DNA from: Chlamydiales bacterium
GTDB lineage: Bacteria > Chlamydiota > Chlamydiia > Chlamydiales > SM23-39
NCBI GenBank assembly: GCA_965261025.1
Contig: OZ253438.1
Coordinates: forward strand, 240,001 to 272,000
Length of the DNA: 32,000 nt
Reading direction: 5' to 3'
Shown here: positions 1 to 32,000 of the stretch, in pieces
How positions within the stretch are numbered: position 1 is the first letter of the stretch
Layout: every line of letters begins with the position of its first letter
The notes under the pieces: model-generated
Database searches by the model: none
What the model was told of the DNA's origin: nothing
What the model saw: the letters and a program-made list of their open reading frames with translations, nothing else
Made by a program: the position numbers and the translations under genes

Positions 1-1
1 A

Positions 2-160
2 AGAAATATTTTTTCAGGGACTCGATTATTTCAGTCTAAGAGCTATCTACCTTATGTAGGATCTCTTGATGAGAGAGTTAAAATCTTAACAGCTTTTGGT
101 TCCAGAGGTCTTTTATATCATGCTTTTTTTGCGAAAAAACTCGTACAATCTTTAGTATAA
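2..160 (+). CDS. 3' end of a CDS entering from the left edge (partial; function not assignable, possibly FAD-oxidoreductase-like tail)
   Basis: Frame 2 is open from the window edge to TAA at 158-160 (...LTAFGSRGLLYHAFFAKKLVQSLV*). 52 aa is too short for a family call. Confidence 0.3.
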   Translation, partial: RNIFSGTRLFQSKSYLPYVGSLDERVKILTAFGSRGLLYHAFFAKKLVQSLV

Positions 161-166
161 GCCTCT

Positions 167-943
167 ATGGGAAAAAATCGTTTATTATTCTTAGGAACCG
201 GTGCTTCTATGGGGGTTCCTGTGATGGGATGTAAGTGCTCTGTTTGTCTCAGCAAAGACCCTTATAATAAAAGATTTCGTCCTTCTGTTTTTATCCAAAT
301 CCAGGGGAAGAATTTTTTGATTGATGCAGGTCCAGATATACGGGATCAGGCTTTGCTATATGGGATTGATTCTTTAGATGGTCTCATTCTTACCCATATT
401 CACTATGATCATGTAGGAGGACTAGATGAGCTTAGAGCGTTTAATTTTGTACATAAAAAAGGGATTCCCTGTCTTGTTTCCCAAGAAACTAAAAAGGATT
501 TAGAAAAAACAAAGAATCATATGTTTTCCTTTAAGCATGCTACCGGAAAACCTACGGAGCTTTCTTTTCAAGAATTAGAACAGCCGTCCGGAAAAACTTC
601 TTTTTTAGGAGTAGAAATTGCTTATATTAGTTTTTTTCAAAGAGAGGTGAAAGTAAATGGTTTTCGGATAAAGAATATGGCCTATATTTCTGATATTAAG
701 TCGTATGATCCTTCTCTTTTTCCTTTTTTACAAGGAGTGGATATTTTAGTTCTAAGTGTCTTAAAAGAAACCTTTTCCCCCTCTCATTTTTCTCTTGAGG
801 AAGGGGTTTTATTTGCACAAAAAGTAGGAGCCAAAAATACGTATTTTACCCATATTTCCCACGAACTAGACCATCAAAGGACAAGTCAAAAGTTACCTAA
901 AGGAGTAGAGCTTGCCTACGATGGATTGGAGCTTTTTTTTTGA
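167..943 (+). CDS. MBL-fold metallo-hydrolase, PhnP-like
   Basis: 258-aa ORF. HxHxDH metal motif 'LTHIHYDHVGG'. N-terminal 'LGTGASMGVPVMGCKCSVC' Cys cluster as in PhnP-type phosphodiesterases. Confidence 0.8.
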   Translation: MGKNRLLFLGTGASMGVPVMGCKCSVCLSKDPYNKRFRPSVFIQIQGKNFLIDAGPDIRDQALLYGIDSLDGLILTHIHYDHVGGLDELRAFNFVHKKGIPCLVSQETKKDLEKTKNHMFSFKHATGKPTELSFQELEQPSGKTSFLGVEIAYISFFQREVKVNGFRIKNMAYISDIKSYDPSLFPFLQGVDILVLSVLKETFSPSHFSLEEGVLFAQKVGAKNTYFTHISHELDHQRTSQKLPKGVELAYDGLELFF

Positions 944-2271
944 CAAAGCAAGAAGGTTTTAGTGCAAAAATAGGAAGGCTCCAACAGTTTGGTAATCAGG
1001 AAAGAGCTTTACTAGTTGGTATTTTTCGGGCTTTTCAAAAAAAAGAAGAAGGCTGGGAGTTTTTGCAAGAATTAAAAAGGCTTTCTATCACTTATGGGAT
1101 AGATCCTGTAAAAATGCAGCTTTGTCCTTTGAAAAAGGTGAATGCGGCTACTTTTTTAGGGAAAGGAAAGGTTTTAGAGCTGGCTTTAGCAATAGAGCAA
1201 GATAACATTGACCTGGTAATTCTCGATGAGGAAATTTCCCCCCAGCAACAAAGGAATTTAGAAAAAGTCTTTAAAAAACCTGTTGTGGATCGATCTGAGT
1301 TGATATTAGGGGTTTTTGCTAAAAGGGCCCAAACAAAGGAAGCTAGAGTACAAGTAGAGCTGGCTCGATATGAGTATCAACTTCCGAGATTAGCCAAGAT
1401 GTGGGGACATTTGGGAAGGCAAAGAACAGGAGGAAGCTCTTCAGGAAAAGGGGGAGGGTATTTAAGAGGGGAAGGGGAAAAGCAAATTGAGATAGATCGT
1501 AAAATCTTAAAGACAGAGATTGCACATTTAAAAAAACAGCTACAAGAGATTACAAAACATAGGATAAGACAAAGAGAAGCTAGAAAAAGACAAGCCATTC
1601 CTACGTTTGCCTTAATAGGCTATACCAATGCAGGAAAGTCCACTTTGCTAAATGCCCTTACGGAAGCAGGTGTATTTGTACAGGATACGCTATTTGCTAC
1701 TTTGGATACGAAAACTTGTCAGTATCAGCTCCCTTCCCAGAATAAAATTCTTTTAATCGATACAGTAGGATTTATCCGAAAATTACCTCACCATCTAGTG
1801 GCTTCTTTCAAGAGTACCTTAGAAGAGCTTACCTATGCAGATGCTTTTTTACACGTGATAGATGCCTCCGACTCTGCTAGTCAAGAACAGGCAAAAGTGG
1901 CTTTACACCTGTTAAAGGAATTTCGAGTAGAAGATAAGCCTGTAATTACAGTTTTCAACAAAATGGATAGTCCCCTTCAAAAATCTGGCCTTTTTCCCCT
2001 TTTCTATTCTTCAAAAAATAGTGTGAAAGTTTCTGCTAAGAAAAAGGAGGGATTTGACAACTTGATTCAGAAAATGGAAAGGATTATCTCTTCTTTTCGC
2101 AAGAAGGTGAAGCTGCGTCTTCCTCAAAAAGAATACTCCTTTTTATGCAGGTTAAAAGAGCAGGGAAAGGTCGAAAAGGTAGAATATGAGGGAAACGACA
2201 TCATTTTTACCATTGAGCTTCCCAAGTCCTGGTTAGGTAAAGTAAAGCCTTATCTAGAAAAAGGGTATTAG
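940..2271 (+). CDS. hflX: GTPase HflX
   Basis: 443 aa. TTG start overlaps the upstream TGA. G1 'GYTNAGKSTLLNALT', G3 'DTVGF', G4 'NKMD'. Gly-rich HflX N-domain segment 'GGSSSGKGGGYLRGEGEKQIEIDR'. Confidence 0.9.
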   Translation: MTKQEGFSAKIGRLQQFGNQERALLVGIFRAFQKKEEGWEFLQELKRLSITYGIDPVKMQLCPLKKVNAATFLGKGKVLELALAIEQDNIDLVILDEEISPQQQRNLEKVFKKPVVDRSELILGVFAKRAQTKEARVQVELARYEYQLPRLAKMWGHLGRQRTGGSSSGKGGGYLRGEGEKQIEIDRKILKTEIAHLKKQLQEITKHRIRQREARKRQAIPTFALIGYTNAGKSTLLNALTEAGVFVQDTLFATLDTKTCQYQLPSQNKILLIDTVGFIRKLPHHLVASFKSTLEELTYADAFLHVIDASDSASQEQAKVALHLLKEFRVEDKPVITVFNKMDSPLQKSGLFPLFYSSKNSVKVSAKKKEGFDNLIQKMERIISSFRKKVKLRLPQKEYSFLCRLKEQGKVEKVEYEGNDIIFTIELPKSWLGKVKPYLEKGY

Positions 2272-2861
2272 AAAAAATATTTTTTTACCAAATCTATAAC
2301 CCCTTTTGCAAACATTTGCACTCCTATAAGACTAACGATCATACCTCCTAATCTCTCTACAGCTTTAAGTCCTTTTTCTCCTACGAATTTTTTTAGATAG
2401 GAAGAAATCAGCAAAATTAGCAAAGAAAGCGTCCAAGCTAAAAAAGTAGCTGCTGCTACAGTAAAAGGATTTCCTACTTTTTCCGCATAAACCATAACCA
2501 TAGCAATAGAGCCGGGTCCTGCCATAACAGGAATGGCTATAGGTACCACCAAAGGTTCATGTTTAGGCAGTCCAGAGGTATCTGGATCTTTGGGAAAAAT
2601 CATAGTTAAAGAGATGATGAAAAGAAGGATTCCTCCTGAAATACCGATAGCAGAATTATCTATTCCTAAAACCCCTAAAATCCAGTTACCAAAGAAAATG
2701 AAGAGAAGTAAGATCGCTAAGGCAATAGAAAGCTCTCGGAAAATGATCTTTCGCTGTCTTTTAAGATCATACGGAGACAAAATAGCAAGGAATAAGGGAA
2801 TCTGTCCCAGGGCATTTAATATGAAAAAAATGGAGAAGGCAACATTGACAAAGCTCAGCAT
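2268..2861 (-). CDS. MarC/UPF0056 family integral membrane protein
   Basis: The ORF track extends to 3017 from an alternative start. ATG at 2861 gives 197 aa starting MLSFVNVAFSIFFILNALGQIPLF, a typical MarC N-terminus, with multiple hydrophobic segments. The stop overlaps the hflX stop (TTAG). Confidence 0.75.
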   Translation of the reverse strand: MLSFVNVAFSIFFILNALGQIPLFLAILSPYDLKRQRKIIFRELSIALAILLLFIFFGNWILGVLGIDNSAIGISGGILLFIISLTMIFPKDPDTSGLPKHEPLVVPIAIPVMAGPGSIAMVMVYAEKVGNPFTVAAATFLAWTLSLLILLISSYLKKFVGEKGLKAVERLGGMIVSLIGVQMFAKGVIDLVKKYFF

Positions 2862-3084
2862 AAAAATTCCTATTTTTGGTGAGCTCCTATGATAGAGAGT
2901 AGGAGTTTTAATTTCTACTAAAAGGGATAAAAATACAGAGGCTTTTTTTCTTTTAACCCTTTTATTTTCAAAGGGAAAACAGAAACTTTTAGGGAAGGTA
3001 AAATTTTTTCGTGACAAACCTCTTTATTTGAAGTACCATAGGTTTAAAGGTGACTTGCCTTAGAATAGATACTTGGGGGTTTTC

Positions 3085-3351
3085 ATGAAATGTATCAGGT
3101 TTTTGGCTCTACTTCTAGTTATTATAGGCGCTCTTAACTGGGGACTTTGGGGTTTTTTTCAGTATGATGTAGTTGCGGCCTTATTTGGAGGTCCTTCTTC
3201 TGGAATTTCTAGATTAATTTATTCTTTAGTAGGAATTGCAGGGCTGTATGGAATTAGTTTTTTCTTTCATCATTGCTCTAGTTCTTCTTCTGGTTGCTGC
3301 TCTTCTGGAGAAAATAATCAGAATAATCAGAACAATCAAAATAAGCAGTAA
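3085..3351 (+). CDS. DUF378-family small membrane protein with Ser/Cys- and Asn/Gln-rich tail
   Basis: MKCIRFLALLLVIIGALNWGLWGFFQYDVV...RLIYSLVGIAGLYG matches the DUF378 two-TM pattern. ATG at 3085 is preferred over TTG at 3073. Confidence 0.7.
   Translation: MKCIRFLALLLVIIGALNWGLWGFFQYDVVAALFGGPSSGISRLIYSLVGIAGLYGISFFFHHCSSSSSGCCSSGENNQNNQNNQNKQ
3313..3348 (+). repeat. 4 x 9-bp imperfect tandem repeat (aataatcag/aataatcag/aacaatcaa/aataagcag) encoding NNQNNQNNQNKQ
   Basis: Read directly from the sequence at the 3' end of the DUF378 gene. Confidence 0.8.
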
Positions 3352-3362
3352 TTAGGGTCTTC

Positions 3363-3391
3363 AAGGAGGGGAGTGTTTCTCCTCCTTTTTT
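3363..3391 (+). terminator. Rho-independent terminator candidate
   Basis: Stem AAGGAGG (3363-3369) pairs with CCTCCTT (3381-3387). Loop is 11 nt, followed by a T-run to 3391. It abuts the next ATG (3392). Confidence 0.55.
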
Positions 3392-4222
3392 ATGCAAATT
3401 CTTTGTTCTTCTGGATTTATAGGTTCTTATCTCTCTTCTTCTTTTTCCAAGCAGGGGCACAGCATAGTCCTTCTTCGTAGGAGTGATTTTTTGCTGGATC
3501 CAAGGCTTTTAGCGAAGAAAATAGAAAACTGTGAAGTCATTATCAATTTAGTGGGGGAAAGTCTTTTTTCCTTTTGGGGAGTTCACAAAAAAAAGAGAAT
3601 TTTAGAAAGTCGTCTTTTTTCTACGGAGAAACTAGTAAAAGCCTTCGGATTTTTAGAAAAGAAACCTTCTGTATTTCTCTCAGCATCTGCAGTAGGGTAT
3701 TACGGGAATAGAGAAGAGGTTCTGACAGAGCAGAGTAAAGAGGGGGCTACCTTTTTAGCCTTCGTATGCAAGGAGTGGGAAGCAAAAGCAAAAGAGGCTG
3801 AAAAGTTGGGGATAAGAACCGTTTTCTTACGTTTTGGAGTAGTTTTGGGAAGAGGAGGCTTTTTGCAAAAGAGTGCTTTTTTTGCAAAACTAGGCCTTTA
3901 CCCCATCTTAGGAGAAGGAGATCAGTATATGAGTTGGATAGATATAGAAGATCTTTTTCGAGCCCTTGGTTTTATAATAAAAACCCCTTCTTTACGTGGA
4001 GCTGTGAATCTTTGTTCTCCTTTTTTTCTCTCCCAAGGGGAGTGTGCTGATATTTTAAATGGGAAAAAAACTTCGTGTAGGATACCTTCTTTTTTATTTA
4101 GAGGTTTTTTAAGAGAATTTTTATTCTCCAGTCAAAAAGTGTTTCCTGAAAAGCTTTTACGGGAGGAGTTTGTATTTAAGTTTCCTCATTTTACAGAGTC
4201 TTTTACAAAATATAAGGTCTAA
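3392..4222 (+). CDS. Epimerase-family protein, YfcH/SDR39U1-like (DUF1731 C-terminus)
   Basis: 276 aa. N-terminus 'ILCSSGFIGSYL' aligns to the Rossmann GxxGxxG. 'SWIDIEDL' and the C-terminal 'EEFVFKFPHFTESF' resemble TIGR01777-type proteins. Confidence 0.7.
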   Translation: MQILCSSGFIGSYLSSSFSKQGHSIVLLRRSDFLLDPRLLAKKIENCEVIINLVGESLFSFWGVHKKKRILESRLFSTEKLVKAFGFLEKKPSVFLSASAVGYYGNREEVLTEQSKEGATFLAFVCKEWEAKAKEAEKLGIRTVFLRFGVVLGRGGFLQKSAFFAKLGLYPILGEGDQYMSWIDIEDLFRALGFIIKTPSLRGAVNLCSPFFLSQGECADILNGKKTSCRIPSFLFRGFLREFLFSSQKVFPEKLLREEFVFKFPHFTESFTKYKV

Positions 4223-4228
4223 GAATAT

Positions 4229-4828
4229 ATGCAAAAAAAGAAGATAAATCCCTGGTTTGCTATGTGGTTTTTTCCCAGGGAAGCTATAAGGGTTGTTTTA
4301 GATACCAGTCCGAAGAGAGGATTTTTTTTTCTTGCCTTCCTCACGGGACTGTGTCAGAGCGGAAGATATATTTATACTCTTTTTTCCACGAAGGAAATCC
4401 CTTTCATCTATCTGGTTCTTTCCTTAGTGGCTGCTTTTGTTTTTGGGATATTGTTTCTTTTAATGGAGGCAACATGTATCTATTTTACGGGAAAAATAAT
4501 AAAGGGAAAAGCTAGGTGGATTGAACTTTTAGCGGCGGTGAGCTGGGCTAAGCTTCCTTTGTTTTTGCTCGTGGTGCTTGGTCCTCTGTTTTTCCTTATA
4601 CCCCAACCCCATCCTGTGGGAATTATCTACTCTATATTGACTACTTTTGCTGTTTTTTTTGTTTTAATTGACTCTATTTGCATTTGGCTTGCCAATGTTT
4701 CCGAAGTGCAGCGTTTTTCCAAGAAAAAAGCTTTTGTAAACTGGCTTTTTTCTCTAATTTTGTACTTGATTTTTTGGGTGGTGGTAGCAATTTTTGCAGC
4801 AGTTTTAATAAACCCCTCTGTTAGGTAG
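4229..4828 (+). CDS. Yip1-domain integral membrane protein
   Basis: 199 aa. 'INPWFAMWFFPREAIRVVLD' N-terminus followed by about 5 hydrophobic segments, the usual bacterial Yip1-family layout. Confidence 0.55.
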   Translation: MQKKKINPWFAMWFFPREAIRVVLDTSPKRGFFFLAFLTGLCQSGRYIYTLFSTKEIPFIYLVLSLVAAFVFGILFLLMEATCIYFTGKIIKGKARWIELLAAVSWAKLPLFLLVVLGPLFFLIPQPHPVGIIYSILTTFAVFFVLIDSICIWLANVSEVQRFSKKKAFVNWLFSLILYLIFWVVVAIFAAVLINPSVR

Positions 4829-4847
4829 AGAAAACCACGTCTTTATG

Positions 4848-5750
4848 CTACCGTATCTCAGAGCCAATCTCTTGAAATGTTTTAAAGTGAGTTTTACAGA
4901 CGCTTTTTAAGGTTTCTATTCCTTTAGTTAAGAAAATAGTTTTTCCCGCTTCAAAAACTTTAGAAGAGGCTCCTTTTGGTAGCAGAATTCCGCACTCTTC
5001 TGAGAGCTTTTCTAGTCCTTGCAGGAAGTACATTCTTGCCAAAATAGAAGCTGCGGCTACTACTACATCACTTTCAGCCCGCACTACTTGTTTAATTTCT
5101 AGGTTCAGTTTTTTTTTCTTCACCATGTTTTCTATGACGAAATCTTGAGCAAAGCGGTCTATAATGACGGAAGAGCAGCCTGATTTTTGAAAGAGCGCCT
5201 CAACGCAAGATACATGTCCCCAAGCCAAGAGATAGTTGAGATTTTTCATTTTTGCATAGAGTTCATTATATTTTGGGGGAAATAAAGAAATAGAATGAAA
5301 AGAAATAAGGGCTTGGATTTTTTTTCCTAACAGTAAAATGGATTTATCTGAAAAAGTTTTACTGTCTCTTACTCCTAGTTCTACTAGTTTTTGTATATCA
5401 GAGGCGTTAGCAAAAACCCCTACCACACAAAGAGGACCAAAAAAATCTCCTTTACCTGCTTCATCCACGCCTATTCTCGGAGAAAGATCCAAATTTACCT
5501 GCGGATAACTATAGGAGAAGTTTTGTAAAATCTCCGGTTCTAAATAAAACTCAATAAAAGCATCCTTTTCTTTTCCTTGAACTGTTAGAGCTCCGGATTC
5601 ATACAGGGTCAGAGAAATCCCTTTTTTTTGTGCTTGGAAAAGAGTGTGAGCCGGCTTTTTCAAAGAAAAATCCTGAGCAATAAGATCGTGTTTCAATTTT
5701 TCTGATAAAGCAAGATCAATCTTTGTAGAGAAACAGGCTGGTTTTTTCAT
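4848..5750 (-). CDS. rnhC: Ribonuclease HIII
   Basis: 300 aa. Catalytic 'GVDEAGKGDFFGPL'. N-terminal about 85-aa extra domain ending 'YESGALTVQGKE', typical of HIII rather than HII. Confidence 0.85.
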   Translation of the reverse strand: MKKPACFSTKIDLALSEKLKHDLIAQDFSLKKPAHTLFQAQKKGISLTLYESGALTVQGKEKDAFIEFYLEPEILQNFSYSYPQVNLDLSPRIGVDEAGKGDFFGPLCVVGVFANASDIQKLVELGVRDSKTFSDKSILLLGKKIQALISFHSISLFPPKYNELYAKMKNLNYLLAWGHVSCVEALFQKSGCSSVIIDRFAQDFVIENMVKKKKLNLEIKQVVRAESDVVVAAASILARMYFLQGLEKLSEECGILLPKGASSKVFEAGKTIFLTKGIETLKSVCKTHFKTFQEIGSEIR

Positions 5751-5858
5751 AACTATTTTTGGATGATCTATTGGACTTAGATTATAGCGTAGAAAAAGGT
5801 TTGAAGAAATGGATTTTGCGTCAAATCGAAGAAAAATGGTAAAATAGGGTTAAAGGGT

Positions 5859-6275
5859 ATGTTTATGTCAGAAGGATTAAAAGAAATTGGAAGAAAATTT
5901 CGCTCTAAAAGAGAAGAGATGCACCTTTCTTTGAAAGAGGTAGAAAATGCTACCTCTATTCGACAAACTTATTTAGAATCTATTGAAGAAGGTAACTCAG
6001 CGCACTTTCTTTCTCCTGTATACACTATAGGCTTTATAAAGCAGTACGCAGCTTTTTTAGGTTTTGATGGGGAAAGGATTGTGAAAGAATATCCCCAGGC
6101 TTTTAAAATCCTCAATCAAGACAAGCAAAGTTTTGATTATGGTATTGGCACTTTAGAAGTAAGAGGTTCCCATCAAAGAGGAATGAAAAAAGCTCAGAAT
6201 CTTTTTTGGGTAGGAATCGCTCTTTTAGTTCTTTTAGGAGCTTGGTACTTTGGTAGGTGGATTGGAGTTTTTTAG
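5859..6275 (+). CDS. rodZ: RodZ-like HTH (XRE-type) single-pass membrane protein
   Basis: 138 aa. 'IGRKFRSKREEMHLSLKEVENATSIRQTYLESIEEGN' is an HTH_25/RodZ N-domain. C-terminal TM 'LFWVGIALLVLLGAWYF'. Size matches short chlamydial RodZ. Confidence 0.65.
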   Translation: MFMSEGLKEIGRKFRSKREEMHLSLKEVENATSIRQTYLESIEEGNSAHFLSPVYTIGFIKQYAAFLGFDGERIVKEYPQAFKILNQDKQSFDYGIGTLEVRGSHQRGMKKAQNLFWVGIALLVLLGAWYFGRWIGVF

Positions 6276-7193
6276 GTGTCCTTGCTAAAGGTTTTTTCCC
6301 TTGGGATTTTGATGGGTCTTGCCGATTTAATTCCTGGGATTTCTGGAGGGACGATAGCCTTTATATTGGGATTTTATCAAAGACTTATTCAAAGTCTTGC
6401 TACCTTTTCTCCTAGCCAGTTGGTTTTTTTTCTAAGAAAAAGGCATTTTTCTAAAGAGTTATCTGAGTCGTTCCTTTTTTTATTTTCTCTTTTTTCAGGA
6501 ATGGGGCTCTCCTTACTTTTTTTTTCTTATTGGGTGCTTTCTTTATTTCAAGATCCTCTGTACAGAGTATATTTATATTCTTTCTTCTTTGGAGTTGTAT
6601 TAGGCTCTATTCGCCATAGGAAAAAGAGGGTCTTATTATGGAATAAAAAGCGGTTTTTCTTTTTTACTTTGGGGTTTTTTTTCTCTTTTTCTATTACTTT
6701 TCTGCAAGGAAAAAATTTTCTTTCCTGGGAATCAGGGCGCTTTTCTTTTTTTCTAGTTTTAGCAGGGGCTCTGACTATATTTGCGATGCTGCTTCCTGGA
6801 ATTTCGGGGAGTTATATTCTCCTTCTTTTGGGTCTGTATGTACCTTCTTTAAAAGCCCTTTCTTCGTTATGGAGTTTGCGAATTGATTCTTTTCTTTTTT
6901 TGATTCAGTTGGGAATAGGTGCTTTTTTGGGCTTTTTTTTCTTTGCTCATATGTTTTCTTATTTAAATAAACGCTATCGAGAAAACCTAGAAGCAAATCT
7001 TCTGGGTTTTTTATTAGGTTCTTTAGGTTTTATTTGGCCTTATGGTTCTTATATACATTCTTTACATGGCAGTGAAGGGATAATCTTAAACAACCATCAA
7101 CTGGTATTTTCTGTTTTATTTCTATTAGCGGGATATTTTTTATTACAACGCACCCATAAAAAAGCAGAAAAAACTCTACCTTTGATAGAATAA
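6276..7193 (+). CDS. DUF368 family membrane protein (PopT-type polyprenyl-phosphate transporter family)
   Basis: 305 aa. GTG start lies directly after the rodZ-like stop. Duplicated signature 'LIPGISGGTIAFILG' / 'LLPGISGSYILLLLG'. Confidence 0.8.
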   Translation: MSLLKVFSLGILMGLADLIPGISGGTIAFILGFYQRLIQSLATFSPSQLVFFLRKRHFSKELSESFLFLFSLFSGMGLSLLFFSYWVLSLFQDPLYRVYLYSFFFGVVLGSIRHRKKRVLLWNKKRFFFFTLGFFFSFSITFLQGKNFLSWESGRFSFFLVLAGALTIFAMLLPGISGSYILLLLGLYVPSLKALSSLWSLRIDSFLFLIQLGIGAFLGFFFFAHMFSYLNKRYRENLEANLLGFLLGSLGFIWPYGSYIHSLHGSEGIILNNHQLVFSVLFLLAGYFLLQRTHKKAEKTLPLIE

Positions 7194-7254
7194 GGCCCTT
7201 GCATAAAAGAATAGGGATCTTTATTCTTCGGCAAAAGCAATTTGAGGAAAGCCT

Positions 7255-9165
7255 ATGGAATGCTTGGGAGATTTTATTCTTTTAAAAGAGCTAGGACAAG
7301 GGCCCTTTTCCACTACTTATCTTGCAGAGCAAAGGTTTATCAAAAAGACCTTTGTTTTAAAAGTTTTGGATAAGACACTTTCTGCCGATCCTCTGTTTTT
7401 AGATCGTTTTGAAAGGCTTATCTCTTCCGTAGCTTCCTTAGAACACCCCTCAATTGTAAAAATACATAATATTTCTTCGCACGAAGGGACTTACTTTTTG
7501 GTCATGGATCCTTTTGTTGACTCTGTTGGAGAGACGATGAATTTAGATCGTTATTTGGATTTAAAGGGTAAAGTACTTACAGAAGCAGAGATAGAAAATA
7601 TCCTTTTACAGATAGCAGGAGCTTTAGATTATGCGCACGCTATTTCTTTTGATGAGGGGTATTTAGCTCATGGAGGGTTGAAACTTTCTAACTTACTGGT
7701 AGCAAAAAAAGAGAAAGAGCTGAGAATTTATCTTTCTGACTTTGGCTTTTCTAGAATCCTTTCTAAGGGACTTTGTCTAGCTAGAAAATGTGAAACTTTC
7801 TCTCTTGCTTTGCAGGAAAGAAAGGAAGGCTTTAATTCAGAAAGGCACTACCTTTTACATCGCTCTTTTTTGCGTGACTTTCCCTTTTTGGCTCCAGAGC
7901 AAAAAGATTTTGAAGAAGAAGAGATGCCAGATCCTTCTGTGGATGCCTATGCCTTTGGCGTTTTAGCTTATTTTTTACTTACAAAAACCTTTCCGGAAGG
8001 GTGTTTTGATCCAGTTCATTTAGGAAAATTTTCTTATAATCTTTCTTGGGACTTGCTTATCTTTCAGTCTTTGCAAAAAGATCCAAAGAACAGACCTACT
8101 AACTTAAGCAAAGCTATGGAAAAGATCCGAGGAGAGAAAAAGGCTTCTTATCCTTGGAGTGAAGTGGGTAAAAAAATTGAAGATGCGATGCAAATGTCTT
8201 TTACCTTCGGGGAGAAGAAAGCAGATAAAGTAGAGGAGATTACGAAAAAAACCCCTCTTACTTTTTATTCATCTTCTCAAGAGTCTAGTTTGAAACCCCT
8301 TTTAAAACCTCAAGAGATTCATAGGCCTCAGTATGAGCCAGATCCGGGAGCTATTTTTCAAAAAGAACTTGCCGTTTCTAGATATCAACCTGCCGAGGTT
8401 GAAGTAAAAGAGGTAGAACCTCTTTTAACAGAAATGGTTATTATACCCGGAGATACATACTTTCGAGGAAGTAATCACGGGGCAAGGGATGAGATGCCAA
8501 GACATGCCATTTCTCTATCGAGTTTTGCTCTTGATATACATCCTGTTACCAACGAGCAGTTTGTCCGGTTTTTAAGCGCTATGGGAGGAGAAAAAGATGG
8601 AAACAATAATGATATTATCCGATTGAGAGACTCTCGTATTAAAAGAAGTTCAGGAAAACTCACAATAGAATCAGGTTATGCCAGGCATCCTGTAGTGGGA
8701 GTTACTTGGTATGGGGCTTTTGCCTATGCAAAATGGGTAGGAAAAAGACTTCCTAAGGAAGGAGAATGGGAAGTTGCCTCTTACAGTGGAAAAAAAGAGG
8801 GTATGATTTATCCCACAGGGGAGGACATAGAGAGAACCAAGGCCAATTTTTTCAGTTCAGATACCACAGCGGTAATGAGCTATCCCTGCAATGAGTATGG
8901 TATTTATGACATGGCAGGGAATGTCTATGAGTGGTGTCAAGACTGGTATGCCTATAACTATTATGACACTTCCTTGCAAGAGCCTGAAGATCCTCAAGGA
9001 CCACCTCAGGGGGTTTATAGGGTGCTAAGAGGGGGCTGCTGGAAAAGTCTTAAGGAGGATCTACGCTGTTCCCATAGACATAGAAATAATCCTGGTACGG
9101 TAAATGGGACATATGGATTTCGCTGTGCAGCTGATGTCACTTCCGCTGGTAAAAATTTCCTCTGA
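7255..9165 (+). CDS. pkn1: Ser/Thr-kinase-like protein fused to a C-terminal FGE-sulfatase domain (chlamydial Pkn1 architecture)
   Basis: 636 aa. Gly-loop 'LGQGPFSTTY', 'FVLKVL', 'LSDFGFS', 'FLAPEQ'. C-terminus has '[17 protein letters not shown]', '[11 protein letters not shown]', 'RGGCW' and 'YGFRCA' (FGE-sulfatase). Confidence 0.8.
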   Translation: MECLGDFILLKELGQGPFSTTYLAEQRFIKKTFVLKVLDKTLSADPLFLDRFERLISSVASLEHPSIVKIHNISSHEGTYFLVMDPFVDSVGETMNLDRYLDLKGKVLTEAEIENILLQIAGALDYAHAISFDEGYLAHGGLKLSNLLVAKKEKELRIYLSDFGFSRILSKGLCLARKCETFSLALQERKEGFNSERHYLLHRSFLRDFPFLAPEQKDFEEEEMPDPSVDAYAFGVLAYFLLTKTFPEGCFDPVHLGKFSYNLSWDLLIFQSLQKDPKNRPTNLSKAMEKIRGEKKASYPWSEVGKKIEDAMQMSFTFGEKKADKVEEITKKTPLTFYSSSQESSLKPLLKPQEIHRPQYEPDPGAIFQKELAVSRYQPAEVEVKEVEPLLTEMVIIPGDTYFRGSNHGARDEMPRHAISLSSFALDIHPVTNEQFVRFLSAMGGEKDGNNNDIIRLRDSRIKRSSGKLTIESGYARHPVVGVTWYGAFAYAKWVGKRLPKEGEWEVASYSGKKEGMIYPTGEDIERTKANFFSSDTTAVMSYPCNEYGIYDMAGNVYEWCQDWYAYNYYDTSLQEPEDPQGPPQGVYRVLRGGCWKSLKEDLRCSHRHRNNPGTVNGTYGFRCAADVTSAGKNFL

Positions 9166-9170
9166 CGTCT
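8607..9170 (+). repeat. Direct repeat copy A (564 bp; 3' end of pkn1 plus a few bp beyond the stop)
   Basis: Aligns base-for-base with 10854-11417 (offset 2247). Substitutions at 8623, 8648, 8673 and 9126, plus a small cluster at 9159-9167. Confidence 0.95.
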
Positions 9171-9298
9171 GAGGACTGTTATGCAGTGGGTTTAATCCCC
9201 TTTTTTTGAGCCTCCAAAGCGATGGATTTACGGAGAGAAAAATATTTTCCTTTACCTATTTTGCACAAAATGTCAAATAAAGTCTTGTCTATTACAAT

Positions 9299-10723
9299 TT
9301 ACGACTTGTCTAGCAGATGTTTAAAATCAATGATTGCAGAAAAAAAGTCGCTTTCTACTACGGTTTCATCAACTCCATTCACATGAATCAAAACAGGTCG
9401 TATTGATATATTTTTAGGTAGGGTTAAACTACGAATTTTTTGTTTTACCTCATCAACAACACTTCTTGTAAGCTCTTGACTACTAAATTTAATTTCACAC
9501 AAATAACACGTTCCGAATTTTGTTTGAATCATGTAATCGATTTGACAACCTGATCGACCTTTAGCTTTACGTTGGAAAAATGGATTGTCATTCACAATCT
9601 CAGACGGATCAACATTGAGAATATGCTGTATTGCCTTGCGATTGCTGAGTACAAGATTTTCAAATTGCAACCCCATTGCTGATTGCCATTGAGGTAACAG
9701 CTTTAATCCCTGTCTTGCGATTTTCTTTTTATTTGGCTTGATATATTTCAAATAAAACCTTAAATAATTGTCTTTAAGTCGGTAATGACTCAACTTTGAA
9801 TCTTTCCCTGTTTTAAGATGCCATGTAAAATCTTGAGAAACAAACCCTGCAGTGACTAGATCTTCCATGTATCTAGAGGTCACCCCACTTTTTTCGACGT
9901 TTAAAGCTTTGTAGATATCTTTAAGCTCACACGGACCTTCAGCAAGTCTTTCGACAATTTTTTTGTAAATCGCACTTCTATTTGAAAACAAATCTGAAAA
10001 AATTCGCTCAAACTCACTAAAAAGAAATCCTTCTTTTCGAAAGCACAGTTTTTGAATATTATCCTCTGCGCTTTGATTGGGTATGATTTCTTCAAGATAG
10101 CGAGGAACTCCGCCAATGACTGAAAGAACCTTTAGTTTATCAAAAGCGGATACCCTTTTCTCTTCTGCTTTCCAAAATTTGTTACATTCATAAAGCGGAA
10201 GTTCTTCTAAAACAATGTCTAAAGAAATTCTTCCCAAAAAACCTGTGCTGCTAAGAATGTTTTCTTCTATCCAACTTGAAATTGATCCGCACAATATGAG
10301 AATCAGCTGAGGGTTATTCTTAAAATAGAGATCCCAAGCTGTTTTAAGCTTTCCTAAAAACGTAGGATCTTTTGAACCCATCCAACTGATTTCATCTAAA
10401 ACAAGAACGATTTTTCCTTTTTGAGCATGTTGTGCTAGATGCCAAAATAAATCTCCCCAGTCATCAGCCCTCGGAAGAGGGATTTTCATTTCACGTTGTA
10501 ATTGTCGAGCAAATTCCTCTCTTTGATCGGCAGCTGAAATGTTATTGGTGGGAGGAAACCCAGAAAATACATAGTGAGGTATTTTGCTAGCAAATTCTTG
10601 AGTTAAACGACTCTTTCCGATACGTCGTCTACCCCGAATAACAACAAGGCTCGACGCTTTTTTCTTAAAAAGCTCCTGTAACATCTGAAGCTCTCTTTTA
10701 CGTCCCACAAACGTATGCAGCAT
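9299..10723 (-). CDS. AAA+ ATPase (Arch_ATPase-type) with DUF234 / PD-(D/E)xK-like C-terminal domain
   Basis: 474 aa. Walker A 'RGRRRIGKSRL', Walker B 'IVLVLDEISW'. C-terminal 'QIDYMIQTKFGTCYLCEIKF' gives a D...E-x-K motif. Confidence 0.8.
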   Translation of the reverse strand: MLHTFVGRKRELQMLQELFKKKASSLVVIRGRRRIGKSRLTQEFASKIPHYVFSGFPPTNNISAADQREEFARQLQREMKIPLPRADDWGDLFWHLAQHAQKGKIVLVLDEISWMGSKDPTFLGKLKTAWDLYFKNNPQLILILCGSISSWIEENILSSTGFLGRISLDIVLEELPLYECNKFWKAEEKRVSAFDKLKVLSVIGGVPRYLEEIIPNQSAEDNIQKLCFRKEGFLFSEFERIFSDLFSNRSAIYKKIVERLAEGPCELKDIYKALNVEKSGVTSRYMEDLVTAGFVSQDFTWHLKTGKDSKLSHYRLKDNYLRFYLKYIKPNKKKIARQGLKLLPQWQSAMGLQFENLVLSNRKAIQHILNVDPSEIVNDNPFFQRKAKGRSGCQIDYMIQTKFGTCYLCEIKFSSQELTRSVVDEVKQKIRSLTLPKNISIRPVLIHVNGVDETVVESDFFSAIIDFKHLLDKS

Positions 10724-10824
10724 ATTTTTTTATCCTGTATTTTGGTGATGAATTTATCATAGCAAAAACACATCACAAAATCAATGTTTTTTGTTTTAGT
10801 GATGTACAAAAATCAAGGGTTATG

Positions 10825-10850
10825 CTAAAAAAGAGGCTGCTTTAGCAGCC
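10825..10850 (-). terminator. Rho-independent terminator candidate on the minus strand at the right edge of the cassette
   Basis: Minus-strand reading is GGCTGC-TAAA-GCAGCC followed by TCTTTTTT. The stem occupies 10835-10850. Confidence 0.5.
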
Positions 10851-10853
10851 CCC

Positions 10854-11412
10854 TAATGATATTATCCGACTGAGAGACTCTCGTATTAAAAGAAATTCAG
10901 GAAAACTCACAATAGAATCGGGTTATGCCAGGCATCCTGTAGTGGGAGTTACTTGGTATGGGGCTTTTGCCTATGCAAAATGGGTAGGAAAAAGACTTCC
11001 TAAGGAAGGAGAATGGGAAGTTGCCTCTTACAGTGGAAAAAAAGAGGGTATGATTTATCCCACAGGGGAGGACATAGAGAGAACCAAGGCCAATTTTTTC
11101 AGTTCAGATACCACAGCGGTAATGAGCTATCCCTGCAATGAGTATGGTATTTATGACATGGCAGGGAATGTCTATGAGTGGTGTCAAGACTGGTATGCCT
11201 ATAACTATTATGACACTTCCTTGCAAGAGCCTGAAGATCCTCAAGGACCACCTCAGGGGGTTTATAGGGTGCTAAGAGGGGGCTGCTGGAAAAGTCTTAA
11301 GGAGGATCTACGCTGTTCCCATAGACATAGAAATAATCCTGGTACGGTAAATGGGACATATGGATTTCGCTGCGCAGCTGATGTCACTTCCGCTGGTAAA
11401 AATTTTTCCTGA
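10854..11412 (+). pseudogene. Orphan duplicate of the 3' end of pkn1 (FGE-sulfatase domain fragment, about codons 451-636)
   Basis: About 99% identical to 8607-9165. It lacks the kinase domain and any upstream ORF continuity. The 156-aa track ORF (10942-11412) starts at an internal GTG. Confidence 0.85.
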
Positions 11413-11417
11413 CATCT
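10854..11417 (+). repeat. Direct repeat copy B
   Basis: See copy A. Confidence 0.95.
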
Positions 11418-11703
11418 AGAGAGAAAGATTAAGTAGATAATTAGAGGGGATTCTAGGGCTTTCTTCATTGAGGAGCTTCTCCTAAAGGCCTAAGAGAAGG
11501 ATCTCTTGGGTTTGCTCGTTGGTTTGTATCGATGTTTTTACTTTAGACTTTGGATTTTAAGGGGGAAGGAGCCCCGCTTTAATGAATTGCTATCTGAAAT
11601 CCAAGAGAATTTTCAATGACTTTTTATCCACTCTTGGGTGGAGGTTTTCTCTTGAAAGAGTAGGGTCATTCGTAGAGAATTAGAGGTATTTGCGGTAACC
11701 TAA

Positions 11704-12282
11704 ATGAAGGATTTTTTTTTACGATCTGAAGACCATATAGTTAGATCCAAAGATTTCTCCAAGAAATCTTTAGAGTCTCAAAATTTTGAGGAGTGCTTAT
11801 TTGAGGGGTGTAACTTCACAGAAGCTCTTTTGAAAAAGGCAAAGTTTAGTTCTTGTCTCTTTAAAAACTGTAATTTTAGTTTAGTGAAGTTAGATGAATG
11901 TCGTATCCAGGATACTCCATTTTTGGAATGCAAAATCGTAGGTGTGGAATTTTTTAAATGTGAAAAGACCTTTTTCTCAACAACTTTTCGAGGTTGTTTA
12001 GTCCAATATTGTAATTTTTCTGATCTTCGGATGAAAAATGCTTCTTTTGCTAGAAGTAAGTTGAAAGAGTGCTACTTTACCAATACATATCTAGTGGGAT
12101 CTGATTTTGAAGAGACAGATTTGATGGGAACCGTTTTTCACAATAGTGATCTTTCCCAATGTGATTTCTCTAAAGCATTGAATTACAATATTGATCCAGT
12201 AACTAATAATATTAAAAAAGCGAAATTTTCCCTTCCAGAAGCAGTAGGACTTCTACGTGGTTTTGATATTTCCCTTCTATAG
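11704..12282 (+). CDS. Pentapeptide-repeat protein
   Basis: 192 aa of tandem pentads, e.g. 'CLFEGCNFTEALLKKAKFSSCLFKNCNFSLVKLDECRIQD' and 'GSDFEETDLMGTVFHNSDLSQCDFSKA'. Confidence 0.85.
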   Translation: MKDFFLRSEDHIVRSKDFSKKSLESQNFEECLFEGCNFTEALLKKAKFSSCLFKNCNFSLVKLDECRIQDTPFLECKIVGVEFFKCEKTFFSTTFRGCLVQYCNFSDLRMKNASFARSKLKECYFTNTYLVGSDFEETDLMGTVFHNSDLSQCDFSKALNYNIDPVTNNIKKAKFSLPEAVGLLRGFDISLL

Positions 12283-12591
12283 TATCAAAAAGAGTTCTTT
12301 GACTATTTGAAAAAAGAGCCTAGGGTCCTCTTGTTTAGGTTATGCTAGATGCTTCTACATTGCTGTAAGCAAAGAATCTACGTATATTTAGAAGAGGAAG
12401 AAGGTCTCGATTTTTTACCAGCTCTTTCTAAGAAGAACTCGTATTCTTCGAGAAAGATCTTTTTTAGTTCACCAGAGTCTTTGCAAAGGATATCCCATCT
12501 GGGATTCTTCTTCTTCCCTATTATAGTGGCTTCTGTAATAACTTATTTAATGATTAAAAGAGGTTTTTGTTGGATCAAACTGGTATGTTGG

Positions 12592-13236
12592 TCAATGCAC
12601 CATTTGTCCACTAAAAATCTGTTGATTTGCAAGATCTGTTTCTATGCTGTAAATCCAGTTATTGAACAGTACTTCCTCTATAAGACAAGCATGTGTGGCA
12701 TACCTTTTTCCCAGCTTAAGTTTTTTGATCCCTTCTTGCATTTCATCTAAATGTTCTTCTTCTTCGAGAAGAATCGACTTTACATGTACTTTTGATCTAT
12801 GCTTCCGCAGCACTGCTTCGTAAATGGGATAAAATTTTTGGGCTCGAACTTCTATAGCATAAGTTACTAAAAGATAAGCAATCTTTTTCACGGAGCGTTT
12901 ATCTAGCATGCATTCTTTTATTAGGAAACGAGATATGAAAAGGTCTAATTTATTTAGGTATTGCAAAGTAGTAATTCCGCCAAGAATGGACGATGGGCAA
13001 TAATTAGGAAAAAAGGACAAAGAGACTCTTTTAATTTGCCATTTCAAATAGTGACAGTGGCGAAATTCTTCAGAGGCATGCTTAAGCATTTCTTCTTTCA
13101 CTAAAGTAGGGTGCTCACAGGCAGCTATTTTGCGAGCGCCGCAATTTTCTAAATAAGAAAGGGTATTGAGCCATTTCGCGTGAAGAATATCATTTTGGAC
13201 AATCTTAATGAGAAGAGGAATTAATTTTTTCTCCAT
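12592..13236 (-). CDS. Diiron-carboxylate (ferritin-like four-helix-bundle type) protein, fifth gene of the bio operon; function unknown
   Basis: 214 aa. Its start overlaps the bioA stop by 16 nt. Motif E30 ... E57-x-x-H60 ... E129 ... E159-x-x-H162 ('YLENCG', 'SEEFRH', 'YAIEVR', 'EEEEH'). Confidence 0.6.
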   Translation of the reverse strand: MEKKLIPLLIKIVQNDILHAKWLNTLSYLENCGARKIAACEHPTLVKEEMLKHASEEFRHCHYLKWQIKRVSLSFFPNYCPSSILGGITTLQYLNKLDLFISRFLIKECMLDKRSVKKIAYLLVTYAIEVRAQKFYPIYEAVLRKHRSKVHVKSILLEEEEHLDEMQEGIKKLKLGKRYATHACLIEEVLFNNWIYSIETDLANQQIFSGQMVH

Positions 13237-14483
13237 AAATCTCCTTCAAGGGTAAATATAATTGCATCATAGACAAGATTCAGTTCTTCTTTTGAGAAAC
13301 AGTAAGGAGGGAGAACATAGAGAACGTTTCCCAAAGGTCTTAATAAGATTTTTCTCTCGATAAAAAATTCATATAGAAAATTACCTAGAGAAGAAAAATA
13401 AGTACAATTTTCATCTTTATACTCGAGAGCTAAAATCGTTCCAAGAGATTCACACCGTTTAAGTCTTGGATGATTTTTCCATTGTTTTACAAAATTTGAG
13501 TGATACTTTTCGATCATCATTCTTTGTCTTGTACAATCTGAGGTTAGAAGAAGGTCGAGACTAGCAACAGCACTAGCACATGCTAGGGGATTAGCCGTAT
13601 AGGAATGCCCATGTAAAAGTGCTTTGTGCTTGTCTTTACAGTGGAAGAGTTTGTAAATTTCCTCTTTACAGGCGGTGGCTCCTAACGGTAAAAATCCTGC
13701 TGTGATTCCTTTAGATAAACAAATAATATCAGGATTTTCTTCTAACCTTCCGCAGGCGAAATAGGTGCCTGTTCTACCAAATCCCGTCATTACTTCATCG
13801 GCAATTGTAATAACTTCATGTTCTCGGCAAATTTTGAGAAGGTGATTCAGGGCTTTGGCTGAGTGGATCACCATTCCAGAAACTCCTTGAATTAAGGGCT
13901 CAAATAAGAAACAGGCTATTTCATTCGAGGAAAGGGCAGCTTGAAGTTCAGCAATACTTTTTTCTTCTAGACCAGAGGTGGGTGGAGTAATTGTGATTAC
14001 ATCAAAGAGATGATTCCAAAAGGGGCGATTCAAAAGGGTTTTTCCAGATACTGACATTGCTCCAAAGGTATCACCATGATAGCCCCCTTTAAAACTCACA
14101 ATTTTTGTTTTCTTTTTGCTTTTATTGTACCAGTACTGAAGTGCCATTTTTAAACCTACTTCAACGGCTGTTGAACCATTGTCTGAATAGAAAATTTTCC
14201 CCATTTTTCCTGGGAGAAGAGGAAGGATTCGAGTAGTAAGTTCTAATGCTGGTGGATGAGTAAATCCTGCAAAAATGACCTGTTCCAGCTCTAGGGCTTG
14301 TGCAGAAATTTTTTTAGCGATGTATGGGTGACAATGACCATGTAAATTGACCCACCAAGAAGAAATAGCATCTAAATAATCTAGGCCATCTTGTGAGGTT
14401 AAATAGGATCCCTCGCCTTTGATAATTTGGATAGGCTCTTTTGCTGTTTTCATTTGAGTGAAGGGATACCAGATTGCTGCCAT
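13221..14483 (-). CDS. bioA: Adenosylmethionine-8-amino-7-oxononanoate aminotransferase
   Basis: 420 aa. 'DEVMTGFGRTG' and PLP-Lys context 'CLSKGITAG'. Sits in the bio operon. Confidence 0.9.
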   Translation of the reverse strand: MAAIWYPFTQMKTAKEPIQIIKGEGSYLTSQDGLDYLDAISSWWVNLHGHCHPYIAKKISAQALELEQVIFAGFTHPPALELTTRILPLLPGKMGKIFYSDNGSTAVEVGLKMALQYWYNKSKKKTKIVSFKGGYHGDTFGAMSVSGKTLLNRPFWNHLFDVITITPPTSGLEEKSIAELQAALSSNEIACFLFEPLIQGVSGMVIHSAKALNHLLKICREHEVITIADEVMTGFGRTGTYFACGRLEENPDIICLSKGITAGFLPLGATACKEEIYKLFHCKDKHKALLHGHSYTANPLACASAVASLDLLLTSDCTRQRMMIEKYHSNFVKQWKNHPRLKRCESLGTILALEYKDENCTYFSSLGNFLYEFFIERKILLRPLGNVLYVLPPYCFSKEELNLVYDAIIFTLEGDLWRKN

Positions 14484-15073
14484 TTTTTTGCGTACCTTTG
14501 AATTGTTGATAAATTAATGCTTTTTTCTGGAAGTAACCTGCCAAGAAAGGGAACTTCGGAAAATTTTATGATTGCCTTTTCACTGTCTGGGTTGGATTTG
14601 CCGTTAAAAATGATCCCTAGAATTTTTATGGATCTTTTTTTAAGTGCCTCAATTGTGAGTAGCGTATGATTGATGCTACCTAAGTAGTGTTTTGATACAA
14701 GGATCCAGTGAGCCTTCCAGGTTTTAAAAAGATCGATGCTAAGAAGACTTTCGTTTAAAGGAACAAAAATCCCTCCAGCCATCTCAATAATCAAGGGATG
14801 ATTTGTTATAGGTGGGATGATTTTTTCAGGATGGATTATTCGGTTTTCTAAGCGGGCTGCATGATGTGGAGAAAGTGGGGCCTTAAAAGTATAAGCTGGG
14901 GGGTGAACTTTGTGATTCGAAGAAAGGAATCTTGTAATCATAGCAGAATCAGTATCGGAGGCTCCGCTTTGGACCGGCTTCCAATAATCTCCTTTAAAAA
15001 TCGTGGTAATAACTGCAGAAACAACTGTTTTACCAACTCCTGTGTTAATTCCTGCTATGATAATATCAGCCAT
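14450..15073 (-). CDS. bioD: Dethiobiotin synthetase
   Basis: 207 aa. P-loop 'GINTGVGKTVVS' and 'EMAGG'. Overlaps bioF and bioA. Confidence 0.9.
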   Translation of the reverse strand: MADIIIAGINTGVGKTVVSAVITTIFKGDYWKPVQSGASDTDSAMITRFLSSNHKVHPPAYTFKAPLSPHHAARLENRIIHPEKIIPPITNHPLIIEMAGGIFVPLNESLLSIDLFKTWKAHWILVSKHYLGSINHTLLTIEALKKRSIKILGIIFNGKSNPDSEKAIIKFSEVPFLGRLLPEKSINLSTIQRYAKKWQQSGIPSLK

Positions 15074-16145
15074 ATTGCCTTATAAGCTGGAGTAGGTTTA
15101 GGAGCTCTTTCCTTGAATTAAATGAATGGAGAGTTAGTCGGATATTTTCTTTTCCTCTTTGCACTGTTGGACTCAAAAGAGCTCGAACGTCAAATCCTTC
15201 TTTCATAATAGCTGAAACAAGCGCTAGAGCTTCTTGGTTATTTCGCACAAAAATGGGCTGAATGGCAGTAGAAGAACGGTTTGAAAGCTGAATTAGATCT
15301 TGCAAATGCACTCTTTCTGCCTCTAATTGAGGAAAGAGAGTATAACTACATTTAATAGCCGCTAAAGAGGAAAAAGGAAGGGCTGTTGTATAGATGAATG
15401 ATTTAGCAAAGTTGATAAGTGTTTCTTTTAAATGGGGATCACCCAATATAGCAGCTCCAAAGACGCCAAGCGCTTTGCCAAAGGTTACAGTTTGGGCAAA
15501 AATTTTCTTATTTAGACCTGCCTTATGAACAAGACCTCTTCCCTGATTTCCACATATCCCAATTGCATGGGCTTCATCAACGATCAAGTGAGCATGATAT
15601 TTTTGGGAGAGATGAAAAATTTCAGCTAAGGGCGCTAAAGATCCATCTGTTGAGTAAATGGATTCAATGCAGATATAAGCTTTTCTCCTTTGGGTAATTT
15701 GTGTGAGTCTATTTTCTAAATGATTTAGATCATTATGTTTAAAAGGAAATGCCTTTGCTTTAGCTAGGCGGATGCCTTCATGGGTCGAAGCATGAATATG
15801 GGCATCAAATAATAAGATATCTTCTTCTTTTGCAATGCAGCTGATTAAACCGATATTGGCCATATAACCACAATTGAAAATTAATCCAGCTTCAAATCCA
15901 TGAAATGCAGCAATCTTTGCTTCAAGTTCTTCCACATAGGTATTATTTCCTGTAAGAAGGCGAGACCCGGTTGAACCCAAATAGTTTAGGGACTCCCATT
16001 CAGAAAGCACGGCTTGTTTTAATTGCAAAGATTTTGCAAGCCCCAAATAGTCGTTGGAAGCAAAATCAATCAGATTTTCTTTAATTTGCAAAGATCGAAA
16101 ATTTCCGATTTGTTTACGTTTTAGTAGAATTTGATTCACAGGCAT
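15066..16145 (-). CDS. bioF: 8-amino-7-oxononanoate synthase
   Basis: 359 aa. 'LIVDEAHAIG' and PLP-Lys 'TFGKALG'. Sits in the bio operon. Confidence 0.9.
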   Translation of the reverse strand: MPVNQILLKRKQIGNFRSLQIKENLIDFASNDYLGLAKSLQLKQAVLSEWESLNYLGSTGSRLLTGNNTYVEELEAKIAAFHGFEAGLIFNCGYMANIGLISCIAKEEDILLFDAHIHASTHEGIRLAKAKAFPFKHNDLNHLENRLTQITQRRKAYICIESIYSTDGSLAPLAEIFHLSQKYHAHLIVDEAHAIGICGNQGRGLVHKAGLNKKIFAQTVTFGKALGVFGAAILGDPHLKETLINFAKSFIYTTALPFSSLAAIKCSYTLFPQLEAERVHLQDLIQLSNRSSTAIQPIFVRNNQEALALVSAIMKEGFDVRALLSPTVQRGKENIRLTLHSFNSRKELLNLLQLIRQYG

Positions 16146-17094
16146 AGCTCTTACGCTTTTTCAGTCCTAATAAGTTAAACATTTCTTCATCTGAGTCATT
16201 CGATGTATTTCCTACAGTGAGTAGTTTCTCACCGGCAAAAATAGAATTGGCCCCGGATAAGAAACAAAGTGTTTGCTCTTGGTATGATAACTCAATGCGT
16301 CCCGCAGAAAGACGGATCATTGATTTAGGCATAAGGATTCTAGCGATAGCAACCATCCGGATAAATTCCCAAGAGGAGAGTTTTGGTTGATTTGCTAAAG
16401 GAGTTCCTGGAATGGGGCTCAATTGATTGATAGGAACAGATTCTGGGTGAGGATTTCTATGAGATAAAGCTAAAAGAAGTTCTAGTCGATCTTCTTTTGT
16501 TTCTCCCATGCCCATAATGCCTCCACAGCAAACACTTATTCCTGATTTCTCAACAATATCAAGTGTATTAATACGATCTTGATAGGAGCGTGTGGTAATA
16601 ATTGTTTTATAAAAACGCTCTGAGGAGTCTAAGTTATGGTTATAAGCATAAAGTCCTGCTTGTTTTAATTTTTCTGCTTGAAGCTTACTTAAAAGGCCAA
16701 GTGTGCAACAAACTTCTACTCCTAAATTGGCTATCCCTTTAACCATGCGCAAAGTCTCATCAAACTGCTTACTATTTCGAACATTTCTCCAAGCGGCTCC
16801 AAGACATATTCTTGTTGCCCCTTTTATACTTGCTTTTTTGGCCGCAGCCATAACTTCTTCATATTGCATCATGGGCTGAGCTTTGACATTTGTTTGATAG
16901 TGAGAAGATTGAGCGCAGTATTTACAATCTTCTGAGCAACCTCCTGTTTTAATTGAGATCAAATGGCAAACTTGGATTTCTCCCATCTTGTGGTGCATTT
17001 TGTGAATTTTCATCGCCTCTACGATCAATTCCAAAAGAGGCTTCGAATAGAGAATTTGTAACTCCTGAAAGGTCCAGTCCGATCGAATGGTCAT
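16114..17094 (-). CDS. bioB: Biotin synthase (radical SAM)
   Basis: 326 aa. 'GGCSEDCKYCAQS' CX3CX2C motif. First gene of the operon. Confidence 0.95.
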   Translation of the reverse strand: MTIRSDWTFQELQILYSKPLLELIVEAMKIHKMHHKMGEIQVCHLISIKTGGCSEDCKYCAQSSHYQTNVKAQPMMQYEEVMAAAKKASIKGATRICLGAAWRNVRNSKQFDETLRMVKGIANLGVEVCCTLGLLSKLQAEKLKQAGLYAYNHNLDSSERFYKTIITTRSYQDRINTLDIVEKSGISVCCGGIMGMGETKEDRLELLLALSHRNPHPESVPINQLSPIPGTPLANQPKLSSWEFIRMVAIARILMPKSMIRLSAGRIELSYQEQTLCFLSGANSIFAGEKLLTVGNTSNDSDEEMFNLLGLKKRKSYACESNSTKT

Positions 17095-17158
17095 ATTTAC
17101 CTCATTATTACGGACAAGTTTAGGAAGTATCTAGTTCTGATTGCAACTGGAAGTTTGG

Positions 17159-17187
17159 TTATGTAAACCAAAAATAGGTTTACATAA
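17159..17187. promoter_or_regulatory. Perfect inverted repeat TTATGTAAACC-N7-GGTTTACATAA in the bioB / wHTH-gene divergent intergenic region (operator candidate)
   Basis: Left arm 17159-17169, right arm 17177-17187, exact reverse complements. It lies 65-93 bp upstream of the bioB start. Confidence 0.6.
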
Positions 17188-17277
17188 AACTAAATAAAGT
17201 TTGATAATAGCGGATATTGCTCAATCTGATGAAAACCTAAAAATAGTTAAATTAAACTAAAAAGAGGTTATATTTTT

Positions 17278-18072
17278 ATGTTTGAAGTGTTGTTTGGAAA
17301 TAAAAACATAGAAAAAATTCTTATTTTTCTTTTCGTGAGCGGTAGGTGTTATGGGGCTCAGTTGCAGCGAATTTTCAATACACCCCTTACGCCTCTTCAA
17401 AAAGTTCTTATCCGTCTAGAAAAAGGAGGGCTGATTTCTAGTCAATATGAAGGAAAAACGCGTATTTATCGGTTTAATCAAGGATTTCCTCTGCTGTCTG
17501 ATTTAGAACAGCTGCTTAAAAAAGCCTATACGCTGTTACCCGTTCATGAAAAGAAACTTTATTATATGGGAAATGAAAATCGTGGTTTTTATCGAGATTC
17601 TTCTACGAAAAATCTGAGTACCCTTTTTGAATTTTGGGAAAAACTCTCTTCCGTCAAAAAACTGTCTTTTTTAGCTCACTCTAAGTCCAAAGAAAGCTCT
17701 GGTTGGAATGGACATGGATCAGGGGATGTTATCGTGACAAAAACAAGCCCTAATATTCTTGTTTTTCAGGAAAAGGGTTTTTGGAAGGGAAAAAACAACC
17801 AAGAGGTGAGTTTTACAAATACCTTCCGATGGACCTTAGATCGAGTTACTGGGGTGATTTCGCTAGAACACCTGCGTCATGGTATAGAGAATCCTGTTTT
17901 TCTATTTCATTTAGCTCCTTCGGCAGCGCATTCCTTATCTTCTATTGATTCGCATCTCTGTGATGGAGACTCTTATTTTGGTCAGGCGCATTTTGACCGA
18001 TATAACTTAAAGTTAACTTGGCGTGTCATTGGACCTAAGAAAAATGAAGAGATTGAATACAGCTATCTATAG
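17278..18072 (+). CDS. Winged-HTH N-domain fused to a DUF6314-like beta-rich C-domain; putative transcription factor
   Basis: 264 aa. 'GRCYGAQLQRIFNTPLTPLQKVLIRLEKGGLISSQYEGKTRIYRFN' is wHTH-like. C-terminal 'HLCDGDSYFG...LTWRVIGPKKNEEIEYSY' resembles the DUF6314 signature. Confidence 0.55.
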   Translation: MFEVLFGNKNIEKILIFLFVSGRCYGAQLQRIFNTPLTPLQKVLIRLEKGGLISSQYEGKTRIYRFNQGFPLLSDLEQLLKKAYTLLPVHEKKLYYMGNENRGFYRDSSTKNLSTLFEFWEKLSSVKKLSFLAHSKSKESSGWNGHGSGDVIVTKTSPNILVFQEKGFWKGKNNQEVSFTNTFRWTLDRVTGVISLEHLRHGIENPVFLFHLAPSAAHSLSSIDSHLCDGDSYFGQAHFDRYNLKLTWRVIGPKKNEEIEYSYL

Positions 18073-18457
18073 CAGTCTTTTTTATGTTTCATTTCCCACA
18101 AATCTTTAAAATCTTTACCTTGTATATCGACTCCGCTAGTCTAAGTGGTCTACGAAGCTCTCTCCCAGTTTCCTAGGTAAAAAAGTGTAGGTTTATCTCT
18201 TTAAAAACTAGTTTTGTTTCTAACGGCTCTCTTACCAATAAATCCGCTACCTCTTTAGAAAAGAGATCTAACAGATAGCCATTTGTGAGAATATGCGTTA
18301 CCGTTAATTCTAAATGGGTTGTTTTGAAGGGTTAAGCAGCTAATCGTAGAACTCCCTAAGACATCCGCTATTTTCTCTACAGAAAAGTCCTTATTAAAGG
18401 GTTGATTGACCATTGACAGAAGCTTTTCTTAGAACTTCTGTGAAGGCTGGGCTATTC

Positions 18458-19114
18458 CTAGGAAAGAGCTTCCAGTTTGTCTATGTCTAAGTGGCAGATT
18501 AGCTGTAAATTGCTATTTATTTTTTCAATATTCCAGTTCCACCAAGCAATTTTCTGCAAACGATCAATGGTTTTATCATCGAACCTCATTTTCACAACTT
18601 TTGCAGGGTTTCCAGCAACAATCGAATAAGGGGGAACATCTTTTACTACGACAGATCTAGCCGCTATAATAGCTCCATTTCCTATCTTGACTCCATTCAT
18701 CACCAAAGAATCATATCCAAACCAAACATCGTTTTCCACGATGATATCCCCTTTAACTGGCAAGTCATAGACATTGAAGGCAGACTCCCAACCGTGACCA
18801 AAGATGGGAAAAGGATAGGTGCTAATTGCATCAAGTTTATGATCTCCCGTCATGATAAACTTGGTTTCTGCGGCAATAGCGCAAAATCTCCCTATAACAA
18901 GCTTAACTTTGGAAAAATCGTAGTTGTACAAGACGTTGTATTCTTCAAACTTATCTGGTCCGTACCGACAATCATCAAAATAGCTATAGTCACCAACAAA
19001 AATATTAGAAGCCTTGACGAATTTTTTTAGGAATACAAGCTTATCATAATCTTTAATAGGGTATAGGTTGTCTGGATTTGGGCCTGTCATGCCTCGGAGT
19101 TTATTGAAATTCAA
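18458..19114 (-). CDS. vat: Vat-family streptogramin A O-acetyltransferase-like (hexapeptide-repeat xenobiotic acetyltransferase)
   Basis: Colinear with remembered Vat(A)/Vat(D): 'GPNPDNLYPIK', 'VGDYSYFD', 'IGRFCAIA', 'STYPF', 'VENDVWFG', 'GNGAIIAARSVVVKDVPPYSIVAGNPAKVVKMRF', 'WWNW'. TTG start at 19114; alternative ATG at 19090. Confidence 0.85.
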   Translation of the reverse strand: MNFNKLRGMTGPNPDNLYPIKDYDKLVFLKKFVKASNIFVGDYSYFDDCRYGPDKFEEYNVLYNYDFSKVKLVIGRFCAIAAETKFIMTGDHKLDAISTYPFPIFGHGWESAFNVYDLPVKGDIIVENDVWFGYDSLVMNGVKIGNGAIIAARSVVVKDVPPYSIVAGNPAKVVKMRFDDKTIDRLQKIAWWNWNIEKINSNLQLICHLDIDKLEALS

Positions 19115-19117
19115 GCA

Positions 19118-19417
19118 TTAAATCAAGAATCCCTGCGTATAAAGGTTGGTTTTAGTAGGAAGATTATGAATATAAAGGTCTTTGTATACAGGGGAGTGAT
19201 TAATAATGGAGGGCTTCCCAATAATATGTATATCCAAAGCATTATCTAGATTTTGCCGATCAGCTATGGCTGAGTCACTGGGTAGTTTATTGGTATTGAT
19301 ACGCTTAAACACAGGAGTTCTTAAGAGCCTATACGATTTTAACATCGAAATACCATGATTGCCTAACGAGTCAAGGAAACTTGCACTAGCCAATTGAAAG
19401 GCTGAAGGGTCAGACAA
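19118..19417 (-). CDS. Hypothetical 99-aa ORF (TTG start), possibly a gene remnant
   Basis: Only evidence is the open frame ending 3 nt before the vat start. No recognisable motif. Confidence 0.2.
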   Translation of the reverse strand: MSDPSAFQLASASFLDSLGNHGISMLKSYRLLRTPVFKRINTNKLPSDSAIADRQNLDNALDIHIIGKPSIINHSPVYKDLYIHNLPTKTNLYTQGFLI

Positions 19418-19642
19418 GTTTTAGTATCCACTAAAAGAAGGTGAAGATCACACAGTCAAGTTCTATTTTTATAGAGAATTAGTCGATTTTTCTCTTCAGC
19501 GCTATCTTGCTTCAAGTAGAAGCTACTGGTTTTTTCTTAAAAATTATTTTTGAAAAATAAGTATGAAGCTTTTAGGCTGATAACCACTTCTTACCAGGAA
19601 TATCAATTACGCATAGACGAAAGTAGAAAATTGATAAAAATT

Positions 19643-21301
19643 ATGAGACTAGGTTTTTCTATTTGTTCTTATAACCGGCCCTATGAACTGAAGCGTTGTA
19701 TTGACTCCTTATTATTTACTACACAACATTTAAAAAATACGTATTATCTTTTGGTCGATAATTGCTCCCCTCAAATTTCGAAATCACAGCTTGAAAATTA
19801 TCGAAATACTGCTCTTTCTAACCTTAATATAGTAAGGTTTGCGTCTAACAAAGGTATTACAGGTGCATTTAACTTCTCTTGTTATAGCTTATCAAAAAAC
19901 AATTGTGATATTTTTTTTATTATTAACGATGACATTTTTTTTAAAAAACGTGGGTGGGTTGAAGGATATTTGTTAGCACACAAGCAATCGGGTATCCATC
20001 ATTTTAATTTCATGGACGGAAGAAATATTGTTGGAAGGCAGTCTTTTGGTTCAGTTGAAGTCACTTATCATAATTGGGTTAGAGGGTGTCTAGAAGTAAT
20101 TACCAAGGAGTGTTACAAACAAGTAGGCGGTTATCGAAAATGCTTTCATGATTTTGGTTGCATGGATACCGACCTTTCCGATCGGATTATTTTAAATGGA
20201 TTTGCAAGCTCTTATCTGCAAGAACTTTATTCTTATTGTACTACCTCCTCATATAAAGGACATTACAATATGGGTTTTTCTGCAGATATTGAACAAGCTC
20301 GGAATTATATTTTTGATCCTCATCCAAACATGGGGGTAGGGAACCCCAAGTCACAGTATTCGAAGAAAAAGGAGGGTTTTGAGATTTTGAGTTTCGAACG
20401 AGAAAAGAGAACAAATCATCTCCTGGTATTAACATATCATCACATTTTAAATGCAAAAAATTCGAAAGGTTTTCCAAAAGATTTTGGAGTAACTACTGTT
20501 GAATCTTTTAAATCTCAGATTCACACTTTAATTAAAATGGGATACCATTTCTTTTCTCCAAGTCAACTAAATACTCAAAGGCCCTTACCCAGTAAAATAT
20601 GCATTTTATCCTTTGATGATGGCTATCATTCTATTTATCAAAATGCTTATCCGATTCTGAAGAACGAAGGAATTTCAGCCATTTATTTTCTTACTACAGG
20701 TTTTTTGGATCAGCAAGAACTATTTCCTTATCACGAATTTCTTTGGTTCTTAGAAAGCTGCAAAGACAGAAGTATTAAGCTGAGCCTCCTTCCTTCTCAA
20801 TGTAATCAGCTCACAGAAAGGGAACTGCGCCTAAAGTTAAAATGGTTTTTTCGTTTTTCAGCAAATAAACAGCAGCAAAAAGAAATGATTCATTTTTTAA
20901 AAGGTACTTTCGAAAATAACTCTTATCCAGAGCGTTTTTATTTAACTTGGGGACTGGCTTCAAAAATGAGTGATGTCTTTGAATATGGGGCCCATACTGT
21001 CACCCATCCTCAACTAAGCCTTATAAATTCAACAGATATGAAGAAAGAAATCTATAAATCAAAGCAAGAGCTTCAAAAGCGATTAGGCGGGGGAAACTGG
21101 TTTGCTTATCCATATGGATACAGTAGTTCTTTTAATCAAACAAGCATCAACTTTGTAAGGGAAAGTGGTTTTTTAGGTGCTTTTACTACAGAACCTAAAA
21201 AAAATACGCTTCCTATTAAAGAGCCTTTTTTAATAGGTAGGTTCTCTCCGGAGAACCTAGCTGGAGAAGATTTTAAAAAGCGAGTTAAAGAGCTTAGATG
21301 A
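19643..21301 (+). CDS. Fusion protein: GT2 glycosyltransferase (N) + NodB-type polysaccharide deacetylase (C)
   Basis: ATG at 19643 gives 'MRLGFSICSYNRP', a typical GT2 start (track TTG at 19550 is the alternative). 'LLVDNCS' and 'IINDDIFF'. C-domain has 'LSFDDGYHS', 'GAHTVTHP' and 'FAYPYGY' NodB motifs. No TM segment seen. Confidence 0.8.
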   Translation: MRLGFSICSYNRPYELKRCIDSLLFTTQHLKNTYYLLVDNCSPQISKSQLENYRNTALSNLNIVRFASNKGITGAFNFSCYSLSKNNCDIFFIINDDIFFKKRGWVEGYLLAHKQSGIHHFNFMDGRNIVGRQSFGSVEVTYHNWVRGCLEVITKECYKQVGGYRKCFHDFGCMDTDLSDRIILNGFASSYLQELYSYCTTSSYKGHYNMGFSADIEQARNYIFDPHPNMGVGNPKSQYSKKKEGFEILSFEREKRTNHLLVLTYHHILNAKNSKGFPKDFGVTTVESFKSQIHTLIKMGYHFFSPSQLNTQRPLPSKICILSFDDGYHSIYQNAYPILKNEGISAIYFLTTGFLDQQELFPYHEFLWFLESCKDRSIKLSLLPSQCNQLTERELRLKLKWFFRFSANKQQQKEMIHFLKGTFENNSYPERFYLTWGLASKMSDVFEYGAHTVTHPQLSLINSTDMKKEIYKSKQELQKRLGGGNWFAYPYGYSSSFNQTSINFVRESGFLGAFTTEPKKNTLPIKEPFLIGRFSPENLAGEDFKKRVKELR

Positions 21302-22713
21302 ATAAAGAACAAGAATTTGAATCAGTATTAGAATCCTTAAAGATATTGGATATTCAAGAAATAACGCATACGCTCATAAAGAAAAAATTCTCTTCTTTTT
21401 ATCAGTCTTATCAAATCACTTCAGACGATTTAGTTGTTTTTCTTTTGACTTATTTTAAACCAGACATATCTGTATATGATATCCTTAAGCAGACTAGCCT
21501 GAATAAAAATCAGATACTACAAGCTTTCAAAAAAATTAACTCTTGCACCCTTTTCCAAAGGCTTTATCTATCTCATAGAACACATAGAAATTTTTACCGA
21601 AAAATAAACACCTTATTGAAGTCACCAAAAAAACTGTATGAGATGATTCAGGATCAATCTTCAACTCTTCTGGAGCTAGAAGTACATCCTGCTCTATTTT
21701 GTAATTTGCGATGTGTTTTTTGCTACAGTAAAGGGCAGGGAGTTTATAGATATATTCATGAAAAAGGACGTAACCCCCTTACAATCAATCAATGGAAACA
21801 AATTATTGAAGAGGCAAAAGACCTAGGTGTTTCTAAGATTGCCATAAGTGGTGGCTATGAGCCCTTTAAAGCCGGTGAAACATTGGGAATTATTGATCAT
21901 GCCCATAATTTAGAAATACCTATCGAAATCTATACGAATGGAACAATTCCCCTTACTTCAGAAAAACCTGTATGGGATACGCTACAAAAACTGACGGCTA
22001 TTCATCTGAGTTTTCGAGGAACAAATCCAGAAACTCATGCAAAAGTTACAAGATCGACTCCTCAAAGCTATCAAATTTTATTAGAAAATTTCCAAAAACT
22101 GCTAGCCTCGAAAAAGAAGGGGGAACTTGAAGCCAAAATTACGGTTTCTTTCTTTGTGCACAAAGATAATATATCTTCGATTTCAGAGATTATTCAGCTA
22201 GCAGAAGGGGTTGATTCTATCAATTTTTCTAGCGATAATTACGAAGGGTTGAAGCATAGTCTTTCTAAACAACAATTTACGGATCTTCAAAAAGAACTCC
22301 ATTCAGTTCAGCCTTATATTTTAGGATATAAAAAACCTGTTGTAACGTTGAATGATGATTTATGGATGCTTTATCAGAAAGATAAAAACAAGCCCACTAA
22401 TCCGCTAATTCAGAATTATTTATGTTATAATTCTTTCATTAGACCTACGATTAATCCTTTTGGTGATGTTTATAGATGTTGTTTGGTTGCTCAACCAAAT
22501 TTTGATTTAAAACATACAAAACTAGGTACTGTCGATCAAAATCATTCTTTGAAACAAATTCTACAAAGAGCTATTTCCCATCCGCTATACACAAAAAATT
22601 GTATAAAGTGCAATCCTTCAGAAAAAACGGGCTTGATTGTGATGAATAAATTAAAGAATGATATAAAAGCAGGAGTTTTGCCTGAGCATCAACCCTATAG
22701 AGGTTTATTATGA
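21298..22713 (+). CDS. Radical SAM enzyme with Cys-rich (SPASM/twitch-like) C-terminus (rSAM-1)
   Basis: 471 aa. 'EVHPALFCNLRCVFC' (C135/C139/C142; nt 21700-21723) and 'IAISGGYEPF'. C-terminal Cys: 'CYNSF...YRCCLVAQ...CIKCNPSEKTG'. Confidence 0.85.
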   Translation: MNKEQEFESVLESLKILDIQEITHTLIKKKFSSFYQSYQITSDDLVVFLLTYFKPDISVYDILKQTSLNKNQILQAFKKINSCTLFQRLYLSHRTHRNFYRKINTLLKSPKKLYEMIQDQSSTLLELEVHPALFCNLRCVFCYSKGQGVYRYIHEKGRNPLTINQWKQIIEEAKDLGVSKIAISGGYEPFKAGETLGIIDHAHNLEIPIEIYTNGTIPLTSEKPVWDTLQKLTAIHLSFRGTNPETHAKVTRSTPQSYQILLENFQKLLASKKKGELEAKITVSFFVHKDNISSISEIIQLAEGVDSINFSSDNYEGLKHSLSKQQFTDLQKELHSVQPYILGYKKPVVTLNDDLWMLYQKDKNKPTNPLIQNYLCYNSFIRPTINPFGDVYRCCLVAQPNFDLKHTKLGTVDQNHSLKQILQRAISHPLYTKNCIKCNPSEKTGLIVMNKLKNDIKAGVLPEHQPYRGLL

Positions 22714-24002
22714 GAAAAAAGAAAGACCGAATAGCAGGTAAAGTAATTGACTATTCTAACATGCCTGAGAGGATGGGGATAGCTCCTCAGTTGCAAAAGA
22801 GTATCCTAGAGGAAGTAGATTTAGAGTCTGTCCTAGACAACATTGAAAAAGTTTGGCAGGACGGTTTTGATTACAAGGATATGCTAAAGCTATTGCCTTT
22901 TTCAAAAGAAGTTAAGCAAAAAATTGTAGATATGCATTGGCTTCCAGCCAAGGGAGAAAAGAATTTTAACTACATCAAAGAGAATACTCATTCTGGTTTT
23001 CACAAGTTAGTCTTTAAAAGGATTTTAATCCTTCTTCATGCAAAAGCTTTAGGAAATACCCTTCCTAGAAATGAAGATATGTGTGTTGAAATTACCTCTG
23101 CTTGCAATAAAAAGTGTCTTCATTGCTATATGCATGAAAAGAATCTTGGAGAGTTCATGAACACAGAGCTTCTTCATAGTTTAGTTGAATATGCCAATCA
23201 AAACATGCTTTCTTTACAAATGATTGGCGGAGAGCCTATGCTCGATAAAAGACTTGTTCCTCTCATTCGTAAATATCCAACCTTAATTTTTTATGTTGTA
23301 TCAAATGGGGTGCGCTTTTCTGATCGCTTAATCCATTCAATTCGGAATGAGATACATAATTTTCAACCTATCTTAAGTTTAGAAGGGTTTCAATCTTATA
23401 ACGATTCAATTCGGGGGATAGGCAGTTTTAGTAGAACTGTTGATATCATGAAAAAACTCAAAAAGTTAAAGATTCCTTATCAAACTGATACCATTATCAC
23501 TACCAAAAATATTAATTCTGTTCTCTCAGATGATTATATGAATTTCCTAATGGATCATGGTCCTTGGGGAGTTGGACTCTATAAGTATAGACCAGTTGAA
23601 GGGCTGGATCATGGATTATCGCTTTCTAAGAAAGACTTGGATTTATTCGAAGAAAAAATTAATGAATTTCTTCACAAGTATCCTTTTCGGTTTTTTCATG
23701 AAGAACCCATTCACATTGCAAACCGCAGAAAAACAAGGGTATGTAAGGGTCTTTTAACAATCACTGTACATGGCCATGTAAAAATGTGTCCCTCTATTCA
23801 TAAACCCACGCTTACTCTTCAGTGCTTTAATAGAGATGAAGTGGCTAACGTTTTAGACACTTGGTACAACATAGTAGGAGTAAACAGTCCTGGATGTCCT
23901 CTTTTCTTTAATACAGATTCTATTAAAAACTTCTACCAAGCACTTCCGCAATCTCGGAAAACTTGTGTAAACAAGAAAGAATCTTTAACTGTTCTTTCTT
24001 AA
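22710..24002 (+). CDS. Radical SAM enzyme with Cys-containing C-terminal domain (rSAM-2)
   Basis: 430 aa. 'VEITSACNKKCLHCY' (C132/C136/C139) and 'MIGGEPMLD'. C-terminal 'VCKG...VKMCPS...PGCPLF'. Confidence 0.85.
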   Translation: MRKKKDRIAGKVIDYSNMPERMGIAPQLQKSILEEVDLESVLDNIEKVWQDGFDYKDMLKLLPFSKEVKQKIVDMHWLPAKGEKNFNYIKENTHSGFHKLVFKRILILLHAKALGNTLPRNEDMCVEITSACNKKCLHCYMHEKNLGEFMNTELLHSLVEYANQNMLSLQMIGGEPMLDKRLVPLIRKYPTLIFYVVSNGVRFSDRLIHSIRNEIHNFQPILSLEGFQSYNDSIRGIGSFSRTVDIMKKLKKLKIPYQTDTIITTKNINSVLSDDYMNFLMDHGPWGVGLYKYRPVEGLDHGLSLSKKDLDLFEEKINEFLHKYPFRFFHEEPIHIANRRKTRVCKGLLTITVHGHVKMCPSIHKPTLTLQCFNRDEVANVLDTWYNIVGVNSPGCPLFFNTDSIKNFYQALPQSRKTCVNKKESLTVLS

Positions 24003-25387
24003 AAAAAAGCACTGGAAGGTTTTTTTTCATTTACCCTTATCTTTTTTGTAATTAAATCGTTAATTGGATGGATGAGTTCTCCCTGGCTGCACTCATATTT
24101 ATTACAAAAAGAGCAAACTCTATTCGTTGCATAATAGCTATTTAATGAGAATTTCACTCTTTCCTTCTCTTCGTTAAAACGGGTAAAATCTGCTATAATC
24201 ATTCTTTGTTTTGGATTAAAGTTCCCCACCTCAGCACATTCTAAGCAAGGGTAGATAAAACCTGATGCTGAAATAATTGTACTGACTAAAGGAACCCCGC
24301 ACGTAGAGGGGTATTCTCTTAGACCAAATCCAATATTTCCCATGGTGTATCTTTCAAAAATTTCCGTATAATTTGTAAAGTTTATAATAAAATCTCCAAG
24401 ATCGGGGCAGCTTGCAATGAGTCTCGAAAATTCTGATTTAAGATGATCAAACTGTTCAGGGGTACAGGCATTGGAGTATGTATTTGCTTTTACGACCTCT
24501 TCTCTTTCCGGCATGAGAGGACGAAGAGGGCGAAATTGAAAGTTTAAAGCCTGAATATTTCTAGCAGATTTAAAAAGATGATATACCTTTACAAGAAAGT
24601 CAGGTATTTCCTCTATATTGTCCCTCATATATAAAAATCCAATGCCAAGATTTTGAATTTTCCGGCCATGAAATTCTCGATCAATATATTCTCTTGCTAG
24701 TAAAAGGACATCTTCTAGGGTGTGTTTAGGCATACGGTTTCCTAGTTTCTTCCTTCTATAAGTCTCTTCTGTTCCGGCATCTACATTAATCCTAAGCCAT
24801 TCGAGTAAGGCAACCCCCGGTCCAATATCTTTTGATCCATTTGAGTTCATTCCCAGTGCTATTCTTGGGAATTGTTCATCTAGAGCAAGAATAAAGTCTG
24901 TCATTGAAGCTTCCTGATCAGAATCTTTATAAAGAGAAGGCTCGCAAAAACCTCCTGAGATCGCAATCGCTTTAGGGTGAAAATATTTTGTATTTTGAAG
25001 AGAGCTAAATGGTAGATATTTATATCGAGAATCATCGCGATTACCTAGCCAGGAGCAGTAGTTACATCGATAATTACAAAAACTGACGGGATGAAATTCA
25101 ACTTTGGGTCGCTCAACCATTTTTAAGAGATCTTCTTTTAAGGTATCGATTCGCAAAAAAGTTTGTAACTCATTAATCGTAGCTTCAGTGGTCAGTTTTT
25201 CTTCGTAATGGTCTTTTAGGATTTCATGAACCATTTTGGCTTTCGTTCCAAATAGATTGTATAAGTTTCCTGTTGAATAGGCATTTTCAATGTGTTCTTT
25301 ATACTGAAAAACGCGGTGAACAGATCTTACTTGTTCCATTCTATCAGAATTATGCTGTAATATTCTCAACTGACTCATAAGCTTCAC
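23999..25387 (-). CDS. Radical SAM enzyme with Cys-rich (SPASM-like) C-terminus (rSAM-3)
   Basis: 462 aa. 'EFHPVSFCNYRCNYC' (C104/C108/C111) and 'IAISGGFCEPS'. C-terminal 'CGVP...YPCLECAEVG...CSFCNKYECSQG'. GTG start at 25387; alternative ATG at 25378. Confidence 0.85.
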   Translation of the reverse strand: MKLMSQLRILQHNSDRMEQVRSVHRVFQYKEHIENAYSTGNLYNLFGTKAKMVHEILKDHYEEKLTTEATINELQTFLRIDTLKEDLLKMVERPKVEFHPVSFCNYRCNYCSWLGNRDDSRYKYLPFSSLQNTKYFHPKAIAISGGFCEPSLYKDSDQEASMTDFILALDEQFPRIALGMNSNGSKDIGPGVALLEWLRINVDAGTEETYRRKKLGNRMPKHTLEDVLLLAREYIDREFHGRKIQNLGIGFLYMRDNIEEIPDFLVKVYHLFKSARNIQALNFQFRPLRPLMPEREEVVKANTYSNACTPEQFDHLKSEFSRLIASCPDLGDFIINFTNYTEIFERYTMGNIGFGLREYPSTCGVPLVSTIISASGFIYPCLECAEVGNFNPKQRMIIADFTRFNEEKERVKFSLNSYYATNRVCSFCNKYECSQGELIHPINDLITKKIRVNEKKPSSAFF

Positions 25388-27094
25388 CTAAATCGTAATT
25401 AAGCTATCAAATGCTTTAGTCGTAGGATAAGATTCGACTCTCTTTTTATTCAAAAAGAATATTTTATCCATCATGGATAAAAACTGAACCCGATGGGTAA
25501 TAAAAATCATTGTTTTATCCGGAAAGTGTTTCAATAGATTTTTCATAATTTTTTCACTTGTATTCAGATCTATTCCAGAAGTGCATTCATCGAAAATCAT
25601 AATTTGAGGACTTTGCATCAAAAGACGTACAATCATAAGCCTTTGTTTTTGTCCGACTGAAAGAGAAACCCCACTACTACCAACTACGGTGTTTATTCCA
25701 AAATACAGGTTTTCGATAAATTCCGAACTACAAGTCCATTCCAAACAGCATTTAATATAGTCTTTTCCCTTAGAAGAGCCATACGTAATATTTTCCTGTA
25801 TAGTTCGATTAAAAAGCGTTGTTTCTTGCGGAAGCATACCAATTTGAGAATATAAAATATTCTGGTCTATGGAATTGAGAGGCTTGTTATTGAGAAAAAC
25901 TGCTCCCTTTTGAGGTTTAATAAAACGCATTAAAAGTTTTGCTATTGTTGTTTTTCCTGAGCCTGAGGGGCCAAGTATGCCCACTTTTTCGCCAGAAAAA
26001 ATCTGTAAATTCATTTTATTAAAAATGTCCTGAACATCCAAATAACGAAAAAAAACGTTTTCAAAAGAAATCTCACTTTTTCTCTTGAAGAGGCTTTTTG
26101 GGGAAAAAGAGGATAGAGTTTCTTGTTGGATCTTTAATTTTTTGATTATGGATTTCTGAGAACCCACTTCTTCAATTACTTCTGTAAAACGCATACTTAT
26201 ATACCATAAATAGCCATTCAAACTAAATACTAAAGATAGGATAAAAGTAAGGTCTCCCATAGTAAGCTGTTTTTGGGAATAAAAATAACAACAAAGCCCA
26301 ATCATTGTCGTTAATACTAAAAAGCATAAAATACTAAAGAGTAATTTGATTTTTTCCTGATATATTCCAAAACGTTCATAAGCAGCTCTTTCTCTATTTT
26401 GGTTTTTTTTTAAATAATTTATTTCATTTAGGATTGTATTTGATGTTTTTATGGAAAAAAGATTCTCTAAAGCATCAAACAGGTTTTTCTGTAATTTAGC
26501 GAGAGTTTTCGTATAAATTCGATTTGATTTTAATGAATTTTTTAAAGAGTATAAAGAGAGCATAATATGCAGAGCAAACCAAATAAGAATTATTAAGGAA
26601 AAAATGAAATTCTTATTTATTAGTAAGATTGAAGAGGCAACAAACATTACCGAAATTGGAATTAATACAGAAATACAAAGTTTTACAGTAGATTCCATAC
26701 TCCTTACAACTTCGAGAATATAGTGTGGCGCAATACCTGACCTAGAAGATCTTGCATAAACAAGAGGGCTATTTAACTCATTTGTAAAGAGTTTTTCCCT
26801 CAAATAATTACGGAATAATGGAAAAGTTTTAATCGATAAGAAGCCGTCCATTCTCATACAAAACTCCATAAAAGCGCGGGTTGTAATAAGAATGATAAAA
26901 ATGTAAAAATAATTATGGAAATCTAGTTTTCTAACACTTTCTCCTCTAATTGAATCGACAAAAAACTTTAAGCAAAGGGGAAAAGTCAATTCATGAACAG
27001 GTTTCCCTAAGTTGAAAAAAACTAATAGAATAAATCGGTAAAAGAGAGCTTTAATAGATCCCTTATACAAACAAAGCAAATCTATTTTAGGCAT
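25388..27094 (-). CDS. ABC exporter, fused TMD-NBD half-transporter (no N-terminal peptidase domain)
   Basis: 568 aa. About 6 hydrophobic segments, then Walker A 'GPSGSGKTT', signature 'LSVGQKQRL' and Walker B 'IMIFDECTSGID'. Confidence 0.9.
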   Translation of the reverse strand: MPKIDLLCLYKGSIKALFYRFILLVFFNLGKPVHELTFPLCLKFFVDSIRGESVRKLDFHNYFYIFIILITTRAFMEFCMRMDGFLSIKTFPLFRNYLREKLFTNELNSPLVYARSSRSGIAPHYILEVVRSMESTVKLCISVLIPISVMFVASSILLINKNFIFSLIILIWFALHIMLSLYSLKNSLKSNRIYTKTLAKLQKNLFDALENLFSIKTSNTILNEINYLKKNQNRERAAYERFGIYQEKIKLLFSILCFLVLTTMIGLCCYFYSQKQLTMGDLTFILSLVFSLNGYLWYISMRFTEVIEEVGSQKSIIKKLKIQQETLSSFSPKSLFKRKSEISFENVFFRYLDVQDIFNKMNLQIFSGEKVGILGPSGSGKTTIAKLLMRFIKPQKGAVFLNNKPLNSIDQNILYSQIGMLPQETTLFNRTIQENITYGSSKGKDYIKCCLEWTCSSEFIENLYFGINTVVGSSGVSLSVGQKQRLMIVRLLMQSPQIMIFDECTSGIDLNTSEKIMKNLLKHFPDKTMIFITHRVQFLSMMDKIFFLNKKRVESYPTTKAFDSLITI

Positions 27095-28037
27095 ATATTT
27101 TCGTATTGACTAGATGATTCAAATGATCCAAGGCCTCAAAAGCTTTTTCTGGTAAATCCAGCGCTTTACAATTTTCTTCAAGTTGAGCTAATGAAGTGAC
27201 ACCTAAAATTACAGATGTAACCTTAGGATTTTTTAGACACCAGCCGATTGAAGCCTGGGAAAGAGAGAGGTTAAGTTTATCAGTCATTTTTATTAATTCA
27301 GAAATAATAGCTCTTTTTGCCTTCCATTCAGGAAAGGCATATTTGGGAAATCTTCCATAACGACTTTGTCTAGTTACTTTATTTTGGTACTTTCCAGTCA
27401 ATAATCCTCCTGCTAAGGGGCTATACGTCATAAGAGCCAGTTTCTCTTTTTCGATAAGTGGAGTAAGTTCTTTTTCTAGTCGAGCAGGGCTTAGCAGGTT
27501 ATAAAGGCTTTGTTCTACAATAGGCAACATATAGCCCCTTTTTCGACAAATTTCATAAGCTTCTTCAAGGATTGGTAAACCCCATTGGGATGTTCCCCAA
27601 TAGAAAACCTTTCCTTCCTGGATAAACTGGTTAACAGTATAAAGTATTTCCTCTAGGGGAGTATTGGGATCATATCTATGGAGAAACAGAAGATCCACAT
27701 AATCTGTCTGTAATCTTCTCAGAGAATGGGTTAATCCTTCCCTTAAATGTTTTCTTGAAAGACCTTCTTGATTTGGCTTCTCTCCTCCCCAGTACAGTTT
27801 TGTAGAAAGGACAAACTCATCTCTTTTAAAATCTCTTAAAACCTCACCAAGAATCATTTCAGAGAGACCTGAAGCATAAACCTCTGCTGTATCAAAAAAA
27901 TTAATTCCCAAATCAAAAGCTTTTGAAATCAGTTTTTTTGAATCAGCAAAATCTAACTTTATTCCAAAGTTTAGCCAAGAACCTAAGGCAATTTCACTTA
28001 CAAGCAGTCCCGATTTTCCTAGTTTTTTATACTTCAA
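27087..28037 (-). CDS. Aldo-keto reductase (Kv-beta/YajO-like)
   Basis: 316 aa. 'LGKSGLLVSEIALGSW', 'FFDTAEVYASG', 'LSTK', 'YVDLLFLHRYD'. Confidence 0.9.
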   Translation of the reverse strand: MKYKKLGKSGLLVSEIALGSWLNFGIKLDFADSKKLISKAFDLGINFFDTAEVYASGLSEMILGEVLRDFKRDEFVLSTKLYWGGEKPNQEGLSRKHLREGLTHSLRRLQTDYVDLLFLHRYDPNTPLEEILYTVNQFIQEGKVFYWGTSQWGLPILEEAYEICRKRGYMLPIVEQSLYNLLSPARLEKELTPLIEKEKLALMTYSPLAGGLLTGKYQNKVTRQSRYGRFPKYAFPEWKAKRAIISELIKMTDKLNLSLSQASIGWCLKNPKVTSVILGVTSLAQLEENCKALDLPEKAFEALDHLNHLVNTKIYA

Positions 28038-29125
28038 AAAAGTATCCCTTCAAATGAATTCAGGGCCTTTTTTGACCATGGTTTGAGGGTTACTTCAGGT
28101 CTTTTCTCTTTGAGCAATTGGTGTGCTATTTCATATCGGAGTCCATATTTTTTCATTATATATGCCGTCAAAATTGTTGCACTTCGTGAGACACCTCCAT
28201 AACAGTGAATAAGCAAAGGCTTTTTTAGATGACGACAATTATCAATGACATCGAATATCTCTTGTAAATTCGGATAGATGATTTCCCAAGCACCTTCATC
28301 ATCTTCAATTGGATAAATTAAACGATTTTCAACATGCATTTTCGGTTGAAATGTCGATAGGGCTTGACTGAATTTTTTTCCAGTTACTGAGGTATCCATA
28401 AAGCTAACAATAAAGCTTATTTTTAACTCAGTACAAGCAACTTCATCATAGCCATAAGTTTGTATAGCTCTTCTAAGTTCAGTTTGCTCAGATGCAGAAT
28501 AATATCTATCAATACACTCCTTTACCTCTTTATTCATCTCAGGAAAAAAAGTTTTTACAAAAGAAGGGTCACAACTTAGAAAAGCAAAAACATTCCCTAA
28601 AAAAACATGCGGAAATATCTCGTTGACATGTCTCAATGGAATGGCTTTATCAGTAGCTTGAGGTACGATTCCTAAGCTTTCTATAATATCCATACGATTA
28701 GGACTAGAAACTCTCACATGTTCTAGTAAGGCCTTTCGATCTAGCCCACATCCTATATCAGGACTCTTTATTAGAGCTTCTACGATAGGAGCAGCACCTC
28801 TATTCACAGCTAGGTGTAAAAGTGTTTCTCCGTTCTGATTCGGAATACTTAGCTCAAGCTTTGTCTTAAAAATTTTTTCCCAAAAGGTCTTTGTATAAAT
28901 AAAAAATGCAATTGATGACCAATGGTTTAGTTTTACTTCTTGATAAAATAATTTTTCTAGATCACGAGAAAGTATCAATAAGAATAGGGCTCGCGTGAGA
29001 TAAAAACCTCGGATAGCACAGGTAACTATTTTCCTGCATAGAAAGGAAGTCTTATCAAAGAACCCATGCAGATTAGCCGTATAAGACCGAGAAACGTCTG
29101 AGCAAGTTACGAAAGGGGAAATCAT
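28034..29125 (-). CDS. Ankyrin-repeat + dual-specificity (Cys-based) phosphatase domain protein, eukaryote-like
   Basis: 363 aa. ANK-like 'NGETLLHLAVNRGAAPIVEALIK'. Active-site loop 'IHCYGGVSRSAT' (HCX5R[ST]). AAGGAG lies 8 nt upstream of the ATG. Confidence 0.8.
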   Translation of the reverse strand: MISPFVTCSDVSRSYTANLHGFFDKTSFLCRKIVTCAIRGFYLTRALFLLILSRDLEKLFYQEVKLNHWSSIAFFIYTKTFWEKIFKTKLELSIPNQNGETLLHLAVNRGAAPIVEALIKSPDIGCGLDRKALLEHVRVSSPNRMDIIESLGIVPQATDKAIPLRHVNEIFPHVFLGNVFAFLSCDPSFVKTFFPEMNKEVKECIDRYYSASEQTELRRAIQTYGYDEVACTELKISFIVSFMDTSVTGKKFSQALSTFQPKMHVENRLIYPIEDDEGAWEIIYPNLQEIFDVIDNCRHLKKPLLIHCYGGVSRSATILTAYIMKKYGLRYEIAHQLLKEKRPEVTLKPWSKKALNSFEGILF

Positions 29126-29770
29126 AAAACCTACTCCTTATGTTAAGGACTGCAAGACGTTTTATAATTTTTTGAGTTTATTGTTAAGAAATTTTTACAA
29201 GATAGGCTTACAAACAGAAATTACGAATGACCCTCCCGTCTTCTTTTGTAAACAGCCGTGTTTCTAGCCAAGCGTTATTATTGAGGGAAGCAGGCCGTTA
29301 ATTCCGAGATAGAGGCTAGTTTAGTAAAACAATTTTTGTGTGCACTGTTTGATAGGTGAGCATTTTGTGTAGCCTGATTTCCGAGGTCGATAGTGTCTAG
29401 TATCTCTTAGACAACTAAAGATTTGCAAAAATGAGGCAACCTGGACTTGATACCGAAGGCTCGATGGGTTATGAGGGGGAAGAAATTCTAGCCTACCTAG
29501 CAAAGACCAACTCTCAGTAACGTTATAAAGAGCTTGAGGAATGATTACTACTGGTTATTATGGGGCTTTGCTAGAAAAAGTTGCCCCTCTTTTGCCCCAA
29601 AGCTTTTTGCCATAATAAAGAAAAAAATTGATTAATTGCGACTTCTTACACAAAAAATCATGAATGAAAAAGGAAAATTTTGTAAGGTCTTTAAGATTTA
29701 GGAATAGAATATAGGGAAAAACCCTTTAAAGAGAGTTCTTTGATTCTATAAAGGTAGGGGAAGTAACAAT

Positions 29771-30184
29771 ATGAACCAGGAAGACATTCGCTGGAAACAG
29801 CGCCTAAGTAATTTAAAACTTGCACTGGGTCAACTGGGTGATGCTATAACACTTGCAAAACAAAGAGATTTATCCTTGTTAGAACAACAAGGACTCATTC
29901 AGGCTTTCGAATTTACGCATGAATTATCTTGGAATGTGATGAAAGATTATTTTTATTTTCAAGGGAACTCGGCTGTTACTGGATCTCGTGATGCTTCTCG
30001 AGAAGCTTTCAAAAATGGGTTAATTCAAGACGGAGAAGTCTGGATGGAGATGATTCAGAGCCGAAATCGAACATCCCATACTTACAATCAGGAAATTGCA
30101 CAACAAATTTCTCAGAGAGTTATTGAATTTTATTACCCCGCATTTGAGTTATTCGTTAAAAAAATGGAAGAGATAAAAGAGTGA
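29771..30184 (+). CDS. HEPN-domain protein, HI0074 family (nucleotidyltransferase substrate-binding protein; HepT-like toxin)
   Basis: 137 aa. 'WKQRLSNL...AL' N-terminus and the Rx4-6H motif 'SRNRTSHTY'. Confidence 0.85.
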   Translation: MNQEDIRWKQRLSNLKLALGQLGDAITLAKQRDLSLLEQQGLIQAFEFTHELSWNVMKDYFYFQGNSAVTGSRDASREAFKNGLIQDGEVWMEMIQSRNRTSHTYNQEIAQQISQRVIEFYYPAFELFVKKMEEIKE

Positions 30185-30510
30185 ATCAACCTGAAGCCAA
30201 GTTCGGTCTTAAAGCTACTGAAATAAGCGCAGTTCATGGCGTTTTCAAACTGTTTCCTGATTTGAAAAAGGTTAGTATTTATGGTTCTCGAGCAAAAGGA
30301 AATTATAGACCTGGATCTGATATAGATTTAACTCTACATGGTAAAAACCTGGCCTATCAGGATCTCGTAGCTATTGAAAATGCCCTAGACGAGCTATCTT
30401 TACCCTATACAGTAGATCTTTCAATTTATCATCTTCTTGATAATCCAGATTTAATTGATCATATCAAGCGTGTTGGTATTGAATTTTATCAACAAGCCAA
30501 AGATTGTTAA
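30181..30510 (+). CDS. Minimal nucleotidyltransferase (MNT; MntA-like antitoxin)
   Basis: 109 aa. 'IYGSRAKGNYRPGSDIDL' (GS...DxD). GTG start overlaps the HEPN stop (GTGA). Confidence 0.85.
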   Translation: MNQPEAKFGLKATEISAVHGVFKLFPDLKKVSIYGSRAKGNYRPGSDIDLTLHGKNLAYQDLVAIENALDELSLPYTVDLSIYHLLDNPDLIDHIKRVGIEFYQQAKDC

Positions 30511-30725
30511 GAGGTTGATATCAGCCCCAATATGGTCAAGATGAACCGGTAGTGACCTTGCCCCATTTTTAGGCCCAACCCTTTGTTAAGAGTGCTTAGT
30601 TGGATGGTCCTCTTGAGTAATAAGCCAGGGCGTTTTCCCTTTTTTGGAGAAGTTTGGTCTCGCTAAATTATAAAAATGTCTGTAGCTTTCCGCCTTCCTT
30701 AAAAAATCTTCCCTACAGCTAAATT

Positions 30726-31040
30726 GTGTCAGATTATAAAATTCTTCTTCATTCACATGCTGAGCGCATTTGGTACTCTGAGCAAATCATCAAAAATGGT
30801 TGGTCTCGAACTGTATTAGTGATGAGAATAGAGCCCAAGTTACACAAGAGAAAAGGAAAAGCAGTCAATAATTTTGCACTAACGCTTCCAGAGCCTTATT
30901 CAGACTTGGTCAAGGCAAAGACCCTAAAATTAAGCTATGCCTGGATGCAGTCTAAAGAATTTCGATCTAGGGTCTTGTGTGGTCTTTTATGTTCCTTTTT
31001 TGCTGCTAATTGGTCCACAGGCGGTCCCTACATAGAGTAA
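30726..31040 (+). pseudogene. Fragment of a DUF1016/YhcG-type (PDDEXK nuclease family) gene
   Basis: Only the central 'ERIWYSEQIIKNGWSRTVLVMRIEPKLHKRKGKAVNNFALTLPEPYSDL' segment resembles YhcG-family proteins. Similarity is lost after about 30915, and the N- and C-terminal parts are absent. Confidence 0.55.
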
Positions 31041-31101
31041 AAAACCAATACCTTTTTTAAGGATTTGATATAAACTGCATTAAAAACCAGATGAGTTTCA
31101 A

Positions 31102-32000
31102 ATGGATTTTCAATCTGAGAAAAAACGAATTGCTATTGTTTTGTTCATGATGGTGACTCTCGGTCAATTTGGTGTTGATTTATACCTGCCATCGATGCCG
31201 CATATTGCTACAGACCTACACAGTTCTATATCATCAATAAAGTTAACGATTCCTCTTTATTTATTAGGTTTTGGGCTTTCTCAACTTTTTTATGGTCCTA
31301 TATCTGACGCTACCGGCAGAAAACCGACTTTACATTTTGGGTTAGTTTTATTTTTAATCAGTTCTTTAGGAGTGTTATTTTCAACCAATTCATTAATGCT
31401 TATCGTTTTTCGTACTTTTCAAGGGTTGGGAATAGGAGCTGCAATTGTTAACGTAAGAGCTGTGATGCGGGATACTTTTCATGGTAAACAGATGGCCAAA
31501 GTCTCAGCCTGGATTGTTATGATTTGGTCTGTGACACCGATTGTGGCGCCTGTCCTCGGAGGGTATATCCAGAGCCATTTAGGGTGGAGAGCTAACTTTT
31601 CCGCAATGTTTTTCTACGCAGCATTAGTATGGTTATTTATTTTTCTTTTGCTTCCAGAAACTTTGGACAAAAATCACAGAAAGCCTTTTCACGTATCTGG
31701 TATGTTAAAAACGTATAAAAAAATATTTACCGACAAAGTTTTTTTATCGTTTAGCGTGATATCAGCATTATGTTACGGATATTTTATCAGTTATGCAACT
31801 GCTAGTCCTTTTTTATTTCAAACTCAATTAGGACTAACTCCTGTGCAGTATGGTTGGGCCATTTTGGCTATAGCATGCGGTACAGCCATAGGTTCAATTG
31901 TTTGTTATAGAATTGTTTCTTATGTAAAAATTACTCAACTTATCTTGATTGGCAGCTGTTTAATGTTAATTTCATCATGTATTTTATTTTTTCTTTCTTT
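31102..32000 (+). CDS. MFS efflux transporter, Bcr/CflA-like (partial; runs off the right edge)
   Basis: ATG at 31102, open to the window end. 'LGQFGVDLYLPSMPHIATDL', 'GPISDATGRKP', 'FRTFQGLGIGA'. Not in the ORF track because no stop is reached. Confidence 0.85.
   Translation, partial: MDFQSEKKRIAIVLFMMVTLGQFGVDLYLPSMPHIATDLHSSISSIKLTIPLYLLGFGLSQLFYGPISDATGRKPTLHFGLVLFLISSLGVLFSTNSLMLIVFRTFQGLGIGAAIVNVRAVMRDTFHGKQMAKVSAWIVMIWSVTPIVAPVLGGYIQSHLGWRANFSAMFFYAALVWLFIFLLLPETLDKNHRKPFHVSGMLKTYKKIFTDKVFLSFSVISALCYGYFISYATASPFLFQTQLGLTPVQYGWAILAIACGTAIGSIVCYRIVSYVKITQLILIGSCLMLISSCILFFLS

Follow-up and report, generated by a model that had tools for sequence, protein, structure and literature searches.

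The open reading frame at positions 12592–13236 (minus strand) of the 32,000-nt stretch of Chlamydiales DNA analysed here, hereafter the window, very probably encodes BioE, a ferritin-like diiron oxygenase that would make the pimeloyl moiety for BioF. This analysis established the orthology of the window protein, its conserved ligands and its linkage to the operon, and lends support to a ferritin-like fold class; its chemistry is taken, by analogy, from the literature on its orthologues. The original prediction had proposed that a non-haem diiron protein may act as a functional analogue of BioI and provide the pimeloyl moiety; this is essentially correct and corresponds to the published function of BioE (PMC12704756, PMC12915131), of which the window carries an orthologue. 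Since the family has already been named and characterised, Chlamydia included, the reading was right but already known. What may be new beside the known enzyme is a candidate regulator, encoded divergently from bioB, together with its candidate operator.

Two papers, both dated December 2025, describe the genetics and biochemistry of BioE (PMC12704756, PMC12915131). The enzymes of Elizabethkingia meningoseptica and Chryseobacterium indologenes are ferritin-like non-haem diiron oxygenases with about 2 Fe per monomer that require O2 and a reductant and cut C14–C18, but not C12, acyl-CoA/ACP at C7–C8 to give pimeloyl-CoA/ACP and a Cn-7 acid; BioE complements E. coli ΔbioC, ΔbioH and ΔbioC/H strains and is essential to biotin prototrophy of its host (PMC12704756). 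The two irons activate O2, and the ten-electron oxidation, which takes several steps, culminates in C7–C8 cleavage (PMC12704756, PMC12915131). The chlamydial “CpBioE” is monomeric and acyl-ACP-specific, and its gene lies within a conserved chlamydial bio cluster that is devoid of the repressor BioL (PMC12915131).

Operon position and conservation of the locus

The first cistron of the operon is bioB (biotin synthase; 16114–17094, minus strand), which matches TIGR00433 with 384.6 bits at a cut-off of 225. It is followed on the same strand by bioF (8-amino-7-oxononanoate synthase; 15066–16145), bioD (dethiobiotin synthase; 14450–15073; TIGR00347, 113.1 bits versus a cut-off of 83.3) and bioA (adenosylmethionine-8-amino-7-oxononanoate transaminase; 13221–14483; TIGR00508, 512.7 bits versus 405, plus Pfam Aminotran_3). 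These four neighbours are true bio genes. The NCBIfam equivalog cut-offs are exceeded by bioA, bioD and bioB; for bioF, which also matches Pfam Aminotran_1_2, TIGR00858 is the best NCBIfam match, yet its 319 bits stay below the equivalog cut-off of 426. Neighbouring cistrons overlap throughout, by 32 nt (B/F), 8 nt (F/D), 34 nt (D/A) and 16 nt (A/E), and the claim that a 214-aa ORF follows bioB-F-D-A as fifth cistron, overlapping the bioA stop by 16 nt, was thus borne out from the sequence. The ATG start of bioE, whose product is predicted to be a ferritin-like diiron oxygenase, lies at position 13236 within the 3' end of bioA, and a Shine-Dalgarno motif, GAAGGAG (13241–13247, minus strand), can be read from the sequence 4 nt before this ATG, likewise inside bioA. 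Translational coupling of bioE to bioA via the overlap and the internal Shine-Dalgarno motif is plausible; among related loci, bioA and bioE either overlap slightly or are separated by up to a few tens of nucleotides. A promoter and terminator scan of positions 12000–17600 returned sites that were no commoner than in shuffled sequence, and we claim neither a promoter nor a terminator for this region. A plus-strand ORF (12349–12750) that overlaps the 3' end of bioE is without supporting evidence and was taken as spurious.

Co-occurrence with bioBFDA in Chlamydiae had been named as a check on the original reading, and it was found. A locus scan for bioE homologues yielded 80 loci, all from Chlamydiota bar a few MAGs labelled Verrucomicrobia, with the homologue directly after bioA in 77 and the complete B-F-D-A-E order visible in 63. 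BioE is accordingly the near-universal fifth bio-operon gene in environmental chlamydiae too (Simkaniaceae, Parachlamydiaceae, Rhabdochlamydiaceae and Waddliaceae), beyond the Chlamydiaceae. The three exceptions are a bioB-bioE pair (L025), a solitary copy (L027) and a copy at a contig edge (L053). In L025 (6800–8603), bioE comes straight after bioB, and none of bioF, bioD and bioA lies within 8 kb; the lone copy in L027 (7962–8615) is located amid genes for a TauD-like dioxygenase, a methyltransferase, a DsbB-like protein and a lipid-A acyltransferase.

Family membership, iron ligands and fold

No family model of Pfam (2025 copy) or NCBIfam 20.0 matches the window protein above its cut-off, which explains why members of the family are labelled hypothetical. 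At E ≤ 0.001, 1665 proteins were retrieved from a collection clustered at 90%, the best of them 56–76% identical and nearly all from Chlamydiota; their labels are mostly hypothetical, now and then “bacterioferritin” or “COQ7”. An exhaustive search at the same threshold gave 502 clusters (50% identity). The nearest relative, from Candidatus Neptunochlamydia, is 72% identical to the window protein and aligns with no indels.

The window protein was tied to characterised BioE through primer-derived fragments and through the orthologue from C. pneumoniae. Mutagenesis primers in the supplement of PMC12915131 were back-translated into wild-type protein fragments of CpBioE and EmBioE, which agree with the window protein in 68 of 111 and 31 of 51 positions, respectively, each at constant offsets. 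As a query, the concatenated CpBioE fragments (111 aa) returned only proteins of at most 195 aa, candidate length probably having been limited, and none from Chlamydiaceae; a hybrid full-length query was used next and retrieved P0315 of Chlamydia pneumoniae. All five internal CpBioE fragments agree with P0315 at 100%. Against the window protein, P0315 shows 52% identity across an ungapped 181 aa (E 6e-65), and its gene follows bioB-F-D-A in its own genome with the same overlap as in the window. For EmBioE, the Sphingobacterium proteins P0124 and P0126 have the ligands at the EmBioE positions and match 45 and 41 of the 51 EmBioE fragment positions; P0124, taken as a proxy for EmBioE, is 48% identical to the window protein. 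The termini of CpBioE encoded by the cloning primers (MLTSTIT... and ...IEKTCRV) matched none of the proteins compared. Judged by sequence, ligand geometry and gene context, the ORF is a BioE orthologue.

Supplementary Table S2 of PMC12915131 contains two differing “CpbioE” primer sets. The fragments encoded by the AT-rich set agree at 100% with the C. pneumoniae protein, although the paper calls CpBioE the enzyme of C. psittaci; the GC-rich set encodes another orthologue with the same numbering. Among the homologues, P0155 (1911 aa) combines a BioE-like N-terminus (residues 15–182, 46% identical) with a helix-hairpin-helix and a C25 peptidase domain. We do not take this for a true BioE-peptidase architecture; it is probably a gene-call fusion in metagenomic data.

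The predicted iron ligands of the window protein are E30, E57, H60, E129, E159 and H162, and the only two ExxH motifs in its 214 residues begin at 57 and 159. All six residues of the motif E(30)-x26-E(57)xxH(60)...E(129)-x29-E(159)xxH(162) are found where they had been claimed, and alignments of 33 and of 61 homologues show them, together with many of the surrounding residues, to be invariant. By this pattern of invariance across homologues, the predicted ligand motif is not a product of chance. The corresponding ligands are E26/E53/H56/E125/E155/H158 in EmBioE (PMC12704756) and E41/E68/H71/E140/E170/H173 in CpBioE (PMC12915131), such that the successive offsets of 27, 3, 69, 30 and 3 residues are the same in all three proteins. 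Alanine at each ligand abolishes function in EmBioE (PMC12704756) and in CpBioE (PMC12915131).

Biotin synthesis has been lost repeatedly in chlamydial lineages (PMC12915131), and the ORF could in principle be a leftover, decaying or without function, of intracellular genome reduction. We consider this scarcely credible, as the reading frame is intact and preceded by a good Shine-Dalgarno motif, all catalytic residues and the four partner genes are intact as well, and the identity of 72% to the nearest relatives is free of indels. A functional BioE is the reading we retain.

Mutagenesis has identified 11 acyl-pocket residues that are required in CpBioE (PMC12915131). Nine of the 11 CpBioE residues (W33, L37, L40, I48, L105, V135, I139, Y147 and Y150) are identical in the window protein at a constant offset of 11; the two changes both preserve hydrophobicity (CpBioE L146 to F135 and L205 to W194 in the window protein). 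The carrier-binding patch is partly conserved: R35 and K36 are present, and the window protein differs from the characterised enzymes in having L91 where these carry K or R (K102 in CpBioE, R87 in EmBioE).

An AlphaFold2 model of the window protein, built from 61 sequences, is confident (pLDDT 91.7, pTM 0.88) and all-helical and places E30, E57/H60, E129 and E159/H162 on four long helices. The best PDB matches of the model in Foldseek were aldehyde-deformylating-oxygenase-like proteins and MiaE, with a probability of at most 0.99 and a TM score of about 0.54; all E-values were weak (>0.1), so that the fold evidence supports the class only. The ADO-like matches agree with the authors' naming of cADO as the nearest solved relative of BioE (PMC12704756). 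Among solved folds, the model comes closest to the cADO/ADO-like proteins (PDB 5ux1, 5ux2 and 8fhc), diiron-carboxylate four-helix bundles that hold a channel for a fatty chain; they share 13–16% identity with the window protein, at TM scores of about 0.54 or lower and Foldseek E > 0.1, and cADO chemistry differs in that a fatty aldehyde is converted to an alkane and formate. The COQ7/MiaE hydroxylases have EXXH diiron helices in common with the window protein, and MiaE (2itb, 6zma) is among the fold matches; they differ in their substrates, quinone and tRNA, and in their gene contexts, with COQ7 scores below the curated cut-offs.

These likenesses bear on the possibility that an unrelated ferritin-like diiron protein of the COQ7, MiaE or aldehyde-deformylating-oxygenase type happens to lie beside the bio operon. 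It could draw on the weak COQ7 matches (Pfam PF03232, 18.2 bits, E 0.002; NCBIfam NF033656, 13.3 bits, E 0.048) and on the presence of MiaE and ADO-like proteins among the top Foldseek matches. However, the COQ7 scores fall below the cut-offs of 23.5 and 180 bits, the Pfam match covers a single helix pair (residues 124–174), the window protein has no significant match among PDB sequences, and its homologues stand right behind bioA in 77 of the 80 loci of the phylum-wide scan; a chance neighbour is highly improbable compared with a member of the BioE family.

Proposed function and the source of the pimeloyl moiety

In the mechanism we propose, bioE would be translated as the last cistron of the bioB-F-D-A-E operon, and its product would most likely bind two irons through E30, E57, H60, E129, E159 and H162. 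With O2 and an electron donor, it would cut the C7–C8 bond of C14–C18 acyl thioesters supplied by type II fatty-acid synthesis. By analogy to the chlamydial enzyme, acyl-ACP would be the most likely substrate, a carrier preference that we infer for a protein whose patch differs at L91. The products would be pimeloyl-ACP and a Cn-7 fatty acid, with pimeloyl-ACP passing to BioF of the same operon, which condenses the pimeloyl thioester with alanine. This route would replace those via BioC/BioH, BioI/BioW and BioZ.

Chlamydiae lack BioC and BioH, and the pimeloyl source in Chlamydia was explicitly described as unknown in 2012 (PMC3459881). A domain search of all ORFs of at least 100 aa in the 32-kb window detected no BioC-, BioH-, BioI-, BioW- or BioZ-type domain, in agreement with the initial statement that no known pimeloyl source is encoded there. 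BioE would identify the pimeloyl source for the genome from which the window derives, and the question open in 2012 was answered in December 2025; annotation libraries (Pfam 2025 copy, NCBIfam 20.0) are still without a BioE model.

A BioE-family diiron enzyme might instead serve another biotin-linked oxidative step, for example by supporting BioB or by modifying another intermediate. Function is transferred here from orthologues that are just 48–52% identical, and the carrier-binding surface differs in part, both of which leave some room for such a role. We nevertheless regard it as improbable: the six ligands are kept along with 9 of the 11 pocket residues needed for pimeloyl supply, the operon position is that of C. 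pneumoniae, and BioF requires a pimeloyl donor, no other being visible in the window. Pimeloyl supply is thus the role that we assign, with the qualification given at the outset, to the window protein.

The window protein resembles the published enzymes (EmBioE, CiBioE and CpBioE) in ligand spacing, size (about 210–225 aa), linkage to bioF/D/B/A and pocket residues. It differs in its source, a chlamydia outside the Chlamydiaceae, the one family of the phylum that the papers list (PMC12915131). BioI of Bacillus subtilis (CYP107H1) carries out the same net reaction, converting long acyl-ACP to pimeloyl-ACP by oxidative C7–C8 cleavage, and likewise complements E. coli ΔbioC/H (PMC12704756). As a haem-thiolate P450, it is unrelated to the window protein in fold, cofactor and sequence and is a functional analogue only; a P450 domain was matched neither in the bioE ORF nor in any other ORF of the window.

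A candidate regulator and other features of the window

In the BioE-BioL module of Weeksellaceae, a MocR/GntR-type BioL adjoins; in the window, the neighbour is instead a gene for a winged-helix + DUF6314 protein of 264 aa (17278–18072, plus strand), which is divergent from bioB and represents a candidate bio regulator. A GntR/MocR domain of the BioL type was found in no ORF of the 32-kb window, but this does not count against BioE because BioL has been reported absent from Chlamydia (PMC12915131). PMC12704756 and PMC12915131 are at odds on whether bioL adjoins the C. psittaci cluster.

The C-terminal part of the candidate regulator matches DUF6314 (PF19834, E 4e-9), and the top four PDB matches of the family profile for residues 11–70 are PadR-/ArsR-type regulators, at marginal E-values of 0.02–0.18; the N-terminal part thus resembles a winged helix-turn-helix. 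A single-sequence model of low confidence (pLDDT 40) suggests a helix-helix-helix-strand-strand order followed by an all-beta domain. A literature search found no paper that mentions DUF6314. In 52 of the 80 bioE-anchored loci, bioB has a homologue of the regulator gene as its divergent neighbour. In an independent, regulator-anchored scan, 59 metagenomic loci had enough upstream sequence, and bioB was the divergent gene in 35 of these; among regulator loci lacking bioB, all 10 examined had the biotin transporter gene bioY in the divergent position, and tblastn detected BioY in 14 of 80 regulator-anchored loci.

The bioB/regulator intergenic region of the window contains a perfect inverted repeat, TTATGTAAACC-N7-GGTTTACATAA (17159–17187), read from the sequence as a candidate operator. 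Only around one in four bioB-upstream regions retains the exact heptamer TGTAAAC/GTTTACA, and a degenerate palindrome was found only after the best inverted repeat of each region had been listed. This palindrome, AA[AC]C-N9-G[GT]TT (consensus approximately TATAAACTAnTTTTTAGTTTA; conserved form across loci TATAAACTA-N5-TAGTTTATA), turns up, often twice, in 49 of the 53 corresponding intergenic regions, compared with a mean of 1.8 and a maximum of 5 regions in dinucleotide shuffles. Its density is 7.2 per kb in the intergenic regions versus 0.074 per kb elsewhere in the loci, a difference of about 100-fold.

The position of the putative regulator gene combined with the palindrome is, at the level of comparative genomics, a classical signature of a pathway-specific transcription factor. 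We lean, by a modest degree, towards the view that the winged-helix + DUF6314 protein controls the bio operon and bioY in environmental Chlamydiota via this palindrome; its C-terminal domain, we infer, probably senses biotin or a pathway intermediate. If true, the protein would represent a biotin-regulon regulator of a new class, filling, in a phylum reported to be without one, the role played elsewhere by BioL, BioR, BioQ or BirA. It might also keep BioE in check, an enzyme that does harm in Elizabethkingia when its expression is unregulated.

In the C. pneumoniae bio locus (L081), neither the regulator gene nor the AA[AC]C-N9-G[GT]TT motif was found. Upstream of bioB, this locus has a perfect inverted repeat of its own, AATAGGAACCA-N5-TGGTTCCTATT (approximately 4008–4036), with an AAC-N(9–11)-GTT architecture like that of the motif in environmental chlamydiae and a different sequence. 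It could act either as a terminator for Vut_1, the gene upstream, or as a further operator.

Outside the bio locus, the window carries a direct duplication of about 555 bp (8613–9165 and 10860–11412; approximately 99% identical) that copies the 3' end of a Ser/Thr-kinase + FGE-sulfatase gene (7255–9165), the second copy reading as a 156-aa ORF (10942–11412). Between the copies, on the opposite strand, lies a 474-aa ATPase_2/AAA gene (9299–10723, minus strand), and the arrangement could be explained by an insertion that duplicated its target, a scar of recombination or an artefact of assembly. Positions 19550–27094 encode a GT2 + polysaccharide-deacetylase fusion and, by domain matches, three radical-SAM proteins (21298–22713, 22710–24002 and 23999–25387) and an ABC exporter (25388–27094). 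This may be a peptide- or glycan-modification cluster, which is unusual in a small chlamydial genome. Finally, at 29771–30510 (plus strand), a gene for a nucleotidyltransferase substrate-binding (HEPN-like) protein adjoins one for a Pol-beta-type nucleotidyltransferase, the pair likely constituting a HEPN/MNT toxin-antitoxin system.

Follow-up and report, generated by a model that had tools for sequence, protein, structure and literature searches.

A winged helix-DUF6314 fusion protein encoded divergently from the biotin operon is a candidate biotin gene regulator of environmental chlamydiae

The window analysed here, a stretch of 32,000 nucleotides from a Chlamydiales bacterium (GCA_965261025.1 OZ253438.1:240001-272000), contains a biotin operon and, transcribed in the opposite direction, a gene that joins a winged helix-turn-helix (wHTH) domain to a DUF6314 domain. 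The genes and protein domains of the locus, numbered from the first nucleotide of the window, are as follows.

12592..13236, minus strand: bioE-like di-iron oxygenase gene, last of the operon, putatively for pimeloyl-thioester supply (weak COQ7/di-iron Pfam match)
13221..14483, minus strand: bioA, DAPA aminotransferase (TIGR00508, 512.7 bits against a cut-off of 405)
14450..15073, minus strand: bioD, dethiobiotin synthase (TIGR00347, 113 bits against a cut-off of 83)
15066..16145, minus strand: bioF, 8-amino-7-oxononanoate synthase (best NCBIfam match TIGR00858, 319 bits, below the equivalog cut-off of 426)
16114..17094, minus strand: bioB, biotin synthase, first gene of the operon (TIGR00433, 384.6 bits against a cut-off of 225; Pfam Radical_SAM and BATS)
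17278..18072, plus strand: gene of the 264-aa wHTH-DUF6314 fusion, candidate biotin regulator (open reading frame, homologues, AlphaFold2 model, divergent bio neighbours)
17278..17562, plus strand: wHTH domain, aa 1-95 (fold matches, CmtR profile match, helix conservation)
17602..18069, plus strand: helix and ten-strand beta-barrel, DUF6314, aa 109-264, presumed effector-binding domain (Pfam, VIA, conserved residues)

The fusion protein is called the regulator below. Its reading frame, the sole long one in that stretch, starts with an ATG that has GAGG ahead of it, and more than 1,000 homologues could be aligned with its N-terminus. It is a real gene, and the start site and the alignable N-terminus bear out the sequence-only reading of this DNA, which had placed a fusion gene at 17278-18072, divergent from bioB. 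The spacer between the two genes is 183 bp long. At the far end of the operon, the bioE-like gene encodes a product of 214 aa that may correspond to the BioE oxygenase of PMC12915131, which was described for Chlamydia in December 2025; the assignment rests on the weak Pfam match only. The BirA of this genome was found to contain the domains BPL_LplA_LipB and BPL_C only, with no HTH, and the sole HTH_11 match genome-wide lies elsewhere, in a frame of 138 aa. By its domain content this BirA is a ligase of class I, with no DNA-binding domain, in agreement with the statement that chlamydial BirA belongs to class I (PMC3459881).

An AlphaFold2 model of the regulator, calculated with an alignment of 40 diverse homologues, reached a pLDDT of 90.1 and a pTM of 0.83, with disorder only in a short linker at aa 101-107. 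Modelling and a Foldseek search had been proposed as a check on the two-domain reading, and when run they gave a confident model in which a winged helix and a nitrobindin/THAP4-like barrel were matched. The prediction of a homodimer from two copies of the regulator scored 0.12 against a mark of 0.42, which is evidence neither way.

In the model the winged helix is weak by sequence and clear by fold. When aa 1-91 were compared with known structures by VIA, the matches included HlyU (Z 10.6), the MarR protein NMB1585 (10.5), AntR and SmtB (10.3) and BigR (10.0), and the ArsR/MarR winged-helix repressors HlyU, SmtB, AntR, BigR and AdcR together covered Z 9.8-10.6. Foldseek matched the domain with SqrR at a TM score of 0.67 and an rmsd of 2.1. 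The fold matches to HlyU, SmtB and AntR confirm the earlier assignment of the first 95 or so residues to a MarR/ArsR-type winged helix. By sequence, the NCBIfam ArsR model NF033788 gave 15.5 bits on the N-terminus, below its cut-off of 55, and a profile search of all PDB sequences returned CmtR with E=6e-4 among weak ArsR/MarR matches. A Pfam scan of the regulator at E<=1 gave DUF6314 only, with no HTH family, TetR_N or GntR. Reading the sequence of aa 1-95 for an ArsR metal or thiol site (helix-3 CxC or helix-5 His/Asp/Glu cluster) gave no CxC in helix 3 and C24 as the sole cysteine; the alignment shows no conserved pair at this position. The domain thus meets the winged-helix fold of ArsR/SmtB proteins, with the topology from helix 1 to helix 5, and does not meet their family HMM or metal/thiol sites. 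The putative recognition helix spans aa 37-49 and carries a near-invariant T38-P39-x-Q41-K42-A43-x-x-R46 in 70 orthologues. There are also paralogues that consist of the N-terminal wHTH alone, encoded before a gene of about 190 aa that is DUF2204-like (nucleotidyltransferase) in some copies. That these are split regulators was considered and rejected, as there is no biotin link at their loci.

The C-terminal domain was recognised by Pfam DUF6314 (PF19834) at aa 142-263, with E=4e-9 and 37.4 bits where the cut-off is 23.1, and the match extends over positions 17-129 of the 131 in the profile. The match was also obtained at the DNA level, and the DUF6314 assignment of the earlier reading holds above the Pfam cut-off. 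The barrel has ten or eleven strands in the AlphaFold2 model. By VIA, aa ~110-264 matched OlmO (Z 11.1), Rv2717c (10.9), the THAP4 nitrobindin (10.8) and the phycobilin lyase CPES (10.8). The nitrobindin-type matches were 3ia8 (Z 10.8), 2fr2 (10.9) and the Arabidopsis nitrobindin 3wjb (10.4), with an rmsd of 3.4-3.7 over 137-138 aligned residues and 7-10% identity. The domain meets the ten-strand antiparallel barrel fold of the nitrobindin/THAP4 type, and the range of Z 10.4-10.9 to these three structures supports the earlier proposal of such a barrel. Kinship with avidin, proposed at the same time, found no support, since avidin chains were absent among the fold matches listed by Foldseek and VIA (top 50 of each); avidins have barrels of eight strands and a biotin pocket rich in Trp. 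Pfam returned no nitrobindin-family match for the regulator besides DUF6314, and the profile search of all PDB sequences gave nothing for the barrel; no close relative of the wHTH-DUF6314 family has a solved structure.

Barrel residues that are conserved in both fused and stand-alone DUF6314 proteins are W169, N181, R184, W185, E197-H198-L199-R200, H226, C228, D231, Y233, K255 and Y263. R249 is conserved in the fused forms only (93% versus 25% in stand-alone proteins), and the conservation of H226, C228 and W248 is 72, 82 and 65% in fused forms compared to 90, 96 and 92% in stand-alone proteins. At the four stand-alone loci inspected, the DUF6314 genes had no biotin-gene neighbours and their contexts varied. 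Because the conserved barrel residues are common to these non-biotin proteins, they may serve another ligand, a metal or catalysis, and a broader ligand range or an enzymatic function in the ancestor is possible as well. One of the stand-alone genes is adjoined by an ORF of 106 aa, the sequence of which is not wHTH-like.

The regulator has 1,166 homologues in a collection of 5.8 billion proteins. Each of the top 120 listed shares at least 60% identity with it; only a few of these are named, mostly as Chlamydiales, Parachlamydiaceae or Rhabdochlamydiaceae, and almost all of the names fall in Chlamydiae. A survey of 301 genomes of the phylum gave a match in 176, full-length in about 110, and the full-length copies belong to Parachlamydiaceae, Waddliaceae, Rhabdochlamydiaceae, Simkania/Simkaniaceae, Protochlamydia and Candidatus Sacchlamyda. 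No match was found in one family (30 sampled genomes) and one genus (25 genomes); from the sizes of these groups we infer that they are probably Chlamydiaceae and Chlamydia.

The neighbourhood was compared by tblastn and Pfam at 70 orthologue loci, the 30 best and 40 more, which have 38-86% identity and represent numerous genera and over 15 GTDB families. Divergent from the regulator lay bioB at 34 loci, a short bioB remnant at 4, bioY, which encodes a biotin transporter, at 24, and at 1 a gene with the N-terminal domain of biotin protein ligase (BPL_N); a full bioB was usually followed by bioF and bioD. The others comprised one contig end and about six loci with unrelated neighbours (GT2, WD40, DUF6829 and others). 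A named set of 67 loci, which largely overlaps with the 70, contained 32 bioB, 19 bioY and 4 remnants. Lack of synteny with bio genes in other genomes had been set beforehand as an outcome that would refute a role in biotin control, and with 63 of the 70 loci the hypothesis clearly passed this test. The genomes compared are related MAGs and not independent. On a maximum-likelihood tree of the 70 proteins, from a quick and unfinished search, copies linked to bioB and copies linked to bioY are intermingled, and well-supported branches require six or more changes for each of the two labels. The association has therefore been kept, or re-established, through repeated rearrangement, which on this tree is the signature of a functional link and not of frozen synteny. 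In one genome (G115) there are two paralogues, next to bioB and bioY, respectively. The regulator tree also disagrees with taxonomy: the copy described here groups with those of two other families at 76-81% identity, and in a genome of the same genus (G046) both bioB and the regulator are absent. Thus the regulator and its bio genes seem to come and go together.

The spacer between the regulator and bioB contains a perfect palindrome, three weaker sites that resemble it, and a predicted promoter.

17159..17187, no strand: putative main operator O1, perfect palindrome TTATGTAAACC-N7-GGTTTACATAA (unique in the genome, PWM 24.5 bits)
17179..17208, plus strand: sigma-70-like regulator promoter, -35 TTTACA inside the right half of O1 (consensus scan, 10/12 matches)
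17181..17207, no strand: weaker operator-like site O2, centre 21 bp from O1 (PWM 11.0 bits)
17228..17254, no strand: weaker operator-like site O3, centre at -37 from the regulator ATG (PWM 11.8 bits; recurs elsewhere)
17249..17275, no strand: weaker operator-like site O4, centre 21 bp from O3 (PWM 9.5 bits)

The 1.42-Mb genome, a single contig, has just one copy of the exact O1 pattern, and in a PWM scan of this genome no site other than O1 exceeded 14 bits. Only 46 sites genome-wide reached at least 8 bits, and O2-O4 (9.5-11.8 bits) share the one 183-bp spacer with O1, where the four sites form two pairs, 21 bp apart within each. Promoter assignments are consensus pattern matches only, and from the symmetry of O1 we infer that it contains a second TTTACA, oriented towards bioB on the opposite strand. 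The exact palindrome TGTAAAC-N(4-24)-GTTTACA was found in this genome alone when 30 orthologue upstream regions were searched, so a degenerate motif was used for comparison between orthologues. This motif, AAACY-N7-RGTTT (extended consensus TAAACTA-N5-TAGTTTA, core CTA-N5-TAG), is present in 26 of the 30 upstream regions, often twice, with starts at about -116 to -140 and about -49 from the regulator start. The promoter-proximal second site (start ~-49, centre ~-38) occurs in about half of these first 30 loci, and O3 corresponds to it; O1, too, has members of its motif family at the equivalent position of orthologue loci. Across the present genome AAACY-N7-RGTTT was observed 19 times compared to an expected 11.5. 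When forty loci of 5.8 kb were scanned, nearly all PWM matches of at least 12 bits lay within 150 bp upstream of the regulator. Orthologues with less than about 45% identity have the variant ACCTA-N5-TAGGT, with an equal CTA-N5-TAG core and spacing; K42 and T61 vary more among the orthologues of the ACCTA type, a weak co-variation of recognition helix and operator on which we do not rely. The PWM scores are partly circular because the sites from which the matrix was derived were chosen by pattern, and the location specificity and genome-wide uniqueness of the operator do not depend on this. The palindrome that the earlier reading noticed in the shared intergenic region is thus a member of a conserved operator family, and there are no data on DNA binding. 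In five other genomes, the motif matches elsewhere had no bioY, bioB, birA or regulator gene nearby, and no operator-like site was found upstream of the bioY of this genome (G000:C1:106390-106950). The regulon would thus be one divergent locus, and the protein looks like a strictly local regulator of it. Of the properties that define a biotin-responsive local repressor, the regulator meets co-localisation with a conserved palindromic operator; effector-dependent binding is only inferred.

Taken together, the domain architecture, the conserved neighbourhood, the unique operator motif and the HTH-less BirA, all of which were observed directly, suggest a model in which a one-component transcription factor locally controls the biotin supply genes of environmental chlamydiae. 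We have high confidence that the regulator is a local transcription factor of genes for biotin synthesis or uptake, with DNA binding as the inferred part. The winged helices of a dimer, itself an inference, would bind AAACY-N7-RGTTT between the regulator and bioBFDA-bioE, or elsewhere bioY. O1 would then cover the predicted -35 box of the regulator and, by symmetry, the TTTACA on the bioB strand, and the weaker sites in pairs 21 bp apart suggest cooperative occupancy. Since O1 lies over both TTTACA boxes and is accompanied by paired weaker sites, binding should repress both transcription units, although repression rather than activation is likewise inferred. The DUF6314 barrel would act as the sensor, with biotin or a direct derivative as the most likely co-repressor, such that synthesis and uptake are shut down when biotin is plentiful. 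The regulator would in this way replace the DNA-binding function that is missing from the class I BirA of these bacteria. We consider it likely, with less confidence than for the local transcription factor, that the protein is a repressor whose barrel senses biotin status.

The identity of the effector was inferred from genomes in which the regulator faces bioY. None of five such genomes has a BATS domain, and the four that were also tested with the BioB protein gave no match either; two of the five are single-contig assemblies that are 94% and 99% complete. Since there is no biotin synthase in these genomes, a pathway intermediate is excluded as the signal there, and comparative genomics thus points to biotin or a derivative as the probable signal. 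Direct binding of free biotin by the regulator is conceivable, with the balance slightly against it, as there are neither binding data nor ligand modelling. We are equally guarded about the further step that the DUF6314 barrel is a natural fold for binding biotin which has so far gone unrecognised and has no relation to avidins or BPL, and the regulator the first free-biotin-sensing transcription factor with a dedicated small-molecule domain.

Four other explanations were weighed. The regulator could control the biotin locus while its barrel reads biotin status indirectly, by docking BirA-biotinyl-AMP or apo/holo-BCCP, or by binding another metabolite. This might amount to the supply-and-demand logic of BirA distributed over two proteins, or the ligand might be biotinyl-AMP or a BioE-linked fatty acyl compound. 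The HTH-less BirA fits such a scheme, as do the hydrophobic ligands (heme, fatty acids) of the nitrobindin/FABP-like barrels found among the fold matches, and the barrel residues common to stand-alone DUF6314 proteins in non-biotin contexts point the same way. BirA senses biotinyl-AMP and the apo-acceptor, and we know of no effector established for BioQ or BioR. However, the barrel is compact and closed and carries conserved polar as well as aromatic residues, features that are more typical of pockets for small molecules. Conserved partner proteins are absent beside the regulator, and the regulator is kept in genomes that have bioY but neither BioE nor the biosynthetic genes, which excludes pathway intermediates and BioE substrates generally. 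We therefore regard indirect sensing as unlikely, yet as an explanation that deserves to be kept in mind. An enzyme-regulator comparable to BirA, in which DUF6314 would catalyse the salvage or modification of biotin or of something related to it and the wHTH would couple this to transcription, is distinctly improbable. It would account for the high conservation of E197-H198, H226, C228, D231 and Y233 in fused and stand-alone members, and the weaker conservation of H226, C228 and W248 in fused forms is the pattern expected of an enzyme co-opted as a sensor; the closest folds also include enzymes (OlmO/OssO spirocyclases and phycobilin lyases). On the other hand, no known biotin step is missing, with bioBFDA and bioE all present, stand-alone DUF6314 genes are not near biotin genes, and no catalytic function for DUF6314 was known in the literature searched.

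The direction of control could also be the opposite, with an activator, or an anti-activator released by biotin, that switches on bioB or bioY under biotin starvation. Some ArsR-fold proteins act positively, among them HlyU, the best fold match of the N-terminal domain, and the upstream sites, at about -105 to -140 relative to the regulator ATG, might suit class I activation of one of the divergent promoters. This reading is hard to reconcile with an O1 that overlaps the predicted -35 box and with the common second site near the regulator start, and all four known biotin regulators are repressors (BirA, BioQ and BioR as established knowledge; BioL, PMC12915131). We give it a slim chance, somewhat below that of the enzyme-regulator. 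That the adjacency is merely inherited synteny without function, and the protein a generic ArsR-type sensor of metal, heme or stress, has hardly any credit left. The wHTH is indeed ArsR-like, nitrobindins bind heme and the genomes are related, but the tree requires six or more switches of neighbour among bioB, bioY and BPL_N, the operator is confined to these intergenic regions, no ArsR CxC metal-site motif is visible in helix 3, and the incongruence of the tree with taxonomy means that the pairing was kept through transfer. A local repressor that senses biotin status through its barrel remains the explanation that we prefer.

If so, the regulator would add a fifth means of controlling biotin genes to BirA, BioQ, BioR and BioL, non-homologous to them, and the comparisons made here indicate that it very probably is a fifth, undescribed type. 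Chlamydia is said to lack BioQ, BioR, class II BirA and BioL, and 'a novel mechanism' has been suggested (PMC3459881; PMC12915131). In the literature searched, no mention of DUF6314 was found, and neither was a description of this protein as a chlamydial or ArsR-type biotin regulator. The family is a concrete regulator candidate for the environmental Parachlamydiaceae, Waddliaceae, Rhabdochlamydiaceae and Simkaniaceae, and its role would be the first functional clue for DUF6314. Unlike for BioQ and BioR, for which to our knowledge no effector has been identified, comparative genomics constrains the effector to biotin or a derivative. If the barrel does bind biotin, it would offer the first functional handle on the widespread stand-alone DUF6314 proteins and a compact scaffold for a biotin biosensor. 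As the operator and the protein are both small and well defined, the hypothesis can be tested in vitro and with E. coli reporters, without chlamydial genetics.

The sequence-only reading listed BirA, BioQ and BioR as the known regulators and found the architecture to be none of them; the difference in architecture stands, whereas the list omitted BioL (PMC12915131). By Pfam and by the fold matches listed for the N-terminal domain, the regulator belongs to none of BirA class II, BioQ, BioR and BioL. BioQ (TetR, Actinobacteria) and BioR (GntR, Alphaproteobacteria) are likewise stand-alone repressors of bio genes or bioY where BirA has no DNA-binding domain, and they are often encoded beside their targets and autoregulated. 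They differ from the regulator in the unrelated folds of their DNA-binding and effector domains and in their operator sequences. BioL, a MocR repressor of Elizabethkingia, controls a bio cluster that employs the BioE di-iron oxygenase, as here, and senses 8-amino-7-oxononanoate (PMC12915131), an intermediate on which the regulator cannot depend since it is present in bioY-only genomes. BioL is not found in Chlamydia (PMC12915131). The TetR, GntR and MocR families were absent among the N-domain fold matches listed, the top 50 being of ArsR and MarR types, and Pfam gave no MocR domain, in which an aminotransferase fold would be expected, either.

Class II BirA with bioO is a close parallel in design, as it also joins a winged helix to a biotin-sensing module, acts on a palindromic operator between divergent bio promoters, and targets bioB operons and bioY. 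The regulator half-site TGTAAACC/GGTTTACA is presumably equal to the half-site of E. coli bioO, with a gap of 7 bp between the half-sites here compared to about 15-16 bp in bioO. The regulator differs in having no BPL catalytic domain, since Pfam gives DUF6314 only, and BirA was absent among the fold and sequence matches listed for the N-terminal domain. Human THAP4 likewise connects a DNA-binding domain to a nitrobindin-like barrel; in contrast to the regulator, it uses a zinc-finger THAP domain and binds heme, and nothing links heme to the regulator locus. The ArsR/SmtB and MarR repressors share with aa 1-91 both the fold and the inferred logic of a dimer on a palindrome. The regulator lies below the family HMM cut-offs of ArsR/SmtB and is without their metal-site motifs, and its presumed sensor is a separate, fused barrel, whereas in ArsR/SmtB and MarR proteins the sensory sites lie within the helical dimer.

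Horizontal movement of the regulator-bioBFDAE cassette between chlamydiae seems likely. The tree of 70 regulators was incongruent with genome taxonomy, and copies in two other families were 76-81% identical to the regulator of the window genome. Both bioB and the regulator were absent from G046, a sampled genome of the same genus as the window genome. Around the regulator, within the source genome (G000, contig C1) and elsewhere, the following features were noted:

Window 12592-13236, minus strand: di-iron-like protein of 214 aa, fifth gene of the bio operon, with a weak COQ7 match.
Window 18458-19114, minus strand: hexapeptide-repeat acetyltransferase (Pfam Hexapep), convergent to the regulator.
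G000:C1:169540-170088 (= L076:1303-1851), outside the window: DUF6314-only paralogue of 182 aa.
G000:C1:329477-329611: HTH_11 (BirA-type HTH) match in a 138-aa open frame, distant from birA; the sole such match in G000.
L079:3027-3377 and 3362-3931, in a chlamydial genome: wHTH-only gene and its downstream gene, an example pair.

The acetyltransferase gene was not conserved as a neighbour of the regulator in other genomes. At four loci (L005, L011, L025 and L065), bioB was reduced to a remnant of 42-70 aa adjoining an intact regulator gene, and the biotin operon of these genomes is decayed with the regulator frame still open. In the chlamydial genome G230, the regulator (L048:3580-4395) was divergent from a gene that matched PF09825, the N-terminal domain of eukaryote-type biotin protein ligase, at 226 bits, and an operator site of 15 bits was centred at -109. 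In another genome, G244, five identical copies of AAACTATTTCATAGTTT were located inside 13 kb of one contig (G244:C2:180888-193273); these are probably a repeated element and not an operator set.

Both parts of the fusion also occurred separately. The second DUF6314 copy in G000 was 49% identical to residues 101-263 of the regulator, lacked both the wHTH and the operator, and was adjoined by a CorA-like gene. A stand-alone protein of ~115 aa, present in many chlamydial genomes, showed 48-57% identity to the wHTH part (L078-L089), and may well be either where the regulator's DNA-binding domain came from or a sister to that domain. Its gene was usually followed by a ~190-aa gene, frequently overlapping, and the two may form a toxin-antitoxin-like pair. 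Of six copies of this downstream gene that were tested, three were DUF2204-like (nucleotidyltransferase).

The 214-aa product of the last bio gene corresponds to BioE, a known oxygenase that produces the pimeloyl starter and was described in December 2025 (PMC12915131), with the COQ7 match being weak.

What the first reader, a model, noticed from the sequence alone, without database searches (positions are those of the whole stretch)
19550..29125. Gap-free 9.5-kb locus: three radical-SAM enzymes + GT2-NodB fusion + ABC exporter + AKR + ankyrin/DSP phosphatase. Candidate undescribed biosynthetic or modification system.
**Seen directly**
- Seven genes sit in two convergent operons with every junction overlapping or abutting: 21298/21301, 22710/22713, 23999/24002, 25387/25388, 27087/27094 and 28034/28037.
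- Three of the genes carry CX3CX2C radical-SAM motifs plus extra C-terminal cysteine clusters.

**Why it does not fit a known pathway**
- The combination matches no named pathway I know.
- It is RiPP-like: rSAM/SPASM enzymes, an ABC exporter and a GT2 (the glycocin glycosyltransferases SunS/GccA are GT2). However, no precursor ORF is visible and the exporter has no C39 peptidase domain.
- It also echoes sugar/aminocyclitol logic: glycosyltransferase, then deacetylase, then rSAM dehydrogenase, then reductase, as in BtrM/BtrD/BtrN. The enzyme families here differ (GT2, NodB).
- A multi-rSAM locus is unusual in a Chlamydiae-like genome.
Basis: partly seen in the sequence, partly recalled or inferred. 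Interest (0 to 1): 0.85.

Follow-up and report, generated by a model that had tools for sequence, protein, structure and literature searches.

The report
Rare amino-sugar radical-SAM gene cassette
Four of the seven genes (a fused sugar-transferase/deacetylase and three radical-SAM enzymes) form a very rare cassette, conserved in unrelated microbes, that most likely remodels an amino sugar rather than a peptide; the other three genes are not conserved with it.

Summary
All seven ORFs, their overlapping or abutting junctions, the domain calls and three CX3CX2C motifs are confirmed.

Only four genes form a conserved unit: the GT2-CE4(NodB) fusion, rSAM-1, rSAM-2 and rSAM-3. All four recur collinearly (29-36% identity, E 2e-49 to 5e-97) in an unrelated 68%-GC metagenomic organism that has no ABC, AKR or Ank-phosphatase relative within 10 kb of the cassette. 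The fusion + rSAM-1 pair also recurs in two low-GC, apparently archaeal contigs.

In other lineages, rSAM-1 relatives follow, or are fused to, a PIG-L deacetylase + GT2-like module. This includes giant 1,600-7,800-aa proteins that also carry NDP-sugar dehydratase, NUDIX and methyltransferase domains.

The closest characterised relative of rSAM-1 is DesII, the TDP-amino-sugar radical deaminase, by both profile search (E 1e-30) and predicted fold (TM 0.68). RiPP maturases score lower. rSAM-1's N-terminal domain is all-helical, not an RRE. No conserved precursor gene exists.

Best reading: HexNAc transfer, then de-N-acetylation, then radical chemistry on the freed amino sugar. This is the logic of HpnI/K/J, BtrM/D/N and TunD/E/B, carried out by different enzyme families. 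Product and acceptor are unknown. None of the rSAMs reaches any curated subfamily cut-off.

The parts
19643..21301 (+). GT2 (GT-A) glycosyltransferase fused to a CE4/NodB de-N-acetylase. The mechanical ORF starts at TTG 19550; the likely start is ATG 19643. No TM segment is predicted, so it is probably cytoplasmic.
   Evidence: Pfam PF00535, PF02709 and PF01522. 40%, 38% and 33% identity over about 560 aa to three orthologues, all starting at residue 33. Residues invariant in the 4-member family (numbering from 19643): the NDD of the INDD motif (94-97), the MDTD of the GCMDTD motif, Y265-H266, the DDGY of FDDGY (D325, D326), and H451 and H455 of HTVTH. This gives a PgaB/IcaB-type acid, base and metal triad. 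Profile and fold hits to IcaB, PgaB and PplD. No TM segment.
21298..22713 (+). rSAM-1: a DesII-like three-domain radical SAM enzyme (all-alpha N-domain, rSAM core, C-terminal hairpin domain) with five extra invariant Cys, suggesting a twitch-type auxiliary cluster.
   Evidence: PF04055 at 55 bits. Family invariants C135/C139/C142, the GG-E of the GGxE motif at 185-188, and C376/C394/C395/C435/C438 in 17 sequences. AF2 model pLDDT 88.4. Foldseek top hit DesII 8hzv, TM 0.68/0.67 over 487 columns. Family profile against PDB: DesII E 1.1e-30.
22710..24002 (+). rSAM-2: a radical SAM enzyme with a conserved C-terminal Cys triad (C345, C360, C396). It is the most distant of the three from the DesII-like clade.
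   Evidence: PF04055 at 47 bits. Orthologue in L005 at 32% identity, E 3e-72. Invariants. Profile against PDB: SkfB 2.4e-14, core only. HHalign to the rSAM-1 family 93% probability.
23999..25387 (-). rSAM-3: a highly divergent radical SAM enzyme and distant paralogue of the rSAM-1 family. It converges on rSAM-2 with a 4-bp overlap.
   Evidence: CNYRCNYC at residues 104-111. Orthologue in L005 at 36% identity, E 5e-97, lying between the rSAM-1 and rSAM-2 orthologues. HHalign to the rSAM-1 family 98-99% probability, E 1e-12 to 3e-16, including the E-x-HP motif and the C-terminal Cys domain. No PDB or curated family hit.
25388..27094 (-). Half-size type-I ABC exporter (TMD + NBD, no peptidase domain), immediately upstream of rSAM-3 on the same strand. 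It is a possible product exporter, linked only by position in this genome.
   Evidence: PF00664 + PF00005. Walker A GPSGSGKT, signature LSVGQ, Walker B IFDE. Below all NCBIfam cut-offs. No relative in L005, L002 or L009. Lowest GC of the locus, 0.306.
27087..28037 (-). Aldo-keto reductase (Kv-beta/YghZ-like). It is not conserved with the cassette and is probably a passenger, although it could reduce a keto-sugar product.
   Evidence: PF00248 at 222 bits. TIGR01293 at 258 bits, below its cut-off of 365. Absent from L005, L002 and L009.
28034..29125 (-). Protein with one ankyrin repeat, a dual-specificity phosphatase domain (HCYGGVSRS P-loop) and one N-terminal hydrophobic segment. It is not conserved with the cassette and is likely an unrelated eukaryote-like effector.
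   Evidence: PF00782 at 63.7 bits; the ankyrin hits are sub-threshold. P-loop at residue 307. TM-like segment at 33-51. Absent from related loci.

Best explanation
The functional unit is a four-gene cassette: the GT2-CE4 fusion, rSAM-1, rSAM-2 and rSAM-3 (19643-25387). It builds and then radically remodels an amino sugar.

Proposed order of steps:
1. The GT-A domain transfers an N-acetyl-hexosamine from a nucleotide sugar to an unknown acceptor (inferred).
2. The fused PgaB/IcaB-type CE4 domain removes the N-acetyl group and exposes a free amine. The catalytic residues are shown to be intact; the substrate is inferred.
3. The DesII-like rSAM-1 abstracts a hydrogen next to the amine-bearing carbon. 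It then carries out deamination, dehydrogenation or rearrangement. The invariant extra Cys cluster could act as an electron sink, as in twitch dehydrogenases (inferred from homology).
4. rSAM-3, a paralogue of the same clade, and rSAM-2 add further radical steps (unknown).

All four proteins are soluble and therefore cytoplasmic. The adjacent ABC exporter may export the product, but this rests on position alone. The AKR and the Ank-phosphatase are probably co-transcribed passengers.

The cassette is extremely rare and patchily distributed across bacteria and archaea, which suggests horizontal spread.
For: Conservation of the four genes:
- L005-L008 (68% GC) carry collinear orthologues: GT2-CE4 E 6e-95, rSAM-1 2e-49, rSAM-3 5e-97, rSAM-2 3e-72.
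- The fusion + rSAM-1 pair is adjacent in L002/L004 and L009.

Fusion ('Rosetta stone') and neighbourhood evidence for sugar chemistry:
- The closest rSAM-1 relatives (28-33% identity, full length) are embedded in giant proteins. These also carry PIG-L, Polysacc_synt_2/epimerase, GT2, NUDIX, methyltransferase and His-phosphatase domains.
- In Ca. Termititenax a 1,014-aa PIG-L + GT2-like protein overlaps the rSAM-1 homologue. It is homologous to the pre-rSAM segment of eight of the giants.
- Hence the trio GT + de-N-acetylase + rSAM-1 persists while the deacetylase fold is swapped (PIG-L versus CE4).
- More distant relatives are fused to GFO/IDH/MocA sugar oxidoreductases or lie beside NUDIX and an NDP-sugar dehydratase.

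Closest characterised relative:
- DesII is the top hit by family profile (E 1.1e-30, against SkfB 5e-18 and SuiB 2e-14).
- DesII is also the top hit by predicted structure (TM 0.68, against 0.45-0.49 for RiPP maturases).
- The three-domain layout matches the published DesII description (PMC11434129).

Other points:
- The deacetylase catalytic set is invariant in the fusion family.
- GT, then deacetylase, then rSAM is a proven sequence in BHT cyclitol ether synthesis: HpnI, HpnK, HpnJ (PMC12583986).
Against: - No product, acceptor or donor is identified. Every chemical step is inference.
- rSAM-2's nearest characterised relatives are peptide maturases (SkfB, CteB). SPASM/twitch enzymes mostly act on peptides.
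- DesII has a single cluster, whereas rSAM-1 has five extra invariant Cys, so the reaction may differ.
- rSAM-1 fails the DesII equivalog model (30.6 bits against 450).
- The GT2-CE4 model is poor (pLDDT 57).
- The full four-gene cassette was found in only one organism besides the source (represented by 10 contigs from several samples).
- The window contains no NDP-sugar dehydratase or aminotransferase.
Confidence: 0.55

Rival explanations
1. This is a RiPP or protein-modification system. The three rSAM/twitch enzymes cross-link or epimerise a ribosomal peptide, the GT2 glycosylates it as in glycocins, and the ABC transporter exports it. The precursor would be encoded elsewhere or be too small to notice.
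For: - Single-sequence PDB hits of rSAM-1 and rSAM-2 are SuiB, SkfB and CteB.
- Weak NCBIfam hits go to many peptide maturases.
- All three have roughly 100-aa N-terminal extensions.
- In L005 a Cys-rich 200-aa protein lies 42 nt upstream of the fusion gene.
Against: - The upstream gene differs in every locus: a Stig1 Cys-rich protein, a KH protein, an OB-fold protein, or none.
- No plausible small ORF lies in the flanks.
- The N-domain profile finds no PqqD/RRE in Pfam or PDB. In the pLDDT-88 model it is all-helical and lacks the beta-sheet that RREs use.
- A family profile and the fold both rank DesII far above RiPP maturases.
- The fusion partners of the family are sugar enzymes, never peptidases or leader-binding proteins.
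- The exporter has no C39 domain.
Confidence: 0.15
2. All seven genes, including the AKR and the Ank-DSP phosphatase, form one pathway. For example, the AKR would reduce the keto sugar left by the rSAM, and the phosphatase would remove a phosphate from an intermediate.
For: - The junctions are overlapping or abutting (28034/28037, 27087/27094, 25387/25388), which implies co-transcription with rSAM-3.
- A DesII-type reaction yields a ketone that a reductase could use.
- Giant relatives carry a His-phosphatase domain.
Against: - Neither an AKR nor a DSP relative accompanies the cassette in L005, L002, L004 or L009.
- The DSP is a protein-phosphatase-type P-loop enzyme with an ankyrin repeat and a hydrophobic N-terminus, typical of secreted eukaryote-like effectors.
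- The AKR is closest to housekeeping Kv-beta/YghZ reductases.
Confidence: 0.12
3. The cassette modifies a cell-surface polymer or lipid-linked glycan, comparable to PNAG (PgaC/PgaB) or ArnC/ArnD, rather than making a discrete small molecule. The ABC protein would then act as a lipid-linked-glycan flippase of the PglK/MsbA type.
For: - The deacetylase half is most similar to PgaB, IcaB and PplD, which act on polymers or lipid-linked glycans.
- The ABC protein gives sub-threshold hits to MsbA and PglK.
- GT2 + CE4 is the ArnC/ArnD pairing (own knowledge).
Against: - The fusion has no TM segment, unlike processive synthases or ArnC.
- DesII-like enzymes act on soluble nucleotide sugars (PMC11434129).
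- No polysaccharide export or polymerase genes lie nearby.
Confidence: 0.15
4. This is an antiviral or defence system of the viperin type that makes modified nucleotides.
For: Weak pVip hits for all three rSAMs in PADLOC (20-60 bits). viperin_w_prok is the top NCBIfam hit of rSAM-1 (54 bits against a cut-off of 180). Viperins appear among the fold neighbours. A toxin-antitoxin pair lies next door.
Against: All scores are far below cut-offs and cover only the generic rSAM core. Viperins lack the N-terminal and Cys-rich C-terminal domains. The GT and deacetylase partners have no counterpart in pVip systems.
Confidence: 0.03

Closest known systems
DesII (TDP-4-amino-4,6-dideoxy-D-glucose radical SAM deaminase, desosamine pathway; PDB 8HZV/8HZY)
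   Same: It is the closest characterised relative of the rSAM-1 family by profile (E 1e-30) and by fold (TM 0.68, full length). It has the same three domains (alpha-helical N-domain, rSAM core, C-terminal beta-hairpin + helices) and near-identical positions for CX3CX2C and GGE (DesII 141-148 and 187-190; rSAM-1 135-142 and 185-188). It acts on a sugar with a free amine.
   Different: Identity is about 14% in the structural alignment. rSAM-1 scores 30.6 bits against the equivalog cut-off of 450. DesII binds one [4Fe-4S] cluster, whereas rSAM-1 has five additional invariant Cys. The window has no DesI/DesV/DesVI-type partners.
HpnI / HpnK / HpnJ (bacteriohopanetetrol cyclitol ether synthesis)
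   Same: It uses an identical three-step logic. A glycosyltransferase adds GlcNAc, a deacetylase frees the amine, and a radical SAM enzyme rearranges the glucosamine (PMC12583986). The three genes are all present or all absent, and are clustered.
   Different: No HpnI, HpnK or HpnJ model appears among the NCBIfam hits shown. The window rSAMs have no B12-binding domain. The window has no hopanoid genes. Here the GT and deacetylase are fused, and there are three rSAMs.
BtrM / BtrD / BtrN (butirosin and 2-deoxystreptamine aminoglycosides)
   Same: It follows the same logic: GlcNAc transfer, de-N-acetylation, and a twitch-type rSAM dehydrogenase with a 4-Cys auxiliary cluster (own knowledge).
   Different: The enzyme families differ (GT4 and PIG-L there, GT2 and CE4 here). 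The seven locus genes include no 2-deoxy-scyllo-inosose synthase or aminotransferase. BtrN is not among the top 50 fold neighbours.
Tunicamycin cluster (TunA, B, D, E, G, M, N, I/J)
   Same: The domain set fused around rSAM-1 relatives in the giant proteins mirrors the roles listed for tunA, E, D, B, N, M and G: NDP-sugar dehydratase/epimerase, PIG-L deacetylase, GT, rSAM, NUDIX, methyltransferase and His phosphatase (PMC6965331). An ABC exporter is also present in the window.
   Different: The window lacks the essential tunA, tunC and tunH types. The ~340-aa rSAM hits examined are not in tun-like clusters. Homology of rSAM-1 to TunB could not be tested because no TunB sequence or model was available.
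rSAM-SPASM/twitch RiPP maturases (SkfB, SuiB, CteB)
   Same: They share the rSAM core and a C-terminal Cys-rich hairpin domain. They are the best single-sequence PDB hits for rSAM-1 and rSAM-2.
   Different: There is no RRE, no precursor and no leader peptidase. They score lower than DesII once a family profile or a structure is used.

Membership tests
Radical SAM superfamily (PF04055) | CX3CX2C cluster motif plus a GGE-type SAM motif; Pfam score at or above the gathering threshold of 29.5 | tested here: met
   rSAM-1 scores 55.1 bits and rSAM-2 47.1 bits. rSAM-3 scores only 23.7 bits, but its CNYRCNYC motif and SGG-CEP are conserved in its orthologue and HHalign to the rSAM-1 family gives 98-99% probability. 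Motifs were verified.
SPASM/twitch auxiliary-cluster subfamily | PF13186 at or above 21.5 bits; either the seven-Cys SPASM motif or a reduced (twitch) Cys set after a GX4C hairpin | tested here: inconclusive
   rSAM-1 scores 18.4 bits on PF13186, below the cut-off. However, C376, C394/C395, C435 and C438 are invariant in 17 sequences and there is a G-x4-C hairpin (GDVYRC). The full CX2CX5CX3C block is absent, so the pattern is twitch-like. Cluster binding itself cannot be tested here.
DesII equivalog (TIGR04426) | NCBIfam score at or above 450; single [4Fe-4S] cluster; TDP-4-amino-4,6-dideoxyglucose substrate | tested here: not met
   rSAM-1 scores 30.6 bits and carries five extra invariant Cys. 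Only the fold and domain architecture match. It is DesII-like but not a DesII.
RiPP biosynthetic cluster | An adjacent precursor-peptide gene that is conserved with the maturase | tested here: not met
   No candidate ORF lies in or beside the locus. The genes upstream of the fusion in L005, L009 and L002 are unrelated to one another.
RiPP biosynthetic cluster | An RRE (PqqD-like winged helix with a three-stranded sheet) on the maturase or a partner protein | tested here: not met
   The profile of 15 N-domains finds no PqqD/RRE in Pfam or PDB. In the pLDDT-88 model, residues 1-117 form nine helices and no strand. HHpred and RRE-Finder were not available.
RiPP biosynthetic cluster | A leader peptidase, for example a C39 domain on the ABC exporter | tested here: not met
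   The exporter has only PF00664 and PF00005.
HpnI/HpnK/HpnJ hopanoid cyclitol-ether genes | Matches to the HpnI, HpnK and HpnJ family models; a B12-binding-domain rSAM; hopanoid (shc/hpnH) context | tested here: not met
   No Hpn model appears among the hits of the fusion (all 9 listed) or rSAM-3 (all 4 listed), nor in the top 25 of rSAM-1 and rSAM-2. There is no B12-binding domain and no hopanoid gene in the window.
Tunicamycin-type cluster | The essential set tunABCDEH: 5,6-dehydratase, TunB rSAM, acyltransferase, GT, PIG-L deacetylase and nucleotide pyrophosphatase | tested here: not met
   The seven locus genes include no epimerase/dehydratase, acyltransferase or pyrophosphatase. The flanking Vat-like hexapeptide acetyltransferase at 18458-19114 is on the opposite strand, outside the operons, and was not examined as a TunC analogue. 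Relatedness to TunB itself is not testable with these tools.
PNAG synthesis (PgaC/PgaB, IcaA/IcaB) | A membrane-embedded processive GT2; a PgaB/IcaB equivalog deacetylase | tested here: not met
   The fusion has no TM segment. PgaB scores 66 bits against a cut-off of 322, and IcaB 44 against 248. Only the CE4 catalytic arrangement is shared.
CE4 / NodB deacetylase (PF01522) | Pfam score at or above 23.1; an Asp-His-His metal triad with a catalytic Asp and His | tested here: met
   61.9 bits. D325, D326, H451, H455 and Y265-H266 are invariant in all four family members.
GT2 glycosyltransferase (PF00535) | Pfam score at or above 23.3; a GT-A fold with a DXD-type motif | tested here: met
   34.6 bits. 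N95, D96 and D97 (INDD motif) and D39 are invariant. The N-terminal 120 residues of the model have pLDDT of about 65-90 and match GT-A structures.

The most novel reading that the evidence does not exclude
The GT2-CE4 + triple-rSAM cassette makes a previously unknown amino-sugar-derived metabolite, for example a deaminated, ring-contracted or C-C-coupled hexosamine glycoside. The chemistry would be unassigned to any characterised radical SAM subfamily. An obligate-intracellular-type (Chlamydiota-like) bacterium would export the product through the adjacent ABC transporter into its host. The same rSAM-1 / deacetylase / GT module, embedded in giant Omnitrophota-type proteins, would then define a widespread but unrecognised glycan-tailoring reaction.
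Probability: 0.25. Interest if true: 0.8.

Novelty: new variant of a known kind. Interest (0 to 1): 0.6.

Why it matters
- The work defines a testable four-gene unit. Its three radical SAM enzymes belong to no curated subfamily, and one of them (rSAM-3) is invisible to Pfam at threshold.
- It links the unit, through gene fusions and neighbourhoods, to nucleotide-sugar and amino-sugar chemistry. That gives enzymologists a concrete substrate class to try.
- It extends the recurring motif of glycosyl transfer, de-N-acetylation and radical SAM chemistry (hopanoid cyclitol ethers, aminoglycosides, tunicamycins) to new enzyme families and new lineages.
- It suggests a function for one module of the enigmatic giant proteins of Omnitrophota and related phyla.
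- If the product is made and exported by a Chlamydia-like symbiont, it would be an unusual example of specialised metabolism in a reduced genome.

Tried and rejected
- Word-indexed homologue searches with rSAM-1 and rSAM-3 returned only the query. The exhaustive HMMER search was needed to find relatives.
- Exact-sequence look-ups of window proteins gave no contig, and the source genome is not in genome contigs. The organism is therefore inferred only from housekeeping genes: an RNase HIII and short RodZ pair, a Pkn-type kinase with an FGE domain, and HflX.
- TunB hypothesis: the ~340-aa rSAM hits I suspected were TunB-like sit in unrelated contexts, so membership was dropped and only the analogy kept.
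- HHalign of the PIG-L module against GT2-CE4, rSAM-2 and rSAM-3 showed no relationship. The deacetylase swap is therefore non-orthologous.
- The metagenome scan for rSAM-3 and the viral scan found no further cassettes. The viral scan with the fusion found only remote GT2-only relatives, none with rSAM or NodB nearby.
- The GT2-CE4 structure model was too poor (pLDDT 57) to say anything about the acceptor.
- Promoter and terminator scans were below shuffle expectation. Repeat search found no island-bounding repeats. GC3 of the cassette resembles that of the housekeeping genes, so composition gives no sign of recent transfer.
- The L009 tail ORF is not an rSAM.
- PADLOC gave only weak viperin-core hits.
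- The literature searches found no description of such a locus.

Full report
OBSERVATION

The seven ORFs lie exactly where stated, and their junctions overlap or abut. Two junctions are ATGA start/stop overlaps.

Pfam confirms the following:
- a GT2 + Glyco_transf_7C + Polysacc_deac_1 fusion;
- Radical_SAM in rSAM-1 (55 bits) and rSAM-2 (47 bits);
- a sub-threshold hit in rSAM-3 (23.7 bits against 29.5);
- an ABC_membrane + ABC_tran exporter without a peptidase domain;
- an aldo-keto reductase;
- a DSPc phosphatase with one weak ankyrin repeat.

The three CX3CX2C motifs translate as CNLRCVFC, CNKKCLHC and CNYRCNYC.

Two small corrections apply. Three orthologues align from residue 33 of the first ORF, so its start is probably ATG 19643. 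The N-terminus of rSAM-3 is uncertain by up to 16 codons.

SURROUNDINGS

- Left flank: a bioB-F-D-A operon, a DUF6314 protein and a Vat-like hexapeptide acetyltransferase.
- Right flank: a 645-bp gene-free stretch, a HEPN/MNT pair and degraded mobile-element fragments.
- The window has no tRNA or Rfam match.
- Housekeeping genes fit a Chlamydiota-like genome: HflX, an RNase HIII and short RodZ pair, and a Pkn-type kinase with an FGE domain.
- All seven proteins come from a single 1,422,118-bp NCBI contig and are singletons at 90% identity.
- The genome itself could not be retrieved.
- GC3 of the locus resembles that of the housekeeping genes, and no bounding repeats exist. Composition therefore gives no evidence of recent transfer.

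NO NAMED SUBFAMILY

None of the three rSAMs reaches any NCBIfam cut-off. The best score is 54 bits against cut-offs of 170-650.

WHAT IS CONSERVED

An exhaustive HMMER search with rSAM-1 found full-length relatives at only 28-33% identity.

- The nearest standalone relative, P0009, lies directly downstream of a 567-aa GT2 + Polysacc_deac_1 fusion. That fusion is 40% identical to the window's (E 4e-143). A second such pair is L009.
- Both contigs have 28-30% GC and look archaeal.
- The full-length fusion has just four members among 5.8 billion clusters.
- The fourth member, P0161, sits in a 68%-GC metagenomic contig, L005. There the order is fusion, rSAM-1 orthologue, rSAM-3 orthologue, rSAM-2 orthologue.

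Orthologues in L005:

| Window gene | Identity | E-value |
|---|---|---|
| GT2-CE4 fusion | 33.5% | 6e-95 |
| rSAM-1 | 29% | 2e-49 |
| rSAM-3 | 36% | 5e-97 |
| rSAM-2 | 32% | 3e-72 |

L005 contains no ABC, AKR or Ank-DSP relative. Four genes are therefore a conserved unit, and three are not.

Scans of 185,579 species genomes, of JGI metagenomes and of IMG/VR found no further cassette.

SUGAR OR PEPTIDE?

1. Fusions.
- Most of the closest rSAM-1 relatives are domains of 1,600-7,800-aa bacterial proteins. The one named giant examined, the more distant P0099, comes from Ca. Omnitrophota.
- These proteins also contain PIG-L GlcNAc deacetylase, Polysacc_synt_2 or epimerase/dehydratase, GT2, NUDIX, methyltransferase and His-phosphatase domains.
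- In Ca. Termititenax a 1,014-aa protein with PIG-L and a weak GT2-like region overlaps the rSAM-1 homologue. It is homologous along its length to the pre-rSAM segment of eight of the giants.
- So GT + de-N-acetylase + rSAM-1 is retained while the deacetylase fold changes. There is no detectable homology between the two kinds of module.
- Second-tier relatives are fused to GFO/IDH/MocA oxidoreductases or methyltransferases.
- One standalone relative sits beside NUDIX and an NDP-sugar dehydratase.
- A 2026 preprint independently groups radical SAM with a sugar-metabolism module in Omnitrophota giant proteins.

2. Closest characterised enzyme.
- A 23-sequence profile ranks DesII first in the PDB: E 1.1e-30, against SkfB 5e-18, MoaA 3e-15 and SuiB 2e-14.
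- A confident AlphaFold model (pLDDT 88.4, pTM 0.88) also has DesII as its best full-length neighbour, with TM 0.68/0.67 over 487 columns.
- The RiPP maturases reach only TM 0.45-0.49. BlsE, viperins and MoaA come next.
- The DesII paper describes an N-terminal domain of six helices, an rSAM core with C141/C145/C148 and GGE at 187-190, and a C-terminal hairpin plus two helices. It has a single cluster.
- rSAM-1 matches this layout almost residue for residue. It adds five invariant Cys: C376, C394, C395, C435 and C438.

3. RiPP hallmarks fail.
- There is no conserved upstream gene.
- There is no PqqD/RRE signal.
- The N-domain is all-helical.
- The exporter has no C39 domain.

The residual support for a peptide substrate is that rSAM-2's nearest solved relatives are SkfB and CteB, over the core only.

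THE OTHER TWO rSAMs

- rSAM-3 is a remote paralogue of the rSAM-1 family. HHalign gives 98-99% probability, and the alignment includes the E-x-HP motif and the C-terminal Cys domain.
- rSAM-3 has no PDB relative even with a profile.
- rSAM-2 is more distant (93% probability).
- Giants that clearly belong to the rSAM-1 family have a single rSAM domain. rSAM-2 and rSAM-3 are therefore additions specific to the four-gene cassette.

MECHANISM

Shown:
- The fusion keeps the invariant GT-A motif residues N95, D96 and D97 (INDD).
- It also keeps a complete PgaB/IcaB-type CE4 catalytic set: Y265-H266, D325, D326, H451 and H455.
- All four core proteins lack TM segments.

Inferred:
- HexNAc transfer to an unknown acceptor.
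- De-N-acetylation.
- Hydrogen abstraction by the DesII-like rSAM-1 next to the amine, leading to deamination, oxidation or rearrangement.
- Further steps by rSAM-3 and rSAM-2.
- Possible export by the adjacent ABC protein.

Precedents for 'a free amine as the handle for radical chemistry':
- DesII (PMC11434129).
- HpnI, HpnK and HpnJ, where GlcNAc transfer, deacetylation and an rSAM step give BHT cyclitol ether (PMC12583986).
- BtrM/D/N (own knowledge).
- The tun genes, whose roles were confirmed in PMC6965331.

MEMBERSHIP

The system works like these pathways but belongs to none of them. The DesII, Hpn, Tun, Btr and PNAG family tests all fail.

VERDICT

The real finding is narrower and sharper than proposed. 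It is a very rare, cross-domain, four-gene amino-sugar radical-tailoring cassette whose rSAMs are uncharacterised. In this genome it sits next to an ABC exporter and two probably unrelated genes.

Novelty: new variant of a known kind. Interest: 0.6.

Noticed in passing
P0010-P0020, P0022 (found); L029:10001-20059: Giant bacterial proteins of 1,600-7,800 aa carry a conserved block: a ~1,000-aa PIG-L + GT2-like module followed by an rSAM-1-type domain. The spacing is constant at about 840 aa. NDP-sugar dehydratase, NUDIX, methyltransferase, His-phosphatase or extra GT2 domains are variably added. The same block is split into two overlapping genes in Ca. Termititenax (L001:6960-11446).
   Followed up: partly
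L005:9357-9959 and L005:15489-19608: In the 68%-GC cassette copy, a 200-aa lipoprotein-like, acidic, extremely Cys-rich protein (Stig1 domain) lies 42 nt upstream of the fusion gene. Tightly packed 1,047-aa and 323-aa proteins with no Pfam match follow rSAM-2, and then a CHAT protease. None has a counterpart in the window.
   Followed up: partly
P0099 (6,428 aa, Ca. Omnitrophota): This giant protein has three CX3CX2C rSAM domains. One of them (2837-3111) matches the rSAM-3 family (E 4.5e-25), and two match the rSAM-1 family. It is the only fusion-type link found between rSAM-1-like and rSAM-3-like domains.
   Followed up: no
window 18458-19417 (-): A Vat-like hexapeptide (streptogramin-type) acetyltransferase ORF is preceded, in the same frame and separated by a single stop codon, by a 99-aa ORF with no family match. 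This could be a disrupted longer gene or an unrelated ORF.
   Followed up: no
window 29126-31040: A 645-bp stretch without a convincing ORF, tRNA or Rfam match is followed by a HEPN (NTase_sub_bind) / MNT nucleotidyltransferase pair (29771-30510), a transposase-like fragment (30586-30756, minus strand) and a DUF1016_N fragment (30726-31040). This looks like debris at the edge of an island.
   Followed up: partly
window 13221-17094 (-): A complete biotin operon (bioB, bioF, bioD, bioA with overlapping junctions) lies about 2.5 kb upstream of the locus. bioB is a fourth radical SAM gene in the window.
   Followed up: no
window 17278-18072 (+): A 264-aa protein has a DUF6314 C-terminal domain (37 bits). 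By eye, its N-terminus resembles a winged-helix DNA-binding domain. It sits between the bio operon and the locus and could be a regulator.
   Followed up: no
L032-L111 (IMG/VR contigs): The GT2 half of the fusion, around the conserved GI[QHK]HFNF motif, has remote relatives (22-34% identity) on 138 viral contigs with 25-39% GC. None has a NodB or rSAM neighbour.
   Followed up: partly
window 25388-27094 (-): The ABC exporter gene has the lowest GC in the window (0.306, against 0.33-0.40 elsewhere). Its ABC signature reads LSVGQ instead of LSGGQ.
   Followed up: no
L002/L010 and L009: The two-gene variants (fusion + rSAM-1) lie on 28-30% GC contigs with archaeal-looking neighbours: a 141-aa KH NusA-like protein, topoisomerase IB, CYTH and Dus. 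One is labelled as an uncultured Methanosarcinales MAG. That GC is unusually low for the order, so the binning may be wrong.
   Followed up: no
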